A DNA stretch of 61,002 nt. Source: a virus (taxonomy: Duplodnaviria; Caudoviricetes). This document shows, piece by piece, positions 1 to 61,002 of the stretch; the stretch's first letter is position 1, and each line of letters starts with the position of its first letter. The stretch covers positions 1 to 61,002 of the IMG/VR virus record IMGVR_UViG_3300010396_000049; one strand, written 5' to 3'. The notes below the pieces were generated by a model, which saw nothing but the letters and a program-made list of their open reading frames with translations, did not search any database and had not been told where the DNA came from. A program made the position numbers and the translations under genes.

Positions 1-123
1 CATCTATCGAACCCCTTACATCATTCCTGCATTTTCACATAATTCATTAATTCTTAAACAAAAAGAGCTACTCGTAATAGAAGAAAAAAAGGGGCTTTCG
101 TTGAAAGTCCCTCAGGGTGGAGC
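1..123 (+). repeat. Exact terminal direct repeat (copy 1), most likely circular-assembly overlap
   Basis: 1-123 identical to 60880-61002; integrase reading frame runs continuously across it. Confidence 0.95.
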
Positions 124-190
124 CCAGGGGACTATAATCGAACCCCTAACCAATCTCCTCTCCTTCCTTCATTCTACTCGAGTGGCGTAG
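2..190 (+). CDS. C-terminal end of the serine integrase in the circular form (IYRTPYII...GGAQGTIIEPLTNLLSFLHSTRVA*)
   Basis: Same frame as 59483 ORF via the overlap. Confidence 0.85.
   Translation: MYRTPYIIPAFSHNSLILKQKELLVIEEKKGLSLKVPQGGAQGTIIEPLTNLLSFLHSTRVA
84..111 (-). terminator. Intrinsic terminator just downstream of the tRNA-like 3' end
   Basis: Minus strand GGGACTTTC-AAC-GAAAGCCCC followed by T7. Confidence 0.6.
116..147 (-). other. Putative attP resembling a tRNA-Ala/tmRNA 3' end
   Basis: Minus strand AGGGG-TTCGATTATAGT-CCCCT-GGGCTCC-A-CC: 5-bp T stem, T-loop expanded by 5 nt, acceptor 3' strand with U70, discriminator A; lies within the integrase 3' end. Confidence 0.7.
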
Positions 191-197
191 TAGCGCT

Positions 198-806
198 ATG
201 TACGAAGCTTTTCCATTACAATGGCCTGTAGGCTATAAGCGGACTCCGGAAAGGGATAGGTTCTCTTCTCAGTTCAAGCAAACTATGCCCGGGGCGCAGG
301 CATTTCTCAAAAAAGAAATCGAGCGCCTGAAAGCTACTGATCTCATTATTTCAACAAATATACCGGTACGCAAAAGTGACGGCGGATTTTATTCCGACTG
401 GATGAGCCGGCGCATGGAAGATCCTGGCGTGGCTATCTATTTTAAAGTGGATGGCAAAGACAGGTCTATGTGTTGCGACCAATACCTTAAAGTTTGGGAA
501 AATATGTACGCACTTGGAAAAGGGCTGGAAGCTTTGCGCGGCATAGAGCGGTGGGGAATCAGCGAATTTTTAGAACGAGCCTTCACCGGGTTCCCGGCGC
601 TGCCTGAGTCGTCAACGCTCGTTGAAGAAAGAATTTGGAATATCCTGGGATTAAGTAAAAGAGCTTCATCACCTGCAGAGATAAGGGAAGCATACAAACG
701 ACAGGCAAGAAAATGCCATCCTGATGCCGGAGGCACCGCTGATCAGTTTGACTTACTGCAGAAAGCCTACAAACAAGCCTTATTTCAATTTAATGAACAA
801 ATTTAA
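198..806 (+). CDS. Phage protein with C-terminal J domain
   Basis: ILGL...EIREAYKRQARKCHPDAGG (HPD motif). Confidence 0.85.
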   Translation: MYEAFPLQWPVGYKRTPERDRFSSQFKQTMPGAQAFLKKEIERLKATDLIISTNIPVRKSDGGFYSDWMSRRMEDPGVAIYFKVDGKDRSMCCDQYLKVWENMYALGKGLEALRGIERWGISEFLERAFTGFPALPESSTLVEERIWNILGLSKRASSPAEIREAYKRQARKCHPDAGGTADQFDLLQKAYKQALFQFNEQI

Positions 807-870
807 AATAACGAATGAATAGGGAACATAAAATAAAAACAGGCTAAAACGCCCCAGCCAGGCAAACCAT

Positions 871-1005
871 ACAGTTTTATTTATTGCTGTAAATAAAACT
901 GAATCGCCGCCCAAATCGGGCGGACAGACAGGCTCTTCGGAGGCGTGCCACTGGCTATGCCTTTACCCTTTTTAAACAGGGCCGGAGACGGGCTGTAGCA
1001 ACGCC
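871..1005 (+). other. Structured intergenic element (multi-hairpin, candidate RNA)
   Basis: 12-bp hairpin 872-901, CCGCCC/GGGCGG, cUUCGg tetraloop (933-942), CCG-GAGA-CGG GNRA loop (981-990). Confidence 0.5.
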
Positions 1006-1062
1006 TTTGCGCTTTCAACGTAAAGTTAGCAACAATATTATATCTATTTAAAATTTATTAAA

Positions 1063-1815
1063 ATGCAACATACAGAGTCTTCCATTAAAGTTTATCAAAC
1101 GTACGATTATGACCGTTTCCGAATGATTAATGGCAACCGCGGCATCAATCTTAATAAGATTCAAAAAATTATAAAGGACGTACAGGGCGGTAATAACATG
1201 CTTCCTTATAAACCAATCGAAACAAATGAGCGCGGAAACATGCTGGATATACTCGATGGGCAACACAGGTATATTGTCAGTAAAAAAACAAATAATCCTG
1301 TTTTTTATTTCCTGGTGGCCGAAGAAAAAACGATGAATAATATCGCTACTGTAAACAGCCTGGTAGATAAATGGAAATACACTGATTATATAAATTGTTA
1401 CAGTGCCCAAAATAGCCAGGATTACAAGGAATTGGGTGAAGCCCTGAACCGTTATAAAACAACTCCTGGAATTACGATCGTATTATTCGAAACCGGCATT
1501 CCTGGTAAAACAAGTGCCGGAAAGTTGTCAGAAAATTTCTTTTCAGGCAAGTTTAAGATCCGCCATAGAATGGAAGCGCTTGAACTTTTAGACTTGGCAA
1601 AATCATTTGATTTTTACGATCAATGGAACTGCCGGGAATTCATAATTTCTATTTATAAAATCAAGAAGGCAAATTTAATTTCAATGGATGAATTGAAAGA
1701 TCAATTGCATAAGCATAAGGATAAGCTGCTGCCACAAAAATCATCCAAACAATTTTTATTTCACCTGGAACAAATTTTCAACACCGGTAAACAAAAAAGA
1801 TGCGTGATATCATGA
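1063..1815 (+). CDS. ParB/Srx-like (DGQHR motif) protein
   Basis: GNRGIN...ILDGQHRY. Confidence 0.7.
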   Translation: MQHTESSIKVYQTYDYDRFRMINGNRGINLNKIQKIIKDVQGGNNMLPYKPIETNERGNMLDILDGQHRYIVSKKTNNPVFYFLVAEEKTMNNIATVNSLVDKWKYTDYINCYSAQNSQDYKELGEALNRYKTTPGITIVLFETGIPGKTSAGKLSENFFSGKFKIRHRMEALELLDLAKSFDFYDQWNCREFIISIYKIKKANLISMDELKDQLHKHKDKLLPQKSSKQFLFHLEQIFNTGKQKRCVIS

Positions 1816-2261
1816 TGGAATTTTCTGAAACAGAACGCTCCATCATTCAAAATATGATGGCTACTAAATCTCATAAGGAGATTGCTTTTATGGTTGATAG
1901 AAACATAGAAGATGTAGCCGCATTCATAAAAAAACTTTGCGCGGAAACGGGATTGCCTGCCAGGCAGCAAAAGCTTGATGATAAAAGAAAGCACAGGCCG
2001 GACAAAGTTTCTTTAAAAAAACTTGAAAAGAAATCAGAAGCGGCACTGCTAAACCGCGAACAAAAAGAGCGAAACCGGCAAGAGCGCAGAAGAATAAATC
2101 ACGAGAAGGAAAAGGAACGCATAGAAAATGAGCAGCGGTTTGAAACCAAAAAAGAGGATTATTCCAACAAGGTGATGGTAAAAGTTGACCGCAATACTTA
2201 CATCTACGCCGAGCGTGGAAAAGAACAGCAGGCACGTAATGAATATTTAAATAGGTATTGA
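1812..2261 (+). CDS. Hypothetical protein, possible N-terminal HTH
   Basis: ATGA overlap with upstream stop; KSHKEIAFMVDRN. Confidence 0.6.
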   Translation: MMEFSETERSIIQNMMATKSHKEIAFMVDRNIEDVAAFIKKLCAETGLPARQQKLDDKRKHRPDKVSLKKLEKKSEAALLNREQKERNRQERRRINHEKEKERIENEQRFETKKEDYSNKVMVKVDRNTYIYAERGKEQQARNEYLNRY

Positions 2262-2280
2262 CTGTAATTAAAAATAAATC

Positions 2281-3195
2281 ATGGCTACATCAAAAATAGA
2301 ATGGACAGATAAAACCTGGAACCCTGTAACCGGTTGCACCAAAGTAAGCCAGGGCTGTAAAAATTGTTATGCAGAAAAAATGTATGAGCGCTTTCACACA
2401 AAAGGATCTTTCAAAATTGTCGTAATGCATCACGATAGGTTAAGTCAGCCGGCGGACTGGAAAAAGCCATGCAAAATATTTGTCAACAGCATGAGCGACC
2501 TTTTTCATGAAGAAGTATCTTTTGTGTTTATCAACGCCATTTTCTCTGTAATGTCAGATTGGAGCAATCACATTTTCCAGGTGCTGACCAAGCGCCCGCA
2601 AAGAATGCTTGAATTTTTTGAATGGAAATACAGGCAATTTAATATTCAATGGGAGCCGTCTGATAATGTTTGGCTCGGAGTGAGCGTAGAGGATCAGGCA
2701 ACCGCCAACGAAAGAATTCATTACCTGAATTACATACCTGCAGCCGTTAAATTCCTATCATGCGAACCATTACTCGGGCCAATTGATTTTGAAAAATCTA
2801 TTGGCGAAAGTTTAAAATGGCATGCAGGCGGATTAAAGAACTGCATTAGCTGGATAATCGTTGGCGGCGAAAGCGGCCCCGGAGCCAGGCCCATGCATCC
2901 GGATTGGGCAAGATCCATTCGCGATCAATGCGAAGCTGCAGGTGTTCCTTTTTTCTTTAAGCAGTGGGGCGAATTTGGCTATTTCGAACGGTTTCCGATT
3001 GAAGTTGATTACCTCAGAAAGATCAAACATTATTGGTCGGATGGGCGCTATTACATTGTTGAGAAAAGTACACCCGCCATTAATATAACCAACTTTCCTA
3101 TCGCTTGCCGTCTTGGTAAGAAAGCCGCAGGCAATCATCTCGACGGTAAACAATATCTCGAATTCCCTAAAACAAAAAATCAACTTATAAGTTGA
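2281..3195 (+). CDS. Phage Gp37/Gp68 (DUF5131) family protein
   Basis: IEWTDKTWNPVTGCTKVSQGCKNCYA, FVNSMSDLFH, SCEPLLGP, VGGESG, FFFKQWG. Confidence 0.92.
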   Translation: MATSKIEWTDKTWNPVTGCTKVSQGCKNCYAEKMYERFHTKGSFKIVVMHHDRLSQPADWKKPCKIFVNSMSDLFHEEVSFVFINAIFSVMSDWSNHIFQVLTKRPQRMLEFFEWKYRQFNIQWEPSDNVWLGVSVEDQATANERIHYLNYIPAAVKFLSCEPLLGPIDFEKSIGESLKWHAGGLKNCISWIIVGGESGPGARPMHPDWARSIRDQCEAAGVPFFFKQWGEFGYFERFPIEVDYLRKIKHYWSDGRYYIVEKSTPAINITNFPIACRLGKKAAGNHLDGKQYLEFPKTKNQLIS

Positions 3196-3216
3196 TTTAC
3201 TATAAAAAATAAAATC

Positions 3217-3483
3217 ATGTGCAATTGCATCAAAGAAACAACAAAAACCGCCAGCAAACATATTGTTGAAAAGATAGAAAAGGAAACCAATGTTGCTGAG
3301 TGGCTCAACAAAGGGATTTTTGATAATGTAGGCTATTCTCCGAACGGCGGCAGCAAAATAGGAATGCCTTTCATCGTTAATTACCGAAGACGGAAATCGA
3401 ACGGCGAACCAGAAAAAAATGTTACTACGAAGCACACTTTTATTTACCCAACTTATTGCCCGTTTTGCGGTGAAAAATGTTAG
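3217..3483 (+). CDS. Small Cys-containing hypothetical protein
   Basis: MCNC...YCPFCG. Confidence 0.7.
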   Translation: MCNCIKETTKTASKHIVEKIEKETNVAEWLNKGIFDNVGYSPNGGSKIGMPFIVNYRRRKSNGEPEKNVTTKHTFIYPTYCPFCGEKC

Positions 3484-4418
3484 AAGCTGCTACCATACCG
3501 TTCGTTGAAGTTTCCGTGCCGGAAGAGCTGGTGAACTATGCATTGACAGAAACGAAGGTGTGTGGGCAATACCTAACCACAAGAAAAAAAGGGAACCGGA
3601 CGCATCCTTACATGAAGGTGCTAGGGTTATACCTTCTTTTAAAAGCCGAGAGCCCTGGCTCCGGATTGATCCAAAACTATGTAAAACAAATTCCGGCGTT
3701 GTGCGCCAACTTCTCTCTTTCGCGGCGATCGTTCTACTACCTTCTTGGTGCGCTTGAGCGAATGAAGCTGATAACGAAAGAAGATGGCAATCTCCGGATC
3801 GCCAGTTGGCAGCAACTCGGAAAAACACTCAATATTTCAACAAAAGGAAAAACCAAAATACAATTCAATTATGATGGTAAACAAAAAATTCATTGGTGGT
3901 TTGCCGCCTTAGATATTAAAGGCAACCAGGAAACCCAGCAGTATATGATCTGGAAAAAAGTGAACAAACATTCGGAAGCAAAAAATGAACTACTAACGGC
4001 AATGCGTAAACGCGGTTTTGATGATAGCAAAATCAACAACCCGGAATATTTTTCCGGCCGCTTATTCGAGCTGTATGTAGAAGATTTCCGCACCGGCACA
4101 GAAGTCCACGACATCCTCATACATATACGGTCGGATACCAACAGGAGCGTAAAAAAATTAGCGTATGACTGGTGCATTAGCTCGCAGTTGACGAGCTATT
4201 GGAAAAAGAAAATGCGCCAGCAGCAGATCATAGATGTGGTAAAAATGCAGGTAGTGAGCGAGTGGACGCGCGGTACCAATGAGTGCCATAAGAACAAATT
4301 TTGCCATGTTATTTGGAACGATAAACTAAAAGAAAGAGTATGGTTTTTATGCGATCAGATAAGCGTACTGATGCCCTGGAAGTGGCAGGAATTTTTGGAA
4401 AATTTAAAGGCCGCGTAG
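3477..4418 (+). CDS. Hypothetical DNA-binding protein, candidate replication initiator
   Basis: wHTH-like segment (LSRRSFYYLLGALERMKLI); followed by a DnaA-box-rich intergenic region; function inferred. Confidence 0.5.
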   Translation: MLEAATIPFVEVSVPEELVNYALTETKVCGQYLTTRKKGNRTHPYMKVLGLYLLLKAESPGSGLIQNYVKQIPALCANFSLSRRSFYYLLGALERMKLITKEDGNLRIASWQQLGKTLNISTKGKTKIQFNYDGKQKIHWWFAALDIKGNQETQQYMIWKKVNKHSEAKNELLTAMRKRGFDDSKINNPEYFSGRLFELYVEDFRTGTEVHDILIHIRSDTNRSVKKLAYDWCISSQLTSYWKKKMRQQQIIDVVKMQVVSEWTRGTNECHKNKFCHVIWNDKLKERVWFLCDQISVLMPWKWQEFLENLKAA

Positions 4419-4439
4419 CGCGCCCAACCGCCCAGTGCA

Positions 4440-4606
4440 AAAAATTGTATGAACAGTAAGTGGATAAATGTTGTTAAGAATATTTTACATACTCAGCATA
4501 CTTAACATAATACTGTGCATAATATGCATAGTATGTACAGTAGCGGCTTTCAAAAGTTTTCAACATGTGCATTAATCAAACGAATAAAACCCTTAAATGT
4601 GAACAA
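4440..4606. promoter_or_regulatory. AT-rich cluster of DnaA-box-like 9-mers (candidate origin)
   Basis: TGTGCATAA 4514-4522 (fits TTATNCACA), AGTGGATAA 4459, TTTTCAACA 4557, TGTGCATTA 4566, TGTGAACAA 4598. Confidence 0.5.
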
Positions 4607-4608
4607 CT

Positions 4609-4953
4609 ATGGACGAAAAACGAACACCATGCCGGTTTGATATGTTTACCAGGAGAAAAAAGACGGCAACGGCGCCGGTAAAAAATGCGAAAGAAATCTT
4701 TACCTACCGTGGGGACCGGTATTCGAGCGAGCCGGAAAAGATGCTGCAGCTGCTGATCGGGATGGTAAAAAACCACCGGCGCCAATTTGCAGTGATGATG
4801 ATAAGGGATAATAGTAAACCGCCGGGTAACCCGGAACATATCATCCTGAAAATTTTAAATGGAGAACCGAAAATTAACCGGCTGCCGGAATATTCAGAAC
4901 TGATAAAAAATTATTCTCTTCCGGAATATTTGAGTTATGAAATAACCGACTAA
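4609..4953 (+). CDS. Hypothetical protein
   Basis: ORF in operon orientation. Confidence 0.6.
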   Translation: MDEKRTPCRFDMFTRRKKTATAPVKNAKEIFTYRGDRYSSEPEKMLQLLIGMVKNHRRQFAVMMIRDNSKPPGNPEHIILKILNGEPKINRLPEYSELIKNYSLPEYLSYEITD

Positions 4954-4964
4954 AAAATTTAAAT

Positions 4965-5264
4965 ATGGTTTATATAGACAATTTCAATGCGCCATTTTTA
5001 AGAATGAAAATGTGCCACATGATTGCTGATTCAACTGAAGAATTGTTAGCCATGGTTGATAAAATTGGAGTTAGTAGAAAATGGATTCAATACCCTGGCA
5101 CCTACAATGAACACTTTGATATTTGCTTAACTAAAAAACGTAAGGCATTAGAATTAGGAGCCACAGAAGTTTCTGCAAGAGAATTAGCAAAAAAGATTAA
5201 CGAAAGAAATTTATTAAACTCAATTAATCAAAATGAAACTACTCCTCACGCGCCAATACCTTGA
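4965..5264 (+). CDS. DUF4031-like protein
   Basis: MVYID...MCHMIADSTEEL...WIQ...EHFDI. Confidence 0.8.
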   Translation: MVYIDNFNAPFLRMKMCHMIADSTEELLAMVDKIGVSRKWIQYPGTYNEHFDICLTKKRKALELGATEVSARELAKKINERNLLNSINQNETTPHAPIP

Positions 5265-5565
5265 TGACCTCTGCGGGTATTTTCTGCCCTACATGATCAT
5301 GGTGTTAGAAAGCCGGCTGAAGCTGAGCCGAAATACCGAAAACGAATTGGCTGAAATCGTTTGCCTCAGCGTGTTAGAAGATTTGGAAATCATGTTTCAA
5401 AGAAAAACTTTGACCGTGCAACAAAAGTTTACCATCAAATTAAAAAAAGCGGAAGCCGTGATACTGATGAAATTAATGATGCAGTTTCCGCTCAATGCGG
5501 AAGAATTCTGGCGCATGAATTTAAGAAACCAAATTATAGAACAGCTACACAAACAACTCGTATGA
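5233..5565 (+). CDS. Hypothetical protein
   Basis: Overlapping ORF in operon. Confidence 0.6.
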   Translation: MKLLLTRQYLDDLCGYFLPYMIMVLESRLKLSRNTENELAEIVCLSVLEDLEIMFQRKTLTVQQKFTIKLKKAEAVILMKLMMQFPLNAEEFWRMNLRNQIIEQLHKQLV

Positions 5566-5864
5566 TGCCCACATTTTTAGGCGAGCCATTTTATCCCTGG
5601 GGATTCCCATTGCCAGCTAAAGAAATAGTTTTTCAATTTAAAGATACGCGTCAATCTGTTGAAGAAATAAAGTTGAAGTATTATGAAGAAAAAACCTCTG
5701 AAAAGGAAGTGGAATTGATAAAAGAATATGTGTTGTATTACATCGGCGCGCCGGTTTTCAAAGTAGAATTTGATAACCAGGCCCAGGAAGAATTTTTTAA
5801 AACACAAATGCCTTTGGACGATATGCTGGATTTCTTGTTAGATGCAGGGATAGATCCTTTGTAA
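5562..5864 (+). CDS. Hypothetical protein
   Basis: ATGA-coupled start at 5562. Confidence 0.6.
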   Translation: MMPTFLGEPFYPWGFPLPAKEIVFQFKDTRQSVEEIKLKYYEEKTSEKEVELIKEYVLYYIGAPVFKVEFDNQAQEEFFKTQMPLDDMLDFLLDAGIDPL

Positions 5865-5865
5865 A

Positions 5866-5900
5866 CCTCACCCCGGCCCTCTCCCGAGGAGAGGGGGAAG
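5866..5900 (+). repeat. REP-like palindrome CCTCACCCCGGCCCTCTCC..GGAGAGGG
   Basis: Related copies at 25331-25367, 30089-30122 and 53891-53923 (reverse). Confidence 0.75.
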
Positions 5901-5933
5901 AAATTAATTTAATAACATTTAAAAATAAAAACG

Positions 5934-6191
5934 ATGACTTCACTTCAAAAAGCAATTGTAAAAAACCTGCTGGAAGGCGCTACCATCGCCAACTGTAAAA
6001 GCAGCGGCTTCAGGCTGCGCACGCACAACGGTTCGGTAATAGCAAAATTTTATTCGCCCACATTTTATTCGCTAAAAAAATATTTGCGAAAAGAAAAGAG
6101 CGGATTGTTTGTGATCAATAAAAATGAAGTGCGCCAGCTTCATGGCAAGTCCTGGATAAAGAAAGAGTATAAAAAATTACAAACCGCGTGA
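5934..6191 (+). CDS. Hypothetical protein
   Basis: ORF with A-rich leader. Confidence 0.6.
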   Translation: MTSLQKAIVKNLLEGATIANCKSSGFRLRTHNGSVIAKFYSPTFYSLKKYLRKEKSGLFVINKNEVRQLHGKSWIKKEYKKLQTA

Positions 6192-6418
6192 GGCTTGAAT
6201 TACATATCAACGGATCTTTTTTTTATGCTGCAGAGATAGAGGAAAAGAAAATGGCACCATTTGCATTTCAATTTAAATCAAGAGTCAGCATGAACCAGGA
6301 AACAGTAAATATGTTGGTAATGGTACTAAAGGCACATTTCTACAAGCAGCTTTCAAACGTAAGTGAATACGAAATATATTTTGTAGCAGAGAGTAGAGGG
6401 GATTCAATTATCATTTAA
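6188..6418 (+). CDS. Hypothetical protein
   Basis: GTGA-coupled ORF. Confidence 0.5.
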   Translation: MRLELHINGSFFYAAEIEEKKMAPFAFQFKSRVSMNQETVNMLVMVLKAHFYKQLSNVSEYEIYFVAESRGDSIII

Positions 6419-6430
6419 AAAATTAAAACC

Positions 6431-6727
6431 ATGTTTTTTCCTAGAACTTTAGATGAAGCCGTAGATTATTTACTACCAAAATTTGACGGCATGGAAAAAT
6501 ATTTCGGGATGAATGAAGAAGAATTTACATCTTTTTGCCACAGCCAAAGAAGTGGTGGAATAGGAATGTCTATTAGAAATGAAATGGGTTTCTGGACCAA
6601 AAACACGCTAATTTATAAGCACATGATTGAAGTGCAGAAATTGGATCATCCGGATGCGATGAGCAAGTTAATTCTAACCATGATTTACAGGAAAAAAGTA
6701 TCTCAAATTAATCAACTTAAAAAATAA
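6431..6727 (+). CDS. DUF6794-like protein
   Basis: PRTLDEA...GMSIRNEMGFW...HPDAMS. Confidence 0.6.
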   Translation: MFFPRTLDEAVDYLLPKFDGMEKYFGMNEEEFTSFCHSQRSGGIGMSIRNEMGFWTKNTLIYKHMIEVQKLDHPDAMSKLILTMIYRKKVSQINQLKK

Positions 6728-6729
6728 AA

Positions 6730-7101
6730 ATGCAATACAGCCCAAAATTAAAAATAGCAATGGAGGAGATTAAAGAAATTCTCAACAAGCATGATATCGC
6801 CGGATTTATTATTCTTCATACGCCCGGCTTTTCTGAATACCTGAATCATTTAATGGCTTCATATTCCTGCGCGAAAGTTATGCCTGATGGAATCAGGCTA
6901 AAATTAAAACAAAGCGAAGTTGGAAAAGAAAAAGCTGAACAGATAGCAAATGACACTTTTAATATGATCGTTCATTTAACCAGGCATCTCTCGAATAATT
7001 CAATGATGTATATGAATTGTGAAAAATTATTAAAAGAAAAATTAGGTGGAACTGAATTACCTGGAGGCGGCCATACTTCGCATGAGCAACAAAATAATTA
7101 A
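6730..7101 (+). CDS. Hypothetical protein
   Basis: ORF in operon. Confidence 0.65.
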   Translation: MQYSPKLKIAMEEIKEILNKHDIAGFIILHTPGFSEYLNHLMASYSCAKVMPDGIRLKLKQSEVGKEKAEQIANDTFNMIVHLTRHLSNNSMMYMNCEKLLKEKLGGTELPGGGHTSHEQQNN

Positions 7102-7133
7102 AACTAAATATATTTTTCAAAAAATCTAAAATA

Positions 7134-7700
7134 ATGAAAGTAATATCACTCCTTCAGCCATGGGCAACACTTGTTGTTACCGGCGCTAAAAAAATTGAAA
7201 CTCGTTCCTGGAACACTACTTATAGAGGCCCATTACTCATTCATGCAAGTAAGAAAATGACCAAGGCCCAGAAAGAACTAACACATTCAAAAATGTTTTG
7301 GAGCAAATTAAAACATTTGGAAGAGTTACCACTAGGTTGTATTGTTGGTAAGGCTGACATCATAAAAACTGCTTCAACAGAATATTTCAATTGTTTCTTT
7401 CAAGTAAAAAAATTTAAAGAATTACAGGCTCTTACCGGGCCGGGATCGGTTAATTTAAAAACAAAAGACGAGCAGGCGTTCGGTGATTTTTCAAAAGGAA
7501 GATTTGGCTGGCTTCTTAAAGATCCTGTTTCATTTGAACATCATTATCCTGTAAACGGGAATAGAAGCTTGTGGGATTTCAATGAAAGAATTTGTTTACA
7601 ATGCGGATGCTCAGAAAGCGACGCCTGCGTAGACCCGGACTTTGGTTCGTGCTGGTGGGCGGAAGATTATTTATGCAGCCACTGCACAAAAATAGTTTAA
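7134..7700 (+). CDS. ASCH-domain protein with C-terminal Cys cluster
   Basis: SLLQPWA...GAKKIETRSW...RGPLLIHAS; CLQCGCSESDAC...CWW...LCSHC. Confidence 0.88.
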   Translation: MKVISLLQPWATLVVTGAKKIETRSWNTTYRGPLLIHASKKMTKAQKELTHSKMFWSKLKHLEELPLGCIVGKADIIKTASTEYFNCFFQVKKFKELQALTGPGSVNLKTKDEQAFGDFSKGRFGWLLKDPVSFEHHYPVNGNRSLWDFNERICLQCGCSESDACVDPDFGSCWWAEDYLCSHCTKIV

Positions 7701-7716
7701 AACTAAAAATTAAATC

Positions 7717-7959
7717 ATGAATATTTATTTCCATCCTGATATTGACAAAAAACAAAAAAGGTTTTTGTTTATGGAGCCCAAATATTATGAAATGCTTGCG
7801 ATGATTTCAAATGGGTTTACGGCTAAGGAATGCAGCAAAGAATTAAAAATTTCATCACGCACTATCGAGGCAAGGCTGGTAACGCTGCGGGAAGAATTTG
7901 AATGCAAAAATACGATTCATCTAATTGCAGAATTAGTCAGAAAAGGAATCATAAAATAA
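7717..7959 (+). CDS. LuxR/GerE-type HTH protein
   Basis: GFTAKECSKELKISSRTIEARL...LIAELVRKGII. Confidence 0.8.
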   Translation: MNIYFHPDIDKKQKRFLFMEPKYYEMLAMISNGFTAKECSKELKISSRTIEARLVTLREEFECKNTIHLIAELVRKGIIK

Positions 7960-7970
7960 CACTTTACTTC

Positions 7971-8405
7971 ATGGAATTAAAAAACATCGAAGCCGCCAAC
8001 AAATTATTTGAGCAATTAAAAAACGTGGACGCGGCCATCCACGCAATCAATAAGCTGGCGAAGAAAGTAGTGAATACAGAAACCACTTCTTTACTGAAGC
8101 TAACGGTCATAGATGAACGTAAAAAAAATGAGGAAGCTTCAAAAGCTTCTTTTGATGAAGACGGCTCATTGATCGGCCCCCAGGAAGAAATGTTGAGGAG
8201 GCACCTAACCCAGTCTTTTAGTTTGAATTTTGGAGGATTTTTTGGAGGCTTTGCAAAAGGTAGCCAGGATAAACCTGCGGAAGAAATCTCTCACGATCTC
8301 ACAGAAGGGGAAACGATGGCGCTTTTGCAAATGCTGCTGCATATAAAAAATAAAACACGCAAAGCAATTATTGAACAATTAAAAACCTTGGGATTCCGGG
8401 AATAA
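7971..8405 (+). CDS. Hypothetical protein
   Basis: ORF in operon. Confidence 0.6.
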   Translation: MELKNIEAANKLFEQLKNVDAAIHAINKLAKKVVNTETTSLLKLTVIDERKKNEEASKASFDEDGSLIGPQEEMLRRHLTQSFSLNFGGFFGGFAKGSQDKPAEEISHDLTEGETMALLQMLLHIKNKTRKAIIEQLKTLGFRE

Positions 8406-8536
8406 AAATTTTTAAAAATGAAAACAATATTTTTTATTGATGAAGTGCGCGAGCTGGTTGATAGTTACGCGAATAAAAAAATAACGATTGCAAAACTCAC
8501 AGAAGCCAAATTAGTAAAAACTTAAAATTTAAAATA

Positions 8537-9316
8537 ATGCAAAACGACATCTCATTCTGGAAAAAGTTCATCGAACTTAATTTGAATTATAACATAGATT
8601 ATATGGTTGAAAATTCAATAAAAGATTTCCATTTCAAAGGATTGAACTACATCTGCTTTCAGTTTATGCCACATTTAACTGTGAGGCTTTATGTAATTGA
8701 ACCGTCAGAACCTGTGGACACAAAAAACGTAAACATTCATAATCATTTGTACGATAGTCAAATTTTGGTTTTGACAAGTAGTATTACGAATAATGTTTAT
8801 AAAAAAATAGATGGTGAAGATTACAACCATTACTATTTGACAAGTGCATTATGCCCAACGAATGAAAGTAAAAAAATAAAACTGGATACGCTTGGGAAAT
8901 GCAGCTTAGAGCAAATTAAAAGTATTCAGTTATTTCCAGGCGATTCGCATTTTCAAGACCATACAGAAATTCATAACGTAGAAAACGACACCACAAAATT
9001 GACAGCCTTTATGGTGTTTGAATTTCCAACTGTAAAACACAATTCAATACTATTTAGCAAAAAAGATTACGGGAAAACAATACCAACAGATAATTGCTAT
9101 AATAGATTTTCAGCAACTGAAATTAAAAAACATTGGGAAGAAGTTGAGCCCGGATATTTTGATAGAAACAGAAAATTTATAGACAAAGATGGATGGCTTA
9201 ATGCAAACATGTTCTTTTTTAAAAAACTCACTAAAAAAGGTGAAAAACTTATTGATGTAAAAGATGGCTGTTTTTTACGTCCTAAAACTTTAGGGGTTGT
9301 TTTAAATGGCGCCTAA
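8537..9316 (+). CDS. Cupin-like hypothetical protein (cassette 1 gene)
   Basis: IHNHLYDSQILVL...EIHNV; stop TAA coincides with TAAC of site 1. Confidence 0.55.
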   Translation: MQNDISFWKKFIELNLNYNIDYMVENSIKDFHFKGLNYICFQFMPHLTVRLYVIEPSEPVDTKNVNIHNHLYDSQILVLTSSITNNVYKKIDGEDYNHYYLTSALCPTNESKKIKLDTLGKCSLEQIKSIQLFPGDSHFQDHTEIHNVENDTTKLTAFMVFEFPTVKHNSILFSKKDYGKTIPTDNCYNRFSATEIKKHWEEVEPGYFDRNRKFIDKDGWLNANMFFFKKLTKKGEKLIDVKDGCFLRPKTLGVVLNGA

Positions 9317-9440
9317 CGGACGGGTGTTGCCGATGTACCGGCAATAGCGTTTCGTCAGCTTGGTAAGTTAGATGAAGTTCTTAAATAGTACAACAGTTCA
9401 ATACAATTCCGTCAGCCGGTATATTGGCAACACAATGTTA
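9314..9440 (+). repeat. attC-like cassette site 1
   Basis: TAAC-6nt-GTGTTGCCGATGTACCGGC...GCCGGTATATTGGCAACAC-3nt-GTTA. Confidence 0.85.
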
Positions 9441-9465
9441 CCGGAAGGGCGGCAAATTATAGAAA

Positions 9466-10179
9466 ATGATGAATACAAATAAACCACTTGGCAAAAAGGC
9501 TTACGGCTCAATTCCGCATCTTCCAGGTTCAAGACTTGGACCCGGCGATTATTGCATAAGTGAAGGGCAGGCACGAATAGCAACCGAAAAGCCAAGAGAT
9601 AAGCACGACCTAATAATTGTGCAAGAAAAACTGGACGGTTCAAATGTAGCTATTGCCAAACTGGATGGTAAAATACTTGCCTTAACCAGGGCAGGATATT
9701 TGGCAAATACATCTCCTTTTAAACAGCATCATTTTTTTGCAAAATGGGTAGAAGAAAATAAAGCCAGATTTGTTGCTTTACTGAATGAAAAAGAAAGATT
9801 ATCAGGTGAATGGCTTGCAATGGCGCACGGAACACGTTACGATTTACCACATGAGCCGTTTGTTTGTTTTGATTTAATTACAGGAACCGAAAGAATTATT
9901 TATAAAAACTTTGAAGCAAGAGTAAGGAAACAGGATTTTATTATCCCAAATCTGCTTCACATTGGCGGCAGCTTTTCCATTGAAAGTATGATAAGGGCAA
10001 TTTCAAAAAGTGGACATGGTGCGATTGATGAAGTAGAGGGTGCAATTTGGCGTGTTGAAAGAAAAGAGAAAGTTGATTTTTTATGTAAATATGTTCATCA
10101 TAATAAACAGGATGGAAAATATTTTGAAGAAGTTACAGGTAAAGGTGAGGTTTGGAACTGTGATGTTTCTCGCTGGTAG
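9466..10179 (+). CDS. ATP-dependent RNA ligase-family adenylyltransferase (cassette 2)
   Basis: QEKLDGSN (motif I KxDG), GEW, FVCFD, EGAIWR, CKYV. Confidence 0.82.
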   Translation: MMNTNKPLGKKAYGSIPHLPGSRLGPGDYCISEGQARIATEKPRDKHDLIIVQEKLDGSNVAIAKLDGKILALTRAGYLANTSPFKQHHFFAKWVEENKARFVALLNEKERLSGEWLAMAHGTRYDLPHEPFVCFDLITGTERIIYKNFEARVRKQDFIIPNLLHIGGSFSIESMIRAISKSGHGAIDEVEGAIWRVERKEKVDFLCKYVHHNKQDGKYFEEVTGKGEVWNCDVSRW

Positions 10180-10188
10180 CCTTGCCGG

Positions 10189-10272
10189 TAACGTTGAAGC
10201 ATTGGCGATGGCCGCCAATGCGAACACTGAATAATCACAGACTGTCCGGCGGCTATTGCCAATGCAATGTTA
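10189..10272 (+). repeat. attC-like cassette site 2
   Basis: TAAC-GTTGAA-GCATTGGCGATGGCCGCC...GGCGGCTATTGCCAATGC-AAT-GTTA. Confidence 0.85.
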
Positions 10273-10307
10273 TATGCTGTGTATTTTAATCTTTAAAAAA
10301 TGAAAGA

Positions 10308-10667
10308 ATGGAAGTAAATCAAAGAAACTTAATGGCTGGTAATTACATTGATGTCATGGGAACTTTTCAAATTGTATTAGGTATCGTTTTTCGTGAAGAA
10401 CTCGGTAATTGGTTCATTCAGCACACTGGAAGCGATTCTGAAAATATACCAATACCTTCTGGAATTGAATTTACAGGAAAAGGTATTTATGCGACTAAAG
10501 AATGGAAAAAATGGCTCGGGGTAGAAAAAAGACGTTTCCCGAAACATATAAAGTTTGTGCATGAAATTCAAAACTATTGTCTTTGGCATTTCGGAATTAT
10601 GCTTTCTGAAAATGTAGACTTTGATTTATTGCCTGAAATATGTAACGTTTCGGGGCATAGCATATAA
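10308..10667 (+). CDS. Hypothetical protein (cassette 3), divergent ELRIGN/HQLQN-family member
   Basis: NLMAGNYI...KFVHEIQNY; stop within TAAC of site 3. Confidence 0.6.
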   Translation: MEVNQRNLMAGNYIDVMGTFQIVLGIVFREELGNWFIQHTGSDSENIPIPSGIEFTGKGIYATKEWKKWLGVEKRRFPKHIKFVHEIQNYCLWHFGIMLSENVDFDLLPEICNVSGHSI

Positions 10668-10792
10668 CGTGTTAGGGCTTTGTGCAGTATGGGAAATCAA
10701 GGAACAAAAGTTCAGCTCTTGCACACAGCCAAATTGAAAAACTAAAGTTCAGAATGTGTGCGTCTGCCCATATTGCACAAAACCCCTTGTTA
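10665..10792 (+). repeat. attC-like cassette site 3
   Basis: TAAC-GTGTTA-GGGCTTTGTGCAGTATGGG...CCCATATTGCACAAAACCC-CTT-GTTA. Confidence 0.85.
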
Positions 10793-10850
10793 TCGGTTCG
10801 TGCCGGGCTATTTGAAAAGAATTGTCAAACCAAAAAAGTAAAACTATAAA

Positions 10851-11141
10851 ATGAAAAAATGCTACATAGCCGGGAAGATTGGCGACTTGCCCGAAGCTGA
10901 ATACAAAGCCGCGTTTGAAAAAGCAAAAGAAGAAGTAAAAGCATTGGGCTTTGAGCCTGTAAGCCCTGTTGATTTGCCACATAAGCATGGAAGAAGTTGG
11001 GGCGAATACATGAGGGAGGATTTAACTGAAATGCTTAAATGTGATAGCCTTTATGCTTTAAGAAATTGGCGGCTGTCACCCGGTGCAACGATTGAAATTA
11101 ATACGGCTATGTCTGTCGGATTACACATCATCCATCAATAG
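10851..11141 (+). CDS. DUF4406 / nucleoside deoxyribosyltransferase-like protein (cassette 4)
   Basis: CYIAGKI...F...PVSP...WGEYMREDL..ML.CD...W..SPGATIE. Confidence 0.82.
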   Translation: MKKCYIAGKIGDLPEAEYKAAFEKAKEEVKALGFEPVSPVDLPHKHGRSWGEYMREDLTEMLKCDSLYALRNWRLSPGATIEINTAMSVGLHIIHQ

Positions 11142-11160
11142 GACTGGTAGGCATGACCGA

Positions 11161-11285
11161 TAACGTTTCACGGCTTTCTGATGCGGGGATTCAATGAACG
11201 TCAGCCCACTAACGCACCACAGCCAGTAAACGAACAAATGTTCAGGATTTGCACTTTCGCCACCGTATCAGAAAACCGATTGTTG
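11161..11285 (+). repeat. attC-like cassette site 4
   Basis: TAAC-GTTTCA-CGGCTTTCTGATGCGG...CCGTATCAGAAAACCG-ATT-GTTG. Confidence 0.85.
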
Positions 11286-11334
11286 GCGGTTCGTTTTTTC
11301 CGCTGTGAATTTTAAAGACTATAAAATAAATTAT

Positions 11335-11679
11335 ATGATAAAAGCAAATGAGTTAAGAATTGGGAATTATGTTCAACATGAACCGTACCCGGATGAAAGA
11401 TGGCTGGTTGATATGCGGTTACTTGAATCTATAGACCTCGAATTAGTGGAATGCGTGGGTATTCCTTTAACGACTGAAATATTAGTTAAATGCGGGTTTG
11501 AGTTATTCCCCTGGGGATGGGTAAGCAGAGTAGCAAACAAAAGAAGTGTTCGCATCACAGCGTTTCACTTTTTGTTTGAAAGAGAGGGACAAACGTCTTT
11601 GAAAATAAAATCGTTGCATCAACTTCAAAATTTATATTTCGCTTTAACTGGTGAAGAGTTGGAAGTCTCGTTAAAATGA
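11335..11679 (+). CDS. ELRIGN...HQLQNLYFALTGEEL family phage protein (cassette 5)
   Basis: Terminal motifs shared with 31641-32108. Confidence 0.7.
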   Translation: MIKANELRIGNYVQHEPYPDERWLVDMRLLESIDLELVECVGIPLTTEILVKCGFELFPWGWVSRVANKRSVRITAFHFLFEREGQTSLKIKSLHQLQNLYFALTGEELEVSLK

Positions 11680-11683
11680 CCGC

Positions 11684-11801
11684 CAACGTTGAAGCATTGG
11701 CGTCTGTTGCCGCTTCCTGTTGCTAAATTGAAATACAAATGTTGATTATTTATTCGTCTGCTGAATAGCGAACCTGCGGCAATAGCGCCAATGCAGTGTT
11801 A
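11684..11801 (+). repeat. attC-like cassette site 5
   Basis: CAAC-GTTGAA-GCATTGGCGTCTGTTGCCGC...GCGGCAATAGCGCCAATGC-AGT-GTTA. Confidence 0.85.
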
Positions 11802-11883
11802 CAGGCAGGCGGGCAAAAAAAATAGTTCTTTGAAATTGAAGGGAAAAATATTTTTTTAAAAAAAGTTGAAAAATATTTTGTTG

Positions 11884-11907
11884 GTATCAAAAATGATACT
11901 ATATTTG
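11884..11907 (+). promoter_or_regulatory. Operator palindrome abutting Bacteroidota -7 promoter in cassette 6
   Basis: GTATCA-AAAA-TGATAC immediately before TATATTTG. Confidence 0.65.
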
Positions 11908-11960
11908 TGTAACAAAACAATTAAAGCAGGCGGCAACTGGGTAAATACGGCGAAAAGAAA

Positions 11961-12314
11961 ATGGCACGTCAATTAACTTCAACAGAAAAAAAAGAATTAA
12001 GAAGCTGGGCTAAACACAATAGTCTTAATCTTGATTACAACAAAAAATTAGATTTTGGACACGGATTTTGGCAAGGTGAGGATATTGCTTCATTAAAGGC
12101 GGCTTTATTAGACTTACAAGACGCTTCTGCCCTTAGGCAGAATGCAAGAATTGCCGTTGGTGAAAAATATGTTGCTTATGATGTGGTAGCCCACCTGGGT
12201 AATGAAAACGGTTTAGAATTGATTGGCTATGAAGGCAAAGAGTATTGGATAAATTTCAAAAGCCTTCCTTATGTGAATGGTTATTTGGCAATTCCTAAAT
12301 TACTTTTGAAATAA
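11961..12314 (+). CDS. Hypothetical protein (cassette 6, gene 1)
   Basis: ORF after own promoter. Confidence 0.65.
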   Translation: MARQLTSTEKKELRSWAKHNSLNLDYNKKLDFGHGFWQGEDIASLKAALLDLQDASALRQNARIAVGEKYVAYDVVAHLGNENGLELIGYEGKEYWINFKSLPYVNGYLAIPKLLLK

Positions 12315-12526
12315 TGGACGAAAAAAAATTAAATGAAAGCCGTCAACAAATAGCGGCTTTCATTCAAAATAAACGCAACGAATTAGGCATCTCTCAAGCC
12401 GTATTAGCCGAACAAACCGGAATGGGAATTGCAACAATAAAGCGTTTTGAAAGCGGTAAATATTGGTTAAATATGAAGCAGTATATTTTGCTTCGTGACG
12501 CACTACAACTGCCTACTTCTTTTTAG
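12314..12526 (+). CDS. XRE-family HTH protein (cassette 6, gene 2)
   Basis: KRNELGISQAVLAEQTGMGIATIKRFESG. Confidence 0.88.
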   Translation: MDEKKLNESRQQIAAFIQNKRNELGISQAVLAEQTGMGIATIKRFESGKYWLNMKQYILLRDALQLPTSF

Positions 12527-12629
12527 ATTTTCCCCTCAATTTATTTTATAAAAAATTACAGTGCCTGCAATCGCTGATGGTGGTAGCTTGCCTGTAACGT
12601 ATTCATTAACGAACTTAAACCAATACACA

Positions 12630-12860
12630 ATGTTTTACAGCGAAAATGTGCCGTTGATAGCGGCAAAGCCTGCCCTTGTTGAAGGCAGGTATAAAATCAC
12701 AACCGAACAAAAAGAACGGTTGAAAGAGCTGGAAGAAAAGTTACATATTCCGGCATCGGCTTTAATCCGCATGGCGCTGGATAGTTTTTTGCCAAAAACA
12801 AATAACCAGGGATTTACTGAGAAAGGAATTAAAGCCGGGTACTTAAATGGAAATTATTAA
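12630..12860 (+). CDS. Ribbon-helix-helix-like small DNA-binding protein
   Basis: YKITTEQKERLKEL...PASALIRMALDSFL. Confidence 0.65.
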   Translation: MFYSENVPLIAAKPALVEGRYKITTEQKERLKELEEKLHIPASALIRMALDSFLPKTNNQGFTEKGIKAGYLNGNY

Positions 12861-13119
12861 CCCAAAAATCAATATCATGAAAAAATCAGATTACATTTTA
12901 ATTTCTATCCTAACGGTGCTGGCTATTGCCGGCGTAATTATCAAAGGGTATTTTGGCGGCCTCCTCACCGGCAGCTGCGCGGCTACTTTGCTTTTTGTAA
13001 CTATTGGTAAAATAGCTTACCACAAGGCAAAGAAAAGAATGGACAATTTAAATGAAGCGATCTATCATGCCAACAGCGTGGCGAAGCAAATGGATGATAG
13101 TGAACCCACAAATAAGTAA
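12847..13119 (+). CDS. Small membrane protein
   Basis: Two hydrophobic segments. Confidence 0.6.
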   Translation: MEIINPKINIMKKSDYILISILTVLAIAGVIIKGYFGGLLTGSCAATLLFVTIGKIAYHKAKKRMDNLNEAIYHANSVAKQMDDSEPTNK

Positions 13120-13131
13120 CATTTTAATTTT

Positions 13132-13398
13132 CTACGATTCCGGGTCCTGCAATGCATCAAATTCGTCCTGGAGCGCATCTATCTGGCTTTGCACTTCGGC
13201 AACGGCCTGGGCAAGCAAAAAGCTTTCCATATCAGCCAGCGAAGTAGTGAGCGCTGCGGGTGGCGCCGATGGCTGCGGGCGCTTCTTAAGCACAATTACT
13301 TTTTGTGTGTCCGGCAGCGCCAATTCTGCTTTGATTACATTTAAATAATCGAGCGTTGTTTTAAGGCCAGTTGCCGTGATGAAGGTGGTGTTTAGCAT
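13132..13398 (-). CDS. Hypothetical protein (end of tail operon)
   Basis: ORF co-oriented with tail genes. Confidence 0.55.
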   Translation of the reverse strand: MLNTTFITATGLKTTLDYLNVIKAELALPDTQKVIVLKKRPQPSAPPAALTTSLADMESFLLAQAVAEVQSQIDALQDEFDALQDPES

Positions 13399-13442
13399 TT
13401 TGTTTAATTGTTAATTGTTAATTGATAATTATTAATTGATAT

Positions 13443-15254
13443 TTATAGAACTATTAATTGTACGTCCATCGTTTCTTTCATCGGGATCGTTTTCTCTGTC
13501 AGGTTTAGCAGGTAGAAACAATTTTTTATTTCTAAAAAATTATTATTCTGAATTCCTGCCATCACGCGGCGGTCTATATCGAGTGACGTTTTTACGGTTT
13601 CCTGGTTTTGTTTTATTTGCTGCCAATCGTCATGAAATATTTTTGCAATACCGGTGTCACCGCTCCAGGCCAGGGAGAAAGAATTGATCAATACATTATT
13701 GCTGTCGCGGTTATGGTTCCAGGAAAAAGGCACCAGTACATTGCTGCTGTTATTCCTTCGCCCGGCAAAAAATATTTTGTTGCCAAAATCTGATTTTACC
13801 AATATGCCTTTGTTGTTGATATAAGAGCCCGTCAGCCGCGCGCCTACATAATCTTTTCTTACATACAATTGTGAATCAGGATCCAGTTCTATATAAGTGC
13901 AAAGTGTGCTGATGGTAATATCTACATTGCGGGCGCCAGCGCCGGATACATAAGAATCCAACGCTTCTGCATACGCATCCCATTTAACCGGGCTGGTGGT
14001 AGCATCTGCTACTTCATAATAAATATTTTCTGCAGTTACAAAAACGATATCATCTGTAGTCAGCTGGCGCCCTGGGTTTACGTTTGCCAAATCGTCCCAG
14101 CGCGAAACAGTAGCTACTAAAGTTTTATCCTTTAAATCTTTTACCCAATCGCCCTGGTAATTATCATTTCCCCATTGGTAAGCCAGCGTGTACCCATCAC
14201 CGTTATTAACTGTTTGTTTGTCGCTGGTAAATAATTCTGCTGCAATTCCGTTCAGCGAAAAAATCTTTTTTTCTGTTTTTAAATTCTTCCTGAATTTTAA
14301 TTGCACCAGGTTGCTGCCGCTAAAAACAGGGTACATATTAAAAAAGCTGAAGAGGCCCTTTAAATAATCTATTAGCAGGATATCCGGAACATGGTTCGTA
14401 GGAAAAATGTACCGGTTATAATCATGATGGTCCGGGGAATAATTTTCTATGGCGTAATTATTAAAGGTTGCCAAATCATCAAAATCGGCGCTATCAAAAA
14501 ATTCCCCTGAAACAATATAGCCTTGCTCTTCAAAAACTTTTCGCAGTAAGTATTTTGTTTTAATAAAAGGAATAGTGCGGTAATCAGCATATTCTTCATT
14601 GCCTTCTACTGCAGCGATTGAAGGGTCCTCTTCGGTAGGCCTGCCAAACATCCATGCATCCGGGCCTGCGCCGGTAACCATCACGGTATTCACCGTATCT
14701 TTTGCCAGGAATTCATCATCATAATCAGGGCGCGAAGTATCGAAAAAGCTTTCAATGGCCACGGGCACGAACGTAATATAATTGTACGCCGGGTAACCGC
14801 CTTTCATCAGGCTCTCAGCAAAATGGCGGCTGTCCAGGCCTTCCCAAGATATTTTGCCTCCGAGTGAAAGATCGGTCAGTTTTTTATTTTTTATCTGGCT
14901 TCCGAATAAACCTTTTGTGCCGGTAATAACCGATTGAAAAGTTCCCTTGGTACCTGAGAAATTTCCATTTTTGCCGATGATAGAAAATTGAGCGGCGGTA
15001 AGCTCCGGGTAAAAATCGTCATACACCGCCGCCTTGTAGGCCATACCAGTGTAATTAAAATTTTTAAACCGTTCTGCGTTGCCCAATAACCTGCGGTTAT
15101 GTTCTGTCCATGGCACATCCATCGGCAACGAATATTCACCCAGCGTAAGTTCCTCATCGAAGATATCTGAAAGGGATTCAATGTCCAATTCGGTATTGGG
15201 AAGGAGCTCGAGAAAACCAGATTCTATGGGGCCGTAAATATATATCTGTAGCAA
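13443..15254 (-). CDS. Putative tail tip/baseplate protein
   Basis: 603 aa, downstream of tape measure; GEYSLPMDVPWTEHNRRLLG. Confidence 0.65.
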   Translation of the reverse strand: MLQIYIYGPIESGFLELLPNTELDIESLSDIFDEELTLGEYSLPMDVPWTEHNRRLLGNAERFKNFNYTGMAYKAAVYDDFYPELTAAQFSIIGKNGNFSGTKGTFQSVITGTKGLFGSQIKNKKLTDLSLGGKISWEGLDSRHFAESLMKGGYPAYNYITFVPVAIESFFDTSRPDYDDEFLAKDTVNTVMVTGAGPDAWMFGRPTEEDPSIAAVEGNEEYADYRTIPFIKTKYLLRKVFEEQGYIVSGEFFDSADFDDLATFNNYAIENYSPDHHDYNRYIFPTNHVPDILLIDYLKGLFSFFNMYPVFSGSNLVQLKFRKNLKTEKKIFSLNGIAAELFTSDKQTVNNGDGYTLAYQWGNDNYQGDWVKDLKDKTLVATVSRWDDLANVNPGRQLTTDDIVFVTAENIYYEVADATTSPVKWDAYAEALDSYVSGAGARNVDITISTLCTYIELDPDSQLYVRKDYVGARLTGSYINNKGILVKSDFGNKIFFAGRRNNSSNVLVPFSWNHNRDSNNVLINSFSLAWSGDTGIAKIFHDDWQQIKQNQETVKTSLDIDRRVMAGIQNNNFLEIKNCFYLLNLTEKTIPMKETMDVQLIVL

Positions 15255-15292
15255 ATTTTAATCGTTGATTATTAATTATTAATTGTCAATTA

Positions 15293-17446
15293 TTATGGGT
15301 TTACCGGTACATAGCCTGTGCCTGGCAATACAGTGAATTTTATTATTGCAATCAGGTAAGGAGGATTATTAACTGAGATAAATGTGTTAACTATAAACAT
15401 TTCTGAACCGGTTCCAACTTTTGAATAATTTGAATAATAGTCTGTGCCACTTGTCGTTGTTTTTATTTGTGCTGAAATCGTAATACCAAATGCAGTAATG
15501 TCAACCGGGATAGTACATGCCGGGTCACTAAAGAAACCCCACCAGGCATCTCCGGATGATTGAGTTGAAGTGGTTACTACATTTTTGAAAACCCATTTTA
15601 CATAAATCGCCTGAGGCCCGTCGCCGAAATTGATATACACTTTCGCGGAACTTGCCAGCGCGCCATCCGGGTTTTTAATCCAGTAAGTAAAATTCAATTG
15701 AGTGTTGGTGGCCGGCGTATTATAAACCGTAACAATACCATCTTTATCAATTGCATAGTAGGAACTATCGCCAAACGGCCCCTGGTCTACCCCAGCTTCG
15801 ATATCATCGCCATCGGGGTCATAATCATTAAGCAATACACTGTAAGGCAAAGTGCCCTGGAAGCGGGCAGGCACCGTGAAATAATCATCTACCGCTACAG
15901 GAAGCGTATTGGGGTGCACCGATAAAGTAGTGGTGGTGAAAGCGCCATATTCAACGGGCACTGCGTCCGGGTTGCAAATGCAACGCGCTTTTACGGTGAT
16001 ATCTACATTGCCATCAGTAGCAGGATTCGTGAATGGCTGAATAACCATGCCGGTGTTTCCCTGGTAAGTATAAACGGTAGTAGTACCGCCAATGATTACC
16101 TGCACTTCAATTTGATCATAAGGGTCTTCCAGGCTCCAGATAAACTGCAAAGAAGTAGAATTCAATTGCGAAGGAATAAACTTCTCCACGGCAGGGCAGG
16201 TGCGCGTTTGCGGCATTACCGTGCCCGGGGTGAAAAATGAATTGATAAAAGCGTTTTGCCATTCTATGGATGCGGAAACAAGAGAATCTTTATTAGAATA
16301 AAAAGCCGCTTTGTTGCTGGTGACCACAACAGGAAGAAGCCTTACGCCTGTGCCCTCGCCACCGGTAATGGATTGAACCATGTACCTTTCTTTTGACAGG
16401 AACAAATCGCGAAGCTTCATTAATTGTTCTTTACTCATAAAGCCGGTATCGGCCGTATAATTAAAAGTTTCTTCAGTGGCTTCATCTTTTATTTCTGCAG
16501 AATTAAACCAATCAGGCGGCAACACCCTGCGTGCTTGTTGCCGGTCGTAAGCTGCCGCCAAATCTACCTGGCCAAGAAGGCGCACGGTTTCCATGCCGCC
16601 GGTGCTGGTGCGGTAAACAAGAAAATATTTATCATAAAAATTCCTGTAATCCAGGTTAAAAAAATATTCTTCGACAATGGTATTATCGCCCGCGGTTACT
16701 TTTATAGAATATTTTACGGCTGATTTGCCACTGCTTACCTGCGCCGCCAACCCGGAACGTATAAACCCGGCCGGGGCGCAATTGACAGACCATTTGCCCG
16801 CAGCAACGGTATTTGAATTTACCATAGTAACGGTAGTGCCGTCGCTTAAATAAGCAGTGTAGGTAACGGTTTGGGCTGCATTATCATCTAATGGGTAAAC
16901 CCAAAAAATAAATTTTAAGGCATCCGGGTCCACCAGCTCCCGTGCTGCAGAAAAAAGAAGTGGCATTTTATCTACTGAAACTACCTGGGTAAAAAATTCT
17001 TTGTAATGCCAGGCTTCTTTTGCCAGGCCGCCTTTGATAGCATAATAATAAACCGGAGGAACATACACCTCACCCAGGTCAGGATCGCCGAAAGGGAAAT
17101 AACCTGGTGCAGAAAAAGTAGTTGTTACCTGGTATCTTTTGCGCTGGCCTGCAGCTTCTACTGGCTTTGATAAATCGGTACGCGGCGTATAATAATCGAG
17201 GTAAGGGCCAACGATAGAGGCTACATCAATCGTGAATGTACCATCATCGGCGGGGTATAAAGTTTGCGTATAAGCTTCATTAAAAACACCGGAGCCAAAA
17301 GTATTTTCTATCAGCACACGAACCGTAAGAGTGATATCGCTGGTGCGTTCCTTATTACCATAAGGCGATACCTGCCAGATGAAAGGCATTGGGTTGCCGG
17401 TGAAGGAAACTTCGTAGGGTTGTTTTATGAGTGTTATTGATGGCAT
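15293..17446 (-). CDS. Putative tail protein with Ig/cadherin-like domain
   Basis: PVAVDDYF...SVLLNDYDPDGD; directly after tape measure. Confidence 0.7.
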   Translation of the reverse strand: MPSITLIKQPYEVSFTGNPMPFIWQVSPYGNKERTSDITLTVRVLIENTFGSGVFNEAYTQTLYPADDGTFTIDVASIVGPYLDYYTPRTDLSKPVEAAGQRKRYQVTTTFSAPGYFPFGDPDLGEVYVPPVYYYAIKGGLAKEAWHYKEFFTQVVSVDKMPLLFSAARELVDPDALKFIFWVYPLDDNAAQTVTYTAYLSDGTTVTMVNSNTVAAGKWSVNCAPAGFIRSGLAAQVSSGKSAVKYSIKVTAGDNTIVEEYFFNLDYRNFYDKYFLVYRTSTGGMETVRLLGQVDLAAAYDRQQARRVLPPDWFNSAEIKDEATEETFNYTADTGFMSKEQLMKLRDLFLSKERYMVQSITGGEGTGVRLLPVVVTSNKAAFYSNKDSLVSASIEWQNAFINSFFTPGTVMPQTRTCPAVEKFIPSQLNSTSLQFIWSLEDPYDQIEVQVIIGGTTTVYTYQGNTGMVIQPFTNPATDGNVDITVKARCICNPDAVPVEYGAFTTTTLSVHPNTLPVAVDDYFTVPARFQGTLPYSVLLNDYDPDGDDIEAGVDQGPFGDSSYYAIDKDGIVTVYNTPATNTQLNFTYWIKNPDGALASSAKVYINFGDGPQAIYVKWVFKNVVTTSTQSSGDAWWGFFSDPACTIPVDITAFGITISAQIKTTTSGTDYYSNYSKVGTGSEMFIVNTFISVNNPPYLIAIIKFTVLPGTGYVPVNP

Positions 17447-17457
17447 TTATGGTGGAG

Positions 17458-17527
17458 ATGGTTTAGGTGTTTAGATGTTTAGACAGTTTAGACGGTTTAG
17501 ATGTTTAGACGGTTTAGATGGTTTAGG
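17458..17527 (-). repeat. Degenerate 8-9-mer tandem array (CTAAAC core on sense strand)
   Basis: GTTTAGA(C/T)G repeats filling the intergenic gap. Confidence 0.85.
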
Positions 17528-20500
17528 TTATTGGCTCATGCCGGATGCTTTGCGGGCGTTGTCATATTGTTTTTCTTTATCACGGTATTCTTTTATAGAC
17601 ACTACTGCATGAAGCTGTTTTTTTTGATTTTTTACTTCCTCAATTAATTCATCCAGCTTGGCTGCTAATTCATTGTTGTTATTTTGAATGGCCGCAGCAG
17701 CCTGCCTGTTGCTGCCCAAGCCGCCCAGGGCCATGATGCGCGGCATTTGCGGATTTATTTGTGCAGGGCGTTGCATAAATTTTGGAAGGCTTATTTGCGC
17801 GCCGGTTTCCCAGTTTACGCCGCCGTGCATTGAATTTAATTTACTGGTGATCTGTGACGGTGTGCCGGTGACGGTGTAATGATTTCTATCCGTCATGGCA
17901 TCGGCTTTTATTACCGCCTCATCGCGCTCGATCATTACCGGTATGCCGCCTGAAGGGTCGGAATGTTTATCACCCGTGCGGAACCAGTTACCCTCGGCGG
18001 CAGGTGGAGCCTCGGTGGCTATGGCTGCTATCTGTGCGAGAGTTGCAACCCCCATGGCGATAGCAAAAGGAATTCCAGCCGGCCAGCCAAATTCCGCAAA
18101 TGTTTTTTCTACAGCAATTGCGCCATCAATAAGAGCTTCAGCAATCCCTAACTCCTGCTTGCGTTTGAAAGCTTTAACATCAGCGTCATGTTGTTGTTTG
18201 GCTAACACCGCATCCGCCTCAGCTACTTTTTTATCATATTGTTTTTGAGAAATAAGTTTCGAATCCAGCTGCTTTTGATAATTATTTTTCTTCGCGGTAT
18301 TTATAGCAGCATCTTTTTGAAGGGCTCTTTGATCAAGGTTATTAAGTGCGGTTATTAAATTGCCTGCAATACTCAAAGCTTCATCAGCAAAAAACTGCTG
18401 GTTGTCAATTCGATGTTTTTTCAAATCATCGTCTGCGGCTTTTAAGGCCTCAGTATATTTTAACCAAATCTCTTTGCCTTGTTCAGTTGCATTTACACTG
18501 GCATCATCATAAGCAAGCCCGGCATCCTTTAATTTCTGTTTTAAAGCCTCAAGCGAATTGTCTTTATCATCAGTTGCATTTTGCTTTTGAAGAGTGGCTC
18601 TTGTTTTAGGTGAGGTATCAGGGTCATTGATTTGAATATCCCGTATACCCTTAATAGCCTTTGCTTCATCCTGGATAAAAGCAATTCGCAATTCTTTTTG
18701 CTTTTCCAGGTTTTTAGTAATAAAATCTTCCTGCTGAATGGTATACGTTTTTACATCTGCGGCCGCTTTTTTTACAGTAGTAGAATAATCATTGGCAATG
18801 ATCAACCGGTTATTTATTTCAAGCCCTTCAATATTGGTGAGCGCTTTTTCATAATCGCTTTTACTTATTTTTCCTTCAGCTTCGCTTTCAGCATATTGGC
18901 GCTTTAGTGTGGCAAAATATTCGTCAGAAGCTTTTATTGCATTAGCATATTCTTCGCTACTATGCGCATCAAATTGTTTTTTCTGAAGCGTGGCCAAATC
19001 TTTATTAAAAGCATCTACAATTAATTTTTCTTCTTCAGTGTATTTTTTGCGGCTGGTAACATTTTTCTGAAAATATTCCAGCGCTTTGGCGTGCAAATCA
19101 TTGTATTTCTGTTCCAGGTTTACCAAATCTTTTTCATCCTGGCTTTTACTGGCCGCATCGGCATCTTCTTTTAATTTTTGTAACTGTTTATAAAATTCCT
19201 GCGCTTCTTTTAAGAGGCGTTTGTATTCAGCATTGTCTTTAGGTTTTTTATTATCCAACTCATCTAACTCTTTTTGGTATTTGGCGCGCAGGGCAAGGTT
19301 GGCCAACTGGCCGGCTTTATCATTTGCATTTAATGTTTCATAAGCCGCCTTGGAATCTTCAATCATTTTTTCTAATTCCTTACGGCGGGCAGCTACAGAA
19401 GGGTCTTCTTTAATTGCAGATACACCGGTATCTGTTGGAAGGGTAAATTCTTTAGGGCCTCCATTAAGCGCATCAATTATTTTCTGATCAAAAAAATCTT
19501 TCGCTGTCTGCAGTGCTTTTATTTTTGCATCAATCTGCGAAATGTCAAACTGATAAGCGACGGATCCTTTGCCTCCTAAAATGGTAGCATCGCCCTGAAG
19601 GCTTCGCTGGTATTTTTCCTGTTGCAATTGCAGTATCTGTTGATTTTTTTCATTGCTCAGTTGTTGTGCAGCCTCAGCTTCACCTTTTCTTTTTAGTGCT
19701 TTAATGTATTCATCAACCGCAAAAGCTCCCTGTAAGTGCCCGTTAATATCCAGCTGTAATGTTTTTACAAAATCAGGATTTAGCGAAATCAATTCCTGGT
19801 AGGCTTTCTTTTTTGTTTCAAGCGATGTGTTGTTATCTTCCAGGGCTTTTTTTAATATCTGCAGTTTATTCACCTGGTCGCCATAAGAGTCTGCTGCTTT
19901 GTTGGCAAGGTCAGACTGGGCTTTCATCTGTATGGCTATTTTGCTATTGTTTTGGAAGATCTTACTTAACACTTCAGCCAATGCAACTCCGGCTACAATG
20001 ATTACTCCGATTGCACCAGCTCCCAGGGTGCTGGCGACATTCCACAGCCTTTGAGCTGCAGTTGCCAGTTTTATTCTACCGGTTAACAAATCTGTTACAA
20101 CTATATAAGAAGCCTGGGCTGTTTCTAAAATGGCGGTGGCAATTGCTGCCGCTTTATTGGCTAATGAGTTTGCGATCGTTTCAATTCGTAATGCAGTAGT
20201 AACTACTGCACTTTTTATCATAGCTGCATTATAAACAGCGATGCCGATGAGGGTAAGAAAGGAAGCCTTGTTATCACTAATTGTTTTTGGGAGGTTTTTT
20301 AATACTCCAATAAAATCAGATACGCCGCCAACAGCATCTTTTAGAAATGTGCTGATACCACTACTATAAACAAATGCATAAAATTGTTTTCCCAATTTGT
20401 CTAGTGTAGCACCCAGAGTTTCATTTTTTAATGAGAACGCGTTGGTAATAGCATCGGTAGTTTTTAATGCCTCTGCAGTATCCGCTATTTTCTGATTGAA

Positions 20501-21718
20501 GAAATCTGTTTTAGTTCCTAAAATAGACAAGGTAGATACAACCCTTGCCCCTTCTTCGCCAGCGTCTTTAAAGCTGGCAGCAATTTCAGCGAACGAGGCT
20601 TTGTTTTTTTGCAGGCCTGCAGCATATTGCAATAAAGCCTCCTGTGGTTTGCTTGCAAATAAATCTGTAAACTCTTTTACATTTTCCCCGGCAATTTTTG
20701 CTGCCTTGGGAACATCAGCACCGATAGTTACAATTAATTTTTGAATAGCGGTGGAGGAAGCTTGTACCCTTGCACCATTTTCTTCAAGGCCGGCTCCCAG
20801 GCCTAGAACAGAAGCGAGGCTTAAGCCAGATGCTTTTGCAAGGCCGGAAAGCCTTTGTGCAAAATCAACAATGAAGCCGCCTGTGGCTACGCCTTTATTG
20901 GCAAGGTCAACTATTGCATTACCAAGGTGAGTGATATTATCACCGGTTATTTTGCCATCAAATACATTTAATATTTTACCGAGCTGGGTGGTGATCTCAT
21001 CCGCATTGCCAAGCTCATCGCCGAGCGCGACCACTAATTGGTCAACCGCTTTTGTAAATCCAAAAATATCATCTTTGGCTACACCGAGTTTACCGGCAAC
21101 TAGCGCGATTGCCCTAAGGTTAGTAACAGAAGTTCGTGTATCAATTTTGCCCAACGCACTATTAAGCATAAGGGCTTCATCAGCAGTAAGGCCAGAAACA
21201 CGGCGAAGGTCTGCGAGTTGATCGCTCAATGCTCCGGCACCTTTTATAATATTTTGAAATTGAGTAGTGATGAATTGAAAGCCCAGGTAACTGGCGGCGA
21301 GTACGCCGAACTGTTTAACAGAATCACCCAGTTTAGAAAAGACACTGGCAAAGCCGGTAACGCCATTTCTAACATCATACAGCCTGCTATTAACTGCATT
21401 GATCTGAGTTTGTAAATCTTTAAATTCCTGTGAAAATGGCTGAACAGACCCTTTCAGGGCCACCAGTTTTTTTAATTCTGCAGTTAATTCTTTTTGATTT
21501 AATGAAGTAATTCCAATGGACTGTTTTAATTCCACCATTTGTGCATTCACCTGCGACAACTCTTTGCCGGCGGCTATATAATCATCAGTGCCTTTTTTAA
21601 GGCCCTTCATTTCAACAGTAATATCTGAGGCCTTTTTTCTAAGGTCTATTAATTGATTTTGTGCAACGTTTCCATTAATATTTACATTAAGGTTGATGGT
21701 ATCTGTACGAACGCTCAT
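17528..21718 (-). CDS. Tail tape measure protein
   Basis: ~1396 aa helical Ala/Lys-rich, TP901-like core (LADLRRVSGL...LANKGVATGGFIVDF); start set at MSVRTD because the promoter motif overlaps the longer start. Confidence 0.92.
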   Translation of the reverse strand: MSVRTDTINLNVNINGNVAQNQLIDLRKKASDITVEMKGLKKGTDDYIAAGKELSQVNAQMVELKQSIGITSLNQKELTAELKKLVALKGSVQPFSQEFKDLQTQINAVNSRLYDVRNGVTGFASVFSKLGDSVKQFGVLAASYLGFQFITTQFQNIIKGAGALSDQLADLRRVSGLTADEALMLNSALGKIDTRTSVTNLRAIALVAGKLGVAKDDIFGFTKAVDQLVVALGDELGNADEITTQLGKILNVFDGKITGDNITHLGNAIVDLANKGVATGGFIVDFAQRLSGLAKASGLSLASVLGLGAGLEENGARVQASSTAIQKLIVTIGADVPKAAKIAGENVKEFTDLFASKPQEALLQYAAGLQKNKASFAEIAASFKDAGEEGARVVSTLSILGTKTDFFNQKIADTAEALKTTDAITNAFSLKNETLGATLDKLGKQFYAFVYSSGISTFLKDAVGGVSDFIGVLKNLPKTISDNKASFLTLIGIAVYNAAMIKSAVVTTALRIETIANSLANKAAAIATAILETAQASYIVVTDLLTGRIKLATAAQRLWNVASTLGAGAIGVIIVAGVALAEVLSKIFQNNSKIAIQMKAQSDLANKAADSYGDQVNKLQILKKALEDNNTSLETKKKAYQELISLNPDFVKTLQLDINGHLQGAFAVDEYIKALKRKGEAEAAQQLSNEKNQQILQLQQEKYQRSLQGDATILGGKGSVAYQFDISQIDAKIKALQTAKDFFDQKIIDALNGGPKEFTLPTDTGVSAIKEDPSVAARRKELEKMIEDSKAAYETLNANDKAGQLANLALRAKYQKELDELDNKKPKDNAEYKRLLKEAQEFYKQLQKLKEDADAASKSQDEKDLVNLEQKYNDLHAKALEYFQKNVTSRKKYTEEEKLIVDAFNKDLATLQKKQFDAHSSEEYANAIKASDEYFATLKRQYAESEAEGKISKSDYEKALTNIEGLEINNRLIIANDYSTTVKKAAADVKTYTIQQEDFITKNLEKQKELRIAFIQDEAKAIKGIRDIQINDPDTSPKTRATLQKQNATDDKDNSLEALKQKLKDAGLAYDDASVNATEQGKEIWLKYTEALKAADDDLKKHRIDNQQFFADEALSIAGNLITALNNLDQRALQKDAAINTAKKNNYQKQLDSKLISQKQYDKKVAEADAVLAKQQHDADVKAFKRKQELGIAEALIDGAIAVEKTFAEFGWPAGIPFAIAMGVATLAQIAAIATEAPPAAEGNWFRTGDKHSDPSGGIPVMIERDEAVIKADAMTDRNHYTVTGTPSQITSKLNSMHGGVNWETGAQISLPKFMQRPAQINPQMPRIMALGGLGSNRQAAAAIQNNNNELAAKLDELIEEVKNQKKQLHAVVSIKEYRDKEKQYDNARKASGMSQ

Positions 21719-21722
21719 GAGG

Positions 21723-21758
21723 TAAAAATGCTGCATCAACCATGTTTTGAAAAGGACA
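21723..21758 (-). promoter_or_regulatory. Late-promoter motif upstream of tape measure
   Basis: TGTCCTTTT with CATTTTTA starting 28 nt later. Confidence 0.75.
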
Positions 21759-21858
21759 CGGCAACCAAATACCCACTAATTGCGGGTTTGAGCAACTTTT
21801 ATACAATAAAATCCATCATAATTAGTTAGTTTAGAGTATCATAAAAATAAAATCTGCT

Positions 21859-22368
21859 TTGAAAGGATATTTCCCTATTGAAATCCCCACCAAAAAATAC
21901 ATAAAGGCGTATATACACGCCCAACTGGGGGAGCAACCCATCATCAACACAGAGCACCGCATCGGCAATAAATTATATGATGTGCTGACGAGGCATAGCA
22001 ATGAAAGAAAAAGTGAATTTCCGGTTTACAATGCGCGCGTAAAAGTTTTCGTGAACCATCACACATTTTATCACCGCGGCGCCAACCTGAATGAAACCAA
22101 CATCAAAAATTTCAACCTCTTTATAGAAGATGAAATAAAAGCTTCGTACCGCATGCTGATGGATTTTTACATTGACCTGCTTCCGTCGTTCGAGGCCAAC
22201 TTGCCTGCAGTACGCAAAAGAATTGGCATAGATTTGGAAGCATGGGATACTGATAGCATCAAAAAAGACTATTACCGCTACCGCAAACGAAACGGCAAAG
22301 CGCTTCTTTATAAAAATAATTACGACCGCGTTATCACGGTTAAAAAATTCCTCGACCCAGGGTTTTAG
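21859..22368 (+). CDS. Hypothetical protein, candidate late-gene activator
   Basis: Basic C-terminal helix DSIKKDYYRYRKR; sits between the tail and head operons; function inferred. Confidence 0.5.
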   Translation: MKGYFPIEIPTKKYIKAYIHAQLGEQPIINTEHRIGNKLYDVLTRHSNERKSEFPVYNARVKVFVNHHTFYHRGANLNETNIKNFNLFIEDEIKASYRMLMDFYIDLLPSFEANLPAVRKRIGIDLEAWDTDSIKKDYYRYRKRNGKALLYKNNYDRVITVKKFLDPGF

Positions 22369-22448
22369 CGTTAAATTAAAAAAAACTAAATCTTTGCCCG
22401 AAGTGTCCCATCGGTAGGTTTCCCTGATATTCCTTCTAATTTTACATC

Positions 22449-23003
22449 ATGAAACAAGTTTATGCAGACCTCGCTTACCTCCAGGAGCCACACTCCGCCG
22501 GATTATGTTCGCTACAGGTAACGCCGCGCGAATGGCTCGCCAGCGATCCTGTTATAGATTTTGAAAGCGGGCGCGTAATGCAAACGATTCCTTTGCAGGC
22601 CGGAAAATTTTGGCTGGGCATGCAATTAACCCAGGGAAGCTATTATTATTTAGAAACGCCCAAAAACGATAAGGCCGGAGATTCTTATGTAGTAACAGCG
22701 GGCGGGCTTTTGAACACATTCAATTACCAGTTTCAGCAAGTGTTGGAAACCATGAAACAAAGCGAGTTGGTAGCAGTACTAACAGACAGGAACAAACGTA
22801 AAAAAATAATCGGCGACACAGCCGGTGGATTAAAAATGGTTGTTACCCATTCTCATAAAAATAATCCCGGCGAAGAAAAACTATCTATAGACTTCACTTA
22901 CCAATGTGAAGGCCTTCCTCCTTATTATAATCCGGATAACACACCCGATGGCATTGGCAACTTCCTTATTAATGCTAATGGTGATTTCCTTTTAATAGGT
23001 TAA
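22449..23003 (+). CDS. Hypothetical (probable virion) protein
   Basis: Beta-rich ORF preceding the protease. Confidence 0.6.
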   Translation: MKQVYADLAYLQEPHSAGLCSLQVTPREWLASDPVIDFESGRVMQTIPLQAGKFWLGMQLTQGSYYYLETPKNDKAGDSYVVTAGGLLNTFNYQFQQVLETMKQSELVAVLTDRNKRKKIIGDTAGGLKMVVTHSHKNNPGEEKLSIDFTYQCEGLPPYYNPDNTPDGIGNFLINANGDFLLIG

Positions 23004-23026
23004 AAACCTCGTTACCCCCTCTATTC

Positions 23027-23062
23027 AGTCCTTTTGATTTGGCTTGCGCCGATACATTTTTG
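23027..23062 (+). promoter_or_regulatory. Late-promoter motif upstream of protease/capsid
   Basis: AGTCCTTTT ... CATTTTTG at +28. Confidence 0.75.
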
Positions 23063-23075
23063 TAATCCTAAACCT

Positions 23076-24272
23076 ATGGAAAACAAAAAATCTTATATCG
23101 GAATTAAAAATTCTGTTGATGACTCAACCCTTGAGTTGTTTTTTACCGACTATATTTTCGACGGCTTTGACTGGAACACATTTGAAGCAACCAATATGGT
23201 GCAGGATATGATTGATAAAATCAAAGCTGCTAATCCGTCAAAAATAAAAGTAACCATCAATTCATTAGGCGGCGACGTTATGATCGGGCTTGCCATTTAC
23301 AATTTCCTCAAAAATTATAACGCAAAAGTCCAGGTAGAAATCATCGGATTTGCGGCTTCCATCGCTTCTATTATTGCGATGAGCGCAAGCAAAGGGAAAT
23401 TGATGATTGCTAAAAACGGTTTCATGATCATTCATGCGGCTTCTTCATTTGCCGCTGGAAATGCAAAAGAATTAAGAGACCAGGCAGAAGTGCTTGATAA
23501 AATCTCAACTGAAATGGCAGACATCTATGCGCTTCGCTCAGGCAAAGACGCTAAATATTTTACCGACTTATGGGCAGATGGTGGCGATGTATGGCTCACC
23601 GGCGCGGAAGCGAAGGAAATGGGCCTTGCAGACGAACTGATTAATGCCACTGCCATGACCGCCAAACTCAATCTTGAAGATTTCGGCTATAAAAATATTC
23701 CTAAAAAAATTACTTCATCAATCATTCAAAACCAAAAATTAAATATGGCTTTCAAAAAAACTATTGCCGCCTCCAAAGCTGAGAGCTTTGCCGTGGTAGA
23801 TGGCGGATTTCTTTTAGAAGAAACCCAGCTTAATAATATCGAAAACGCTTTGACTGTAGCAGAAACCGCCGCCGGCGAAGCTGCTGCCACCTTAGCCAGC
23901 GTGAATGCTTCTTTGGAAGAAAAGAACGCTTCGCTCGTAGCGCTTACTGAAGAAGTAGCAGCTCAAAAAAAGATTGCAGAAACATTGACTGCTGAAAAAG
24001 CAGCCGCTGCACAAAAATTAACTGAAACAGAAACTGCACACGCAACCGCTTTAGCAGCTAAAGATGAAAAGATTGCTTCGTTGGAAGCTGAAGTAGTAAC
24101 GCTCGGAAAAAAACCAAGCGGTACCGGCTCTGCAGTAGTTTCCACAGAAGATGAAAAACCGGAAGAAGCTGCAACAGGCAAACCTGGTTTACTGGACGCT
24201 GAGCATCCGCTCAATAAATATGCGGCTAATAAAATTGCCAACGCAGCCAAAACGCACAAATCAAAAATCTAA
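23076..24272 (+). CDS. ClpP-like prohead protease fused to coiled-coil scaffold
   Basis: INSLGGDV, AASIAS, MIIH, WLTGAEAKEMGLAD; Ala/Glu-rich C-terminus. Confidence 0.9.
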   Translation: MENKKSYIGIKNSVDDSTLELFFTDYIFDGFDWNTFEATNMVQDMIDKIKAANPSKIKVTINSLGGDVMIGLAIYNFLKNYNAKVQVEIIGFAASIASIIAMSASKGKLMIAKNGFMIIHAASSFAAGNAKELRDQAEVLDKISTEMADIYALRSGKDAKYFTDLWADGGDVWLTGAEAKEMGLADELINATAMTAKLNLEDFGYKNIPKKITSSIIQNQKLNMAFKKTIAASKAESFAVVDGGFLLEETQLNNIENALTVAETAAGEAAATLASVNASLEEKNASLVALTEEVAAQKKIAETLTAEKAAAAQKLTETETAHATALAAKDEKIASLEAEVVTLGKKPSGTGSAVVSTEDEKPEEAATGKPGLLDAEHPLNKYAANKIANAAKTHKSKI

Positions 24273-24335
24273 ATCCTAATTCAAAATTTATAAATCCTTA
24301 ATCCCAAATCCTAATTCCTAAAAAAACCCAAACCT

Positions 24336-25325
24336 ATGGACACCAATAAAATTACCCTGGAAATTGATGACGTTGTTGAAGCATGGGGCGACTATTACCT
24401 CAATAGTGGCCAGAACATGGACAACCTGCACCAACTTCCTTTTGAAGCTAGCGATACACAAACAGGCGGAACTGTTATAGAAACAGACCAAACCGTATTG
24501 CGCGAAGCCAATGTAGAAACTGATGAAGTACTACAGCCCTTCCAGATAGATTTTACCAGCAAAGGCGGTGTTACCATCTTGCCGGTTGAAATCAAATTGC
24601 AGAACATCAAAATAGATGTTGGAGTTACTCCACATACTTTGATCAATGCCTGGACTGGTTTTTTAACCAACAGCGGCAACGACCCATTAACCTATCCTTT
24701 CATCCAGTGGCTTACTCAAAATTACCTTATCGCTAAGGCGAAAGAAGATTTTGAATTGAAAGCAATCTATACCGGTGTGCATGCCGCACCAACTGACGGC
24801 ACAGCAGGAGCTGCTACCGCAGTAATTGACGGTATCGAAAAAATCCAGAATGACCTGGTAGCTGCCAGCAAAGTGGATCCGTTCACTCTCGGCAATGTAG
24901 CAGGAATGAGCGACGAGGCATTTGTAACCGCAGTAGAAACCAGTTTCGCACAGGCTATCCCTGAGAAATACAGGTATAACTACGAAATGGAGCTGAGCAT
25001 GAGCCGTAGCTTAAGGGATAAATTCCGCAGAGGAATGAGAACCAAATACAACGTGAACTACCAGCAAACCGACATGCTGAACAGGTTGATGGATTACGAA
25101 AACATCACCGTGGTAGGGCGCGCCAGCATGACCGGCAAAAACCGTATCTGGACTACACCTAAGTTTAACCTGTACTTACCTGTAAAAGGGTTCAGCAACA
25201 AGAACGTCTTCGACGTTCAGAAACAGGACAGGAAGGTGAAATTCCTTACTGACTGGTGGCAGGGCGTAGGTTTTGTTCAACCAGAACTCGTGTTCATGAG
25301 CGAAGCTGAAGTACCGGAATCTTAA
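24336..25325 (+). CDS. Major capsid protein
   Basis: 329 aa directly after the protease/scaffold; synteny-based. Confidence 0.78.
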   Translation: MDTNKITLEIDDVVEAWGDYYLNSGQNMDNLHQLPFEASDTQTGGTVIETDQTVLREANVETDEVLQPFQIDFTSKGGVTILPVEIKLQNIKIDVGVTPHTLINAWTGFLTNSGNDPLTYPFIQWLTQNYLIAKAKEDFELKAIYTGVHAAPTDGTAGAATAVIDGIEKIQNDLVAASKVDPFTLGNVAGMSDEAFVTAVETSFAQAIPEKYRYNYEMELSMSRSLRDKFRRGMRTKYNVNYQQTDMLNRLMDYENITVVGRASMTGKNRIWTTPKFNLYLPVKGFSNKNVFDVQKQDRKVKFLTDWWQGVGFVQPELVFMSEAEVPES

Positions 25326-25444
25326 AATAACCTCACCTCCGTCCCCTCTCCGAGGGAGAGGGGGGAAGGCATAAAACGATAACCGCCAAACCCAACCCTC
25401 CCGATGTAATCGGGAGGGTAGAGGATGGCACAAAACAAAAATTC

Positions 25445-25861
25445 ATGGGAGAAACAAAAACAGAAACACCGACAACAGCAGAGGAACTGCAAACGATTAT
25501 TGCAGAACGCGATGCCACTATCGAGGCACAAAATGCAACGATAGCAGAACAGGAAAAAACCATCACTGGCCAGGAAAACACCATTGCTGACCAGGGCGAA
25601 ACGCTGTCAAAGCAAGCCGCCATCATTAAGCAATTGCAAGCCGGAAAACCGGAAGTAAAAACAGCTGCGCCGGTGGCTAAGAAAAAACCTGAATTGCCGA
25701 AAGAACCGGTAGAAGTGGATGGAAAAAAATACCGTTTCCGTTTCGCGGCCTTTTATTTTAAAGCAGTACGTTACGAAGCACAGGATGCAGCTCTAGATGA
25801 AAAACTTCTGAAAGAGATCCTGGCTGTAGAAGGGCAAATGATTCTAATCGAAATTTTTTAA
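25445..25861 (+). CDS. Hypothetical coiled-coil protein
   Basis: TI..Q heptad repeats. Confidence 0.65.
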   Translation: MGETKTETPTTAEELQTIIAERDATIEAQNATIAEQEKTITGQENTIADQGETLSKQAAIIKQLQAGKPEVKTAAPVAKKKPELPKEPVEVDGKKYRFRFAAFYFKAVRYEAQDAALDEKLLKEILAVEGQMILIEIF

Positions 25862-25921
25862 ACTCAAAAACATCTTTTCTCAAAACCCAATCCTTATCCA
25901 AAAATCTTAAAACAATATCCT

Positions 25922-26482
25922 ATGGATTATTCACTCATTAGAAACCAGCGTGCCTGGAGCAATTCCGATAGCGGCATTGCCTCACATGCCTTAATTGCCC
26001 CTGTCTCATTTTTTGTGCCCGACACCGGGTTGAAAAATCCTGTAGCACCATTCAATACGGCAGGCGATGGCATTACCATAAAAACCCCGCATGAATTTAA
26101 TGCAGGCAAAGGCTTCATTTATTTTGCCCTGGCTCCTCAAAAGAATTCCTTGACGGCGCCTATCAGTGGCGACCTTGGTTTTTATAAACAAAACCAAACC
26201 GCTACCATTTTCATTCCCGGAAGCAACCCTGCGATTCATGAAACTTACCAGAGTTTGGTAAATGTTCCCCTGATCGTGTTGGTAAAAGATACTAATGTCT
26301 GCACGCTGAAACAATACCTGCAGCTCGGTACCTCTTGCGAACCGGCATTCCTTGGCGGAAGCTTCGACACTGGTACTACCAAAGACGGCGTTAAAGGCTT
26401 CAATGTACAGGTAAGCTACGACGGCCCTATTCAGTACTACATCGTAGATGATGGCCCGGAAATTTTAGCTGACGAAAGTTAA
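25922..26482 (+). CDS. Putative major tail tube protein
   Basis: Size, beta-rich content, synteny. Confidence 0.55.
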   Translation: MDYSLIRNQRAWSNSDSGIASHALIAPVSFFVPDTGLKNPVAPFNTAGDGITIKTPHEFNAGKGFIYFALAPQKNSLTAPISGDLGFYKQNQTATIFIPGSNPAIHETYQSLVNVPLIVLVKDTNVCTLKQYLQLGTSCEPAFLGGSFDTGTTKDGVKGFNVQVSYDGPIQYYIVDDGPEILADES

Positions 26483-26543
26483 CCTGAAAGCTGAAGGCTA
26501 AAAGCTTAAAGCCAAAAGCTTAAACTTTAAGTATAAAAAAAAT

Positions 26544-26571
26544 AAAGGCTGGTTGCAATACCGGCCTTTTT
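26544..26571 (+). terminator. Intrinsic terminator
   Basis: AAAGGCTGGT-TGCAAT-ACCGGCCTTTTT. Confidence 0.6.
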
Positions 26572-26583
26572 CTATAACAAAAT

Positions 26584-27249
26584 ATGAAGTGCGTAATTCC
26601 TTATAAAGAGAATGGCGGCGTAGAATTAAAATATTGCCTCAGGGGAATAGAGAAGTTTGTTGAGAATCCCGAAATAATAATTATCGGCTCGGAGCCGGCG
26701 TGGATTAAAAATGTAAAAGTTATTTTTTTCCCTAACGGCAGGGCGCTCAGGTTTAAAGAGTGGAATATTTTTAGAAAAATATGCCAGGTAAAAGAAGACT
26801 TCTTATTTTTTAATGATGATCATTTTTTGCTGCAGCCCTTTGATAAAGGCACTTACCATTTTTCCGGAAAGCTTAGTAAACGGATGAAAGACTATGGCAG
26901 CAATGAATACTGGAAAACCATTCAAAACACCATCAACATAATAGGCGATGCTGATAATTATTTCAGGCATGCGCCGATTTTTATCAGGCATGAAATTTTA
27001 GAAAAAATTAAAGAGCTGGATTGGAACGCCTGGTTTGGCTATTGCGTAAAATCGCTCTACTGCCATTATGCAGGCATACAAGGAACCGAATACCCTGATT
27101 TAAAAATTACTGCCAGGCTACCGCTTTCACACCTCAGGGAAGCAACCAAAGGCCGGCAATATTTCTCTACCGGCAATTTTGTTATTAACACCGATATGGT
27201 CACTTTTTTAGAAGAAACTTATCCTCACAAAAGCAAATTTGAAAAATGA
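26584..27249 (+). CDS. Stealth-like / glycosyl(phospho)transferase
   Basis: ELKYCLRGIEKF, PAWI, FLFFNDDHF, HAP. Confidence 0.65.
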   Translation: MKCVIPYKENGGVELKYCLRGIEKFVENPEIIIIGSEPAWIKNVKVIFFPNGRALRFKEWNIFRKICQVKEDFLFFNDDHFLLQPFDKGTYHFSGKLSKRMKDYGSNEYWKTIQNTINIIGDADNYFRHAPIFIRHEILEKIKELDWNAWFGYCVKSLYCHYAGIQGTEYPDLKITARLPLSHLREATKGRQYFSTGNFVINTDMVTFLEETYPHKSKFEK

Positions 27250-27779
27250 TATTGAGTTGCCAGCCATACCGTGAAGACAGAAATTTAGGCAAAGCTTATA
27301 ACGATGCTTTTAAATTAATTGGAGATGATGATTACCTCATCATTACCGATTATGATGTATTGTACCTGCTTCCGGACCAGATAAAACACATAACAGAATA
27401 TTGCAACCGTTTTCCCGATGGGGATTTATTTGTAAGCTGGGCCAATAGGACGTTTGTGCCCAATGCGCAAATTTATAGCGGCAAGCTTGATGAAGAAGCG
27501 GACATAAGAAAACACCTGGCCACAGCTCAGGAGTGTTATAAAAATTTGTACAACGTTACAAGAATAAGAGAAAATATTTCCGGCTTCCTTATGGCTATAC
27601 CAAAAAGAACCTGGAATGAAATTCCTTTTACGGAAGACCTCAAATGCCTGGGTGTAGATACTATTTTTTCACAAAAGCTTTTATCTGCTGATAAAATTAT
27701 TTACCGCATGGACGGCATTTATATCTGGCATACTTACCGCCTGCTAAATGGTGTAAAAAATAAATCTCATTTACTTTAA
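27246..27779 (+). CDS. GT-A fold glycosyltransferase-like protein
   Basis: NLGKAYN, ITDYD (DxD), SGFLM, GVD, GIYIWH. Confidence 0.65.
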   Translation: MILSCQPYREDRNLGKAYNDAFKLIGDDDYLIITDYDVLYLLPDQIKHITEYCNRFPDGDLFVSWANRTFVPNAQIYSGKLDEEADIRKHLATAQECYKNLYNVTRIRENISGFLMAIPKRTWNEIPFTEDLKCLGVDTIFSQKLLSADKIIYRMDGIYIWHTYRLLNGVKNKSHLL

Positions 27780-27790
27780 AAACTAAAATT

Positions 27791-28285
27791 ATGATATTCA
27801 GAAACGACGACGTAAGCTACAAAACAGAAGTAGGGCAGTTTGCAGAAATACAGAAACTTTTTAAGAAAGAAATTATTCTCCACACCATTGCTTTGATATG
27901 CAAAAACATTGAAAAGAACCCGGAATTGATCACGTTTATCAATAATAATAATATTGATGTGCAGATCCACTGTTGGGAACATTACAATTTTATTGAAAAC
28001 AAAAAACAGTTAGCTGCAGACCTGCCCAGGTGTATAAAAACTATTGAAAAACATTTCAATCACAGCCCTTCAATTGTTTACCCGCCCTGGAACCAAAGCG
28101 ACGATGAAGTAGTAAAAATATGTGAGGCAAACGGGCTGCAAATAAGCAAAAAGAAAGTAAGCCTAAGCCAATACATACGATGCGAAGGCGATGTAGAGGA
28201 AGATGTGATCAACTTCCATTCGTGGAGCTATGATGAAATTATTGTTTTGGAAAAGGCATTAAAAATTTATTCTAAAAAAAGATGA
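27791..28285 (+). CDS. Polysaccharide deacetylase (NodB/CE4)-like protein
   Basis: FRNDD, QIHCWEH, PPWN, FHSW. Confidence 0.75.
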   Translation: MIFRNDDVSYKTEVGQFAEIQKLFKKEIILHTIALICKNIEKNPELITFINNNNIDVQIHCWEHYNFIENKKQLAADLPRCIKTIEKHFNHSPSIVYPPWNQSDDEVVKICEANGLQISKKKVSLSQYIRCEGDVEEDVINFHSWSYDEIIVLEKALKIYSKKR

Positions 28286-28767
28286 AGATATCAGACTTTG
28301 CGCCGCGCACCGGAGCGTTAGAATATTATTTATCCGGAAATAATTTAACCGGCATAGAAGTGGGCACCGATGTTGGCGCTCATGCTGAATCATTATTAAC
28401 AAATTGTGATATCCAAAAACTATACCTCGTCGATACCTGGGAAAATGACTATTGCCGGGGATATTGCGAAGGCAGGCTTTCACGCTGGTTTCATAAAATA
28501 GAATTGTTGAAAGGCCGATCGCTTGAGATGCAAAAGAAATTTTTGACAAATACTTTTGATTTTATCTATTTAGACCAGCAACATGATTACCAGTCTGTAA
28601 AATCTGACCTGGTGGGCTGGTGGGAAAAATTGAAAACCGGCGGAATAATGGCATTAAGAAATTACGCCGAATCAAATACAGAACTCAAGAAAGCTGCAGA
28701 TGAATTTTGCATTGATAAAAAATTTAAGGTAGAACGTTACCATGGAGAAATAATAATTTTTAAATGA
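28282..28767 (+). CDS. Class I SAM methyltransferase
   Basis: GIEVGTDVG, VDTW, FDFIYLDQQHDYQSV, LKTGG. Confidence 0.85.
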   Translation: MKISDFAPRTGALEYYLSGNNLTGIEVGTDVGAHAESLLTNCDIQKLYLVDTWENDYCRGYCEGRLSRWFHKIELLKGRSLEMQKKFLTNTFDFIYLDQQHDYQSVKSDLVGWWEKLKTGGIMALRNYAESNTELKKAADEFCIDKKFKVERYHGEIIIFK

Positions 28768-29396
28768 AAGTTTGTTACACCGCCCTATTTGGAAATTATG
28801 AAGAGCTCAAAGAGCCTGCAATAATTACACCCGGTTGGAAATATGTCTGCTATACGGACCAGCCTTTAAAAAGCGATGTATGGGAAATAAAGCAGTTAGA
28901 ATTGCGTAATGGCGCAACACCTCAAAAATTAGCCAGGTGCTACAAAATAAAAGAGTTTGCAGAATGGGAGCAAAGCATTTGGATAGACGCCAGCTTCGTT
29001 ATCAATACTGACCTGAATGCCTGGTGGGAAAAATATTTTAAAAAAGGATTCAGTGCGCCAAAACATCCATTAAGAAATTGCATTTACGATGAAGGAAAGC
29101 ATTGCATGAGAATAAAACGAGGCGCAGAGGGAATAGAAAAGCAATTAACAGAATATAAATCGTTGGGCATCCCGAAGAAAAACGGCCTTATCACCAGCGG
29201 TTTATTGATGCGGGAAAACACGCCAGAGGTAATTGCATTGTGCAAAGAATGGTGGACGGAAATGAGCACGCAAAGCATCCGCGACCAGATTGCCTTTGGA
29301 AAAGCAAGCCTAAATGCAAATTGCGTGTATACATACCCGTGGGATTATAGGGAAAGCAACTATTTTATTTATAAAAAACATTACCATTTAAGATGA
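28764..29396 (+). CDS. DUF616/TOD1-MUCI70-like glycosyltransferase
   Basis: YTALFGNYE, CYTD, SIWIDAS, HPLRNCIYDE, RDQIAF. Confidence 0.8.
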   Translation: MKVCYTALFGNYEELKEPAIITPGWKYVCYTDQPLKSDVWEIKQLELRNGATPQKLARCYKIKEFAEWEQSIWIDASFVINTDLNAWWEKYFKKGFSAPKHPLRNCIYDEGKHCMRIKRGAEGIEKQLTEYKSLGIPKKNGLITSGLLMRENTPEVIALCKEWWTEMSTQSIRDQIAFGKASLNANCVYTYPWDYRESNYFIYKKHYHLR

Positions 29397-29962
29397 TAAC
29401 ACACCACACACAATTACTGAATTCATTAATTGAAAGAAACAATTTGAAATCTTATCTCGAAATTGGCGTGCAAGATCCTGCCAATAATTTTGATAAGATA
29501 AAATGTGAAATGAAACATGGCGTAGATCCGGAAGTGGATGGTTGCCGCATTTCAAAAGTTGGAAGCGACGAATATTTTTCAATAATGCAGGAAGAAATAA
29601 AATTCGATTTAATTTTTATTGATGGCCTTCATCATGAAGCCCAGGTAAAAAGGGACTTTGAAAATTCATTGCGCTGCCTGAATGAAAACGGGTTTATTGT
29701 TTTGCATGATTGCCTGCCAACAAATGAAGCCGGCACCAAAGTTCCGCGTGAAACAAAAGTTTGGTGGGGAGATGTTTACAAATTTGCGATGACGCTAAGA
29801 AGATATGATGGCATTGATTTTAAAACCATTGATATTGATGAAGGTTGCTGCGTGGTTTGGAAAGACGCATCAAAAAAAGGCAGTAATAAAAATATCCGTG
29901 CCAATTGGAATACGTACCAATCAAAAGGCCGAGAGCTTTTGAACGTAGTAAAAACATTATAG
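29393..29962 (+). CDS. Class I SAM methyltransferase
   Basis: YLEIGV, GVDP, FDLIFIDGLH, GFIVLHD. Confidence 0.88.
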   Translation: MITHHTQLLNSLIERNNLKSYLEIGVQDPANNFDKIKCEMKHGVDPEVDGCRISKVGSDEYFSIMQEEIKFDLIFIDGLHHEAQVKRDFENSLRCLNENGFIVLHDCLPTNEAGTKVPRETKVWWGDVYKFAMTLRRYDGIDFKTIDIDEGCCVVWKDASKKGSNKNIRANWNTYQSKGRELLNVVKTL

Positions 29963-30033
29963 AACTCTTTTTTTCGTTTTCTCGTAATTGTTAGTTTTGG
30001 AAATCCGGTAACTATATACGTGTTAGTTACCGG

Positions 30034-30063
30034 AAATCCCCCGAATCAGGGGGATTTTTTTTT
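30034..30063 (+). terminator. Intrinsic terminator after glycosylation cluster
   Basis: AAATCCCCC-GAATCA-GGGGGATTT followed by T run. Confidence 0.8.
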
Positions 30064-30188
30064 GTCATACTGAGCCTGTCGAAGGGTGCCTCATCCCAAC
30101 CCCTTCTCCGAGGGGAGAAGGACACGCTCTGAAAAATTTATAGAATAGAAATATTACTTATTTCTTCGTTTACTGTTATCTTCGTTCT

Positions 30189-30299
30189 GCGGCACTTCTT
30201 ATAAAATATTGCAGAGCAACCACCTTACTGGTGGTTGGCATACCGGTGCAAGCCCGGCGCTCTGCAATGTAGAGAGGTGTCGCAACCAGACCAACCACC
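30189..30299 (+). ncRNA. Structured leader with T-loop-like arm (C4/CI antisense-RNA-like)
   Basis: TTGCAGAGC/GCTCTGCAA stem enclosing AACCACC/GGTGGTT and CCGG-TGCAAGC-CCGG arms; GGTGGTTGG also complementary to CCAACCACC before the ATG. Confidence 0.55.
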
Positions 30300-30305
30300 T
30301 TTATT

Positions 30306-30614
30306 ATGATTACAGCAGGCGATGGCGGCAAATTAGAAGACCTCGAAGATTATTCCGGGATATTGAATAAACTCAGGAATTACCTGTTAGAATATTATGA
30401 ACCTGTTCAGGACCCGGTGAAAGCGGAAATGCATTTATCTACCAGGGAAATATGGCAGCAGCTTCAGAAGCTGGTACCCTGCGAAGGGCTTAATGAAGAC
30501 ATGGTAGCGCAGTGGCTGCATTTGGGCGGATTTACATGGTATGATTATGGGGAGATGAAATTTGAATGGATGATGAGGAAGAAAATGTCAAAATGTGAAA
30601 ATGTGCTAATGTGA
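30306..30614 (+). CDS. Hypothetical protein
   Basis: ORF after structured leader. Confidence 0.65.
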   Translation: MITAGDGGKLEDLEDYSGILNKLRNYLLEYYEPVQDPVKAEMHLSTREIWQQLQKLVPCEGLNEDMVAQWLHLGGFTWYDYGEMKFEWMMRKKMSKCENVLM

Positions 30615-30703
30615 AAATTAGCAAATGAAACAGCCTGAAAAAAATGTAAATTTACAATCTCATAAAGCAGGAGCGCAACCTGGGTAAACACGAGCGGAAA
30701 AAT

Positions 30704-30961
30704 ATGGCAAGAAAATATCCCACCTTTTTATTTGACAATCCTCAAAATACAAAAAACAAAGGCCCTTTTATTGTACGAACAATTTATCCCAAAGCGCTTT
30801 TTTATGTTACAAATGAAAAGGATCCGTCGCACCGGGGATCTCATCATTGTATTATAGTTGAAAAGTGGGACACTGCGTCCGGCCAGGAATATGAAGAGGC
30901 GCGGCTTTTGGCTAACCTTTGGTTTGACAGGCAATTAAAATCAGGAAATATAAAATTATAA
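30704..30961 (+). CDS. Hypothetical protein (island)
   Basis: ORF after conserved leader motif. Confidence 0.65.
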   Translation: MARKYPTFLFDNPQNTKNKGPFIVRTIYPKALFYVTNEKDPSHRGSHHCIIVEKWDTASGQEYEEARLLANLWFDRQLKSGNIKL

Positions 30962-30963
30962 AA

Positions 30964-31170
30964 ATGGAAGACGAACTTGTATATAAGCTCGGCGAAGATC
31001 CGCAACTATCTGAAAAAGATTTTAAAGCCTGGATGACAGGTTTATTTATTCAACAATATCCTGACTGGGAACATTTTAATAATGCCCAAGCAGTGAAAGC
31101 GATTGATCTTGCAGAGCAAATCATTTCATTTGGTAAGCAATACGGGCTGCTTAATGTAAATCTTAAATGA
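30964..31170 (+). CDS. Hypothetical protein (island)
   Basis: ORF. Confidence 0.55.
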   Translation: MEDELVYKLGEDPQLSEKDFKAWMTGLFIQQYPDWEHFNNAQAVKAIDLAEQIISFGKQYGLLNVNLK

Positions 31171-31207
31171 CACAGTAAACGAACAAAAAATGTAAATTCT
31201 TATTTTA

Positions 31208-31612
31208 ATGAAAACAACATACAACATTTTATCAATTGACGAATTATCATATTCTCCAGCGGATGATGAACGTATGTTTTGGTTTGAAGGGGAGCTAAGC
31301 TTCTCAATTAAATTTACCTGCAGGGACAAAGAAGAAACAATATTCCGCAAAAGATTTAAAAGCTATTGCAGAAGGGCAGATTCTACGCAAGATGTTTTAA
31401 GAATTTGCATTGAAAAGTTTTTAAACAAAGCCATAGAACATGTTGGAGACGATATATATATGAAAGATTGCAATTGCATTGTAGACAGAAAAAACATTCA
31501 TCAATTAGATGTTCAATTACAGGAGCCTTTCAAATCTCTTTTTAATGACCTATTTGATAAACAAAAATGGGAAATGCCACAAGGATTGCTGCCTGAAGAA
31601 TCTAATCAGTAA
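31208..31612 (+). CDS. Hypothetical protein (island)
   Basis: Starts at the repeat ATG. Confidence 0.65.
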   Translation: MKTTYNILSIDELSYSPADDERMFWFEGELSFSIKFTCRDKEETIFRKRFKSYCRRADSTQDVLRICIEKFLNKAIEHVGDDIYMKDCNCIVDRKNIHQLDVQLQEPFKSLFNDLFDKQKWEMPQGLLPEESNQ

Positions 31613-31640
31613 ACAAACAAAAAATGTAAATTCTTATTTT

Positions 31641-32108
31641 ATGATAGATGCTAAGGAATTAAGGATTGGGAATTGGTTTAGCGGTTTCGTAGTTGCAGAA
31701 GCTTATTCTACCGGATTTGTAAGAGTAGAAAAGATTTGTCCTGGGAGCGTATATTCGATTTACCAGCATTATGATGTCGTCTGTTTTTCACAACTGGACC
31801 CAAACCATCATTGCATTCTAAAATTGGAAAATATGACTCCAATTAATTTACATTCTGAATTGCTACAAAGGCTTGGATTTAAAAAAACTGTGGCCGCAGG
31901 AATATTTTTTTATGATGATTTCAAATTAATCTTTACTGAAGGCATATTCTATTTTAATTATGGAAAATATTCGCAAATGGAATTGCTATACCTACATCAG
32001 CTTCAGAACTTGTTCTATGCTCTTCGTGGAGAAGAACTTGAAATAAAAGAATCAATTTTTACAGTAAACGAACAAAAACCTAATGGAAAAAGTAAATACA
32101 ATTACTGA
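31641..32108 (+). CDS. ELRIGN...HQLQN family phage protein
   Basis: MIDAKELRIGNW...HQLQNLFYALRGEEL; start at the repeat ATG. Confidence 0.7.
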   Translation: MIDAKELRIGNWFSGFVVAEAYSTGFVRVEKICPGSVYSIYQHYDVVCFSQLDPNHHCILKLENMTPINLHSELLQRLGFKKTVAAGIFFYDDFKLIFTEGIFYFNYGKYSQMELLYLHQLQNLFYALRGEELEIKESIFTVNEQKPNGKSKYNY

Positions 32109-32568
32109 AGTAAAAAACTTCGTTGAATGCCCACACTGTAATAAATCAAAAAATTCTGTCGGGCATTTATTTTCCGAAAACAAAGAAATAAGTTTTGGGC
32201 CGTGGTACTGTGCTGAGTGTGGTAACGCTTTTCGTGGTGTTGTAAAAGGCAAGGATGTTTTTCTTGAAAAAATGAGTGAAAGAAAAGATAGCGCAATTGT
32301 TTTTCTTAGGAGCGGCAATATTCTACTGGCTGTAAAAGGAATGTATTTCAACGGCGAATTGGATGTTGATAATAGCCGGTATTTCTACGAAGAACATACG
32401 TGCCCCACGAACTATCTTAAGGACGTAGAAATGGTCATTGATTTAAAAAACGGAGATACTGACCCACATGGAATATTTGAATTTGTCGGCGTTATTCCAT
32501 ATCAAGATTTAGACGGCGTTGAAGATTTAAGGAGCCTGCTTCCTTCCGGCTTCTTGGCAGAGATATAG
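32083..32568 (+). CDS. Zinc-ribbon hypothetical protein
   Basis: CPHC...WYCAECG; YEEHTCPTN; DPHGIF. Confidence 0.7.
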   Translation: MEKVNTITEVKNFVECPHCNKSKNSVGHLFSENKEISFGPWYCAECGNAFRGVVKGKDVFLEKMSERKDSAIVFLRSGNILLAVKGMYFNGELDVDNSRYFYEEHTCPTNYLKDVEMVIDLKNGDTDPHGIFEFVGVIPYQDLDGVEDLRSLLPSGFLAEI

Positions 32569-32691
32569 AAATAAAGGGTAACTAAAGATTAAATTTTCTT
32601 CGCCCATTATGTATATAGTTAACGCCTGAACTTCTTGCAGATTTAGGGTTTATTAAACTAAACAAACAAAAAATGTAAATTTTTATTTTGT

Positions 32692-33024
32692 ATGAATTAC
32701 AATAAAATCATTTTGAGAGGTTCGAAATATACAAATGCTGCTTTATGGAATTGGAGCAGCAGGAAAGACAGATTGATTTCATTGTGGTGCAAAACGGAAG
32801 ACCGGCACGTAAAGAAAAAAACAAATAAAATTATTTCAGAAATTGACAAAAGAGTTAAGGACCTTGTTGATTTAAAAATAAAAATAAAGGCACAGATCAG
32901 GCAGAATGAAAGAGAGACGAAGGAAATGTATATTATGCTTGAATGTCCGAGTATGGCTTGCAGGTATTCGCTTGAAGCAGTTGGGATGGCTGTAAGAACC
33001 AGTGATTACGTTCGGGCAAATTGA
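32692..33024 (+). CDS. Hypothetical protein (island)
   Basis: Starts at the repeat ATG. Confidence 0.55.
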   Translation: MNYNKIILRGSKYTNAALWNWSSRKDRLISLWCKTEDRHVKKKTNKIISEIDKRVKDLVDLKIKIKAQIRQNERETKEMYIMLECPSMACRYSLEAVGMAVRTSDYVRAN

Positions 33025-33138
33025 AATGCAAAATATGTGGTTCGGCATTAGAAGACAGGTCTTCGAGAGGCATTGACGAAATGTTGTTTGATTTGAATAT
33101 AAACCAGTAAACGAACAAAAAATGTAAATTTTTATTTT

Positions 33139-33210
33139 ATGATAGATCCAAAAGAATTAAGGATAGGGAATTGGATTTTGCCTGAACATGATCTGAAGCA
33201 CAAAAAATAA
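33139..33210 (+). pseudogene. Truncated ELRIGN-family gene
   Basis: MIDPKELRIGNWILPEHDLKHKK*; 5' DNA nearly identical to 31641 gene. Confidence 0.65.
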
Positions 33211-33391
33211 AAGGTGCAGATAAGTTTAGTTTTCAAAGCGACATGGGGAAAACCCGTAATTGATCGTTGGAATGTTGAAGCTTTTAAGCGACTGCAAGAA
33301 TTATCAAAAAAAATAAACCCAATAATCAATAATCAATAATTTCCTCTCATTATCACATTTGCTAATTTTCGAATTAGCTAATTAACTTCCC

Positions 33392-33427
33392 TGTCCTTTC
33401 TCAGGCGCACGCCTCGCCTTATACTTG
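33392..33427 (+). promoter_or_regulatory. Late-promoter motif upstream of packaging operon
   Basis: TGTCCTTTC ... TATACTTG at +28. Confidence 0.75.
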
Positions 33428-33432
33428 CATCT

Positions 33433-34215
33433 ATGATGCTCGATTTAATACGCCAATGGCTCAACAGCAAAAAAGATTATGATACCGGTGTGGCCATCTA
33501 TAGTCAAAACAACCCGGATGGAAAATTGCTGGCCGTGCTTCGCAATGGGGAGAATGATTTTAGAAGAAAACGCCTGCTGGATGAAATCCTGGTTATTTAT
33601 AAAAATCTTTCTGCGTTCCCTGCAGAGGCGATTGCACCTGGTGCAAAAAAAATAGCGTCAAACGCCAATAAAGTGGCAAGTGCTGCCAATAAAATTCAGG
33701 AAACCGAAATAAAATATTCCCAAAAAGAGGCGAAAAATATTCCTGCTGTAGCCGAACAAGAGCAAACGCCTGCCAATAAAGAACTCTACGACGCCTGCAA
33801 GCTGGCGGCAGATACCGAATACAAAAAAGTGATGAACGCCCGGGCGGTGCTTTTTAAAAAAGCCAGCCCCGATAGTTTTATTGATGTTAATAAACCGGAC
33901 CTGATTTTTGACCGTGGGGAATTAGCCATTGAAATTTTGCAAGGTTGGAAAAAAGTTTCTGAGCTATACGACAGAGCAGAATTTGTAAAAGAAAGCGGGC
34001 GCCTTCCATCCACTCCGGAAAGCGAACGCCCGGAGAATGAATATGAGCACATTCCTGATAGCCTGGTAAAACAGCAACTCGACAACGCCCGCAAAGCTTA
34101 CAACAAGCTGAAGAAAAAAACATCCACTCCGGAGAGGGTGGCGCTATTGCAAAAGCACGAAGCCAACATTAAAAAATTAAAAGAGAAATGGGATTCGTTA
34201 CAACCAAAACAGTAA
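33433..34215 (+). CDS. Hypothetical protein (packaging operon)
   Basis: 260 aa ORF. Confidence 0.7.
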   Translation: MMLDLIRQWLNSKKDYDTGVAIYSQNNPDGKLLAVLRNGENDFRRKRLLDEILVIYKNLSAFPAEAIAPGAKKIASNANKVASAANKIQETEIKYSQKEAKNIPAVAEQEQTPANKELYDACKLAADTEYKKVMNARAVLFKKASPDSFIDVNKPDLIFDRGELAIEILQGWKKVSELYDRAEFVKESGRLPSTPESERPENEYEHIPDSLVKQQLDNARKAYNKLKKKTSTPERVALLQKHEANIKKLKEKWDSLQPKQ

Positions 34216-34763
34216 ACCAACAAATAAGCGAAAAAGATTTTTTGCATTCCAGCGGACAGCCGGAAGACTTTGTGATTTGTAAGAGTCCCGAGAAACTGAA
34301 GATGCTACTCGATAAACTGGATGCTGAAAAACAATTGCATTATATCAGTGACGGGGATTGGAGCACCCACGACCTCATCATGGAGCTTTTGAAAAAATTA
34401 AAACCTGCAGAACTTTTTTTAACGACGTACGCCATCCGGGAATTTTCTATCAGGCAATTGGTTTTGGCAATCGAACGGCAAGATCTTCTTTCTGTAAATA
34501 TGATTGCCGATTACCGCGCTAAAATCCGAACACCTGAGGTTTACCAGTTAGCCAACCAAAATTTAAAAATATTTCTTTGCGCCATCCACGCAAAAGTAAT
34601 TGTATTGCGCAGCGCCACCGGCTGCGCCACGATCGTAGGGAGCTCAAACCTTACATCAAACCCGCGCATCGAGGCGGGGGTTATCAGTATGGATCCTGAG
34701 GTGGCCGCCTTTCACATTAACTGGATATCTAAAACTATGGAGAATGCAGAGATCTTTAAATGA
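34188..34763 (+). CDS. PLD-like (HxK) nuclease-family protein
   Basis: IHAKVIVL...GSSNLTSNPRIE. Confidence 0.75.
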   Translation: MGFVTTKTVNQQISEKDFLHSSGQPEDFVICKSPEKLKMLLDKLDAEKQLHYISDGDWSTHDLIMELLKKLKPAELFLTTYAIREFSIRQLVLAIERQDLLSVNMIADYRAKIRTPEVYQLANQNLKIFLCAIHAKVIVLRSATGCATIVGSSNLTSNPRIEAGVISMDPEVAAFHINWISKTMENAEIFK

Positions 34764-35043
34764 TATCACCCAGGAAGAACTGATTGAAGTTGAAAATCTT
34801 GCCGGTTTATTTTTTTCTCCAAGAGAAATATCAGTGATGCTGGAATTACATCTCCCTGAAATCTTAGAGCAATTAGACACAAGCGAAGGAAATTTTCATA
34901 GAGCGTTTCAAAAAGGCCGATTGCAAAATGAAGTGGACCTTAGAAAAGCCATCATGCAACTTGCGCGCGCCGGCAGCTCGCCCGCGCAAACAATGGCCAT
35001 GAACCTATTAAATAAATCAAAAGCCAAAATGCTTGACCGATGA
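34744..35043 (+). CDS. Terminase small subunit-like HTH protein
   Basis: SPREISVML...AFQKGR...LARAGSSPAQ; upstream of TerL. Confidence 0.55.
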   Translation: MQRSLNDITQEELIEVENLAGLFFSPREISVMLELHLPEILEQLDTSEGNFHRAFQKGRLQNEVDLRKAIMQLARAGSSPAQTMAMNLLNKSKAKMLDR

Positions 35044-35690
35044 AAGAAGATGTAAAAAATGCGCTGCAGAAGCGCGCGGAAGAAGTAAACCGGCAGGCAG
35101 AATTTATCCTGGCTAAAACCCGCGATTGGCAAGTGATAAAACAATACATGAGCAATCGGGTTGCGGATATTGAACTGACACCTGAGCAGCAAAAGAAAAT
35201 GGAGCGGTACCAGTTTATTTATAATGAATTAGTAGGAGGCAAGAGCACTGATCAGCAGGTAGTGAACCTGGCGAAGAATTTCTTTAAAGTTTCTATTGCT
35301 CAGGCGTATGAAGATATCAAAGCAGCTAAGGAAGTTTTTACAGATGTTATTGACTTCGATAAACTTTTCGACCTAAATCTTTCGCTGCAGCTCAATACAA
35401 AATATAAAGCTAAAGCAGAAGAGATGGGAGACCTGAAAGCTCTGGCTATGTTTGAAAAAAACAGGAATGAGTTAAGAAAACAACTTCCGGATAAAGACGA
35501 TACTGATGTTGATCTGTTTAAAGGCCATATTTATGAAATGGTGTTTGACCCGAGCCTTTTAGGCGCGCCTACTAAAGTAGATATGAAAGAAATATTGACG
35601 GCCATTAATGCTAAACGAGGCAAGGCAATAAAACTGGATATGTTTGAAGAATTAAATTACGAAGACGTTCCGGAAGATGACAGTAATTAA
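35040..35690 (+). CDS. Hypothetical packaging protein (alternative TerS candidate)
   Basis: Helical, overlaps the TerL start. Confidence 0.55.
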   Translation: MKEDVKNALQKRAEEVNRQAEFILAKTRDWQVIKQYMSNRVADIELTPEQQKKMERYQFIYNELVGGKSTDQQVVNLAKNFFKVSIAQAYEDIKAAKEVFTDVIDFDKLFDLNLSLQLNTKYKAKAEEMGDLKALAMFEKNRNELRKQLPDKDDTDVDLFKGHIYEMVFDPSLLGAPTKVDMKEILTAINAKRGKAIKLDMFEELNYEDVPEDDSN

Positions 35691-37314
35691 AAAGCATTTT
35701 AATAAACCGCAGTTGCGTAGCATGGCAATTGATGCACCGACAGAAATAGCGGTGATGGGAAGAGGTACCGGTAAAACCGTAGGGATCCTTGCAAGAAAAT
35801 CAGCACAAAGATATTTTGGTACGATGCCCCGTGGAACCGGTGTGATATTGGGAGCCACTTATACGCAATTAGTATCGAGGACGCTTCCGGAATTGATTAA
35901 AGGTTATCAAATGCTGGGCTATGAAATGGACCATCATTTTGTTTTTGGAAAAAGGCCGACTGAAAAGTGGATGAAGAAATGGAAATGGAAGCAACCTTAC
36001 GCACCGCCTCTTGATTATAAATATGTGCTATCCTGGTGGAACAGCGCAGTTGCTAAATTGGTTAGCCAGGAAAGGCCCGGATCTTCAAACGGAATTTCAA
36101 TCGACTGGATTATCGGCGATGAGCTGAAGTACATCAATGAGCAAAAAATGAATACTGAATTGCTGCCCGCTAACCGGGGCATCATTCCGGAATTCAAAGG
36201 AAATATTTATCATCATGGAATGACCTTCACCACCGATATGCCGGTGGGCACCGGTGGCCGCTGGATTCTTGACAGAGAAAAAAAGATGGACCGGGATAAG
36301 GTGAATCAAATTTGGGAGATTCAAACAGTTAAGTTCCAACTAAACCATCTCCTGAAAAAAGAAACAAGGAAAGTTTTTCAGCAGGAATTGAAAAAACAGA
36401 TAGACGTACTCGAGGATGAAATGAATGATCTGAGACGTGGATTGTTATATTACCATGAAGCAAGCACGTTGGATAACATTCATGCGCTGGGTGCGGATTA
36501 TATTAAGCAACAATTGCGTGATACATCCGCTTTTCAGTTTGACACTCAAATATTAAACCTCAGGCCATTGAGATTGGAGGATGGATTCTATCCGGACTTT
36601 GATGAAGAGCTGCACGGCTACTTTGCAGAGAATGAAGATTACTTCAATAACCTGGAATATGACCCATTTAATATAGAACTTGATTGCAGGAAGGATAAGG
36701 ATTTGGATTCTAAAGCTCCACTGCATATCGCCTTGGATTATAATAGACGGATATGGCCGATCGTCACAGGGCAGGTTACAAAGAAAGAGATTCGGACCAT
36801 TAAAGGGGTTCATGTGTTGTATCCGCTCAAATTAAAAGATGCAGTACAGAAGTGGTGTGATTATTATAAGCCACATAAGAGGAGGCTGGTTTACTATTGG
36901 TACGATCATACAGCAGTAGGCGATATGCATGACACCCGGATGTGTGATGACGTGGTGGCGATATTGCGGAAGAATAAATTTGTGGTTCTCGAAATGTATA
37001 TTAGCCAACAACCAGGCCATGAAGAAAGGTACAGGATGTGGGGCGATCTATTAACCAATAGCGGCAAGTATGAGCAGTCTTATAAGATCAATCGTGAGAA
37101 CTGTGATAAGTTGATATTATCTAAGTGCCTGGCAGAAGCTGAGCAAAGGAAAGATGGCTTTGGTAAGAGTAAGAAGACAGAGCATGACCCTAAGTTCCCT
37201 GCAGATGAAAGTACGCACTACTCAGATGCGGAAGATACGTGGGTGTTTGGAGTGTTGGAGTCAGGGTTGTACAAAGGCTATGAAGATAAAGGAACAGGAG
37301 GTTTTATAATGTAG
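35677..37314 (+). CDS. terL: Terminase large subunit
   Basis: Walker A GRGTGKT, Walker B IIGDE, FTTDMP, nuclease acidic residues IALDYN and THYSDAED. Confidence 0.88.
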   Translation: MTVIKKHFNKPQLRSMAIDAPTEIAVMGRGTGKTVGILARKSAQRYFGTMPRGTGVILGATYTQLVSRTLPELIKGYQMLGYEMDHHFVFGKRPTEKWMKKWKWKQPYAPPLDYKYVLSWWNSAVAKLVSQERPGSSNGISIDWIIGDELKYINEQKMNTELLPANRGIIPEFKGNIYHHGMTFTTDMPVGTGGRWILDREKKMDRDKVNQIWEIQTVKFQLNHLLKKETRKVFQQELKKQIDVLEDEMNDLRRGLLYYHEASTLDNIHALGADYIKQQLRDTSAFQFDTQILNLRPLRLEDGFYPDFDEELHGYFAENEDYFNNLEYDPFNIELDCRKDKDLDSKAPLHIALDYNRRIWPIVTGQVTKKEIRTIKGVHVLYPLKLKDAVQKWCDYYKPHKRRLVYYWYDHTAVGDMHDTRMCDDVVAILRKNKFVVLEMYISQQPGHEERYRMWGDLLTNSGKYEQSYKINRENCDKLILSKCLAEAEQRKDGFGKSKKTEHDPKFPADESTHYSDAEDTWVFGVLESGLYKGYEDKGTGGFIM

Positions 37315-37389
37315 GGCGTTCCCTTCGGGCGGGCTATCCGTTCCAATCTTTTGCTTAGGCAAAAGGATTTCCACTGCTATCCCTAACGC
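37315..37389 (+). repeat. Bacteroidota-type GC-rich palindromic repeat
   Basis: GGGCGTTCCCTTCGGGCGGGCTATCCG...CCACTGCTATCCCTAACGC; family recognition from memory. Confidence 0.5.
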
Positions 37390-37713
37390 ATAATATGACA
37401 CTGCTCGTAAACGGCAGAGTCACATTAATAAACCCGCAGATGCCAATGCCGGGTTCATTTCGTTTGCGGTTACCACGCGTCCGCTTTGCTCCCGACCGGG
37501 TAATCCTCACTAATGAACCGGCACCCGCATCGCTGCAACAGTCCATCGTACCTCGGACACTTGCAGGCCATGGCACCGGCGCAGATGCATTCGATTGATT
37601 TCGTTTCATATTCGTCCACTGGCCACACTTCCTCTACCGCTCGCTTCGCTCACGACATCAGGCGTTCGCCTGTTCCCTCATAACCTCATCACTCGAATGC
37701 ACCAGCTCCCAAC

Positions 37714-37846
37714 AAGGTAAGCTCTGCTTAGTCTATAGTAGGGAGGCGATGCCATCCAATGCAAGGTAAGCTTGCGCTTGTCTCTTATAGGGAGGCGCTG
37801 CCGTCCCATCAATAAGGTAAGCTCTGCTTTTTCTTCATAGGGAGCC
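37714..37846 (+). repeat. Three ~50-bp degenerate tandem repeats (candidate terminase-binding sites)
   Basis: AAGGTAAGCT...GCTT...TAGGGAG at 37714, 37763, 37814. Confidence 0.75.
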
Positions 37847-38142
37847 GGCTCAACCGCTCCCAGTCTAATTATATAAATCAAAAACGTTATATATGCCTCC
37901 TAAAACGTCTCAGGCGTGCCACCCAAACCGATAGTGCGGTGCGATTTTCAATTGACAATTTTAAAAAAATTGAGTAACAAAAAGACAAGTGATTGAGAAT
38001 CAAAAAAATGTGGATAAATAAACTGGAAAATGGTAAAAATAGTGCTCTAAAAATTTGCCTAATTCGCTGATTTATAGTAAATTAGAGTATTCATTTAAAC
38101 ATAAAACAGGAGCGCCACCTGTATAAAATCGGGCTAAAGTTT

Positions 38143-38553
38143 ATGAATACAGTAAAAAACGTTGCCGAAAAAATCGCAACAAAACCCGCTCAATCAAACG
38201 GCCAAGAAACAAAACCCACAAACGCAGCCGTAAAAATTCCCACTATTGAACCCGAAAAAAGGGAAAGTGTTACCACAAAAAAATCACTTCCCACGCTCGA
38301 AGAAAAATTGAATGTGCTCGGCGAATTAAATTCCTTAGTTCAAAAAAGAGACCTTGTCCGCGAAGCATTAAAAGACGTTTCAAAATTTTACATTTCGCCG
38401 TCCGGAAACTGCCAAGTAAAAATGACCGATTCAAACGGCAAATCTTTTACAATCTCTCACCCCGCAGTTATCGAAGAAATTTTGAGCCATGTTACTTTCA
38501 AACTTGAGGAAGAACTTGACAAAGTAGAAACTCAATTTGAATGGTTATTTTAA
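38143..38553 (+). CDS. Hypothetical protein
   Basis: ORF after conserved leader motif. Confidence 0.7.
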   Translation: MNTVKNVAEKIATKPAQSNGQETKPTNAAVKIPTIEPEKRESVTTKKSLPTLEEKLNVLGELNSLVQKRDLVREALKDVSKFYISPSGNCQVKMTDSNGKSFTISHPAVIEEILSHVTFKLEEELDKVETQFEWLF

Positions 38554-38634
38554 AAAACCTGCCACAGGCGGCGCAGCCTTGCGCCGCTTATTTTTTTTTC
38601 TAACAACTTTTTTTAATTACAAAATTTTTTCATC

Positions 38635-39651
38635 ATGTCACACAATATAAATTTCAACAGCAACACCAACCGTCACAGTTTTTTTTCAGTAAAAGAAAAA
38701 GCCTGGCACGGACTGGGGCAGATAGTACAAGATTACCCAACCAGCGAAGAAGCTATAAAATTTGCTGGCTTGGATTATGAAGTGGTAAAAAAACCGCTTT
38801 ATGTTAATCCTCAATTGGAACTGATACCAATCAAAACCCATTCCGCCACCGTTCGCACAGATACCGCCCAAATTTTGGGAGTAGTCGGCAGCAAATACGA
38901 AATTGTTCAAAACAAAACCGCCTTTACTTTTTTTGATTCTCTTGTGCAGGATGGCAGCGGTATTAAATACGAAACCGCTGGCGCACTCGGCAACGGCGAA
39001 CGTATTTTTATTACTGCAAAATTGCCTGATGTTATCCGCATTGGGAGAAACGACGATATAGAACAATTCATTTTCCTTACAACTTCCCACGATGGCAGCG
39101 GCTCAATTATGGCAGCTTTTACGCCCGTGCGCATTGTGTGCAATAACACACTAAATGCCGCCCTGCGCAATCATTCAAACGCCGTTTACATCAAACACAC
39201 AGCCAATGCAGAAGATAAGCTAAGAGAGGCCGCGCGCATCATTTCTATTTCTCATAATACCGCCGAAATGTTGGAAACCATTTTTAATAAATGGGCAAAA
39301 ATCCGTGTGAACGATTCCGAAACAAAAAAGCTGATTCAATTAGCCATGGCGCCAAATACAGAAGTTTTTAAGGCCATTGCAGAAGGTAACAGCAGCTTTG
39401 AATTTTCACGCCAGTTTGAGGATGTTTGCGGGCAGGTATTTGATTACGCCTTTGCAGCAGAAACACAGCAAATGCAAACCACCGCCGGCACCATTTACGG
39501 CGCATACAATGCCGTAACCGGTTTTTATCAAAATGTGAACGATTATAAAAGCGATGGCCACCGCCTTAAATCAATCATGTTTGGCACTGCCTTAGACAGA
39601 ACAAAAAAGGCTTTTGAAATCTGCAGCAAAGCCAGCGATTTTCTAAACTAA
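38635..39651 (+). CDS. DUF932/DUF945 (TIGR03299 phage/plasmid-like) protein
   Basis: EKAWHGLG, YETAGAL, SHDGSGS, TPVRIVCNNTL, IKHT. Confidence 0.9.
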   Translation: MSHNINFNSNTNRHSFFSVKEKAWHGLGQIVQDYPTSEEAIKFAGLDYEVVKKPLYVNPQLELIPIKTHSATVRTDTAQILGVVGSKYEIVQNKTAFTFFDSLVQDGSGIKYETAGALGNGERIFITAKLPDVIRIGRNDDIEQFIFLTTSHDGSGSIMAAFTPVRIVCNNTLNAALRNHSNAVYIKHTANAEDKLREAARIISISHNTAEMLETIFNKWAKIRVNDSETKKLIQLAMAPNTEVFKAIAEGNSSFEFSRQFEDVCGQVFDYAFAAETQQMQTTAGTIYGAYNAVTGFYQNVNDYKSDGHRLKSIMFGTALDRTKKAFEICSKASDFLN

Positions 39652-39665
39652 GAACGCAGTGCATA

Positions 39666-39699
39666 GGGCAAGCGCTTACAAACGCTTGCCCTTTTTTTT
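39666..39699 (+). terminator. Intrinsic terminator
   Basis: GGGCAAGCG...CGCTTGCCC followed by T8. Confidence 0.8.
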
Positions 39700-39830
39700 A
39701 AAATTCGCCGCTCGCGCGGCATAGTGGCAATCATTCGATTGTTCTTTTTGTTTGTGCCGTTGGCTCTCTTAATTGTGTTTACAGTAAACGGACAAATAAT
39801 CTCTATTTTTATTTTCAATTACTGTTCCAA

Positions 39831-40088
39831 ATGGCCTTTTCAATTACCATAATTTTTAATCGAAAGCGTTACACTTACAAAGTGCAGCGCATTGCGCTCA
39901 CTAACCGTGAAGAAAGCTATAAAATAATAGGAAAAAATAAATCCCTCATTTTTACCAATAACCGCCCTCTTTTAAAAGCTAAAAAATTAAAACACTGGAA
40001 ACCCGAATGGAAAATGGAAGGCGAACTTTGGAACGTACATTTTAAAAGCTTAATTATTGAAGCCCTTGACAAAGCCATATCTGAGTAA
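39831..40088 (+). CDS. Hypothetical protein
   Basis: Preceded by GTTTACAGTAAACGGAC motif. Confidence 0.6.
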   Translation: MAFSITIIFNRKRYTYKVQRIALTNREESYKIIGKNKSLIFTNNRPLLKAKKLKHWKPEWKMEGELWNVHFKSLIIEALDKAISE

Positions 40089-40139
40089 AATATCCCGCAT
40101 TTCTAATTCCTAATTTTTAATTTTTAATTAAAAAAAACC

Positions 40140-40175
40140 TGTCCTTTTCCTCCCGCCCCCCTCTCTCTAAATTCA
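40140..40175 (+). promoter_or_regulatory. Late-promoter motif upstream of portal operon
   Basis: TGTCCTTTT ... TAAATTCA at +28. Confidence 0.75.
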
Positions 40176-40179
40176 CACC

Positions 40180-40497
40180 ATGAATTTAAAAAGGGCAGTA
40201 GAAATCATTGATGGCGGCGCCAGGCTAAAGAGCATCCGCTTCATTACCGCCGATATAAATAAAGGCAAAGGCGGCGAAGTAATTGAATTGCTCAATTGCA
40301 GGCTATCGCGCAAAGCTGACGCTCAACAGTCAACCGTCAACCGCGAACCATCAACCGCGAACGGCCAACCGTCAACCATCAACCGCGCACCCAACCACCA
40401 CTACCATTTCACCCGCAACCTTCTCCTGCCTAATAATCAAATCAGGAAAGTACACCCGCTTCTCGTAACCCATTTAAACCAGGAGGAAGTAATATGA
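40180..40497 (+). CDS. Hypothetical protein with internal TCAACCG heptamer insertion
   Basis: Heptamers at ~40323-40385 translated in frame. Confidence 0.65.
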   Translation: MNLKRAVEIIDGGARLKSIRFITADINKGKGGEVIELLNCRLSRKADAQQSTVNREPSTANGQPSTINRAPNHHYHFTRNLLLPNNQIRKVHPLLVTHLNQEEVI

Positions 40498-41954
40498 GCG
40501 TAACCATGGACGGCCCGGTAGCCTACCTGTCGGATAGCAAAAGTGCGGTTTACTTCTCCCGCGTAAATGCCAAAGCCGGCACTTACCAGGGCAAGAAAGG
40601 CGCAAAAGGCACCGCGCTACCCATACAGCAGCTTCAAAACGAGCTCGGCGTAGCCTTTTGGGGCGAAGACAACCGCTTTCCCCAAAATATAGAACAGCAA
40701 ATGGCGTATTGCGGCGTGGGTAAAGCCGGGCTGGATTGGAAAGCAAGGATGCTCTATGGCAACGGAATTATTCCCGGAAAAATTACCGATATCAAAGAAG
40801 ACGGTAGCGAAGTATTTACGCCTCTTAAAAGGGATGGCGCCGGCAAAGCTATTTATGATATCATTGAGCAGCGCTCCATGTTTCGTTTCTGGATGGAATT
40901 TTTACAGGATTGGTCCTGGTTTGGAAATTGTTTCCCTGAAATTATTTTTTCTAAAGATTGCACCAATATCACCGGCTTTGTTCACCAGGAAAGCTGCGAC
41001 AGCCGTTTTCAACAGATGGCTGATGATGGAAGTTTTTCTAAGGTTTACTTATCTAAAATGTGGGGCGCCAGCTCTGACCAATATGCAAAGTTCGACCCAA
41101 AGAAAAGAGTGCTTGGCCTCATAGACAATCCCAAGCTGGTGGATATGATTGATAAAAAATTCCTGAAAACGCTTGATTGTATTGATATGTACGATGCGCT
41201 AAACAGCGCTAAAGATATTGCTGACAGATTAAAAGGAAGCAAAGGTTTAAAATCTGCCACCCTTCCTGTCAATTATCCGAGCGTCAACAAAACCTATTAC
41301 CAGGTACCCACGTGGGATGGCGCGCGCCTCGCCGGCTGGGTAGAGATTGCCTCTAAAATTCCATCCCTCATAAAAACACTTTTTGCCAAAGCCTTTTCCA
41401 TTCGCTACCATATTGAAATTCCTAAAACTTATTTCGAAGACAAATTCGGCGCGGAAGTATGGGAAGGAATGACAGAACCCCAAAAGACAAAAGCAAAAAA
41501 AGATTTGTTGCAGGAAATGGATAAATTTTTATCCGGCTCCGAAAATGCTTTCAGGTCCTTCGTCTCTTATTTCGACGTGGCCAGGATGGGAAAAGAAGAA
41601 TATGGCCGCGTTAAAATCACCAATATCCCGGACAATTCTAACCTGGATAAAGAAATGATCACCCAGTCCGCAGCCGATTCACAAATCCTCGTTGCCATGG
41701 GCGTTAACCCATCACTCAGCGGCGCCGGAAAAATTGGTACCGGCCAGCAACGCAGTGGCGGCAGTGATCTCGTAGAAAATTATTTGATTTACTGTGCAGG
41801 CTTGAATTTGGAACGGCAGGTATTCCTTGAGCCGCTCTATCTCATGCGCGATTTCAACAAATGGGATTCTGATATCATTTTTCGTGTACGCGACACCGTA
41901 GTAAATAATATTTCCGCCGGCGACAAACCCACCACTAAAAAAACTGTAAACTAA
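40494..41954 (+). CDS. Portal protein
   Basis: WGEDNRFP, FGNCF, YYQVPTW, AMGVNPSL..G; 486 aa. Confidence 0.75.
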   Translation: MSVTMDGPVAYLSDSKSAVYFSRVNAKAGTYQGKKGAKGTALPIQQLQNELGVAFWGEDNRFPQNIEQQMAYCGVGKAGLDWKARMLYGNGIIPGKITDIKEDGSEVFTPLKRDGAGKAIYDIIEQRSMFRFWMEFLQDWSWFGNCFPEIIFSKDCTNITGFVHQESCDSRFQQMADDGSFSKVYLSKMWGASSDQYAKFDPKKRVLGLIDNPKLVDMIDKKFLKTLDCIDMYDALNSAKDIADRLKGSKGLKSATLPVNYPSVNKTYYQVPTWDGARLAGWVEIASKIPSLIKTLFAKAFSIRYHIEIPKTYFEDKFGAEVWEGMTEPQKTKAKKDLLQEMDKFLSGSENAFRSFVSYFDVARMGKEEYGRVKITNIPDNSNLDKEMITQSAADSQILVAMGVNPSLSGAGKIGTGQQRSGGSDLVENYLIYCAGLNLERQVFLEPLYLMRDFNKWDSDIIFRVRDTVVNNISAGDKPTTKKTVN

Positions 41955-41998
41955 CTCAAAACTCATAACTCATAACTCATAACTCATAACTCAAAAAA

Positions 41999-43012
41999 GT
42001 GCTCTTCAAAAAAACCGATACCGTCCTTCAATATGCTGAGCTCGTTTCCGGCATCCAGTTCAACAGCATCCGTTCAACCATTAACCTGGTAGAGCAGCAA
42101 CATATTTTGCCTGTGTTGGGAAGCACGTTATTTAATTCACTCAACACGGCTTACACCGCCGCTGCAGATGAAACTTCCCTGACTGCTGATCTTCAAAACT
42201 TATTGGAAAAATGCCGTTGGGTTATCGGCCCCATGCTTTGTTATTATTACGCGCCAAAGAGTGAAGTAAAAATTGGTGAATCGGGGGCGCAGCGCGTAGA
42301 AAGTGAGACCAACAAGACCGCCTATCAAAACCAGGTAGTAAACTACCGCGAACAAAATCTTCGTGAAGGCGAGCTGGCCACAGAATTATTATTACAATTT
42401 TTAGATGAAAACCAATCTAAATATACCGCTTGGGTAGATAGCCCCGGTTTTCAGAAATACAAAGAGCTCTTTATAAAATCCGGAAGCGAATTCCAGGATT
42501 TATTTACCTCGGCCAGCCCTTACAGGAATTACCTGGCCATGCGTGGCAAAATGCTGGACGTAGAGCAAAACAACATACGGCCTTTGCTCGGCGACGATCT
42601 GTTCAATCACCTGAAAGAACTTGATCAATCAGAGGAAGAGTTTTCTGAGAATGAAGAAGCCATTCTCAAAAAAATAAAAAAGGTAATTGCCTACCTCACT
42701 GTCGCCAGCGCCATTCCATTTTTAAACGTGCGCATGGATGCCAACGGCATTACCGTCATGAACAATTCCACAGCGCAAAATGACCAGTTGGCAAAGCGCA
42801 GCGCCGCGCCGAATGCAATCCTTGATAGCGTGATAAGTGCCTGCAACGATGCTGCAAAAAGCTGGATAAATAATGTTACAACGTTCCTCGCCGCCAACCC
42901 GGAAGATTTCGCAGAATACCTGCCGGATCCTTTGGTAACAGGAACACAAACGCAACCCGAAATAACCGGCTCGCAACCCGAATGCCTCAACGGCTCTTTC
43001 GGTTTAATATGA
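41999..43012 (+). CDS. Head-tail adaptor-like (DUF6712-like) protein
   Basis: Follows portal; internal duplication (VEQQHILPVLG / VEQNNIRPLLG). Confidence 0.55.
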   Translation: MLFKKTDTVLQYAELVSGIQFNSIRSTINLVEQQHILPVLGSTLFNSLNTAYTAAADETSLTADLQNLLEKCRWVIGPMLCYYYAPKSEVKIGESGAQRVESETNKTAYQNQVVNYREQNLREGELATELLLQFLDENQSKYTAWVDSPGFQKYKELFIKSGSEFQDLFTSASPYRNYLAMRGKMLDVEQNNIRPLLGDDLFNHLKELDQSEEEFSENEEAILKKIKKVIAYLTVASAIPFLNVRMDANGITVMNNSTAQNDQLAKRSAAPNAILDSVISACNDAAKSWINNVTTFLAANPEDFAEYLPDPLVTGTQTQPEITGSQPECLNGSFGLI

Positions 43013-43131
43013 ACTCATAACCTATAACTCCTAACTCACAACTCATCACTCATAACTCATACCTCATAACTCACAACTCATAACTCCTAACTCATAACTC
43101 ATAACTCACAACTCATAACTCATAACTCAGA

Positions 43132-45309
43132 ATGGCATTCGATCAAATAACAGGAACCAAAGCAACAGAACTCGATCCGTTCGTCGGCACCATACCCGAT
43201 GCGCAGCTCATTATTGTTCCAGATCCTGTTACCGGTGAATTATTTCGTACCACTTTCGGCCAGATAAAATCAGATATCATTGCCGCCTTCGGCCCCATTT
43301 CCTATTTGGATCCTATCGTAGAAGTTGACACCGTCGCCGATCTTCCGTCTCCGGGCGCACCGCGAACACTTTATGTCGTAACTATAGGTGTTCCGGAAAA
43401 TGATTATGCCGATGCCAATACACAATGGCGCTGGGCAGGAAGCATGTATATCGAATTTCCTCATGGAGGCACGGGCGATGTTTCAGGCGAAGCCATCATT
43501 CGGGGAAATGCTGATGCAGCCCTTCAGGCGAATATCAATGCAGAAGCTGCCGCCCGCGCCGCAGCCGCTACCGGGCTTCAAAATAATATTAATGCTGAAG
43601 CAACGGCGCGCGCCAATGCAGATAGTACTTTAACGAATAGCATTAATTCAGAAGCGAATACCCGCTCAAATAATGATGCCAGCCTTCTCGGCCTTATCAA
43701 TGGCGAAGGCGTTATTCGTGCCAATGCAGATAATGCCCTCCAGGCGAATATTGATGGAAAAGTGGATAAGGTAACCGGCATGGGCCTTTCATCCAATGAT
43801 TTTACTACCGATGAAAAAACAAAGCTCGCCGGCCTGGAAAGTTCCCGTTTTAAAGGAACTTTTGTAAATAAGGCCGCCTTAGACGCCGCCAACTTAGGCG
43901 GCGAAGGAAACTATGCTGATGTAGATGCAGGAGTTGGCGCCGACGTAGCCCGTTATATTTGGGACAATGACGATGATAAATGGGTATTGCAGCAAGGCGC
44001 CACCACATCCGAAACTGCCGCCTCCATTAAAACGAAATACGAAAGCAACCCTGATACGAATGCTTATACCGATGCCGAAAAAGCAAAGCTTTTAGGCATT
44101 GCCGCAGGTGCACAGGTAAACGATGCAGCCACAACCCTTCAGGGTAACTCCTTCAATGGCAATGCCCAATTGGTAAAAACTGATGCTGGTGGAAAGCTTC
44201 CCGCCATTGATGGCAGCCAACTTACTAATTTACCAGCCGGAGCAGTCAAAGCCACGGCCACCGAATTAAACACCGGTACAGATGATGCAAAATTTGCAAC
44301 AGCTTTAGGGCTTGAAAATTCAAAATACTTAAACCAATCCGGCAGCAAGATTTCTGCCACAGCAACCGGCACTGATACTTATGCAGCTACGATATCGCCA
44401 GCGATTACTGCCTATTCCAATACACAAAGATTTTTTATAAAGTTCACCAACGCGAATACCGGCGCCGCTACGCTTAACCTGAATTCACTGGGTGCAATTC
44501 CCTTAAAGAAAAACGTTTCCACAGCTCTTTCTGCCGGTGATATCGCCGCCGGGCAAATAGTTTGCGTGGCTTATGATGGCACCAATTTTCAAATCATTGG
44601 TGCGCCGGGAAGTTCTTCCGGTGGCGCTGGCGGCTCATCTGTTGGCGTTGCCTCCGGGACAAATACTTATGTTGTCGCCTGTACGCCACCAGTAACAGCA
44701 TTAACGGTAAATCTTTGTATCAGGGTTAAGTTTACTAATGGAAACACCGGTGCCTGTACCATTAATGTAGATGGCCTGGGAGCAATTGCAATTAATAAAG
44801 GCCCATCCACCGCATTAACTGCCGGAATCATTACCTCCGGGCAAATATTCGAACTATATTATGACGGCACGGTTTGGCAGTTAGGAAATACTCAGGCGAT
44901 TCCTTCAACTCCTAATAAGGTAATTACAACCGATGGCAGCGGAAACTTACAAGGAGTTAATGATTTAATTGATGTAAACAGCACAACAACTGAGGCTACA
45001 TTAATTGCCGCTACATGGAGTGCAGGCGTTGCCACAGCCACGGGCACACCAGGCACTTATGTTTTAGGGACAACAAGTAACTATTTCTATTTCTGCACTG
45101 GCACTAATACATGGATTCGAATTCCCGCCTATCTCGATTACTTGGATATATATCTCGGTTCTGTATCTGATAGCGGCGGCACAAAAACAAGCACTCAAAT
45201 GGCTGCATTATACCCTTCGGCAGTAAGAGGGCAATATGCGGTAGGCACCGCGGGAATGTATATGTACATGGGTTTAGTTGGCTGGTATTATTTCGCAAAC
45301 ACAATTTAA
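43132..45309 (+). CDS. Tail fibre / spike-like protein
   Basis: EA..RA.AD coiled-coil repeats, GLSSNDFTTDEKTKL, duplicated FTNANTGA.T.N module. Confidence 0.75.
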   Translation: MAFDQITGTKATELDPFVGTIPDAQLIIVPDPVTGELFRTTFGQIKSDIIAAFGPISYLDPIVEVDTVADLPSPGAPRTLYVVTIGVPENDYADANTQWRWAGSMYIEFPHGGTGDVSGEAIIRGNADAALQANINAEAAARAAAATGLQNNINAEATARANADSTLTNSINSEANTRSNNDASLLGLINGEGVIRANADNALQANIDGKVDKVTGMGLSSNDFTTDEKTKLAGLESSRFKGTFVNKAALDAANLGGEGNYADVDAGVGADVARYIWDNDDDKWVLQQGATTSETAASIKTKYESNPDTNAYTDAEKAKLLGIAAGAQVNDAATTLQGNSFNGNAQLVKTDAGGKLPAIDGSQLTNLPAGAVKATATELNTGTDDAKFATALGLENSKYLNQSGSKISATATGTDTYAATISPAITAYSNTQRFFIKFTNANTGAATLNLNSLGAIPLKKNVSTALSAGDIAAGQIVCVAYDGTNFQIIGAPGSSSGGAGGSSVGVASGTNTYVVACTPPVTALTVNLCIRVKFTNGNTGACTINVDGLGAIAINKGPSTALTAGIITSGQIFELYYDGTVWQLGNTQAIPSTPNKVITTDGSGNLQGVNDLIDVNSTTTEATLIAATWSAGVATATGTPGTYVLGTTSNYFYFCTGTNTWIRIPAYLDYLDIYLGSVSDSGGTKTSTQMAALYPSAVRGQYAVGTAGMYMYMGLVGWYYFANTI

Positions 45310-45312
45310 GAA

Positions 45313-46248
45313 ATGAATATAATTAAGACAGGAAGCAAGGTTTTAACGGTCGGCAACCATTTTATGCAGTTTGGGCGCACGCTTGCGTTTTTGAATGCAC
45401 AAAGTCCTATCACGACTGCGCAAGGGGGCTTTAGCTCCCCATTGTCCATTGCCATTGATTCGGCAAACGGTAGAATATTCGTAAGCAATAGCAACACAAT
45501 TTCTATTTTAGATTATACCAACCCAGCAGCAGGAAGCCCAACGGTAATTACACAATCAATGGGCTCGTTCAGCACAATTAGGGGCATAGCCATAGATGCA
45601 GCCAATAACAGAATATTTGTTTGTAACCAAGGAAACAACACCGTTTCAATTTTAAATTATACCAACCCAACGGCAGGAAGCCCAACGGTAATTAGTACAT
45701 CGCAGGGTAGCTTTAGCGCGCCTTACGGCATAGCCATAGATGCAGCCAATAACAGAATATTTGTTTGTAACCAAGGAAACAACACCGTTTCAATTTTAAA
45801 TTATACCAACCCAACAGCAGGAAGCCCAACGGTAGTTAGTACATCACAGGGTAGCTTTAATCAAATTGGGAGCATAGCCATAGATGCGGCCAATAACAGA
45901 ATTTTTGTTTGTAACCAAGGAAACAACACCGTTTCAATTTTAAATTATACCAACCCAACGGCAGGAAGCCCAACGGTAATTAGTACATCGCAGGGTAGCT
46001 TTAGTATATGTTCGTTTATCGCCATAGATGCAGCCAATAACAGAATATTTGTTTCTAACTACGGAAACAACACCGTTTCAATTTTAAATTATACCAACCC
46101 AACGGCAGGAAGCCCAACGGTAATTAGTACATCGCAGGGTAGCTTTAGCGGGCCTTTTGGCATCGCCTTAGACGCAGCCAATAGCAGAATATTTGTTTCT
46201 AATTACGGCAGCAACACCGTTTCAATCATCACAAACATTTTCACATAA
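45313..46248 (+). CDS. NHL/YVTN-type beta-propeller protein with 48-aa repeats (possible receptor-binding protein)
   Basis: Six IAIDAANNRIFV.N.GNNTVSIL units; 144-bp DNA period (45589, 45733, 45877, 46021). Confidence 0.8.
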   Translation: MNIIKTGSKVLTVGNHFMQFGRTLAFLNAQSPITTAQGGFSSPLSIAIDSANGRIFVSNSNTISILDYTNPAAGSPTVITQSMGSFSTIRGIAIDAANNRIFVCNQGNNTVSILNYTNPTAGSPTVISTSQGSFSAPYGIAIDAANNRIFVCNQGNNTVSILNYTNPTAGSPTVVSTSQGSFNQIGSIAIDAANNRIFVCNQGNNTVSILNYTNPTAGSPTVISTSQGSFSICSFIAIDAANNRIFVSNYGNNTVSILNYTNPTAGSPTVISTSQGSFSGPFGIALDAANSRIFVSNYGSNTVSIITNIFT

Positions 46249-46646
46249 TGACACTACAATTCTCCAACACACACATATTTTTTGCCCTCGAAGCCATCTG
46301 GGCGAACCTGGATTATAAATTTAAAAATGTAATTAACCAGCTTATAACGGCAAATAATGACGATAACTTTATGCAGTCACTCGAGATTTCGGAGGATATT
46401 TTAATACAAATATTCTCAACCGTTACCGTACTACCTGAAGGCGTGGCGGCTTCGATGAATGCCGAAATGCTCGCCGCTTTATCGCCACAAATAGCCGAAT
46501 TAAGCAATATCGCCGATGTACAGGCAGGCACCGCCGAGCCAAACGAATCCGCGAGGATTCAAATTGCGATAAATGATATTGATGTGGCAAACAAAGCAGT
46601 AAAAGCTGCAAAGATTTTAAACGGTAAAAATAAAATATTGGCATAA
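46248..46646 (+). CDS. Hypothetical protein
   Basis: TAATG-coupled ORF. Confidence 0.65.
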   Translation: MTLQFSNTHIFFALEAIWANLDYKFKNVINQLITANNDDNFMQSLEISEDILIQIFSTVTVLPEGVAASMNAEMLAALSPQIAELSNIADVQAGTAEPNESARIQIAINDIDVANKAVKAAKILNGKNKILA

Positions 46647-46716
46647 CTCACAACTCCTAACTCATAACTCACAACTCCTCACTCATCACTCCTCACTCCT
46701 AACTCATAACTCAAAA

Positions 46717-47115
46717 ATGAACCTCCTCCTCTATCTTATCTCATTCCTCCTCCGAACCCTCTTCGTCACAATAGGCATCATCTACGATATCTGTAAGATC
46801 TTCCGCTATTCCCATTTCGACAGGTCTTTCAAATACATCAATCAAAAATACAGGCGCCTCGCCATCCTGGTTGACCAGTTCGGCAACGCCGCCTGCCCGG
46901 AATTCTGGAACGATATCTTAATAAAAAAAGAAAGCGCCCACCCCTTTGGTATCTTAAATCAAACCATCAGCGCCGTCCTGGGATTAAATTACCAGGCCGG
47001 CACACTTACCAAAACAGGCCTATGGCTCAATAACGCCCTGAACTTCTTCTGGAAAGGCCATACCATCAAGGCTGCGGAGGAAATTAATGCCATTTCAATA
47101 TGTAACACCGGGTAG
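46717..47115 (+). CDS. Hypothetical membrane-associated protein
   Basis: Hydrophobic N-terminus, DQFGN...TISAVLG. Confidence 0.65.
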   Translation: MNLLLYLISFLLRTLFVTIGIIYDICKIFRYSHFDRSFKYINQKYRRLAILVDQFGNAACPEFWNDILIKKESAHPFGILNQTISAVLGLNYQAGTLTKTGLWLNNALNFFWKGHTIKAAEEINAISICNTG

Positions 47116-47235
47116 CAGGTATGAAATAAATTGTATAAAAAATGTAAAATAAAGTAGCAAAAATGCTACTTCATTATTAGTATGTATTACATTTGTCTTA
47201 CGATTATCTTATAAATAGTATGCTAATTATAAGAT

Positions 47236-47262
47236 AAAAAACCCCATCTGTCACGGATGGGG
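47236..47262 (-). terminator. Intrinsic terminator downstream of the tRNA-like RNA
   Basis: CCCCATCCG-TGA-CAGATGGGG followed by T6 on minus strand. Confidence 0.7.
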
Positions 47263-47305
47263 CGAAATTTAAGGGTATGGAGCCCTTGTTTTTACTTGAA
47301 TAAAA

Positions 47306-47375
47306 TGGACCCTGCCGGAATCGAACCAGCCTCACACGCTTGACTAGGGCAGAGAGGTCAACCAGATCAGGGCCC
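47306..47375 (-). ncRNA. 70-nt tRNA-like RNA resembling the tmRNA tRNA-like domain (no tag ORF)
   Basis: Acceptor GGGCCCU/AGGGUCC+A with G3:U70; stemless D region GAUCUGGUUGAC; T arm GCUGG-UUCGAUU-CCGGC. Confidence 0.7.
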
Positions 47376-47691
47376 GCAATTACTTAAACCGTTTGGCGAT
47401 AATTCGTTGAACGGTTTTTTATTTTGCAATATTAAACCAAAATTTTAGGTTTAAATTAATGGGAAGGCCTTAAACCCTACCAACCAAAACTAAATTCTTT
47501 TTCACTGAAACCAATGAAGAAAATATCAACAAAAAAAGGATAACTTTTTCTAGGTATTATCTACAATCAAAAATATCCCACCACAGCCAGCTTTTTGCAA
47601 CTTTACATGCCTCCCACTCATAACTCATAACTCATCACTCATAACTCAAAACTCATCACTCATAACTCATAACTCCTAACTCATAAAAGGC

Positions 47692-47727
47692 TGTCCTTTT
47701 ACTCTCCGCCCCCATTTCCCATTTTTG
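47692..47727 (+). promoter_or_regulatory. Late-promoter motif upstream of lysis operon
   Basis: TGTCCTTTT ... CATTTTTG at +28. Confidence 0.75.
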
Positions 47728-47753
47728 TTCTAAACAACCAATGAAAGAACCGA

Positions 47754-48068
47754 ATGCTCAAGCCAATCTTAAAATACATCGGGCAGCTAAAAACTGCCGA
47801 ACAAAGATTATTGGTCATTCTCCTTTTATCAGCGGTCATAGTTCTTTTTTCCTTGCTGCTGTCAGCTAACAAAAGCGCCGCTTACGAAGACAAGCGCCAG
47901 ATAGAAATATTGCAGCATACGCTTGATTCGACCAGCCGTGCCGACCGCAAAGAGTTAGATGCCTGCAAGGATCAAAACTTTCGCGACAAATTAGACCGTA
48001 TAGCAGAGCTTGAAAAATATGCGCATCAGCAAGATTCTTTAATCGAACAATTAAGAAAAATAAAATGA
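47754..48068 (+). CDS. Membrane-anchored coiled-coil protein (lysis module)
   Basis: One TM segment followed by coiled coil. Confidence 0.6.
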   Translation: MLKPILKYIGQLKTAEQRLLVILLLSAVIVLFSLLLSANKSAAYEDKRQIEILQHTLDSTSRADRKELDACKDQNFRDKLDRIAELEKYAHQQDSLIEQLRKIK

Positions 48069-48490
48069 AAAACCTCTTTATAATATTAATCCTGTCCGTT
48101 TTCATCTTTTGGCCTCAGGTGCAGGGCCCCGCGCAGCCTACTTCCCCCACTTCTTCAGGAGACGGGATGAAGCTGGCTCGTTCGAAGGATTCCATTGCTC
48201 ATCTCAATAAAAAAATAGAATCAAAATTTGACAGCATCACTTCAGAGATCAACCGCATTAAGAACCGGCCTGCCCGATATATAACGCGCACGCACATACG
48301 CAAAGTGAACCATTACCGCATAGACACGGTGCTTGTATTTATTGATACCTGCTTTAACCAGCCACAGATAGATACAGCTTATTTAATGCCTGAAATAAAA
48401 CCGGAACCCCCGAAAAGAACCTGGTTAAAAAGGCTTTTACACCACAAAAAAAAACCACGCGAAAATTATTTAAAAATAGTTGAGCAATAA
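48065..48490 (+). CDS. Signal-anchored hypothetical protein (lysis module)
   Basis: N-terminal hydrophobic segment. Confidence 0.6.
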   Translation: MKNLFIILILSVFIFWPQVQGPAQPTSPTSSGDGMKLARSKDSIAHLNKKIESKFDSITSEINRIKNRPARYITRTHIRKVNHYRIDTVLVFIDTCFNQPQIDTAYLMPEIKPEPPKRTWLKRLLHHKKKPRENYLKIVEQ

Positions 48491-48571
48491 CTCATCACTC
48501 ATCACTCATCACTCATAACTCATAACCCATAACTCATACCTCCTAACTCATCACTCCTAACTCCAAAAAAA

Positions 48572-48814
48572 ATGCTTAAAGAATTAAAAGAAAGATACCA
48601 CGCGGAAACGCCGGTCTGGTTTAAAAAAATACGGAGAGCCAGCCTCGCTTTATCAGGGCTTGGCGTCTCTTTGTTAACCCTCAGCGCCACGGTAAACAGT
48701 TTCGTTTTGCCTGACTTTTTACATACGCTTTGCACCTGGTTTGTAATTGCCGGCACAAGCGTCGCAGCCGTCAGCACCACCGCAAAAAAAGATCCTAATG
48801 AAAAAGATATTTAA
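48572..48814 (+). CDS. Holin-like protein
   Basis: 80 aa, two TM segments, ETPVWFKKI motif, next to endolysin. Confidence 0.65.
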   Translation: MLKELKERYHAETPVWFKKIRRASLALSGLGVSLLTLSATVNSFVLPDFLHTLCTWFVIAGTSVAAVSTTAKKDPNEKDI

Positions 48815-49352
48815 CCTTAGGCCTTCTGCCTTCTGCTTTCTGCTTTCAGCGTTTTGCCTGCTGCTTTTCACTTTATGTAGCTGCTCCTCGTCAAAAAAGG
48901 CAGTAAATATCAACAAGGCCCACACCGACAGCAGCGTCGTTGAGCACGCGCAAAAAAACTTTTCTTCTATCAAAGACAGCATCAGCACCAGGACAGCCAA
49001 TTTTAATTATAAAAAGGAAATAAAAAACACCATGCAGCCTGTTGTAATTGATAACGATGATTCTGTTCCCCCGGGCATTGTGGTTATTACCAATAAGAAA
49101 ACCGGGGGAAAAAAAATTTTTCTCCCGTCCAAAACGATTACCGAATGGGGCAATATTGCTGCCAGCGATCAGGTTCAACTGAGGCAAAAAGTAGATTCTT
49201 CAGTAAACCAACAAAAAAGCACAAATCTTATTTCCGAAAAAAAAACAATCGTAAAACAAAAGGAAAAATCAGGCCTCAGTTTTTTTAACCTGCTTTGGCT
49301 TCTCCTGCTAATACCCGCTTATATAATCTATAAAAAAATTAAGAACCTATGA
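48798..49352 (+). CDS. Lipoprotein with C-terminal TM helix (unimolecular-spanin topology)
   Basis: Lipobox-like LCSC, C-terminal FFNLLWLLLLIPAYII-KKIK. Confidence 0.65.
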   Translation: MKKIFNLRPSAFCFLLSAFCLLLFTLCSCSSSKKAVNINKAHTDSSVVEHAQKNFSSIKDSISTRTANFNYKKEIKNTMQPVVIDNDDSVPPGIVVITNKKTGGKKIFLPSKTITEWGNIAASDQVQLRQKVDSSVNQQKSTNLISEKKTIVKQKEKSGLSFFNLLWLLLLIPAYIIYKKIKNL

Positions 49353-49930
49353 CACCGCAACAGCAGCACCAGCAGCTTTTTGATACGCTTGAAATCCTTC
49401 CGCAAATAACAAAAGGAAATTCGATAATCATTAGCAACGTCCCGGCCATCATCGAAAGAAAAGTGGCAACTATGCGAAGCAACAAAAACCGCTACGAAGA
49501 AGTATCCCACCGCTTTGTCAATCCCGGGTTAAAATGGTGGCTCGTAGCGCTTATTCATGAAATGGAATGTACTCAGAATTTTAATTGTTACCTGGGCAAT
49601 GGCCAGCCTCTGAATAAAAAAACAACTATCGTTCCTGCAGGCCGCGGCCCATTTGCCACGTTCGCCGATGGTGCCGTAGACGCCTTAAAATTGCAACGCG
49701 CTGATCAGATAACAGACTGGAGCCTAGGCAACGTTCTGTATTTTCTCGAAGGATATAACGGTTATGGTTATTCTAAATATCACAATATTAATTCACCATA
49801 CCTGTGGAGCGGTTCTAATCACTATATTTCTGGCAAATATGTTTCTGATGGAAACTATGATCCTGATGCCGTCAGTTCCCAAATTGGCATTGCCCTTTTA
49901 ATGAAAAGTTTGCTACAACAAGGCGCATAA
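49349..49930 (+). CDS. Lysozyme-family endolysin (COG5526-like)
   Basis: IHEME, LGNGQPL, VPAGRGPF, LEGYNGYGY, SPYLWSG, GKYVSDG. Confidence 0.85.
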   Translation: MTPQQQHQQLFDTLEILPQITKGNSIIISNVPAIIERKVATMRSNKNRYEEVSHRFVNPGLKWWLVALIHEMECTQNFNCYLGNGQPLNKKTTIVPAGRGPFATFADGAVDALKLQRADQITDWSLGNVLYFLEGYNGYGYSKYHNINSPYLWSGSNHYISGKYVSDGNYDPDAVSSQIGIALLMKSLLQQGA

Positions 49931-49973
49931 TGAGATTATCATTAACCAAATAAAAACCCTATAAACTCATAAA

Positions 49974-50075
49974 ATGAAAAAAATTTTAGAAAACACATTA
50001 GCCTACATGACGCTTGCTTACCTGTTGGCTATAATTGCCGCAATAGTGTATTGTATTTCGCAGGCTAAATTGTAA
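49974..50075 (+). CDS. 33-aa hydrophobic peptide
   Basis: MKKILENTLAYMTLAYLLAIIAAIVYCISQAKL* (hand translation). Confidence 0.4.
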   Translation: MKKILENTLAYMTLAYLLAIIAAIVYCISQAKL

Positions 50076-50227
50076 AAGTTAGTTGGATTTTTCTTCGAAT
50101 ATACGGCGCTGTGTTTCCACACTGGCGCCTTCTCTTTTATCTATCCATGCTTTTATCAACTCATAACCCATAACCCATAACTCATAACTCAAAACTCCTA
50201 ACTCATAACTCCTAACTCATAAAAGGC

Positions 50228-50263
50228 TGTCCTTTTACTTCAAACCAAAATAAACCATTTTTA
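50228..50263 (+). promoter_or_regulatory. Late-promoter motif upstream of a short non-coding unit
   Basis: TGTCCTTTT ... CATTTTTA at +28. Confidence 0.7.
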
Positions 50264-50369
50264 TTCTATGAAACCTAATTTAAAATAACCCCAAAGCCAT
50301 TTCCTCCTTTTCACCTGGCTTTAATAAATGTTTTTCCCTATGAAAAACAGGTGACTCATCCACACCAAT

Positions 50370-50396
50370 CGCCCCGGTATCTACCGGGGCTTTTTT
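50370..50396 (+). terminator. Intrinsic terminator
   Basis: GCCCCGGTA-TC-TACCGGGGC followed by T6. Confidence 0.75.
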
Positions 50397-50442
50397 CCGG
50401 CCGGTACCGCAGGCCAGGCCGGTAAAAATAAAAACCACGCAA

Positions 50443-50604
50443 ATGAAATACCAAATTACTTTTTACTATCACAGCGACCCGCATAAACTAACCCATCTCA
50501 AAACCATCTCCGCAAAAAATTACGGCGATGCTTACAACAAATTCTTTGACGAAATAAAGGAGCAGGTATTTTTGTTGGAGATACATGAAGAAACAAATCT
50601 TTAA
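50443..50604 (+). CDS. 53-aa hypothetical protein
   Basis: MKYQITFYYHSD...ETNL* (hand translation). Confidence 0.45.
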   Translation: MKYQITFYYHSDPHKLTHLKTISAKNYGDAYNKFFDEIKEQVFLLEIHEETNL

Positions 50605-50682
50605 CTCATACCTCATACCTCATAACTCATAACTCATAACTCATAACTCATAACTCCTAACTCATAACTCCTAATTTCCCCC

Positions 50683-50718
50683 TGTCCTTTTGCCGCCACT
50701 CCGCTAACGCTACTTTAG
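50683..50718 (+). promoter_or_regulatory. Late-promoter motif upstream of tail-completion operon
   Basis: TGTCCTTTT ... TACTTTAG at +28. Confidence 0.75.
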
Positions 50719-50722
50719 CCCG

Positions 50723-51619
50723 GTGATACCAATTAATTTATACCAGCCCAGGCAACTCGACTTTACCGTCGAATTCCCAACCGCATGGAACGAGCTGGAA
50801 CAAAAAGAAATAATTTTTATCGCGAAATGTTTGCTCACCGAGCCGGATCCAGCAGCCGTGCGCGCGTTATTGCTAAAATTTATTATTGAAAACCGGGTAG
50901 CGGCCGGTACGCCTGGCGTCAGGCCGCGGTTAAAAGAAAGCCGTAACCCTGAGCTTCCCGAAGGCTGGTTTTTATATCTCGATCCGGAACAAATAGTCAT
51001 AGATTGCTACCCCCTGCTGGATTTTATTTTCAAAGAAAATAACCTCACCAATACGCCGGGCCCGCTGACCTTTAAAAAAGTAATTTATTACCCGCAACCC
51101 TTCACAAAAATCACCTGTGCCGAATACGAAGATTGCGAAGTAAAGGCTAATCAATTCAGTAGCAAAAAAGTTCCTGATAAAGATCTTCTTGCAGAAATTG
51201 CTGCCATATTATTTCGCCCTGCTTCAGGAGATGCCCGGGGTGAGGCTTGTGAACCGGAGCATTACACCCTTTTCAACTCCAGAACCAATTACTACTATAC
51301 CTATCAAAGCGGTAAAAAAGTAAAATATTTTAAAACACTTTCACTGGAAGAATTGTACGGAATATTTATTTGGTACGCCTGCAGCCGTGCACAATTGCCA
51401 CTCGATTTTCCTACAGTATATGAGGGCGGCAAAGAAGGAAGCGAACCCGATATCATGGCATTCACCAAATGCATCCATTCCGGGGCGGGCCCAAAAAATG
51501 GAACCAGGCAACAAATAAGAATTATGGAGCTCTATGAATTTATGCTCGACATGGAACAGGAAGCCATTCATGCAAAAGAAATGGAAGCTGAAATTGAAAG
51601 AATGAAAAATCAACCCTGA
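50723..51619 (+). CDS. Hypothetical protein (possible tail assembly chaperone)
   Basis: FPTAWNEL N-terminus, helical; inferred from context. Confidence 0.55.
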   Translation: MIPINLYQPRQLDFTVEFPTAWNELEQKEIIFIAKCLLTEPDPAAVRALLLKFIIENRVAAGTPGVRPRLKESRNPELPEGWFLYLDPEQIVIDCYPLLDFIFKENNLTNTPGPLTFKKVIYYPQPFTKITCAEYEDCEVKANQFSSKKVPDKDLLAEIAAILFRPASGDARGEACEPEHYTLFNSRTNYYYTYQSGKKVKYFKTLSLEELYGIFIWYACSRAQLPLDFPTVYEGGKEGSEPDIMAFTKCIHSGAGPKNGTRQQIRIMELYEFMLDMEQEAIHAKEMEAEIERMKNQP

Positions 51620-51927
51620 TGGCAAAATTTTATTTACTCGAAAAAGAAAAAGGGCATTACGTCTTTGATTGCCCCGGATGCGGTTACTCTCATTCCATTA
51701 CCACGTTGGCGCCCAACGAAAGCGGCGCTACCTGGAATTTTAATGGCAACCTGGAAAAGCCAACTGTTTCCCCTTCACTTTTAGTAAATAAAAATCATCC
51801 TGAAAGCCGTTGCCATTCAATAATCACCGACGGCAAAATAAAATTTTTAGATGATTGCTACCACCAATTAAAAGGCAAAACAGTAGAGCTGCCTCCCTGC
51901 GGTTGGGGCAAACAAACAGAAAATTAA
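51619..51927 (+). CDS. DUF6527-like protein
   Basis: FDCPGCGYSH, WNFNGNLEKPTVSPSLL, CHSIITDGKIKF..DC.H. Confidence 0.75.
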   Translation: MAKFYLLEKEKGHYVFDCPGCGYSHSITTLAPNESGATWNFNGNLEKPTVSPSLLVNKNHPESRCHSIITDGKIKFLDDCYHQLKGKTVELPPCGWGKQTEN

Positions 51928-51954
51928 ATTATAAACAATTAACAATTAACAATC

Positions 51955-52254
51955 ATGGGAAAATCAGCACAATTAAAAAAATTACGAAGGCTCGCCAGCC
52001 AGCTACCAGCCGTAGCCACAAATCAAAAAATGCATGTCCTTATCCAGGGGCACAATTTGCATATTGAAAAGGATAAAGATGGGAAAGCGATAGAGCCAGG
52101 CAAAATTTACAGCGTTGAAAAAACTTTACCGGTAAACCATCTGAAAAAAATGAAAGAGAATTATAATAAAGCCGGAATGGCCGGCGCTGCCCTCTATGCC
52201 CGCTCAGTGATAGAACACGTAAAGCAAAAGAATGCCATCACTCATCACTCATAA
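51955..52254 (+). CDS. Hypothetical protein
   Basis: ORF. Confidence 0.6.
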   Translation: MGKSAQLKKLRRLASQLPAVATNQKMHVLIQGHNLHIEKDKDGKAIEPGKIYSVEKTLPVNHLKKMKENYNKAGMAGAALYARSVIEHVKQKNAITHHS

Positions 52255-52293
52255 CTCATCACTCATAACTCCTCACTCCTAACTCAAAAAAAA

Positions 52294-52845
52294 ATGGTCC
52301 TCGATTATATAAATTACTTTAGAAGCCTCGCCATCGCCCACAAAGATTTGCAGCATAACCCGCTCAGCGAAACCGGCGATGGCCCTGTCGGCTCTATGCA
52401 TTTTACAAAAATCTCACCGGATCAGGTATTAAAAGCCTTGCGCACCGGCATTGGTTTTCCCTGCATGGCCATTGAATTGTACGATACTCAAATGGAAAGC
52501 CAGGTAGCGTCTGATATCAGGCCAAAAACATCCGGCGGCTTTATGATCATTGATAATCCGGCCTCACAATCTGCAGCAGATGAAGATGCTGTTTTCGTAA
52601 AAACTGAAAAGATTACCTACGATATTTTAAAACAAATTTACCAGGATGTTCTTGCGCCTGGTGCCGATGATGATTGCGCTGCGCCTTTCGCCTTTTTTGA
52701 TTTTGATAAGTTGAGCATCACACCCGTATTGCGCATATTTGGCGGCCAAAGCGGCTACCGCGTGTTATTTGATTTTGAACTGAAAAAAACTTTAAACATC
52801 ACCGTGCCCCCGGAAGCAGGCACTTTCTTAATGGATGAGTCATAA
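52294..52845 (+). CDS. Putative tail terminator-like protein
   Basis: Size and synteny only. Confidence 0.45.
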   Translation: MVLDYINYFRSLAIAHKDLQHNPLSETGDGPVGSMHFTKISPDQVLKALRTGIGFPCMAIELYDTQMESQVASDIRPKTSGGFMIIDNPASQSAADEDAVFVKTEKITYDILKQIYQDVLAPGADDDCAAPFAFFDFDKLSITPVLRIFGGQSGYRVLFDFELKKTLNITVPPEAGTFLMDES

Positions 52846-52890
52846 TTCACCATTCACCATTCACCATTCATCATTCATAATTAAAAAAGA

Positions 52891-53325
52891 ATGCCCGATA
52901 TCAAACTCACCTTCATTCAAAATTCCCTTCGCGAATTTATGCAGCGCGCAGAAGCCGCCATGATTTCAGCCGGGCACAAAGGGAAAATTGACATCAATTC
53001 TATTTCTTATAAAGTGTTGCAAAATGGTGGCGGCGCTTTAGGGCAATTATCATTTAATGATTACCTGCGTTTTGTAGATATGGGTGTTGGCCGTGGCCAT
53101 CCTCTTGGTGGCTTAAAAGCCACAACAGCCGCCCTGCAGGCGAGCAAAAAAGTAGGCCTTATCCAGGTAAAAGACAATGTTCGAAAATCCAAGAAAATTT
53201 ATTCAAAACCCGTTTATGGCGAGCTCGGCTTTTTATATGGCAAACTCCTTTATGGGTTTACAGAAGAAACCATCGCTGTATTAAAAGCAGAATTAGAAAA
53301 TAATGGTGCAACTACCAGTCCTTAG
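52891..53325 (+). CDS. Putative neck/tail completion protein
   Basis: FNDYLRFVDMGVGRG motif; synteny. Confidence 0.5.
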   Translation: MPDIKLTFIQNSLREFMQRAEAAMISAGHKGKIDINSISYKVLQNGGGALGQLSFNDYLRFVDMGVGRGHPLGGLKATTAALQASKKVGLIQVKDNVRKSKKIYSKPVYGELGFLYGKLLYGFTEETIAVLKAELENNGATTSP

Positions 53326-53857
53326 TGCTTTCCGATTGTGAGGCCATTGCCTTTTTCAAATCAGAAATAAGGGTATTCATATCGCTTTTAAAAATTTCGT
53401 AAACCTCTTCTGTTTGCTTTTTTGAAAGGTTTTTTCTAAATCCTTTCTCATCTTCAAACGGCACTGTCCTGTTAACCATACTGCTCACCAACGAAAACTG
53501 AAAATTATTAATTGTATATTTATAACGCCCATCCTTACACTGAATTAATATACTGAAGCTTATTCTTTTTGTAATGCCTGAACCGGCTAAACCTTTTGTT
53601 ACAATTTGCACATTGCCATTTCCAGCAACCGTTTTAGCAGCATCATCATTTAATTGAGTTACCGCCTTTCCTGATTTGAAAGCCGTAACAATAAAAAGTT
53701 TTGCATTGCTGTAGAGTTTAGAAGCGCTGGCAGAATCAACATTTACAACTTCAGAATACTCATATCTCCCCTCAGCATTCCTGGGAATAGAATCGCTTTG
53801 GGCTGTGGCTGAAAAAAAAGCCGCAACAGTAAACACACAAATAATCATTTTTTTCAT
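53312..53857 (-). CDS. DUF4468-like secreted protein (lysogenic operon)
   Basis: Signal peptide MKKMIICV...AQ; YSEVV, LYSNAK, IQCKDGRYKY. Confidence 0.75.
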   Translation of the reverse strand: MKKMIICVFTVAAFFSATAQSDSIPRNAEGRYEYSEVVNVDSASASKLYSNAKLFIVTAFKSGKAVTQLNDDAAKTVAGNGNVQIVTKGLAGSGITKRISFSILIQCKDGRYKYTINNFQFSLVSSMVNRTVPFEDEKGFRKNLSKKQTEEVYEIFKSDMNTLISDLKKAMASQSESTKDW

Positions 53858-53867
53858 TTTCGATAAT

Positions 53868-54581
53868 TTAGGTAAATGTAGTTTTCTTCTCCTCTCCTTC
53901 GGGGAGAGGGCCGGGGTGAGGTTCATTTGGTAAATTTAAATTATAATAAATAACAACGTCGGAATCAATAAACCCATCTATATCAGTTATTCTAAAAATA
54001 AATGCCTTATGGCTTTTATCAATAATTGATTTTACTTCATCTGTTTCATCTCGAGGCACATAACCAATCAGGCCAGATGGTGAGACTACTTTTATTGCGT
54101 TCGGATCGTATTTATTATGAGGTTCTTTTTTCAAAGTTACTTGGTCATATACAACGCAATCTTCGAGTTTTTTTTGATAAGATTTCACCTGTAATCCTTT
54201 TATTCCAAAATAATACTGATCTGAATATTGGCTAAGATTTTCCTTTTCCATTTGATATTCTTTGATATCAAATCCCCAGTAAATTGGCCTATAATATAGA
54301 AGGCTGCAATTAATCTTATCGTGGAATAGTTTATCAAGCTGCTCAGGAATTATAATTCCTTTTTGTTTGAGCTGATGATAAATCTGTCTAACAACATCAG
54401 AATCCCGGGATAAAATAAAACGGACTACATCCTTTGGATTTGCTGTTTCCGGGTTAGGAACTGACAATTCCACGCTCTGTGACTGTATGTTAGTAAAAGG
54501 GATCTTATTATTGTTCCCCCCGGAAGAATAAGCGATACATACAATAAGTACAATACAGGCAATTGCTATAAAAAATAACAT
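53868..54581 (-). CDS. Membrane-anchored HIRAN-domain protein
   Basis: N-terminal TM; LKKEPHNKYDPNAIKV...IGYVP. Confidence 0.8.
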   Translation of the reverse strand: MLFFIAIACIVLIVCIAYSSGGNNNKIPFTNIQSQSVELSVPNPETANPKDVVRFILSRDSDVVRQIYHQLKQKGIIIPEQLDKLFHDKINCSLLYYRPIYWGFDIKEYQMEKENLSQYSDQYYFGIKGLQVKSYQKKLEDCVVYDQVTLKKEPHNKYDPNAIKVVSPSGLIGYVPRDETDEVKSIIDKSHKAFIFRITDIDGFIDSDVVIYYNLNLPNEPHPGPLPEGEEKKTTFT

Positions 54582-54654
54582 TGCAATATTTTTTGTTAAT
54601 GAAAATTCGTCTAACCATCATCGTTATGTGCAATCAAATCAAAATTCCTCCAAA

Positions 54655-54987
54655 CTATCCTAAGGCTTTTTTTCGGCTGGTACCTTCAGGCCCTGGCTCT
54701 TTTGATTGTAATTCCTTTATTTTTTGGTCTCTTTCTTTTAAAGTTTGCTCCAAAAGTTCAATATATTTCGTTTTATAGTCAGCCTGGCTCTCTTCCAAAA
54801 TTGGAAAGTTTTCCACATTTCCTGACAAAAACCTTTCTATTTTTTGCTGGTCCTCATACAAACTGGGGCGCGTTCCTTTCTCCCATTTATAGATACGGTC
54901 CTTAGGCACAGCAAGCATTTTAGCCAATTTAGGCACTGACAATCCCAGCTCTTTTCGCCTGGCTTTTATTAATTCTCCTTTGTCCAT
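54655..54987 (-). CDS. CI-like XRE repressor
   Basis: IKARRKELGLSVPKLAKML..PKDRIYKWEKG; divergent from cro-like gene; no S24 peptidase domain visible. Confidence 0.8.
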   Translation of the reverse strand: MDKGELIKARRKELGLSVPKLAKMLAVPKDRIYKWEKGTRPSLYEDQQKIERFLSGNVENFPILEESQADYKTKYIELLEQTLKERDQKIKELQSKEPGPEGTSRKKALG

Positions 54988-55021
54988 CTAAAAAAAATTT
55001 TATCACTTTCTTAAAATCCAT

Positions 55022-55059
55022 TTGGAAAGTTGGAAAGGTTTCCATTATATTTGTGGAAA
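55022..55059. promoter_or_regulatory. Operator palindrome(s) and rightward -7 promoter of the immunity switch
   Basis: TGGAAAGGTTTCCA (55031-55044) next to TATATTTG; second copy TGGAAAGTTTTCCA at 54802-54815. Confidence 0.7.
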
Positions 55060-55103
55060 CAATAAGATAAACATAAAATATTTTAAGGTCAAATACAAGA
55101 AAA

Positions 55104-55334
55104 ATGGAAAATCAATTATCACAGCGCGAAAGAGTTAGGCAGGAATTGATGCAGATCAGCGACAATGTAACTGATGAAGATAAGCGTCAATTTATTGATA
55201 TACATCATTTGACACCAACAACAATTTCCGCGTACCTCAAAGGAGATCAAAGCAGGTTGGAAACCGGTCTAAAAATGCTTTTATTTTTTCGCCAAAGAAT
55301 CCAGGAAAGGGAAAAATTAATTAACGCTGAATAA
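55104..55334 (+). CDS. Cro-like protein
   Basis: LTPTTISAYLKG HTH; first gene of the rightward operon. Confidence 0.6.
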   Translation: MENQLSQRERVRQELMQISDNVTDEDKRQFIDIHHLTPTTISAYLKGDQSRLETGLKMLLFFRQRIQEREKLINAE

Positions 55335-55354
55335 ATGTAAAAAATCTAACTGCT

Positions 55355-55729
55355 ATGGTCCAATTAGACATATATCATAATTACAACGGCAAATTATTCT
55401 GTGATTATTTCAGTTTCCTAACCATTTATACGCCCATGTATTTTGAAAACCAGGAAGTAGAAGTAATTCATCGTGGCATTAACATGGGTGTTGCAAACAT
55501 AGTCAGCATCAAGGTTTTTCCATTCCACGAGCTCCGCGATTCTGTCTCTTACCTCAACATGGGAAAAGCGGCGCAATACCAGGCTGCGGCATTGAACAAG
55601 CAACACAATTATGGAAATACAATTGAACGCAACGAAAGCATAATGCACCTGATCGTGGGGTATGCAAAAAGAAACATGGAAGCGCAAAATGATTTAATGA
55701 AAGATTGGTGGGCAACTCATAACTCATAA
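55355..55729 (+). CDS. Hypothetical protein
   Basis: ORF in early operon. Confidence 0.6.
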   Translation: MVQLDIYHNYNGKLFCDYFSFLTIYTPMYFENQEVEVIHRGINMGVANIVSIKVFPFHELRDSVSYLNMGKAAQYQAAALNKQHNYGNTIERNESIMHLIVGYAKRNMEAQNDLMKDWWATHNS

Positions 55730-55745
55730 CTCATAACTCAGCCTC

Positions 55746-56180
55746 ATGACTATAATACTCGATACATCACGCACCAACTGTTTTGTCAGTCCGTCCCTAT
55801 GTAAACATTTGGTGGATGCCGGCCTAAGCCCCCAGGTTCAATTTCAATGGAAAGTTTACCACGGCATAGCCAAATTGGTAACGAATGCCTTTGATACAGA
55901 CAATTATTACGCCGAAGGCGAAAGGCTCGCTGATTATGCAAGCCCTCCCGATTATGTGCTGCCGGCATACAGCATAAAAGATGTTGAAAGATTATTGCCC
56001 GTCGGCTGGCTGCAGACCTGCAATGACACTGGCAGGTACGAAGTATCGCTCAGCGACTTGTATTTATGCAATAGCTCTGTGGCAGACAGAATGCCTGATG
56101 CCTTTGCCATGCTTCTTCTGGAAGGGTTAAGAAAGAAAGTTATTGATATTAAAAAATTAAACGCAATACTGGAAAAATGA
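55746..56180 (+). CDS. Hypothetical protein
   Basis: ORF in early operon. Confidence 0.65.
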   Translation: MTIILDTSRTNCFVSPSLCKHLVDAGLSPQVQFQWKVYHGIAKLVTNAFDTDNYYAEGERLADYASPPDYVLPAYSIKDVERLLPVGWLQTCNDTGRYEVSLSDLYLCNSSVADRMPDAFAMLLLEGLRKKVIDIKKLNAILEK

Positions 56181-56419
56181 AAATATTTCTTTTTAGTAGG
56201 TCAAATATGCATTTGCTTGTTAAAGGTTCAAATGAATTTATGGCTACTTGTTATGCTAATCAATGGCTTGAAGGAAAATATACTTTCAGGTTTGAAACTC
56301 ATGATGCCGTTGAAGTTGATAATGATATGAGTTTCGGTGTAGTTATTTCAATTTTAGAAGGAGATGTGGGCTGCTATAATTCTGAAAATAAATATTATAA
56401 AAAACAAACACAATCCTAA
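56177..56419 (+). CDS. Hypothetical protein
   Basis: ATGA-coupled ORF. Confidence 0.55.
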   Translation: MKIFLFSRSNMHLLVKGSNEFMATCYANQWLEGKYTFRFETHDAVEVDNDMSFGVVISILEGDVGCYNSENKYYKKQTQS

Positions 56420-56551
56420 AAGAATGAAATGGAACGGAGAAAAAATATTTTACTGCGTGGTATGTGTGCCATTAGCATTGATGGGCATAGCAGCCGAACA
56501 AATTTATTACTTAGGTACCAGGGTAACGACAATGCTTAAACGAAAATAAAA

Positions 56552-56776
56552 ATGACAGGAAATAACGCGGACGGTAACGCGGAGGATTTAAACATCGCGA
56601 ACATGGTAAGGCGCAAATTGCTGCTTGCGCTTAATAAATATAAAAACGATGAACGGGCAGCGGCAGCACTCGGGATTAGCGAAAGAAGCGTGTGGAAATA
56701 TAAAAGAGAATTTGGCGTCCATCGCAGCCCCAAAACAAAGGAATATTCATTGAATAACAAAGGCAGTTTAGTGTAA
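56552..56776 (+). CDS. Fis-type HTH protein
   Basis: LLLALNKY...AAAALGISERSVWKYKREF. Confidence 0.78.
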   Translation: MTGNNADGNAEDLNIANMVRRKLLLALNKYKNDERAAAALGISERSVWKYKREFGVHRSPKTKEYSLNNKGSLV

Positions 56777-56847
56777 AGGTTCATTCACAGGTAAAAACCC
56801 TGTATTTCTATACAGGGTGATTTTTAAAAAAATAAACTAAAAATAAA

Positions 56848-57108
56848 ATGAAAAAATTAATCATCATCTGCTTGTTTCTTTTTCCTGCGGCCGCCTTCGC
56901 CCAGCAGGATACCATCTATGCAAAAAAAGTAAAAGTGGTCAACCTGGTTATCAACAGAAAAACCGGCCATGCCATGAGAAAATGGGTCCGGCACCCCAAA
57001 GTTCAATCAGGCTACATCATCAAAAGAATGGACGGCTTATACGTCATCAACGGAAAAGTAATGGTGCCGGATAATTACAATCCTGATTCATTCATTGTAA
57101 AAAAATAA
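56848..57108 (+). CDS. Secreted hypothetical protein
   Basis: Signal peptide MKKLIIICLFLFPAAAFAQ. Confidence 0.65.
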   Translation: MKKLIIICLFLFPAAAFAQQDTIYAKKVKVVNLVINRKTGHAMRKWVRHPKVQSGYIIKRMDGLYVINGKVMVPDNYNPDSFIVKK

Positions 57109-57112
57109 AACA

Positions 57113-57358
57113 ATGCAAGAAATCAACACAGTCACTACAGAAGAGCGCAGCGCCCTATTCACCGGCAATAAAAGATTGCTGGACATAGAAGCTGTAGCCA
57201 AACAAAAAAACTTTTTTGAAACTGCGATCGGAAATAAAAAGAAACAAAACGAAGAGGCAATTGACGAAAAAAAGGAAGAAAGGAAATCACTTTCTTCCTG
57301 GAACAAGATGATACGCATGCTGAAAACGAAAGGCGCATTAATCACCACTAATTTTTAA
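57113..57358 (+). CDS. Hypothetical protein
   Basis: ORF. Confidence 0.55.
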   Translation: MQEINTVTTEERSALFTGNKRLLDIEAVAKQKNFFETAIGNKKKQNEEAIDEKKEERKSLSSWNKMIRMLKTKGALITTNF

Positions 57359-57500
57359 AAGATGCAAACATTTATCATTATCGCATTTATCGGTGCTGCT
57401 GTTTCGTTTTTGTTCGCACTCATGCTTTATATCAGCTATTTCAAAGACATGAGAAAAGAACGTAAAAATAATAATACACGCAATTTTTAAAATAATAAAA

Positions 57501-58016
57501 ATGAACCAAACAATCAGCGAACAGGCACAATTAAACATTTTAAATGCGATATGCCATTTGGAAACAAAAATGGCTGCCGCTGGGGCTAAAGCCCGGCTAT
57601 TTATTTTTGAAAAAGATGAAATCAATGTGGCCATTCCGTCTGAAGCCTTCCAGGAAGTGTTGGGCACAGCCTATGAATTAATTTGCGCAAAGGCTTTCTC
57701 CGAAATAAAGAAAATGTTGCACGAAGCCAAAGCAGCTCCCTTAGCCTCACTCGAATCAAAAGATAAAAAACATTTCTGCACAAACTGCGGCTATGACAAT
57801 TCTTATCATACATGTATAAACGGAGCCGATAGCCCAAAACCTGGCAGCATTTCTATCTGTTATAATTGCGGCCAGGCAGGGATTTTTATGAAAGATATGT
57901 TGGTACGAAAATTATCTGCAGAAGAAATGGAGGAAATAAAATTGCAGCAGCCGGAATTGTGGGAATACATAATGATTGCAAAAAAGGCGGTTAAAAATAA
58001 AATGGTTTACGAATAA
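57501..58016 (+). CDS. Zinc-ribbon hypothetical protein
   Basis: CTNCG...PKPGSISICYNCG. Confidence 0.65.
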   Translation: MNQTISEQAQLNILNAICHLETKMAAAGAKARLFIFEKDEINVAIPSEAFQEVLGTAYELICAKAFSEIKKMLHEAKAAPLASLESKDKKHFCTNCGYDNSYHTCINGADSPKPGSISICYNCGQAGIFMKDMLVRKLSAEEMEEIKLQQPELWEYIMIAKKAVKNKMVYE

Positions 58017-58029
58017 AAAAAATAAAATC

Positions 58030-58377
58030 ATGAATCAGCAACAGGAAGAAATCAAAAAAAAATTATTAGCCCTTATCGAAAAGGATAGGAAGTCAAAAAG
58101 GTTGTCTGTTAGGTTAATATCCGATGAAAGAGCCAGAAGCGGCAGTGTACTCTCAGAATTAGTTTGCCGTAATGGAGATATGGTATTAATGGTACTTTCT
58201 GATCCGGGGTTCGATGAACAAAAATTAGCCCTATGGGATTCAGCCATCCTCCAGGCCAACGAGTTGTTGGATTTAATTGCACAAGAAAAAATTCATGACT
58301 ACAACAATCCTAATTTTTTCAAAGCAATGCAGGCCATAGTTCCGGATTATGAAAAAGAAATTACTATTGATTTTTAA
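58030..58377 (+). CDS. Hypothetical protein
   Basis: ORF. Confidence 0.6.
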   Translation: MNQQQEEIKKKLLALIEKDRKSKRLSVRLISDERARSGSVLSELVCRNGDMVLMVLSDPGFDEQKLALWDSAILQANELLDLIAQEKIHDYNNPNFFKAMQAIVPDYEKEITIDF

Positions 58378-58391
58378 AAGAAAAAAAAGGT

Positions 58392-58628
58392 ATGAAAATC
58401 AGGAGGCTTAATATATCGCTGATCATTTTTATGGGAATATTCATAGGCCTTCTTTTTGATGCCATTCTTGACGTTGGTAAAATTTTTCCTGCTGAAACAA
58501 TGCGCTGGACGGATGTGTTACTGATTGCAATATTTATGATCAGCTTTTTCACTTTAGGATATTTTACTCATAAAGATCAAATGGCTTTGAGCGAAGAAGA
58601 AGATGATGATGAGCCTTTTGATGATTAA
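58392..58628 (+). CDS. Small two-TM membrane protein
   Basis: Hydrophobic segments, acidic tail. Confidence 0.6.
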   Translation: MKIRRLNISLIIFMGIFIGLLFDAILDVGKIFPAETMRWTDVLLIAIFMISFFTLGYFTHKDQMALSEEEDDDEPFDD

Positions 58629-58667
58629 TAAAAAATTCAAATAAATATTCACTTTAAAAACAAAAAA

Positions 58668-58928
58668 ATGCCAGGAAAAATAAAAAAAGAAATTGAATTA
58701 GGCAACAAGGTTAAGGACATCGTAACCGGTTTTACAGGTATTGCCTCCTCAAAAATAGAATATCTGAATGGATGCATTCAATTTGGTGTAAAACCTCCCA
58801 TAAAAGACGATGGCACCATGTCTGAAATAATCTATATAGATGTTCAGCAGTTGGAATATGTTTCAAAAGGAGTAGTGGTAGATAAAATAGAAACCGGCGG
58901 CGATCATCCGGATGCGCCACGCCATTAA
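58668..58928 (+). CDS. Conserved phage hypothetical protein
   Basis: LGNKVKDIVTGFTGIA...YLNGC. Confidence 0.7.
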   Translation: MPGKIKKEIELGNKVKDIVTGFTGIASSKIEYLNGCIQFGVKPPIKDDGTMSEIIYIDVQQLEYVSKGVVVDKIETGGDHPDAPRH

Positions 58929-58930
58929 TC

Positions 58931-59116
58931 ATGAGTAAATCAGAAAATGAGATGACAGAAAAAGAGTATGTCGATTATTATAAAAAGTTTGACGATTCGA
59001 CTGAATTTGAGAAGTATTACCGGTTAAGGTATAAATGGATGCATCGAAAAGCAGAATGGGCACACGTTATAACAGCTTTTTCTAAAACGAAGTTTTACAA
59101 AAATATTCATCAATGA
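58931..59116 (+). CDS. Hypothetical protein
   Basis: ORF. Confidence 0.5.
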   Translation: MSKSENEMTEKEYVDYYKKFDDSTEFEKYYRLRYKWMHRKAEWAHVITAFSKTKFYKNIHQ

Positions 59117-59370
59117 AATACGAAAACTTTAAAAAAGCAAAATCCGCGGTTGAAGAAATTGATAAGAGTAAAAGTATTTTAGCCGATTTACAAAGCGAAG
59201 GGATTTATGTAAAAATAATGAATGGAGGCAGCACGATAATGAGCCTGGATGCAGATCCTTCGTCGTCCGAACATGAATTTAAAAGTAATGCCATCAGCTT
59301 CATCGATCAGCTTAAGCTTCATTACAAACAAAAAATTATAAAATTAACCGCCGAATTAGAAGAATTATAA
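59113..59370 (+). CDS. Hypothetical protein
   Basis: ATGA-coupled ORF. Confidence 0.6.
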   Translation: MKYENFKKAKSAVEEIDKSKSILADLQSEGIYVKIMNGGSTIMSLDADPSSSEHEFKSNAISFIDQLKLHYKQKIIKLTAELEEL

Positions 59371-59583
59371 ATGAAAAACCTGGCAACCATACGAACCATG
59401 AATTCAGCGATGCTGTTAACCCCCGGAGAAAAAAGAATTGTAGATTTGATTTCTACTGCAATCATTAAAAAAACTTTCAAAAATGAAAAAAGGAATCCGC
59501 TATTTGCGCTTCAGCAAAGACAAACAAAGTGTGTTAAGCATAGAGAGGCAAGATCTGGTAACAAGCCTGTGGATGAATCATAA
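59371..59583 (+). CDS. Small protein overlapping integrase start
   Basis: ORF adjacent to integrase; function unknown. Confidence 0.4.
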   Translation: MKNLATIRTMNSAMLLTPGEKRIVDLISTAIIKKTFKNEKRNPLFALQQRQTKCVKHREARSGNKPVDES

Positions 59584-61002
59584 TGGCATAGAAATTTTTG
59601 ACACTTTCATCGACGATGGCTATTCGGCAAAAACTTTTGACCGTCCTGATATGAAAAATTTGATGCTTTTTGTAAAGAAAAATTACCGGGAAATTGATTA
59701 CCTCGTGGTCGCAGAGCTCACGCGCTTCAGCCGTGATTTAGGTGATGCCGTTAACCTGGTGAAGAGCATTCAAAAAGCTTATGATATCAGAATTGTAAGT
59801 GCCAGCCGCGGCGCCATCTACGATTGCAGCGATAGCAATTCATTTTTCATGATGTCTTTGGAATTCCTACTTGGCAATTCCGAAAACCTGAAACGCGAAA
59901 GCGATATTAACGGCGGCATATATACCGCAAAAGCAAAAGAAGGAAGGTACATCCATGGGCAACCTCCATATGGGTATTTTAAAGATGGTACCGGAGCAAC
60001 ATCACGGTTATGCATAGACGAAGAAAAGGCAAAAGTGGTTCGTTACATATTTTCAGCTTACTTAAAAAATGTTCCTTTCCTAATCATCTATGAGGAAGCA
60101 AAAAAAATAGGCTTTCCTCATAAGGGCCACGGAGCCATCCAGAAGATCCTCAGCAACCCGCTTTATTCTGCGCAGCAAATGGTAAAGCCCTGGCGCGAGC
60201 ATCCGGGAGGATTGTTCCCGGCGCTTCATCAACCGATCGTCGACATGATCACCTGGAAAGACGCGCAGGTGAAACTGAAAAATAAAAGCCGCCCGGGAAT
60301 ATCTATCTCTGATGAAATGCCTTTGCGTGGCGTCTTACGCTGCCATTGCTCACAACCGGTAACGGGGGCACCGAGCCGCAACCGTTGGAGCAATTATTAT
60401 TACTATTACAAATGCAAGCACAGCCGCCACGTAAATATTTCCGTAATAAAAGCGCATGAGAAGCTCATCGCAGCCTTAAGTTATATGAGCCTTACGGACA
60501 GGATGGCCTATGCAATTCAAATCAGCAGTGAGCAAAAATTTGATGAACAGGTAAAAGAAAACCGAAAAATACTGGCGAAGAAAAAAACAGAGCTCGAAGA
60601 AATTCACGATCGTATCGAGAGCCTCGAAGAAAAATACCTGGCCAACAAAATCGAATTTGAAACTTACAACAAATGGTTTAGTGAGCTACGCCAGCGCCGC
60701 ACCATCACCAGGGCGCATATAGATCAGTTACAACGTGATGACAGCAGCTTATACCTGCTGATGCAAAACAACATTGAGCAGTTCACCGACCTGCCCTATG
60801 TATATAAAAATTTAGAAACAGCAGCAAAGCAGGAATTTATAAGAATAGTGTTCGACAGCAAACTCTACTGGAGAGACAACATCTATCGAACCCCTTACAT
60901 CATTCCTGCATTTTCACATAATTCATTAATTCTTAAACAAAAAGAGCTACTCGTAATAGAAGAAAAAAAGGGGCTTTCGTTGAAAGTCCCTCAGGGTGGA
61001 GC
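59483..61002 (+). CDS. Large serine recombinase (integrase); continues across the junction to TAG at 188-190 (~528 aa)
   Basis: Hand translation: MKKGIRYLRFSKDKQ (YxRxS catalytic motif), DDGYSAKTFDRP, LTRFSRD, PPYGY recombinase domain, LRGVLRCHC...YYYYKC zinc ribbon, coiled coil; absent from the ORF track because it lacks a stop before the window end. Confidence 0.93.
   Translation, partial: MKKGIRYLRFSKDKQSVLSIERQDLVTSLWMNHNGIEIFDTFIDDGYSAKTFDRPDMKNLMLFVKKNYREIDYLVVAELTRFSRDLGDAVNLVKSIQKAYDIRIVSASRGAIYDCSDSNSFFMMSLEFLLGNSENLKRESDINGGIYTAKAKEGRYIHGQPPYGYFKDGTGATSRLCIDEEKAKVVRYIFSAYLKNVPFLIIYEEAKKIGFPHKGHGAIQKILSNPLYSAQQMVKPWREHPGGLFPALHQPIVDMITWKDAQVKLKNKSRPGISISDEMPLRGVLRCHCSQPVTGAPSRNRWSNYYYYYKCKHSRHVNISVIKAHEKLIAALSYMSLTDRMAYAIQISSEQKFDEQVKENRKILAKKKTELEEIHDRIESLEEKYLANKIEFETYNKWFSELRQRRTITRAHIDQLQRDDSSLYLLMQNNIEQFTDLPYVYKNLETAAKQEFIRIVFDSKLYWRDNIYRTPYIIPAFSHNSLILKQKELLVIEEKKGLSLKVPQGG
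60880..61002 (+). repeat. Exact terminal direct repeat (copy 2)
   Basis: Identical to 1-123. Confidence 0.95.

Follow-up and report, generated by a model that had tools for sequence, protein, structure and literature searches.

The 61-kb window, i.e. the whole stretch of DNA that was analysed (61,002 nucleotides), represents a complete phage of Bacteroidota, in which five attC-like sites, all located on the + strand, are packed into 2.5 kb together with the genes they accompany. The following features could be assigned:

8537..9316, +, border ORF of 259 amino acids (phrog_8313, unknown function), forming the left-hand limit of the array; it finishes with ...TGGCGCCTAAC, which looks like the end of a cassette but lacks a partner
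9315..9439, +, site 1, 19-bp arm, covariance model 102.6 bits
9315..10189, +, cassette A, site 1 followed by an RNA ligase gene at 9466-10179 (PF09414), with the ends GTTACCGGAAGGGC / GCCTTGCCGGTAAC
10190..10271, +, site 2, a short-loop form of 82 nt, 80.5 bits
10190..10665, +, cassette B, site 2 followed by a 119-aa ORF at 10308-10667 without family match
10666..10791, +, site 3, 97.5 bits
10666..11161, +, cassette C, site 3 followed by a DUF4406 / nucleoside deoxyribosyltransferase-like gene at 10851-11141
11162..11284, +, site 4, 77.4 bits
11162..11684, +, cassette D, site 4 followed by a 114-aa ORF at 11335-11679 (phrog_10066)
11685..11800, +, site 5, 5' arm with one bulged base, 85 bits, common to the window and a related phage (L018)
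11685..12595, +, cassette E, site 5 plus a promoter-like region, a 117-aa ORF at 11961-12314 and an HTH_3 ORF at 12314-12526, with the ends GTTACAGGCAGGC / GCTTGCCTGTAAC
12596..12634, +, right boundary, an AAC without a hairpin after it, AAC-N6-ATTAACGAAC
59483..61000, +, large serine recombinase, the only recombinase of the phage, located at 59495-59941 in the recombinase search and listed for context only

A sequence-only reading had claimed five sites with the geometry AAC, 6 nt, arm, 3 nt, GTT. Both claims held; its coordinates took in one base beyond AAC and GTT, and the geometry is refined to AACG, 5 nt, an arm of 18-20 bp, loop, return arm, 2 nt and TGTT, giving hairpins of 82-126 nt. 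In a geometry scan with 6/3 spacers, four sites showed 14/16 arm pairs and site 5 required one bulged arm base, while the rest of the 61 kb gave only two unrelated 13/16 matches and 20 shuffles gave 0-4 matches apiece at >=13/16. An inverted-repeat search recovered the arms of sites 1, 2, 3 and 4 (as I6, I9, I7 and I24, respectively), and a covariance model found exactly the five sites in the window, with 77-103 bits on the + strand compared to 14-21 bits on the - strand. Flanking bases had been said to match across each unit and not across a site, which was confirmed: the right flank of one site and the reverse complement of the left flank of the next share 5, 7, 6, 6 and 7 contiguous bases beyond GTT/AAC (10, 9, 7, 9 and 10 of 14 positions), whereas all other flank combinations share 0-2 contiguous bases. 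The fourth bases reported for site 4 (TAAC/GTTG) and site 5 (CAAC/GTTA) are likewise correct. Stop codons, claimed to fall in or next to the AAC end, overlap AAC in two cases (9314-9316 and 10665-10667) and lie 5, 10 and 20 nt upstream of it in the remaining three.

Two claims needed correction. The array had been drawn over 8537-12598, but its first unit (8537-9316) has no partner sequence upstream and is hence an array border, not a demonstrated cassette. Furthermore, the assumption of single-gene cassettes held only in part, because cassette E (the former unit 6) carries two genes with their own promoter-like region; an additional inverted repeat (11833-11847 / 12528-12542) was also noticed there. 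A 38% homologue of the cassette C gene is a cassette in its own right in another locus (L020). At the right boundary, positions 12596-12615 may weakly resemble the attI-like motif of other arrays described below; the related phage diverges immediately past the terminal AAC, yet keeps ATTGACGC at an equal offset.

A six-frame search of the complete phage genome found no tyrosine recombinase (PF00589), which leaves one serine recombinase, as the sequence-only reading had stated. The window thus meets the CALIN criterion (>=2 close attC sites on a replicon without integron integrase), provided that its sites count as attC. An Rfam search of 9250-11850 gave zero matches even at E<=10. None of the five whole hairpins was called as an intrinsic terminator (short GC-rich stem, small loop, T run); only small sub-stems were. 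The sole Rfam match of the whole window, Flavo-1, lies outside the site region.

The sites belong to a widespread and covarying family. For one 18-mer, 37 IMG/VR stretches and a minimum of 120 genome stretches were counted, mostly from Bacteroidota; the lack of similar sites elsewhere, named beforehand as a refutation, was not borne out. The covariance model detected co-oriented arrays of up to 13 sites, a number also reached within single phage loci, with 137 sites in viral loci and 206 sites in 65 bacterial loci, none of them of mixed orientation, and 29 of the 41 genomes sampled from one family contained matches. Among 83 aligned sites, all keep the core AACG...TGTT and the G.T wobble, 97.6% of the cells are paired (37-47% in slid controls), and both-sided changes occur at 15 of the 18 inner-stem pairs. 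The landmarks are kept in 136/142 viral and 184/206 bacterial matches. Site length varies between 67 and 230 nt, with loops of 18-19-nt periodicity; the G.T wobbles are fixed at arm positions 9 and 12, regular extrahelical bases are missing, and a 5/2 internal loop occupies the spacer position. Across 106 adjacent site pairs the unit ends pair at a mean of 10.2/12 positions compared to 6.8 in controls, so end complementarity is better than in controls family-wide. The model strand has a stability advantage of 2.05 kcal/mol (115/142 viral sites), a gap comparable in size to that reported for attC bottom strands (PMC5371416), but the folding of the sites as single-stranded DNA is only inferred.

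A covariance-model scan for arrays with a linked tyrosine recombinase, as the sequence-only reading had suggested, found both: large arrays of the same site family lie in host chromosomes and adjoin a XerA-like tyrosine recombinase. This linkage is shown, while the identity of the acting enzyme is inferred. A site occurs within 2 kb of the recombinase homologue in 9 of 23 places, always directed at the gene, and four further loci have an equal site-recombinase arrangement. In 8 of the 9 places a terminal TTGC-NNNN-AAC, approximately 100-150 nt from the recombinase gene, is paired at 9-10 of 10 positions with its own cassette start. The attI-like motif AAC-N4-AAATATACGC, which is conserved at the recombinase-proximal end of the bacterial arrays, gave 18 matches, where ~1.3 are expected by chance. 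The best solved relative of the recombinase is archaeal XerA (PDB 4a8e, 5hxy; continuous alignment over residues 109-375, E 3e-40), which it exceeds by an N-terminal extension of ~110 aa. An IntI integrase with I2 helix domain was rejected: TIGR02249 scored 171-189 bits in two pieces, below its cut-off of 265, and residues 186-246 of IntI4 stand opposite only 18 residues, i.e. the IntI-specific insert is absent; in the phage such an integrase is lacking altogether. In the phage arrays, none of five complete records (window included) has a tyrosine recombinase. A serine recombinase was found in none of three complete array-bearing phages searched and is hence not the general partner of such arrays.

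Near-identical cassettes occur in unrelated contexts, with homology from one AAC to the next. For example, L087 and L105 have 829 nt in common (99.9%) and L021 and L118 have 707 nt (94.8%), both from AAC to AAC, and the block common to L002, L034 and L037 begins at AAC; between phage arrays, cassettes of 91-98% identity recur in differing contexts. One cassette is array-internal in L087, but sits beside the attI-like motif in L105 and L084. For the window, whose closest relative departs in cassette content exactly at AAC, the proposed comparison with related phages placed the bounds of homology with L018 at the AAC of site 5 and at the terminal AAC. That breaks fall at AAC, and that one and the same cassette can sit in more than one array and next to an attI-like motif, is thus shown, while the cut position within AAC is inferred. 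Since the break lies at the AAC end in gene orientation, the mobile unit of the phages consists of a hairpin and its downstream gene. The claimed recombination at G/TT held in part, because the AAC break corresponds to G/TT on the complementary strand. Among the 5' block boundaries near a landmark, 19 fall at AAC but 12 at the GTT side, which indicates that hairpins are sometimes exchanged apart from their gene; such hairpin-only exchange is not accounted for by one crossover point alone.

Relative to the site, phage and chromosomal arrays carry their genes in opposite directions. Genes are sense to the folding strand in 64-65 units of the phage arrays and antisense in 1-3, whereas in the chromosomal arrays they are antisense in 90-95 and sense in 10. 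Phage cassettes can therefore not simply be drawn from chromosomal arrays and stay expressed. DNA methyltransferases are abundant in the phage arrays (13 of 65 cassette ORFs scanned), and two further ORFs encode Mom proteins.

Compared to integrons, the arrays share the co-orientation, the mostly single-gene cassettes, the imperfect hairpins with invariant AAC/GTT at the base, the unequal folding of the two strands and the outer (R) box divided between both cassette ends, the complementarity test for which was met in window and family. As in sedentary chromosomal integrons especially, the same cassette occurs array-internally and at a recombinase-proximal attI-like junction, and the chromosomal cargo is highly diverse; in the chromosomal arrays also the order of gene then site, the crossover at G/TT and the upstream recombinase agree. 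In contrast, the linked recombinase is XerA-like, N-terminally extended and without the IntI-specific insert, the outer stem has ~12-15 bp with conserved GCAG/TTGC, the 5/2 internal loop, the site lengths and the loop periodicity differ, fixed G.T wobbles replace evident extrahelical bases, and the phage sites lie 5' of their gene.

Clusters of attC sites in phages have been published before: 17 CALINs were found in 10,705 phage genomes with canonical attC models (PMC9892861). Those arrays also lack an integrase and are rich in DNA methyltransferases, whereas the sites described here constitute a family of their own with conserved sequence, of which a single phage locus can hold up to 13. In Polaribacter phage P12002L, a case from that study, our model gave seven matches between its methyltransferase and Mom genes; two divergently called attC sites were reported there, one of which was recombined by IntI1 (PMC9892861), but their identity with our matches is not established, and the experimental support that this gives for recombination of the folded single-stranded sites is only indirect. 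Xer/dif modules (IMEX, pdif modules) likewise combine a Xer-clade tyrosine recombinase with gene modules bounded by inverted sites. A dif-like site is a duplex of ~28 bp, in which two arms of 11 bp enclose a centre of 6-8 bp; such modules were rejected, since the sites here are 82-126-nt hairpins with AAC/GTT and a dedicated array-linked recombinase. XerA resolves chromosome dimers at dif and, unlike the enzyme found here, has neither cassette arrays nor an N-terminal extension. The literature searched contained no account of either the site family or its recombinase.

Hence, we consider it likely that the locus consists of five mobile cassettes in a row, that in each of them an attC-like site precedes one or two genes, and that the array belongs to an integron-like system of Bacteroidota. 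This supports the earlier proposal of mobile cassettes with non-canonical attC-like sites, no phage integron integrase and a recombinase acting in trans, but the evidence is comparative only and no excision has been observed. The array reads as CALIN-like, with [site+gene] cassettes on which a recombinase of the host would act in trans; neither an excised circle nor a deletion variant nor any recombination event was observed. In the proposed mechanism, one strand of each site, here the gene-sense strand, would fold into a long imperfect hairpin. TTGC-NNNN-AACG would pair with TGTT-NNNN-GCAG as outer stem, followed by the 5/2 internal loop, an inner stem of 18-20 bp with two fixed G.T wobbles and the variable loop of 18-19-nt periodicity. 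The outer stem would be complete solely in the circular cassette. A tyrosine recombinase would cut at the 5' AAC and swap strands with a second such site or an attI-like site, so that cassettes would leave as circles and insert. Because the phage has no such enzyme, a host-encoded XerA-like recombinase would be needed, in infection or lysogeny; the host has not been identified, and a continuing activity of the window's own array is only inferred. Several points count against this explanation: the lack of observed events and of a tyrosine recombinase in the phage, the opposite gene polarity of phage and chromosomal arrays, the weak attI-like match at the right end, the hairpin-only exchange, the absence of near-identical copies of the window's five cassettes and their genes in the other loci searched, and the missing insert, which is held to enable folded single-strand recombination in IntI (PMC7790495).

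Among the alternatives, a fossil array survives best, but appears unlikely. Here, an integron-like platform of a bacterium or ancestral prophage would have assembled the cassettes, which would now be fixed, ordinary phage genes, with hairpins as relics or RNA elements. The lack of a phage recombinase, of near-identical cassette copies elsewhere and of a strong attI-like motif at the right end would fit. Nevertheless, full structure, fixed wobbles and paired unit ends are intact in 5/5 sites, which is not expected of decaying relics, the cassette content of the closest relative differs exactly at AAC, and other phage arrays share highly similar cassettes in differing contexts. Much less probable are RNA-level elements, i.e. 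hairpins serving processing, stability or attenuation of a polycistronic mRNA, with mosaic boundaries produced by homologous recombination in conserved hairpins. The strictly conserved wobbles and the better-folding, G.U-compatible strand being the sense strand in phages speak for it. But, the chromosomal genes are antisense to that strand, unit-end pairing is purposeless in homologous exchange, a tyrosine recombinase and an attI-like motif accompany the arrays, and neither Rfam nor the terminator pattern fitted. Movement by another enzyme class (a single-strand HUH transposase similar to REP/IS200-IS605, a phage protein that escaped recognition or the phage serine integrase) is suggested by the hairpin substrate and the serine recombinase in the window, but is very doubtful given the absence of serine recombinases from the three other phages and the tyrosine recombinase as consistent array-end gene, although HUH genes were outside the search.

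Beyond the mobile-cassette array itself, a bolder reading may equally well prove right or wrong: Bacteroidota would carry a second, undescribed integron-like lineage, whose XerA-like recombinase has no I2 insert and which uses an attI-like site of its own together with a lengthened attC-like hairpin. Big chromosomal cassette banks would exist in most Chitinophagaceae sampled, and phages would hold a parallel pool of opposite polarity with DNA methyltransferases and other counter-defence genes, swapped by the host enzyme. Integrons are regarded as all but missing from Bacteroidota, as also reported with IntegronFinder 2 (PMC9024848), and as reliant on an insert that only IntI has. Should this reading be true, a phylum very common in soil and freshwater would own a cassette-capture system based on a plain Xer-type recombinase, most of which canonical detection tools would overlook. 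Hairpins, recombinase and attI-like motif have been characterised in enough detail to permit bench tests. Such a system would bear directly on the origin of folded single-strand recombination, and phages would shuffle anti-restriction genes through the cassette machinery of their hosts.

Within positions 9315-11800, the + strand of the window carries five intergenic sites of common geometry: AAC and 6 nt, then an imperfect arm of 16-20 bp, a loop and the return arm, followed by 3 nt and GTT. The window, which spans 61,002 bp and has direct terminal repeats, corresponds to the complete virus record of a tailed phage, which encodes a tape measure, a head protease, and portal and tail proteins. 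On the cassette reading, in which a cassette consists of a site together with its downstream gene or genes, the array is divided as follows.

Cassettes of the window array, on the cassette reading
9315-10189, cassette A: site 1 (9315-9439, + strand), RNA ligase
10190-10665, cassette B: site 2 (10190-10271, + strand), 119-aa ORF
10666-11161, cassette C: site 3 (10666-10791, + strand), DUF4406
11162-11684, cassette D: site 4 (11162-11284, + strand), phrog_10066
11685-12595, cassette E: site 5 (11685-11800, + strand), promoter-like region, 117-aa ORF and HTH protein

In a geometry scan of the window, 14/16 arm pairs were found at four of the five sites and one bulged base at the fifth; the rest of the window yielded nothing comparable, and 20 shuffled versions gave 0-4 weaker matches each. 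Moreover, the flank following GTT of one site matches, as reverse complement, the flank preceding AAC of the next site over 5-7 contiguous bases (7-10/14 bases overall), compared to 0-2 contiguous bases in all other flank combinations of the window. Hence, the description of the sites in the sequence-only reading, i.e. their geometry and the matching of flanks across units and not across sites, was correct.

For the end of unit 1 (ORF 8537-9316) no partner sequence could be found, since 40 matches with at most 3 mismatches compare with 43 expected; therefore, this ORF is regarded as the array border. An AAC without hairpin directly follows position 12595. The sequence-only reading had also proposed a comparison with related phages. 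The viral loci L001 and L018 come from the record of the nearest relative (603-aa protein, 73% identical), which has upstream genes in common with the window and none of the window ORFs 8537-12526. It carries only one site, and its homology to the window begins exactly at the AAC of this site (window 11685), extends over the hairpin and ~120 nt past it, returns for the last ~75 nt of cassette E and ends at ...CCTGTAAC, while the genes inside the cassette differ. Inward of its ends, cassette E contains another inverted repeat of longer range (11833-11847 / 12528-12542), which is retained with changed bases in L018 (~5300-5320 and ~6180-6200), where the ORFs in between differ. It also contains TTTG...TATATTTG at ~11874-11908, a promoter-like stretch.

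The site family is not restricted to this phage. An 18-mer common to sites 2 and 5 was found in 37 IMG/VR stretches, and species-representative genomes contributed at least 120 stretches, mostly from Chitinophagaceae and other Bacteroidota as judged by record titles. Ten contigs with the 18-mer (L039, L051, L071, L073, L095, L097, L119, L126, L142, L156; several of them short) are assigned to MAGs from other phyla such as Bdellovibrionales, Verrucomicrobiae, Saccharibacteria and Babeliales; possibly, they represent mis-binned phage or Bacteroidota DNA. The alignment of 83 sites (A2) shows an invariant core AACG...TGTT and an 18-bp inner stem with 97.1% of cells paired, in which both partners have changed at 15/18 pairs. 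When all 22 pairs are counted, the paired fraction is 97.6% of cells compared to 37-47% in slid controls, and three G.T wobbles are almost fixed (83/83, 79/83 and 64/83). However, it must be mentioned that these sites were chosen by a scanner demanding 13/14 arm pairs, so that the pairing of those 14 columns is partly due to selection, whereas neither columns 37-40 nor the compensatory changes are affected by it. The loops are periodic at 18-19 nt throughout the family (e.g. window 10700-10765), with a base identity of 0.40-0.41 at lags 19 and 37 compared to ~0.30 elsewhere and with repeats like ACAAAWGYTSA. These repeats could be additional protein-binding sites. The site length classes of ~82, 123, 189 and 228 nt resemble added repeats.

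The covariance model built from these 83 sites (R1) recovered precisely the five sites in the window, with 77-103 bits on the + strand compared to 14-21 bits on the - strand. One weak match (16 bits, E 0.11, GC 0.26) at 54565-54637 (-) is likely an unrelated hairpin. Among viral contigs the model detected 137 sites at 38 loci in co-oriented arrays, the largest with 13 (L020), 9-10 (L013) and 9 (L033) sites; opposite-strand echoes and matches under ~39 bits were left out. L004, another viral locus, carries two arrays facing each other, at 9680-11116 (+) and 11785-12756 (-). The bacterial set comprises 206 sites at 65 loci, none with mixed orientation and with up to 11 sites per 8 kb (L092, a duplicate of L045, was left out). 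Furthermore, matches at E<=1e-6 occurred in 29/41 sampled genomes from the family of one array-bearing genome. Among INPHARED phages no match to window 6001-14000 was found, and a search with a single site gave just two Gordonia matches at chance level.

The host is inferred to belong to Bacteroidota on two grounds, the site family and a Flavo-1 RNA (RF01705) at window 37323-37395 (-), which scored 53.7 bits, above the gathering score, and is the sole Rfam match in the phage. In the structural region, the 12-mer GTTAGGAGTTAT occurs five times on the - strand (window 43024, 43080, 47669, 50205, 50650), and close variants occur at 48536 and 48550. By word sampling, one sequencing run contains the whole stretch and may be its source, and 15 metagenome runs of ten studies from soil, groundwater, freshwater, wastewater and sludge contain 5-7% of the sampled words of window 8500-12700, without resolution of which part.

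Unit ends and breakpoints show cassette-like behaviour. For 106 adjacent site pairs of viral loci, with a median unit of ~490 nt, an average of 10.2/12 positions are paired between the two ends of a unit (>=11 in 63 pairs) compared to 6.8 for controls within a site or between non-adjacent sites. Homology blocks between different contigs begin and end at sites. For example, L002, L034 and L037 have ~750 nt in common (91-98% identity), starting at the first A of AAC with unrelated left flanks. Likewise, L087 and L105 share 829 nt (99.9%), and the viral L021 shares 707 nt (94.8%) with a Phnomibacter chromosome (L118), both from AAC to AAC. In the set of 66 directed blocks reaching >=120 nt outside the hairpin, 3' boundaries near a landmark were found at AAC in 10 cases and at GTT in one, the latter stemming from the mixed-orientation locus L004, which was mis-oriented in the analysis; 5' boundaries were at AAC in 19 and at GTT in 12 cases. 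The remaining boundaries lie far from any annotated site, but several of these ends consist of a terminal ...TTGC-NNNN-AAC, after which a conserved motif stands in place of a hairpin. Block boundaries and terminal ends together define the mobile unit as AAC-hairpin-GTT-gene-NNNN. The 12 5' boundaries at GTT show that a hairpin is at times exchanged without its gene, which is left unexplained.

How the other claims of the sequence-only reading fared can be stated here. Unit-end complementarity no better than controls, which it named as a refutation, was not borne out. Breaks exactly at GTT, which it expected, failed for phage arrays in gene orientation, because they map to AAC; accordingly, a canonical crossover at the 3' GTT was rejected for these arrays. 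Its proposed covariance-model scan of Bacteroidota genomes and phages did reveal arrays in both, and the linked tyrosine recombinase it suggested was found beside host arrays. Its statement that the window lacks an integron integrase and has only a serine integrase held, since the window contains no tyrosine recombinase. The latter is absent from all five complete array-bearing phage records (window, G048, G050, G051, G054), and a serine recombinase is absent from the three others searched; therefore, the serine integrase of the window is not a general partner of such arrays.

In five array-bearing genomes no canonical IntI scored above the cut-off; the best matches were tyrosine recombinases of 385-405 aa with PF00589 and PF13495, for which XerA is the best NCBIfam model (205-219 bits, slightly below the cut-off). 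Among solved structures, those of XerA are the closest and align without interruption, whereas the alignment to IntI4 breaks, with 61 IntI4 residues opposite just 18; hence, the IntI-specific insert is missing from this enzyme. At its N-terminus there is an additional region of ~110 residues, and thousands of relatives carry only the database names XerD or site-specific integrase. A homologue at E<=1e-45 exists in 18/41 sampled genomes at 23 places, 9 of them with a site within 2 kb (confirmed on fetched DNA), and a separate search gave four further loci. At all 13 loci the GTT end of the sites faces the recombinase; 10 of them have the recombinase gene in convergent and 3 in tandem orientation. 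At 8 of the 9 loci confirmed on DNA, TTGC-NNNN-AAC forms the end of the last unit, at a distance of ~100-150 nt from the recombinase gene, and pairs at 9-10/10 positions with the start of that unit.

The conserved motif AAC-N4-AAATATACGC(AAT), a putative attI-like site, marks this recombinase-proximal array end (L169-L177, L105, L084, L002, L034, L037), with 18 matches in 1.34 Mb of loci compared to ~1.3 expected by rough calculation, 15-16 of them in TTGC/TGGC context. It is also present in viral contigs without the recombinase; in L002, L034 and L037 the shared cassette adjoins a diverged copy. One 99%-identical cassette lies inside the array in L087 and directly beside the motif in L105 and L084. 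Such a pattern is expected from circle insertion at attI, but no recombination event has been observed, and cassette mobility in general rests on comparison.

Among 65 viral cassette ORFs, 13 encode DNA methyltransferases (9 N6_N4, 2 C-5, 1 MT-A70, 1 N6_Mtase) and 2 encode Mom proteins. The 97 bacterial cassette ORFs match 52 families, almost all once and including an Mrr-type nuclease, a diversity typical of chromosomal integrons. The bacterial ORF set (A4, without three L070 duplicates of L045) also contains a streptomycin-resistance-type adenylyltransferase (PF04439, E 7e-80) and MerT, both from environmental Bacteroidota arrays and not from phage. Qi et al. (2023, PMC9892861) reported 17 attC clusters in 10,705 phage genomes, noted methyltransferase cargo and showed that IntI1 recombines five phage attC sites. 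Polaribacter phage P12002L, one of their phages, has 7 R1 matches with E from 1e-7 to 0.009. They lie between its methyltransferase and Mom genes, without exception on the gene strand, and five of them have the AACG...TGTT geometry; their identity with the two sites of Qi et al. is not established. For Bacteroidetes, only lone integrases and later one complete integron in Salinibacter were reported with IntegronFinder 2 (PMC9024848), from which we infer that canonical models miss most of the site family. We found no description of the site or recombinase family in the literature searched.

Among other explanations, it appears unlikely that the array of this particular phage is a fossil. A purely RNA-level role of the hairpins fails to explain key features, namely the polarity of the chromosomal arrays, the pairing of unit ends and the link to a recombinase; an Rfam search found no known RNA family at the sites. 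Chance palindromes (geometry scan versus shuffles), terminators (terminator check of the window sites) and MITE-like insertion into palindromic targets (no pairing of flanks across a site) were rejected.

The integron-like cassette reading also has to consider polarity. The longest ORF runs sense to the site in 64-65 viral units, with 1-3 antisense cases, whereas bacterial units show 90-95 antisense and 10 sense cases. The better-folding strand is more stable by 2.05 kcal/mol at viral sites (115/142) and by 1.66 at bacterial sites (148/206); a bottom-strand advantage of similar size was reported for attC of mobile integrons (PMC5371416). In phage arrays, each gene has its hairpin on the 5' side, and it is the sense strand that folds better. 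In contrast, the chromosomal arrays, when flipped, read as recombinase, attI-like site and repeated gene plus 3' hairpin with crossover at G/TT, which is the layout of an integron.

Follow-up and report, generated by a model that had tools for sequence, protein, structure and literature searches.

The window, which is the whole stretch of 61,002 nucleotides analysed here and a complete phage genome, contains an array of five hairpin sites on the + strand (S1-S5), each located 3' of a small + strand ORF. We conclude, with a probability of roughly 0.7, that S1-S5 are integron-type recombination sites whose G:T wobble pairs mark the coding strand as the strand that recombines, that this situation results from an inverted gene polarity, and that the recombinase is provided in trans by the host. 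That the coding strand has this role is most likely explained by phage cassette genes occupying the opposite strand of sites that are otherwise equivalent. The features of the array are given in Table 1.

Table 1. Sites, boxes and genes of the phage array, in order of their position in the window
Feature	Position	Strand	Description
ORF, 259 aa	8537-9316	+	phrog_8313, undefined function; TAA stop inside the RYYYAAC box of S1
S1	9311-9443	+	GCCTAAC, 6 nt, arms 9324-9342 / 9415-9433, then AAT, GTTACCG; two G:T pairs, G9332:T9425 and G9335:T9422
RNA ligase cassette gene	9466-10179	+	PF09414, E 4e-17; phrog_38169
S2	10186-10275	+	Arms 10199-10216 / 10248-10265; two G:T pairs, G10207:T10257 and G10210:T10254
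Cassette gene, 119 aa	10308-10667	+	No family; TAA stop inside the S3 box
S3	10662-10795	+	Arms 10675-10693 / 10767-10785; one C:A pair, C10678:A10782, and one G:T pair, G10687:T10773
DUF4406 / nucleoside 2-deoxyribosyltransferase-like cassette gene	10851-11141	+	PF14359, E 1e-19; phrog_355
S4	11158-11288	+	Arms 11171-11186 / 11263-11278; one C:A pair, C11174:A11275, and one G:T pair, G11183:T11266
Cassette gene	11305-11679	+	ATG at 11335; phrog_10066, no assigned function
S5	11681-11804	+	Arms 11694-11713 / 11776-11794, bulged T11703 in the 5' arm; one G:T pair, G11706:T11783
Last unit, behind S5	11805-12589	+	AT-rich promoter-like stretch, then two ORFs
ORF of last unit	11961-12314	+	No family
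HTH ORF of last unit	12314-12526	+	
Lone RYYYAAC box GCCTGTAAC	12590-12598	+	Can pair with the S5 tail over a total of 10 nt
Large serine recombinase	59483-61000		phrog_95

All five sites have the same layout: a RYYYAAC box, a spacer of 6 nt, an inner arm of 16-20 nt, a loop, the second inner arm, a spacer of 3 nt and a GTTRRRY box. Hence, inverse core boxes are present at the ends of every site, and in all five the extra spacer bases belong to the crossover-box arm. The array also shows a hallmark of integrons, in that every site has a tail complementary to the head of its downstream neighbour; the complementarity is perfect over 8, 10, 9 and 9 nt in the four pairs of neighbours. The lone box downstream of S5 is the end of the last array unit. 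It is followed by only a short decayed hairpin, extending up to about position 12640, and may itself be a sixth, decayed unit. A possible left boundary, GTTACGCG at about position 8463, was rejected as too weak (compared by eye with the S1 head, it is complementary at 7 of 8 bases). The ORF preceding S1 belongs either to the phage backbone or to the first array unit. We did not find a tyrosine recombinase in the whole 61-kb record (no match to TIGR02249 or PF00589), nor an intI gene with the IntI-specific insertion next to an attI site and an array, as would be present in a complete integron. With five attC-like sites and no integron-integrase, the record thus corresponds to a CALIN. A blastn search in distant mode with the region 7700-12600 gave no match in 50,697 phage records.

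It had been predicted that the sites favour folding of the top (sense) strand, based on nine mismatches in the inner arms. Our pair-by-pair recount gave exactly the same numbers, i.e. seven G:T and two C:A pairs on the top strand; the two C:A pairs occupy arm position 4, one in site 3 and one in site 4, and the one extra T reported for site 5 is the bulged T11703. In the outer arms, a G follows AAC and a T precedes GTT in all five sites, creating a potential G:T pair beside the box. Seven G:T pairs out of nine mismatches corresponds to a two-sided binomial p of 0.18, and the window alone is therefore no proof of a bias. Next to these counts stand the folding energies calculated for both strands. 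With DNA parameters the + strand is favoured for four of the five array sites and for four of the five reconstituted junction sites. Among the array sites, the exception to the predicted preference is S4, the only site of the window whose - strand folds better (-15.6 for the + strand versus -18.4). With RNA parameters the + strand is favoured in three of the five sites. The sense strand being the better-folding one is, as had been proposed, the reverse of the usual relation between gene and site in integrons.

An 18-mer of S2 is present in 37 viral loci and at least 120 genome loci, the latter including isolates of Sediminibacterium, Niastella and Phnomibacter according to their titles, and the family could be surveyed on a larger scale. 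For this we used our own scanner, which scores G:T and A:C pairs alike and requires AAC and GTT. It was preferred over a long variable-gap pattern that matched only one of five genomes, although all five had been reached via 18-mer loci. The 367 unique family sites obtained were oriented by the spacer asymmetry alone. Among them, 284 have more G:T than A:C pairs, 75 have equal numbers and 8 have more A:C. The strand with the G:T pairs is the more stable one in 301 of the 367 sites, with a mean difference of -2.32 kcal/mol (Wilcoxon p 1.6e-38). Per site, the sets from the window, viruses and genomes contain 1.40, 1.72 and 1.53 G:T pairs on one strand versus 0.40, 0.35 and 0.35 on the other. The same picture emerged from a further 146 sites that were new and had been collected with a seed of their own (more G:T in 114, a tie in 27, more A:C in 5; 1.65 versus 0.64 wobble pairs per site). 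The strand bias that the window could only hint at is thus clear in the 367 sites and was repeated in the 146 new ones. Because the seeds of both sets were exact words of 17-18 nt, the sites represent samples of sub-families. Shuffled sequences gave 7 matches to the scanner versus 413 for the real ones. This control replaced one with reversed sequences that was not clean: it gave 109 matches, 74 of them at an asymmetry of +/-3, which we read as real hairpins that are shifted.

The stems of the family covary. At arm position 8, for instance, we found CG 157, GC 129, TA 53 and AT 31 times (99% Watson-Crick), and at most positions all four pair types occur; in total, 6435 of about 7300 aligned stem positions from 388 sites form Watson-Crick pairs. 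As in attC hairpins, structure rather than sequence is conserved, and G:T enrichment coincides with greater stability on the presumed recombining strand. The G:T pairs are concentrated in two places of the stem, at positions 15/16 with 196 and at 18/19 with 311 of about 390 sites, and a bias at such fixed positions points to design and not to drift. A consistent bulge was not found on the arm opposite the crossover box in the 367 sites (41 bulges on the 5' side and 30 on the 3' side).

The same family of sites forms arrays beside an Xer-like tyrosine recombinase gene in Chitinophagaceae genomes, where the relation between gene and G:T strand is reversed. At the genome loci the gene is opposite to the G:T strand in 99 of the 107 decidable cases (8 same, 30 undecidable). 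At the viral loci it is never opposite: in the two sets, 46 and 64 cassettes have the gene on the G:T strand and 35 and 24 are undecidable, so that in the 76 viral loci containing sites each of the 110 cassettes that could be decided is of the same kind. The window itself contributes three cassettes with the gene on the G:T strand and one that is undecidable. A Pfam-based check of the coding strand was in agreement. Of 22 viral ORFs, 21 on the G:T strand and 1 on the opposite one, 13 matched a Pfam family and all 13 lie on the G:T strand; for the genomes, 6 of 22 ORFs matched, all of them on the opposite strand. DNA methyltransferases were encoded by 10 of the 22 ORFs tested from viral arrays, and together with them Mom-like genes are frequent cargo of phage arrays.

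We analysed nine regions of 20 kb surrounding the best integron-integrase-like genes of host genomes. In seven of them, 1-10 sites are located directly 3' of the recombinase gene, and the ORFs in the host regions have the orientation of this gene, against the G:T strand. With TIGR02249 the host recombinase gives a score of 163-193 bits, below the cut-off of 265 and with the match in two stretches, and 18 of its residues face 61 of VchIntIA (PDB 2a3v), which means that the IntI-specific insertion is missing. Its best model is NF040815 (XerA-type), the nearest solved structure is XerA (4a8e), and in databases it is named only 'site-specific integrase' or 'XerD'. In the host genomes, therefore, we found arrays beside a recombinase that is below the TIGR02249 cut-off and without the insertion, rather than complete integrons. 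The insertion has been described as 'not fully conserved' in an integron-like subgroup (statement in PMC8138268).

The original prediction had also suggested that a top-strand substrate, or hairpins acting in the mRNA, would point to a distinct mechanism. This suggestion did not find support: sites of the same family, with the same polarity relative to their own architecture, lie beside a tyrosine recombinase in Chitinophagaceae with the G:T strand antisense to the genes. What differs in the phages is the gene strand. The explanation we propose is that the G:T pairs would act as a built-in strand discriminator. On the wobble strand the stem would be continuous through the two wobble pairs, and on the complement the A.C mismatches at these positions would weaken it. 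The wobble strand would then fold and would be cut by a tyrosine recombinase, presumably supplied in trans by the host, between the A and the C of the 5' RYYYAAC box, as in ordinary integrons. Chitinophagaceae and other Bacteroidota are the likely hosts; their cassette genes, being opposite the wobble strand, have the canonical arrangement, and a phage cassette would consist of the site body, then the gene, then the next RYYYAA. Because the phage genes lie on the wobble strand, their coding strand would be the recombining strand. Tyrosine recombinases cleave with a defined polarity, and it is this polarity, together with the parallel to canonical sites, that suggests which strand is cut.

Evidence on the position of the crossover came from a survey of 525 sites based on global identity of the full site body. 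Identity starts or stops at AAC|G: although the pairs compared are not independent events, 48 have their breakpoint at the RYYYAAC box versus 7 at the GTTRRRY box. The former consist of 27 pairs in which the upstream flank is the same and body and downstream differ, and 21 in which body and downstream are the same and upstream differs. In the remaining 7 pairs only the downstream is the same, body and upstream being different. One comparison (L084 versus L141) reveals a clean one-cassette indel. Cassette boundaries thus fall at the conserved triplet, as they do for attC sites. An earlier version of this test with 40-nt body windows was confounded and has been superseded, since arms conserved throughout the family inflated the class 'body same'; a full-interval test, requiring both flanking sites within the locus, yielded one informative pair. 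Relatives of the window array show the same boundary. L034 and L017, the latter with one site only, share the body, tail and downstream sequence of S5 from 11685, the AAC of its RYYYAAC box, and the homology ends at the lone box 12590-12598 or at most 9 nt away from it. Within the last unit its ends, 11685-11917 and 12529-12598, are kept in both relatives and the genes in between differ. S5 is probably the resident site of the window phage lineage.

These data bear on the strongest of the alternatives, namely that both strands are used with low selectivity, that either box is the crossover point depending on which strand is folded, and that the wobble pairs shift the ratio only. The 7 GTTRRRY-box pairs, out of 55 informative ones, indicate that the other box is sometimes a junction, which a one-strand model does not explain; four of them were inspected base by base and have a sharp boundary at T|GTT. 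Top-strand recombination of canonical sites is also described to occur, at lower frequency, in PMC9892861. Moreover, according to the description in PMC5027507, canonical sites have their extrahelical bases close to L'' and thereby on the other arm than the cleaved box. The sites analysed here do not have that pattern: their asymmetry is a spacer of 6 versus 3 nt with the extra bases on the cleaved-box arm, so that one canonical strand marker points the other way. Pairs with upstream and body the same and downstream different, however, number 0, versus 21 of the mirror type. In another count, body and downstream flank stayed together in 7 of 14 pairs, and body and upstream flank in 0 of 7. In addition, three of the four inspected tail cases involve the last site of an array, and may for that reason represent a special junction with the backbone. 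Complementarity of the boxes was dropped as an indicator of the crossover box, the same pairing being expected under both models. Taken with the weight of the breakpoints, use of both strands seems unlikely to us. That top-strand DNA is the substrate, as had been suggested, is very probably correct, given the breakpoints (48 versus 7) and the G:T enrichment, a feature that PMC5027507 describes for the strand that recombines in canonical attC sites.

It had also been suggested that the hairpins may act in the mRNA. In its strong form, this would mean that they function mainly in phage transcripts, as stabiliser, processing signal or translational insulator, and that G:U pairs were selected in RNA. 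The wobble strand is indeed the transcribed sense strand in the 110 decidable phage cassettes, and for some sites the RNA of the + strand folds far better (S1, -45.6 versus -31.4; S2, -41.9 versus -32.2). RNA parameters favour the + strand in only three of the five window sites, though, and the chromosomal arrays are as polar (1.53 versus 0.35) even if their mRNA has the A.C version. A role in mRNA is therefore not needed to explain the polarity, and as the main function we regard it as quite improbable; an added effect in phages is possible. Nor do the sites resemble intrinsic terminators, as a T-run is absent 3' of all five whole hairpins. Terminator-like sub-stems are present on the + strand at 11274-11291 (S4) and 11698-11712 (S5), and the region contains 7 terminator-like matches versus 3.9 expected. 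A search of Rfam, which has no attC family, gave no relevant match for the sites. The chained complementarity of the boxes and the cassette indels are, finally, marks of DNA recombination.

Somewhat less probable still is a new, phage-encoded recombinase that is unrelated to integrons and acts on the top strand, such as the large serine recombinase of the phage. A tyrosine recombinase is absent not only from the window but also from all five other viral records searched, which would favour this alternative, but in seven of the nine host regions there is a physical linkage of the same sites with the gene of a tyrosine recombinase. The serine recombinase itself resembles a phage integrase of the ordinary type (phrog_95). 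Enzymes of this class recombine double-stranded sites and are not known to require long covarying hairpins. The proposal that the bias is a mutational by-product, for example of deamination of the exposed non-template strand, or due to chance fits the 7 of 9 pairs in the window alone (p 0.18) but hardly survives the finding of G:T pairs at two fixed positions in hundreds of sites with covarying neighbouring pairs, and of a polarity that follows site architecture rather than transcription, whose direction in phages is the reverse of that in genomes.

Our preferred reading, i.e. integron-type sites with an inverted gene polarity, can be compared with known systems. Like attC sites of integrons, S1-S5 and their relatives have RYYYAAC/GTTRRRY ends, an imperfect hairpin conserved in structure over sequence, and a crossover in the conserved AAC/GTT triplet. 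The extent of the wobble bias is also alike: 1.4-1.7 versus 0.35-0.64 G:T pairs per site and 2.32 kcal/mol here, whereas for the 263 canonical sites summarised in PMC5027507 the bottom strand, which is the recombining one, has 1.24 versus 0.39 pairs and an advantage of 2.12 kcal/mol. Besides the asymmetry discussed above, they differ from canonical sites by having two G:T pairs at fixed positions and, in phages, by having the gene on the recombining strand, so that the site precedes its gene. Qi et al. (2023) reported 17 phage CALINs (PMC9892861). As presented there, two arrays of virulent phages were oriented as in bacteria, one Polaribacter phage had divergent sites, and the bottom strands were more recombinogenic with IntI1. 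Those arrays resemble the one described here in consisting of attC-type sites without an integrase and in the frequent methyltransferase cargo; a systematic inversion of gene polarity is not reported in section 3.4 of that paper. The host recombinase adjoins its array and points in the same direction as the cassettes. In this it resembles the group of inverted integron-integrases outlined in PMC4889954, and it differs from IntI by its low TIGR02249 score and the missing insertion. We found no description of this site family or of the inverted polarity in the titles and abstracts found by our searches of open-access literature.

The phage arrays break the part of the rule that relates gene to strand and keep the polarity of the site itself, and wobble polarity makes the recombining strand readable from sequence alone. 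It is possible, although we put this forward tentatively, that phages of Chitinophagaceae and related Bacteroidota maintain a separate pool of cassettes, consisting largely of DNA-modification genes. This pool would use the attC family of an undescribed host integron lineage with an Xer-like integrase devoid of the IntI insertion, and its gene polarity would be inverted, making the coding strand the recombining one. As adaptive reasons for such an inversion we infer that it would keep host and phage cassettes unexpressed in each other's arrays, and that the recombining strand would come to lie where it becomes accessible during transcription or lagging-strand synthesis, which would permit fast shuffling in the phage. 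For high turnover, the orientation effect described in PMC5371416 would predict the recombining strand to be the lagging-strand template. Phage and host pools based on one family of sites may be insulated from each other by their orientation. An Xer-like recombinase may also be able to drive cassette arrays without the insertion that is thought to be essential for recognition of single-stranded attC sites. The frequency of methyltransferase and Mom-like genes in the cargo suggests a role of the phage arrays as anti-restriction toolkits.

The phage sequence is a complete virus record of 61,002 bp with direct terminal repeats and genes for tail, protease and portal proteins and a large serine recombinase. 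Five small plus-strand ORFs are each followed by an attC-like hairpin site (S1 to S5), and all five sites share the same plus-strand layout: a head box (RYYYAAC) is separated by 6 nt from the first arm (16-20 nt) of a hairpin, and the second, complementary arm, beyond the loop, lies 3 nt before a tail box (GTTRRRY). A structural scan weighting G:T and A:C pairs equally detected these five sites as the only ones in the window. Along the array, tails match the heads of the following sites by complementarity over 8, 10, 9 and 9 nt; the tail of the last site, S5, has a 10-nt complement in a lone box, behind which only a decayed hairpin is present. Such chaining of boxes is a hallmark of integron cassettes. 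The genes carried here are of phage type, encoding an RNA ligase, a nucleoside deoxyribosyltransferase-like protein and two proteins without known function.

Coordinates of features in the phage record and in bacterial-genome loci
Sequence	Positions	Feature
Phage record	9311-11804 (+)	Five small ORFs, each followed by a site (S1-S5)
Phage record	9351-9359	Short direct repeat in S1 loop, TTCGTCAGC
Phage record	9409-9418	Short direct repeat in S1 loop, TCCGTCAGCC
Phage record	11685	Head-box AAC of S5
Phage record	11805-11960	AT-rich stretch behind S5
Phage record	11866-11894	Promoter-like site
Phage record	near 11900-11912	TAnnTTTG-like motif
Phage record	12590-12598	Lone box
Phage record	26584-29962	Sugar-/cell-wall-modifying gene run: Stealth CR2-like, polysaccharide deacetylase, two Methyltransf_24, TOD1/MUCI70-like glycosyltransferase
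Phage record	59483-61000, past window end	Large serine recombinase: Resolvase, Recombinase and zinc-ribbon domains; phrog_95 integrase
L183 (G007)	5734-6564; 10104-11051	Array region with two recombinase genes of the same kind
L185; L180	14564-15424 (L185); 3543-4913 (L180)	Cassettes of chromosomal arrays: PF04439 streptomycin adenylyltransferase-family protein (E 4e-74) and Fic protein; environmental Chitinophagaceae-type genomes

The AT-rich stretch behind S5 contains a promoter-like site and, as judged by eye, a TAnnTTTG-like motif, TAnnTTTG being the -7 element of Bacteroidetes. The stretch itself is conserved in two relatives (L017 and L034), and the genes behind it differ. The large serine recombinase is probably the phage's own integrase, and the phage is therefore probably temperate; because the record has direct terminal repeats, this gene may continue at the record start.

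The original prediction that the sites favour folding of the top strand was based on arm mismatches, and its inner-arm count of seven G:T and two C:A mismatches, with one extra T in S5, is exact. In all five sites, moreover, a G follows AAC and a T precedes GTT. Within the window alone, the ratio of 7/9 is not significant (p 0.18). The predicted energetic preference for the plus strand was obtained with DNA parameters for four of the five sites and failed for one, with the same outcome for the reconstituted junction sites; RNA parameters favoured the plus strand in 3/5 sites.

An 18-base word common to S2 and S5 was then used as a seed for the site family. Exact matches were found in 37 viral loci and at least 120 bacterial-genome loci, nearly all from Bacteroidota and mostly from Chitinophagaceae or Chitinophagales. 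With a symmetric scanner, 135 of 178 sources yielded 413 sites in total, and shuffled sequence yielded seven. When sites were oriented by the longer spacer alone, G:T-type pairs outnumbered A:C-type pairs per site in the window (1.40 vs 0.40), the viral set (1.72 vs 0.35) and the genome set (1.53 vs 0.35). Among the 367 unique sites, 284 had a G:T excess, 75 were tied and eight had an A:C excess, so the proposed polarity holds in the larger alignment. The strand whose stem wobbles are G:T (the G:T strand, which is the sense strand in the window) folds more stably in 301/367 sites, with a mean advantage of 2.32 kcal/mol. Counted from AAC, fixed mismatches are G:T at arm positions 15/16 and 18/19 and C:A at 9/10, and neighbouring stem positions covary freely. 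A second set, obtained with a different 17-base word (both sets being seeded by exact words), comprised 146 new sites from 49 new viral loci and gave 1.65 vs 0.64 pairs per site, with 114 sites showing a G:T excess, 27 ties and five an A:C excess.

The family falls into two main length classes. Sites of about 123 nt make up 101/133 viral and 73/229 genome sites, and those of about 188 nt 138/229 genome and 11/133 viral sites; both classes co-occur in one chromosomal array (L185). In the replication viral loci (L188-L237), seven adjacent-site pairs have opposite orientations, perhaps because of inversions or because two arrays face each other.

Nivina et al. 2016 (PMC5027507), who analysed 263 canonical attC sites, proposed that a G:T bias helps the bottom strand to fold and recombine. 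A G:T bias on the recombining strand is already known, as are attC-site clusters in phages (PMC9892861). The family shows the same bias as that canonical strand, located on the phage sense strand. In the family, the extra bases lie on the crossover-box arm, unlike the extrahelical bases of canonical attC sites, which are found on the opposite arm (PMC5027507); this fits an enzyme lacking the insertion of integron integrases (IntI), yet weakens the attC analogy.

Because box complementarity cannot distinguish head from tail, arrays were compared with one another. Among 525 sites, we compared those of different loci two by two where one or both of the 60-nt flanks reached at least 90% identity, counting pairs and not independent events. 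A head-box junction was indicated by 27 pairs sharing only the upstream flank and by 21 sharing the site between the boxes (body) and downstream flank with different upstream flanks; seven sharing the downstream flank alone indicated a tail-box junction, and no pair shared upstream flank and body with different downstream flanks, the other pattern of a tail-box junction. At base level, identity starts or stops at AAC|G, and the difference between loci L084 and L141 is a single clean cassette. In L017 there is only one site, and L034 has an array different from that of the window; from the head-box AAC of S5 onwards, both match the window through the S5 body and tail and into the region downstream. 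The four cassettes of the window are therefore insertions at the head of a site that was already resident. The junction is thus located mostly at the box reading RYYYAAC on the G:T strand. The seven GTTRRRY-box pairs have sharp edges, and the last site of an array is involved in three of the four cases compared base by base; they could arise if the other strand is used on rare occasions, or if the junction with the backbone is a special one.

In chromosomal arrays, the RYYYAAC box closes the site on its 3' side in the gene direction, the canonical R' position. In canonical sites, R' reads 5'-AAC-3' on the bottom strand (PMC5027507), and the joint, written for the top strand, is G|TTRRRY (PMC9892861). 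By this parallel and the cleavage polarity common to tyrosine recombinases, we infer that the G:T strand is the cut strand.

A search of 20 host genomes for an integron integrase revealed no protein above the family cut-off; the best matches were Xer-like tyrosine recombinases, named only "site-specific integrase" or "XerD" in databases. Six of seven recombinases tested scored 163-193 bits with the integron integrase profile TIGR02249 (cut-off 265) and 185-219 bits with the XerA-type model NF040815; that of L185, whose gene is apparently broken, scored 92 and 114 bits. Compared with VchIntIA, the host recombinases have 18 residues in the stretch that takes up 61 in IntI, and therefore lack the IntI-specific insertion. 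In seven of nine 20-kb regions around such genes, one to ten sites lie directly 3' of the gene, with cassette ORFs co-oriented with the recombinase and opposite to the G:T strand. The chromosomal arrangement is thus canonical, with the G:T strand as bottom strand. L183 also contains unusually short sites of 80-82 nt beside 186-nt sites.

In the genome loci, 99 cassette genes lie opposite to the G:T strand, 8 lie on it and 30 are unclear, whereas in viral loci of both sets none is opposite, 110 are on the same strand and 59 are unclear (window: 0, 3 and 1). Pfam matches agree: all 13 from 22 viral cassette ORFs tested lie on the G:T strand, and all six from 22 genome ORFs lie opposite. The viral products include nine N6/N4 methyltransferases, one C5 methyltransferase and two Mom-like proteins, among others, and the genome products include peptidase S41, adenylyltransferase and Fic proteins, among others. 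DNA-modification genes dominate the phage cassettes tested (L012, L018, L019 and L025). Some viral intervals are backbone between two arrays, because two long ones hold a DnaB-like helicase.

The predicted top-strand polarity is real and the main inference drawn from it stands, but the distinct mechanism proposed for it gives way to an inverted arrangement of a known one, with genes on opposite strands in phages and genomes. In the open-access literature searched, we found nothing in print on this site family, on its association with a Xer-like recombinase that lacks the insertion or on gene polarity being systematically inverted in the arrays of phages. Orientation alters excision rates (PMC5371416). 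As to reasons for the inversion, we infer that a sense-strand position would expose the recombining strand during transcription, and also during lagging-strand synthesis if genes and replication run in the same direction. With opposite polarity, host cassettes would stay silent in phage arrays, and phage cassettes in host arrays.

Follow-up and report, generated by a model that had tools for sequence, protein, structure and literature searches.

The conserved core of a tRNA comprises U8, A14, G18 G19, U33, a purine at position 37 and T54 psi55 C56. In D-arm-reduced mitochondrial tRNAs and in mascRNA (RF01684), the latter of which is not known to be aminoacylated, the acceptor/T-arm minihelix is kept and the other half of the molecule has shrunk. 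For alanine, Hou and Schimmel are said to have found in 1988 that G3:U70, G2:C71 and A73 suffice for recognition by alanyl-tRNA synthetase (AlaRS), even on minihelices and tmRNA. Phages and viruses also carry RNAs reduced to the tRNA-like domain (TLD) of tmRNA, namely the TLD-only tmRNA of phage DS6A (JN698994, 28478-28560) and a 90-nt mini tmRNA on a viral contig (L043, 418-507). PMC4131195 describes the TLD-only RNA of DS6A and a similar molecule reported to inhibit tmRNA, perhaps by titrating SmpB.

The tRNA-like element described here lies in the window, by which we mean the whole 61,002-nt sequence of a soil phage that was analysed (IMG/VR record IMGVR_UViG_3300010396_000049). Its 70 nt were read directly from the minus strand at positions 47306-47375, and element position i corresponds to window position 47376 - i. 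The 5' strand of the acceptor stem (positions 1-7, 47369-47375) pairs with 47307-47313 through seven base pairs, G1-C72, G2-C71, the wobble G3.U70, three C-G pairs and U7-A66, and is completed by the discriminator A at 47306, so that all three AlaRS determinants, G3:U70, G2:C71 and A73, are present. Next comes a 12-nt D-like region (positions 8-19, 47357-47368), which contains GG, has UUGAC as its last letters and forms no canonical D stem. RNAalifold draws a mini hairpin of three pairs in it (8-19, 10-18 and 11-17, with the loop UGGUU). The middle hairpin of 26 nt (positions 20-45, 47331-47356) consists of three pairs, a bulged U42 and five further positions, one of which is a C-U mismatch, followed by a loop region with the anticodon-like 7-nt loop CUAGUCA. 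This hairpin was obtained from relaxed ARAGORN, the model search, RNAalifold and a pair-by-pair comparison with the homologue described below. It stands where a tRNA would have its D stem, anticodon stem and variable loop, and it adjoins the T stem without a linker. The T arm (positions 46-62, 47314-47330) has a five-pair stem, including one U.G, and the loop UUCGAUU. CCA is not encoded, and TTTT directly follows the discriminator; CCA is likewise unencoded in most of the tmRNA genes of Bacteroidota, the phylum of the host, and in the one tRNA-Ala gene that we read. The exact sequence GGTTCGATTCC occurs a single time in the window.

A preliminary description of this locus had proposed a seven-pair acceptor stem with G3:U70 and A73, a canonical T arm and a stemless D region ending in UUGAC. 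All of these are borne out, and the minus strand at 47306-47375 matches its sequence exactly. Where it saw only an irregular stem in the middle of the molecule, the element has a conserved hairpin of eight pairs whose 7-nt loop is anticodon-like.

A model (R1) derived solely from the window copy found one homologue, L203, at 56 bits and with no non-canonical pair, while the next best matches scored 18-29 bits. L203 lies on a bacterial chromosomal contig, among housekeeping genes. Across 61 Bacteroidota genomes, the best match per genome to the ParA protein of this contig has 44-55% identity, which is not decisive for the phylum. On a second model, R2, the ordinary tRNAs and other tRNA-like sequences searched reach at most 41.7 bits. 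The features that define the family in R1 and R2 are the G3:U70 acceptor, UCUGGUUGAC in the D-like region, an eight-pair hairpin with a bulged U and the absence of a linker before the T arm, and the window element and L203 share them all.

The preliminary description had named covariation among homologues as a check on its proposal. In the comparison with L203 all three helices are kept, with 39 of 40 cells paired, and 9 of the 20 pairs differ on both sides between the two copies. Slid alignments gave one to three such pairs, and a single shuffle in 500 reached the observed value. In the acceptor all seven pairs are kept, and pair 7:66 has changed from U-A to G-C. The middle hairpin has changed on both sides in five of its eight pairs, with the bulged U and five of the seven loop letters conserved, and the T arm in three of its five stem pairs, with all seven loop letters identical. 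Outside the helices the unpaired D region (10/10 letters) and the discriminator are also identical. Unpaired differences are confined to loop positions 34 and 36 and a single letter missing at position 9. The pairs of the RNAalifold mini hairpin are invariant, so the comparison neither supports nor rejects them. The alignment was model-guided and fitted to a structure proposed with both sequences in view; MAFFT put a one-letter gap at the 5' end that misaligned the acceptor stem. RNAalifold independently recovers the same helices for the two copies. The pattern of changes points to an RNA structure under selection, read here from two sequences, which are too few for selection statistics.

The family is a rare one. 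A blastn search against 50,697 phage records returned only short T-arm matches. In the viral contig collection, a pattern of the exact D region and T loop had no matches in one form, and a second D region and T loop pattern hit 71 loci that were mostly ordinary phage tRNAs. None of the matches listed for a third pattern (at least 118 stretches) and none of the 16 stretches found with a fourth was tRNA-like. A fifth matched at least 120 stretches, of which 14 passed the filter; these were mostly tRNA-like with a D stem, and none among the matches listed was element-like. The sixth matched at least 119 stretches, which among the matches listed were tRNA-Ala genes, phage tmRNA 3' ends and two short alanine-type tRNA-like sequences. 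When R2 was run on 100 of these loci, the best score was 41.7 bits, similar to ordinary tRNA-Ala. Among cellular sequences, a pattern scan of the genome contig collection gave at least 120 stretches, none of them tRNA-like among the matches listed, and a pattern scan of 401 Bacteroidota genomes had no matches. Model R2 had three matches in 150 Bacteroidota genomes, all ordinary tRNA-Val or tRNA-Met, and none in 150 genomes from the order of genome G009. A 62-nt tRNA-like piece in a 277-kb phage contig (L026/L061) was dropped as a candidate member, as it aligned poorly and scored 24.8 bits. A full-text literature search returned no paper describing a family of the window element and L203. The two copies form a rare family of non-canonical tRNA-like small RNAs with two members so far, one in this phage and one in a bacterial chromosome.

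How readily such a sequence arises by chance depends on the descriptor. A loose one, allowing any TTCRANN loop, a 5-bp T stem, a 7-bp acceptor, G-U pairs and a spacer of 25-59, occurs in 25 of 200 dinucleotide shuffles and is weak by itself. With the canonical GGTTCRANTCC T-arm core, the descriptor was found in none of 1000 shuffles, and the element is its sole match in the window.

The element sits in a 638-bp gap (47116-47753) between two plus-strand ORFs. No ORF of 50 aa or more lies wholly inside the gap, and a minus-strand ORF (47699-47872) enters its far end. The neighbouring protein, encoded at 46717-47115, has no relatives in the viral contig collection. On the minus strand, 51 nt upstream of position 1, TAATATTG (47427-47434) is a one-off match to the Bacteroidota -7 promoter motif TAnnTTTG and may be a weak promoter; a sigma-70 promoter scan found none at 47427-47434. 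Between this motif and the RNA, a terminator scan identified a 14-pair hairpin (47386-47417) that is followed by a T run on the plus strand and could therefore stop plus-strand read-through. A second hairpin, of seven pairs (47270-47288), lies just 3' of the RNA and is terminator-like on the plus strand. A strong intrinsic terminator-like site on the minus strand (47235-47263), with eight pairs, five of them G-C, at 47241-47263 and then TTTTTT, starts 43 nt downstream of the RNA, and terminator-type Rfam models align weakly to it. In all, seven terminator-like sites were found between 46600 and 48100, where 1.3 were expected. These flanks agree with the preliminary description, which had listed a -7-like motif and a hairpin upstream and a hairpin and a terminator downstream. 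As the promoter matches the consensus only in part, the separate transcription unit that would run from it to the terminator is a putative one.

Judged by its sequence and its pairing, the element is a genuine tRNA-derived structured RNA that carries the full acceptor-stem alanine identity set, which it has in common with canonical tRNA-Ala. The role that we tentatively favour, with rather less than even confidence, is that of a non-standard mimic of an alanine tRNA, one that could be charged but would not decode as ordinary tRNAs do. For its expression, processing, charging and partner we infer the following course. Transcription would start at the element's own weak promoter and end at its own terminator, the 5' end would be cut by RNase P, and the 3' end would be trimmed and receive CCA. 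AlaRS would then charge it with alanine, because this enzyme reads only the acceptor stem. The product could compete for, or serve, factors that read tRNA-Ala or tmRNA by its acceptor/T-arm half, and the SmpB/tmRNA rescue pathway would be the most specific candidate partner, given the ties of this phage lineage to ssrA.

Elongator tRNAs (RF00005), tRNA-Ala among them, resemble the element in the T arm and T loop, the GG of the D region, a 7-nt loop with U33 and the approximate length. They differ in having a four-pair D stem, U8, A14 and a variable loop, all missing from the element, which for its part has C37 and a bulged middle helix. In a cloverleaf test its acceptor and T arms were normal, the D arm had at most three pairs, all invariant, and the middle helix had eight pairs and a bulge. 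The GG, U33 and T loop of the conserved core are present, while position 8 is G, position 37 is C and A14 has no counterpart. The element is as close to a shrunken cloverleaf as it is to a TLD. It also has the reduced layout of the D-arm-reduced mitochondrial tRNAs and mascRNA, and the best Rfam score of L203 is to mascRNA-menRNA (29.5 bits, E-value of 9e-4, below the cut-off of 42.5). This likeness is one of analogy and not of homology; those RNAs are eukaryotic or organellar.

ARAGORN, which the preliminary description had suggested as a check, reported no gene at the element with default settings. With its score threshold lowered to 80%, it called a tRNA-Thr(AGU) here and a tRNA-Ser(tga) in L203. 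The relaxed calls bring in a different reading, in which the element is an unorthodox decoding tRNA and the middle hairpin an extended anticodon arm, with the anticodon AGU here and UGA in L203. Since G3:U70 would set the identity, threonine codons (ACU) would receive alanine here and serine codons (UCA) in the case of L203, amounting to deliberate mistranslation or recoding. Bacterial tRNAs built for mistranslation do exist, in the tRNA-ProX family. Both copies are drawn as cloverleaves with 7-nt loops of the form CU-NNN-CA, and positions 34 and 36 are the sole unpaired substitutions between them. That the loop keeps C32, U33 and A38 while 34 and 36 differ is the pattern expected of decoding tRNAs with different anticodons, and it counts against a mimic. 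The eight to nine layers of the hairpin approximate the length of a stacked D stem and anticodon stem. Moreover, an alanine-acceptor tRNA-like gene on another phage contig (L546), to which ARAGORN assigns the four-base anticodon 'ctag', shares the 9-mer GCCCUAGUC in its anticodon loop.

Several features of the element nevertheless speak against decoding. To our knowledge, decoding tRNAs almost never carry a C at position 37, and an unmodified A34, the base found here, is unusual in bacteria. U8, a variable loop and a normal D arm are missing, and the anticodon stem of the phage copy has Watson-Crick pairs at two of five positions and a mismatched closing pair. Default ARAGORN and the Rfam tRNA model RF00005 (no match at E <= 10) both reject the element as a tRNA. 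Under code 11 the long ORFs of the phage are read without trouble and call for no recoding. Taken together, we consider a decoding role unlikely.

The alanine tRNA mimic that we favour must also be weighed against decay, that is, against a tRNA- or tmRNA-derived pseudogene that came from a host and is nonfunctional in the phage. The single-sequence folding energy is unremarkable (z = -1.08), with 25 of 200 shuffles folding equally well, and a competing UUGAC/GUCAA hairpin is equal in energy (-20.8 vs -20.4 kcal/mol). The middle helix of the phage copy is weaker than that of L203, having one C-U mismatch, two G-U pairs and a C-A closing pair. Together with the competing hairpin, this makes some decay possible. 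Model R2 had no match in five related phage records, one of them 99% complete, so the element is dispensable for this phage type, and its surroundings are a variable cassette region. Against a pseudogene, no damage is seen in the acceptor stem, the T arm with its loop or the D region, the stem changes relative to L203 keep pairing in all but one cell, and the terminator and flanking hairpins are retained. A 61-kb phage genome would also seldom keep dead DNA for long in a 638-bp gap. A decaying tRNA would make the finding an ordinary one; we regard it as quite improbable.

The preliminary description had gone further than a tRNA mimic and read the element as a mimic of the tmRNA TLD, serving as an SmpB decoy or as a tag-less ribosome-rescue RNA. 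This is a narrower version of the explanation that we favour, and part of the structure fits it. As in a TLD, the acceptor has seven pairs with G3:U70 and a discriminator A, and a canonical D stem is missing. With UCUGGUUGAC, the D region looks like the D loop of certain Bacteroidota tmRNAs, such as UUCUGGUUUUGAC in L344. A P2a-like helix of eight pairs begins immediately behind GAC, runs as far as the T stem and is kept in L203. DS6A offers a precedent, and the phage group has ties to ssrA. The DS6A and L043 RNAs and the window RNA are all phage-borne, 70-90 nt long and equipped with G3:U70 and a canonical T arm. All three are without a D stem, a tag reading frame and pseudoknots, and a short helix replaces the body.

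The specific signature of a TLD is nonetheless missing. All 29 Bacteroidota tmRNAs compared have GGAC immediately ahead of the T stem, whereas the window element has GAG at this place and L203 has CUU. DS6A and L043 keep AC directly before the T stem, and L043 also has GGUUUCGAC. The same 29 tmRNAs all start with GGGG, while position 4 of the element is C. From GG to GAC the D region has two letters, compared to three to five in most of the 29 tmRNAs, and the RNAalifold mini hairpin pairs part of it. C4, a shorter D loop and the anticodon-like 7-nt loop also set the window RNA apart from DS6A and L043. A search with Infernal tmRNA models, another of the checks suggested earlier, turned out negative. 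The best score of the element in the tRNA/tmRNA clan is 16.9 bits (tRNA-Sec), and a search of the window's own record with the tmRNA model RF00023 did not report it. On that model L203 scores 15.4 bits, ordinary tRNA-sized stretches of 75-85 nt score 15.9-34.6 bits, and the TLD-only RNAs of DS6A and L043 reach 43.2 and 65.2 bits. The element is therefore not a faithful tmRNA TLD and, with this signature absent, SmpB may not bind it. A homologue in a bacterial chromosome is in addition a poor fit with a purely anti-host decoy and argues for a cellular function. In its strict form, the TLD reading thus appears quite doubtful on the sequence evidence.

Integration of the phage at ssrA, which the preliminary description had raised as a possibility, gains support from places other than the element. 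An imperfect stretch resembling the 3' end of ssrA lies at about 100-146 of the window, on the minus strand, and adjoins a large serine recombinase gene that extends from 59483 through the terminal repeat to window position 190 and is the only recombinase found. Three related phages show three ties to tmRNA. One relative (G002) is a provirus at ssrA, with its recombinase end abutting a real tmRNA 3' end (RF00023, 61.9 bits), a second (G001) carries a permuted tmRNA-like gene (RF04321, 62.5 bits), and the window phage has both the ssrA-like stretch and the mini tRNA. Even though tRNA and tmRNA genes are common targets and relatives are proviruses, one abutting ssrA, it is highly improbable that the element itself is an attP, or what is left of one, by which the phage would integrate into a tRNA-like or tmRNA gene. 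The element contains both acceptor strands and is a complete folded unit instead of a 3' piece. The only recombinase found is about 12 kb away, and the ssrA-3'-end-like stretch at that gene is a separate one. A scan of 66 window ORFs against Pfam and/or PHROGs revealed no tyrosine integrase.

A possible wider kinship of the alanine tRNA mimic is suggested by a 74-nt alanine-identity family on phage contigs of about 100 kb (L025, L201, L202 and L204-L206). It shares with the window element G3:U70, A73 and the UCUGGUUGAC motif closed by a GUC/GAC stem, as well as a hairpin directly after GAC and a canonical T arm that only a very short linker separates from it. ARAGORN made no call on the three copies that were run. 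Unlike the window element, these RNAs have a 15-nt D-like loop, a hairpin of four to five pairs, a UU linker before the T arm and loops without U33, the last of which speaks for a non-standard decoder in RNAs of similar layout. They score only 18-29 bits on the window model, and their likeness to the window element is one of layout.

Together with L203, and perhaps with the 74-nt family, the window RNA could represent a new class of alanine-accepting mini tRNAs without a D stem, found in bacteria and phages and dedicated to a job other than normal decoding, although we give this broad proposal little credence. Possible jobs would be to modulate or bypass tmRNA-SmpB rescue in phages that insert at ssrA, or to place alanine deliberately at non-alanine codons. 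A charged element that binds to SmpB, EF-Tu or a defence nuclease would give a simple example of how a temperate phage can use RNA mimicry, and its bacterial homologue would in that case point to a cellular use of such RNAs. Phage tRNA look-alikes that standard detectors miss may be a hidden layer of the contest over host translation and ribosome rescue. The phage also encodes an RNA ligase, a hint of tRNA damage and repair.

The element occupies 47306-47375 on the minus strand of the window, within a 638-bp gap between two plus-strand ORFs, and its letters are identical to those in the preliminary description. Reading the sequence, we found the acceptor of seven pairs including G3.U70 with discriminator A, the T arm with a five-pair stem and the loop UUCGAUU, and the 12-nt D-like region that ends in UUGAC and has no D stem, all as first described. 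The middle of the RNA is 26 nt long, and no CCA is encoded. Hairpins are present on both sides, as had also been noted. The proposal that the RNA has its own transcription unit held in part: a strong terminator-like site lies downstream (47241-47263, minus strand), while we could only infer the promoter, because the upstream TAATATTG matches the Bacteroidota -7 motif only in part.

A loose tRNA-like descriptor was found in 25 of 200 shuffles, and a descriptor with the canonical T-arm core in none of 1000; the folding energy of the RNA by itself was unremarkable (z = -1.08). The RNA is not a chance match, and the original observation is confirmed. Default ARAGORN over the window called neither a tRNA nor a tmRNA, and with a lowered threshold it drew the RNA as a poor cloverleaf, tRNA-Thr(agt). 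Rfam at permissive settings gave nothing significant on 47150-47550, where the top match in the tRNA/tmRNA clan was tRNA-Sec (16.9 bits, E 1.1). The RNA was also not reported in searches of the record with the Rfam tRNA model (RF00005) or tmRNA model (RF00023), the latter an Infernal comparison proposed in the preliminary description.

Pattern scans of viral, metagenome and genome collections gave one convincing homologue among the matches listed, the 69-nt locus L203 (5796-5864, minus strand) on a 7,494-bp metagenome contig. This contig, a fragment of a bacterial chromosome, encodes ParB, ParA, FolD, a PAP2 phosphatase, a TsaC/Sua5 protein, ribosomal protein S16, an IS200-like protein, RNase III and NusB, and has no protein in common with the window. 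When a covariance model (R1) was made with the proposed structure and no sequence but the window copy, it matched L203 at 56 bits, and all modelled pairs were canonical in L203 in that alignment. Over the two RNAs, 39 of 40 cells were paired. The helices are kept, and both partners differ in 9 of 20 pairs (acceptor stem 1, middle helix 5, T stem 3), a count from two sequences only, in a structure derived with both in view and an alignment fitted to that structure. Sliding the partners by 1-3 columns gave 1-3 double-changed pairs, and the observed covariation value was reached in 1 of 500 shufflings. RNAalifold, unaided, returned the same three helices and an extra three-pair mini hairpin in the D region, whose pairs are invariant between both copies. 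The middle regions aligned gap-free, and the D motif UCUGGUUGAC, T loop, bulged U and discriminator do not differ at all. Outside the pairs, substitutions occur only at the first and third letters of the loop triplet (AGU in the window, UGA in L203), and L203 is short of one letter, at position 9. Judged from its sequence, the window RNA is a genuine, non-canonical tRNA-like RNA of alanine identity, with a conserved structure.

Tentatively, and at somewhat less than an even chance, we favour a tRNA mimic that does not decode in the normal way. It would be processed and could be charged by AlaRS, and SmpB/tmRNA would be its most specific candidate partner. A 74-nt alanine-identity tRNA-like family was found in phage contigs of about 50-103 kb (minus strand: L025 1235-1308, L201 77-150, L202 10371-10444 and L206 580-653; plus strand: L204 496-569 and L205 3777-3850). 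Its lay-out is similar to that of the window RNA: G3:U70, UCUGGUUGAC enclosed by a GUC/GAC stem, a hairpin that follows GAC directly, and a canonical T arm. The GUC/GAC stem closes a 15-nt loop with the letters UCUGGUU, and U33 is absent from the loops of the family. One pair of the hairpin covaries, and ARAGORN called none of the copies in L025, L201 and L204. Judging from this family, tRNA mimics of the alanine type that do not decode seem to recur among phages. Two further phage contigs carry 67-nt alanine-acceptor tRNA-like genes with normal D arms and shortened anticodon arms (L546 1481-1547 and L533 7730-7796, both minus strand). The 8-nt loop of the L546 gene is read by ARAGORN as a four-base anticodon, 'ctag', and the 9-mer GCCCUAGUC is common to this gene and the window RNA.

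An unorthodox decoder that inserts alanine is an unlikely alternative to this mimic, although the RNA has a normal acceptor and a normal T arm, C32, U33 and A38 are present in its loop, and the middle helix approximates the length of the stacked D and anticodon stems of a tRNA. Unlike a tRNA, the window RNA is without U8, a proper D arm or a variable loop, and position 37 is C; by these features it is not a standard tRNA. Among Rfam models, L203 scored highest with that of mascRNA, a small RNA of tRNA-like form (29.5 bits, under the cut-off), and this likeness describes the shape of the RNA well. Rather more doubtful is a decaying pseudogene. In its favour, the upper helix of the phage copy contains a C-U mismatch and two G-U pairs and is closed by C-A, and a UUGAC/GUCAA hairpin of equal energy competes with the fold (-20.8 vs -20.4 kcal/mol); against it stands the structure retained in L203.

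Equally doubtful is the strict form of the mimic reading, a decoy of the type of the tmRNA tRNA-like domain (TLD). The window RNA carries the alanine identity set, lacks a D stem as the TLD does, has a D motif close to some Bacteroidota tmRNAs (e.g., UUCUGGUUUUGAC in L344), and starts its helix directly after GAC, like P2a. However, all 29 Bacteroidota tmRNAs fetched begin GGGG and have GGAC immediately 5' of the T stem, whereas the window RNA begins GGGC, with C at position 4, and has GAG before the T stem. True TLD-only RNAs are recognised by the tmRNA model, with 43.2 bits for the element of phage DS6A (JN698994 28478-28560) and 65.2 bits on RF00023 for a 90-nt mini tmRNA (L043 418-507, plus strand), whereas the window RNA reaches at most 16.9 bits in the clan and L203 15.4 bits. 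The mini tmRNA lies in a viral contig of 5.5 kb and consists of a TLD and a short helix, with CCA encoded; with it, the DS6A type has two examples. Stretches of tRNA size (75-85 nt) from three Bacteroidota genomes scored 15.9-34.6 bits on the tmRNA model; the one that we read, at 33.5 bits, is a tRNA-Ala-like gene. Because GGGG and GGAC are missing and the tmRNA-model scores are too low, the window RNA is, as far as its letters tell, not a member of the TLD family, contrary to the preliminary description, although it may act like a TLD all the same.

That the window RNA is itself attP is highly improbable, as the likely attachment region is ~12 kb away. There, at window ~100-146 (minus strand, opposite the recombinase gene 3' end), an imperfect ssrA-3'-end-like stretch comprises T-stem halves, the T-loop start and GCTCCACC, with five extra letters in the loop; a half copy lies at 5-15 (= 60884-60894). 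This stretch is probably attP for integration into a host tmRNA gene. In the related provirus G002, the recombinase (49083-50606) is 48% identical to that of the window, and its gene end adjoins, convergently and on the opposite strand, the 3' end of a genuine tmRNA gene (L612 1584-1656, the end of G002; minus strand; RF00023, 61.9 bits), which is cut off by the record end. The T-arm half has a second copy near G002 3442. The arrangement suggests that a serine recombinase inserted the provirus into ssrA. The earlier suggestion that the phage may integrate at ssrA gains support from the stretch and this provirus, not from the window RNA.

The closest complete relative, G001, carries within the prophage a tmRNA-like gene of the permuted, two-piece type (L611 1668-1837, or G001 about 9404-9573; plus strand), matching positions 1-133 of 213 of RF04321 at 62.5 bits (cut-off 47). 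The gene has a Bacteroidota-type TLD, with a terminator at about L611 1917-1945; ARAGORN made no call on it, and none of the proteins that flank it matches the window. Permuted tmRNA genes have, to our knowledge, been described in proteobacteria and cyanobacteria alone. A possible short reading frame, noted by eye downstream in L611, has three alanine codons at its end. Given G002 at ssrA, the ssrA-like stretch and the putative permuted gene, this phage group has several connections to tmRNA, which raises the prior for a link between the window RNA and ribosome rescue. Many viral contigs among the matches listed have tmRNA-type 3' ends, in which GGAC precedes a canonical T arm and the acceptor strand closes with GGGTCCA, judged by eye except at L536 9458-9824, where ARAGORN predicts a full tmRNA with tag DEEQYFQAAA. 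Phage-borne tmRNAs seem far commoner than the ten listed in a 2014 survey.

In five phage records with related portals (55-62% identity), the window RNA was absent by BLAST, by ARAGORN (loci only) and by R2, the model of the window element and L203 (0/5). Synteny with related phages is confined to the portal block, and the cassette at window 43132-50700 is variable. A search of 401 Bacteroidota genomes for the exact pattern was negative. In 150 Bacteroidota genomes the matches to R2 were all ordinary tRNAs, and in 150 genomes of the order of record G009 there were none.

The record is a complete virus of 61,002 bp with direct terminal repeats of 123 bp. Protein-family matches identified a portal protein (40494-41954), tail proteins, a tape-measure-like protein (17528-21739, minus strand), a ClpP-type protease, a helix-turn-helix regulator and a large serine recombinase that starts at 59483 and runs through the terminal repeat to 190. 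The sole Rfam match above gathering score was the Flavo-1 motif (RF01705; 37323-37395, minus strand; 53.7 bits, cut-off 42), which follows directly after a 545-aa ORF (35677-37314). From this motif and the tmRNA types seen in relatives, we infer a Bacteroidota host. A predicted RNA ligase (9466-10179; PF09414, E 4e-17; phrog_548) may point to the repair of tRNAs or other RNA after cleavage; we recognised no polynucleotide kinase in its vicinity. Between the window RNA and the next gene lies a tandem array of 10.1 copies of a 7-bp unit (47616-47686; ACTCATA on the plus strand; 87% matches), which may be a protein-binding array or origin-like iterons.
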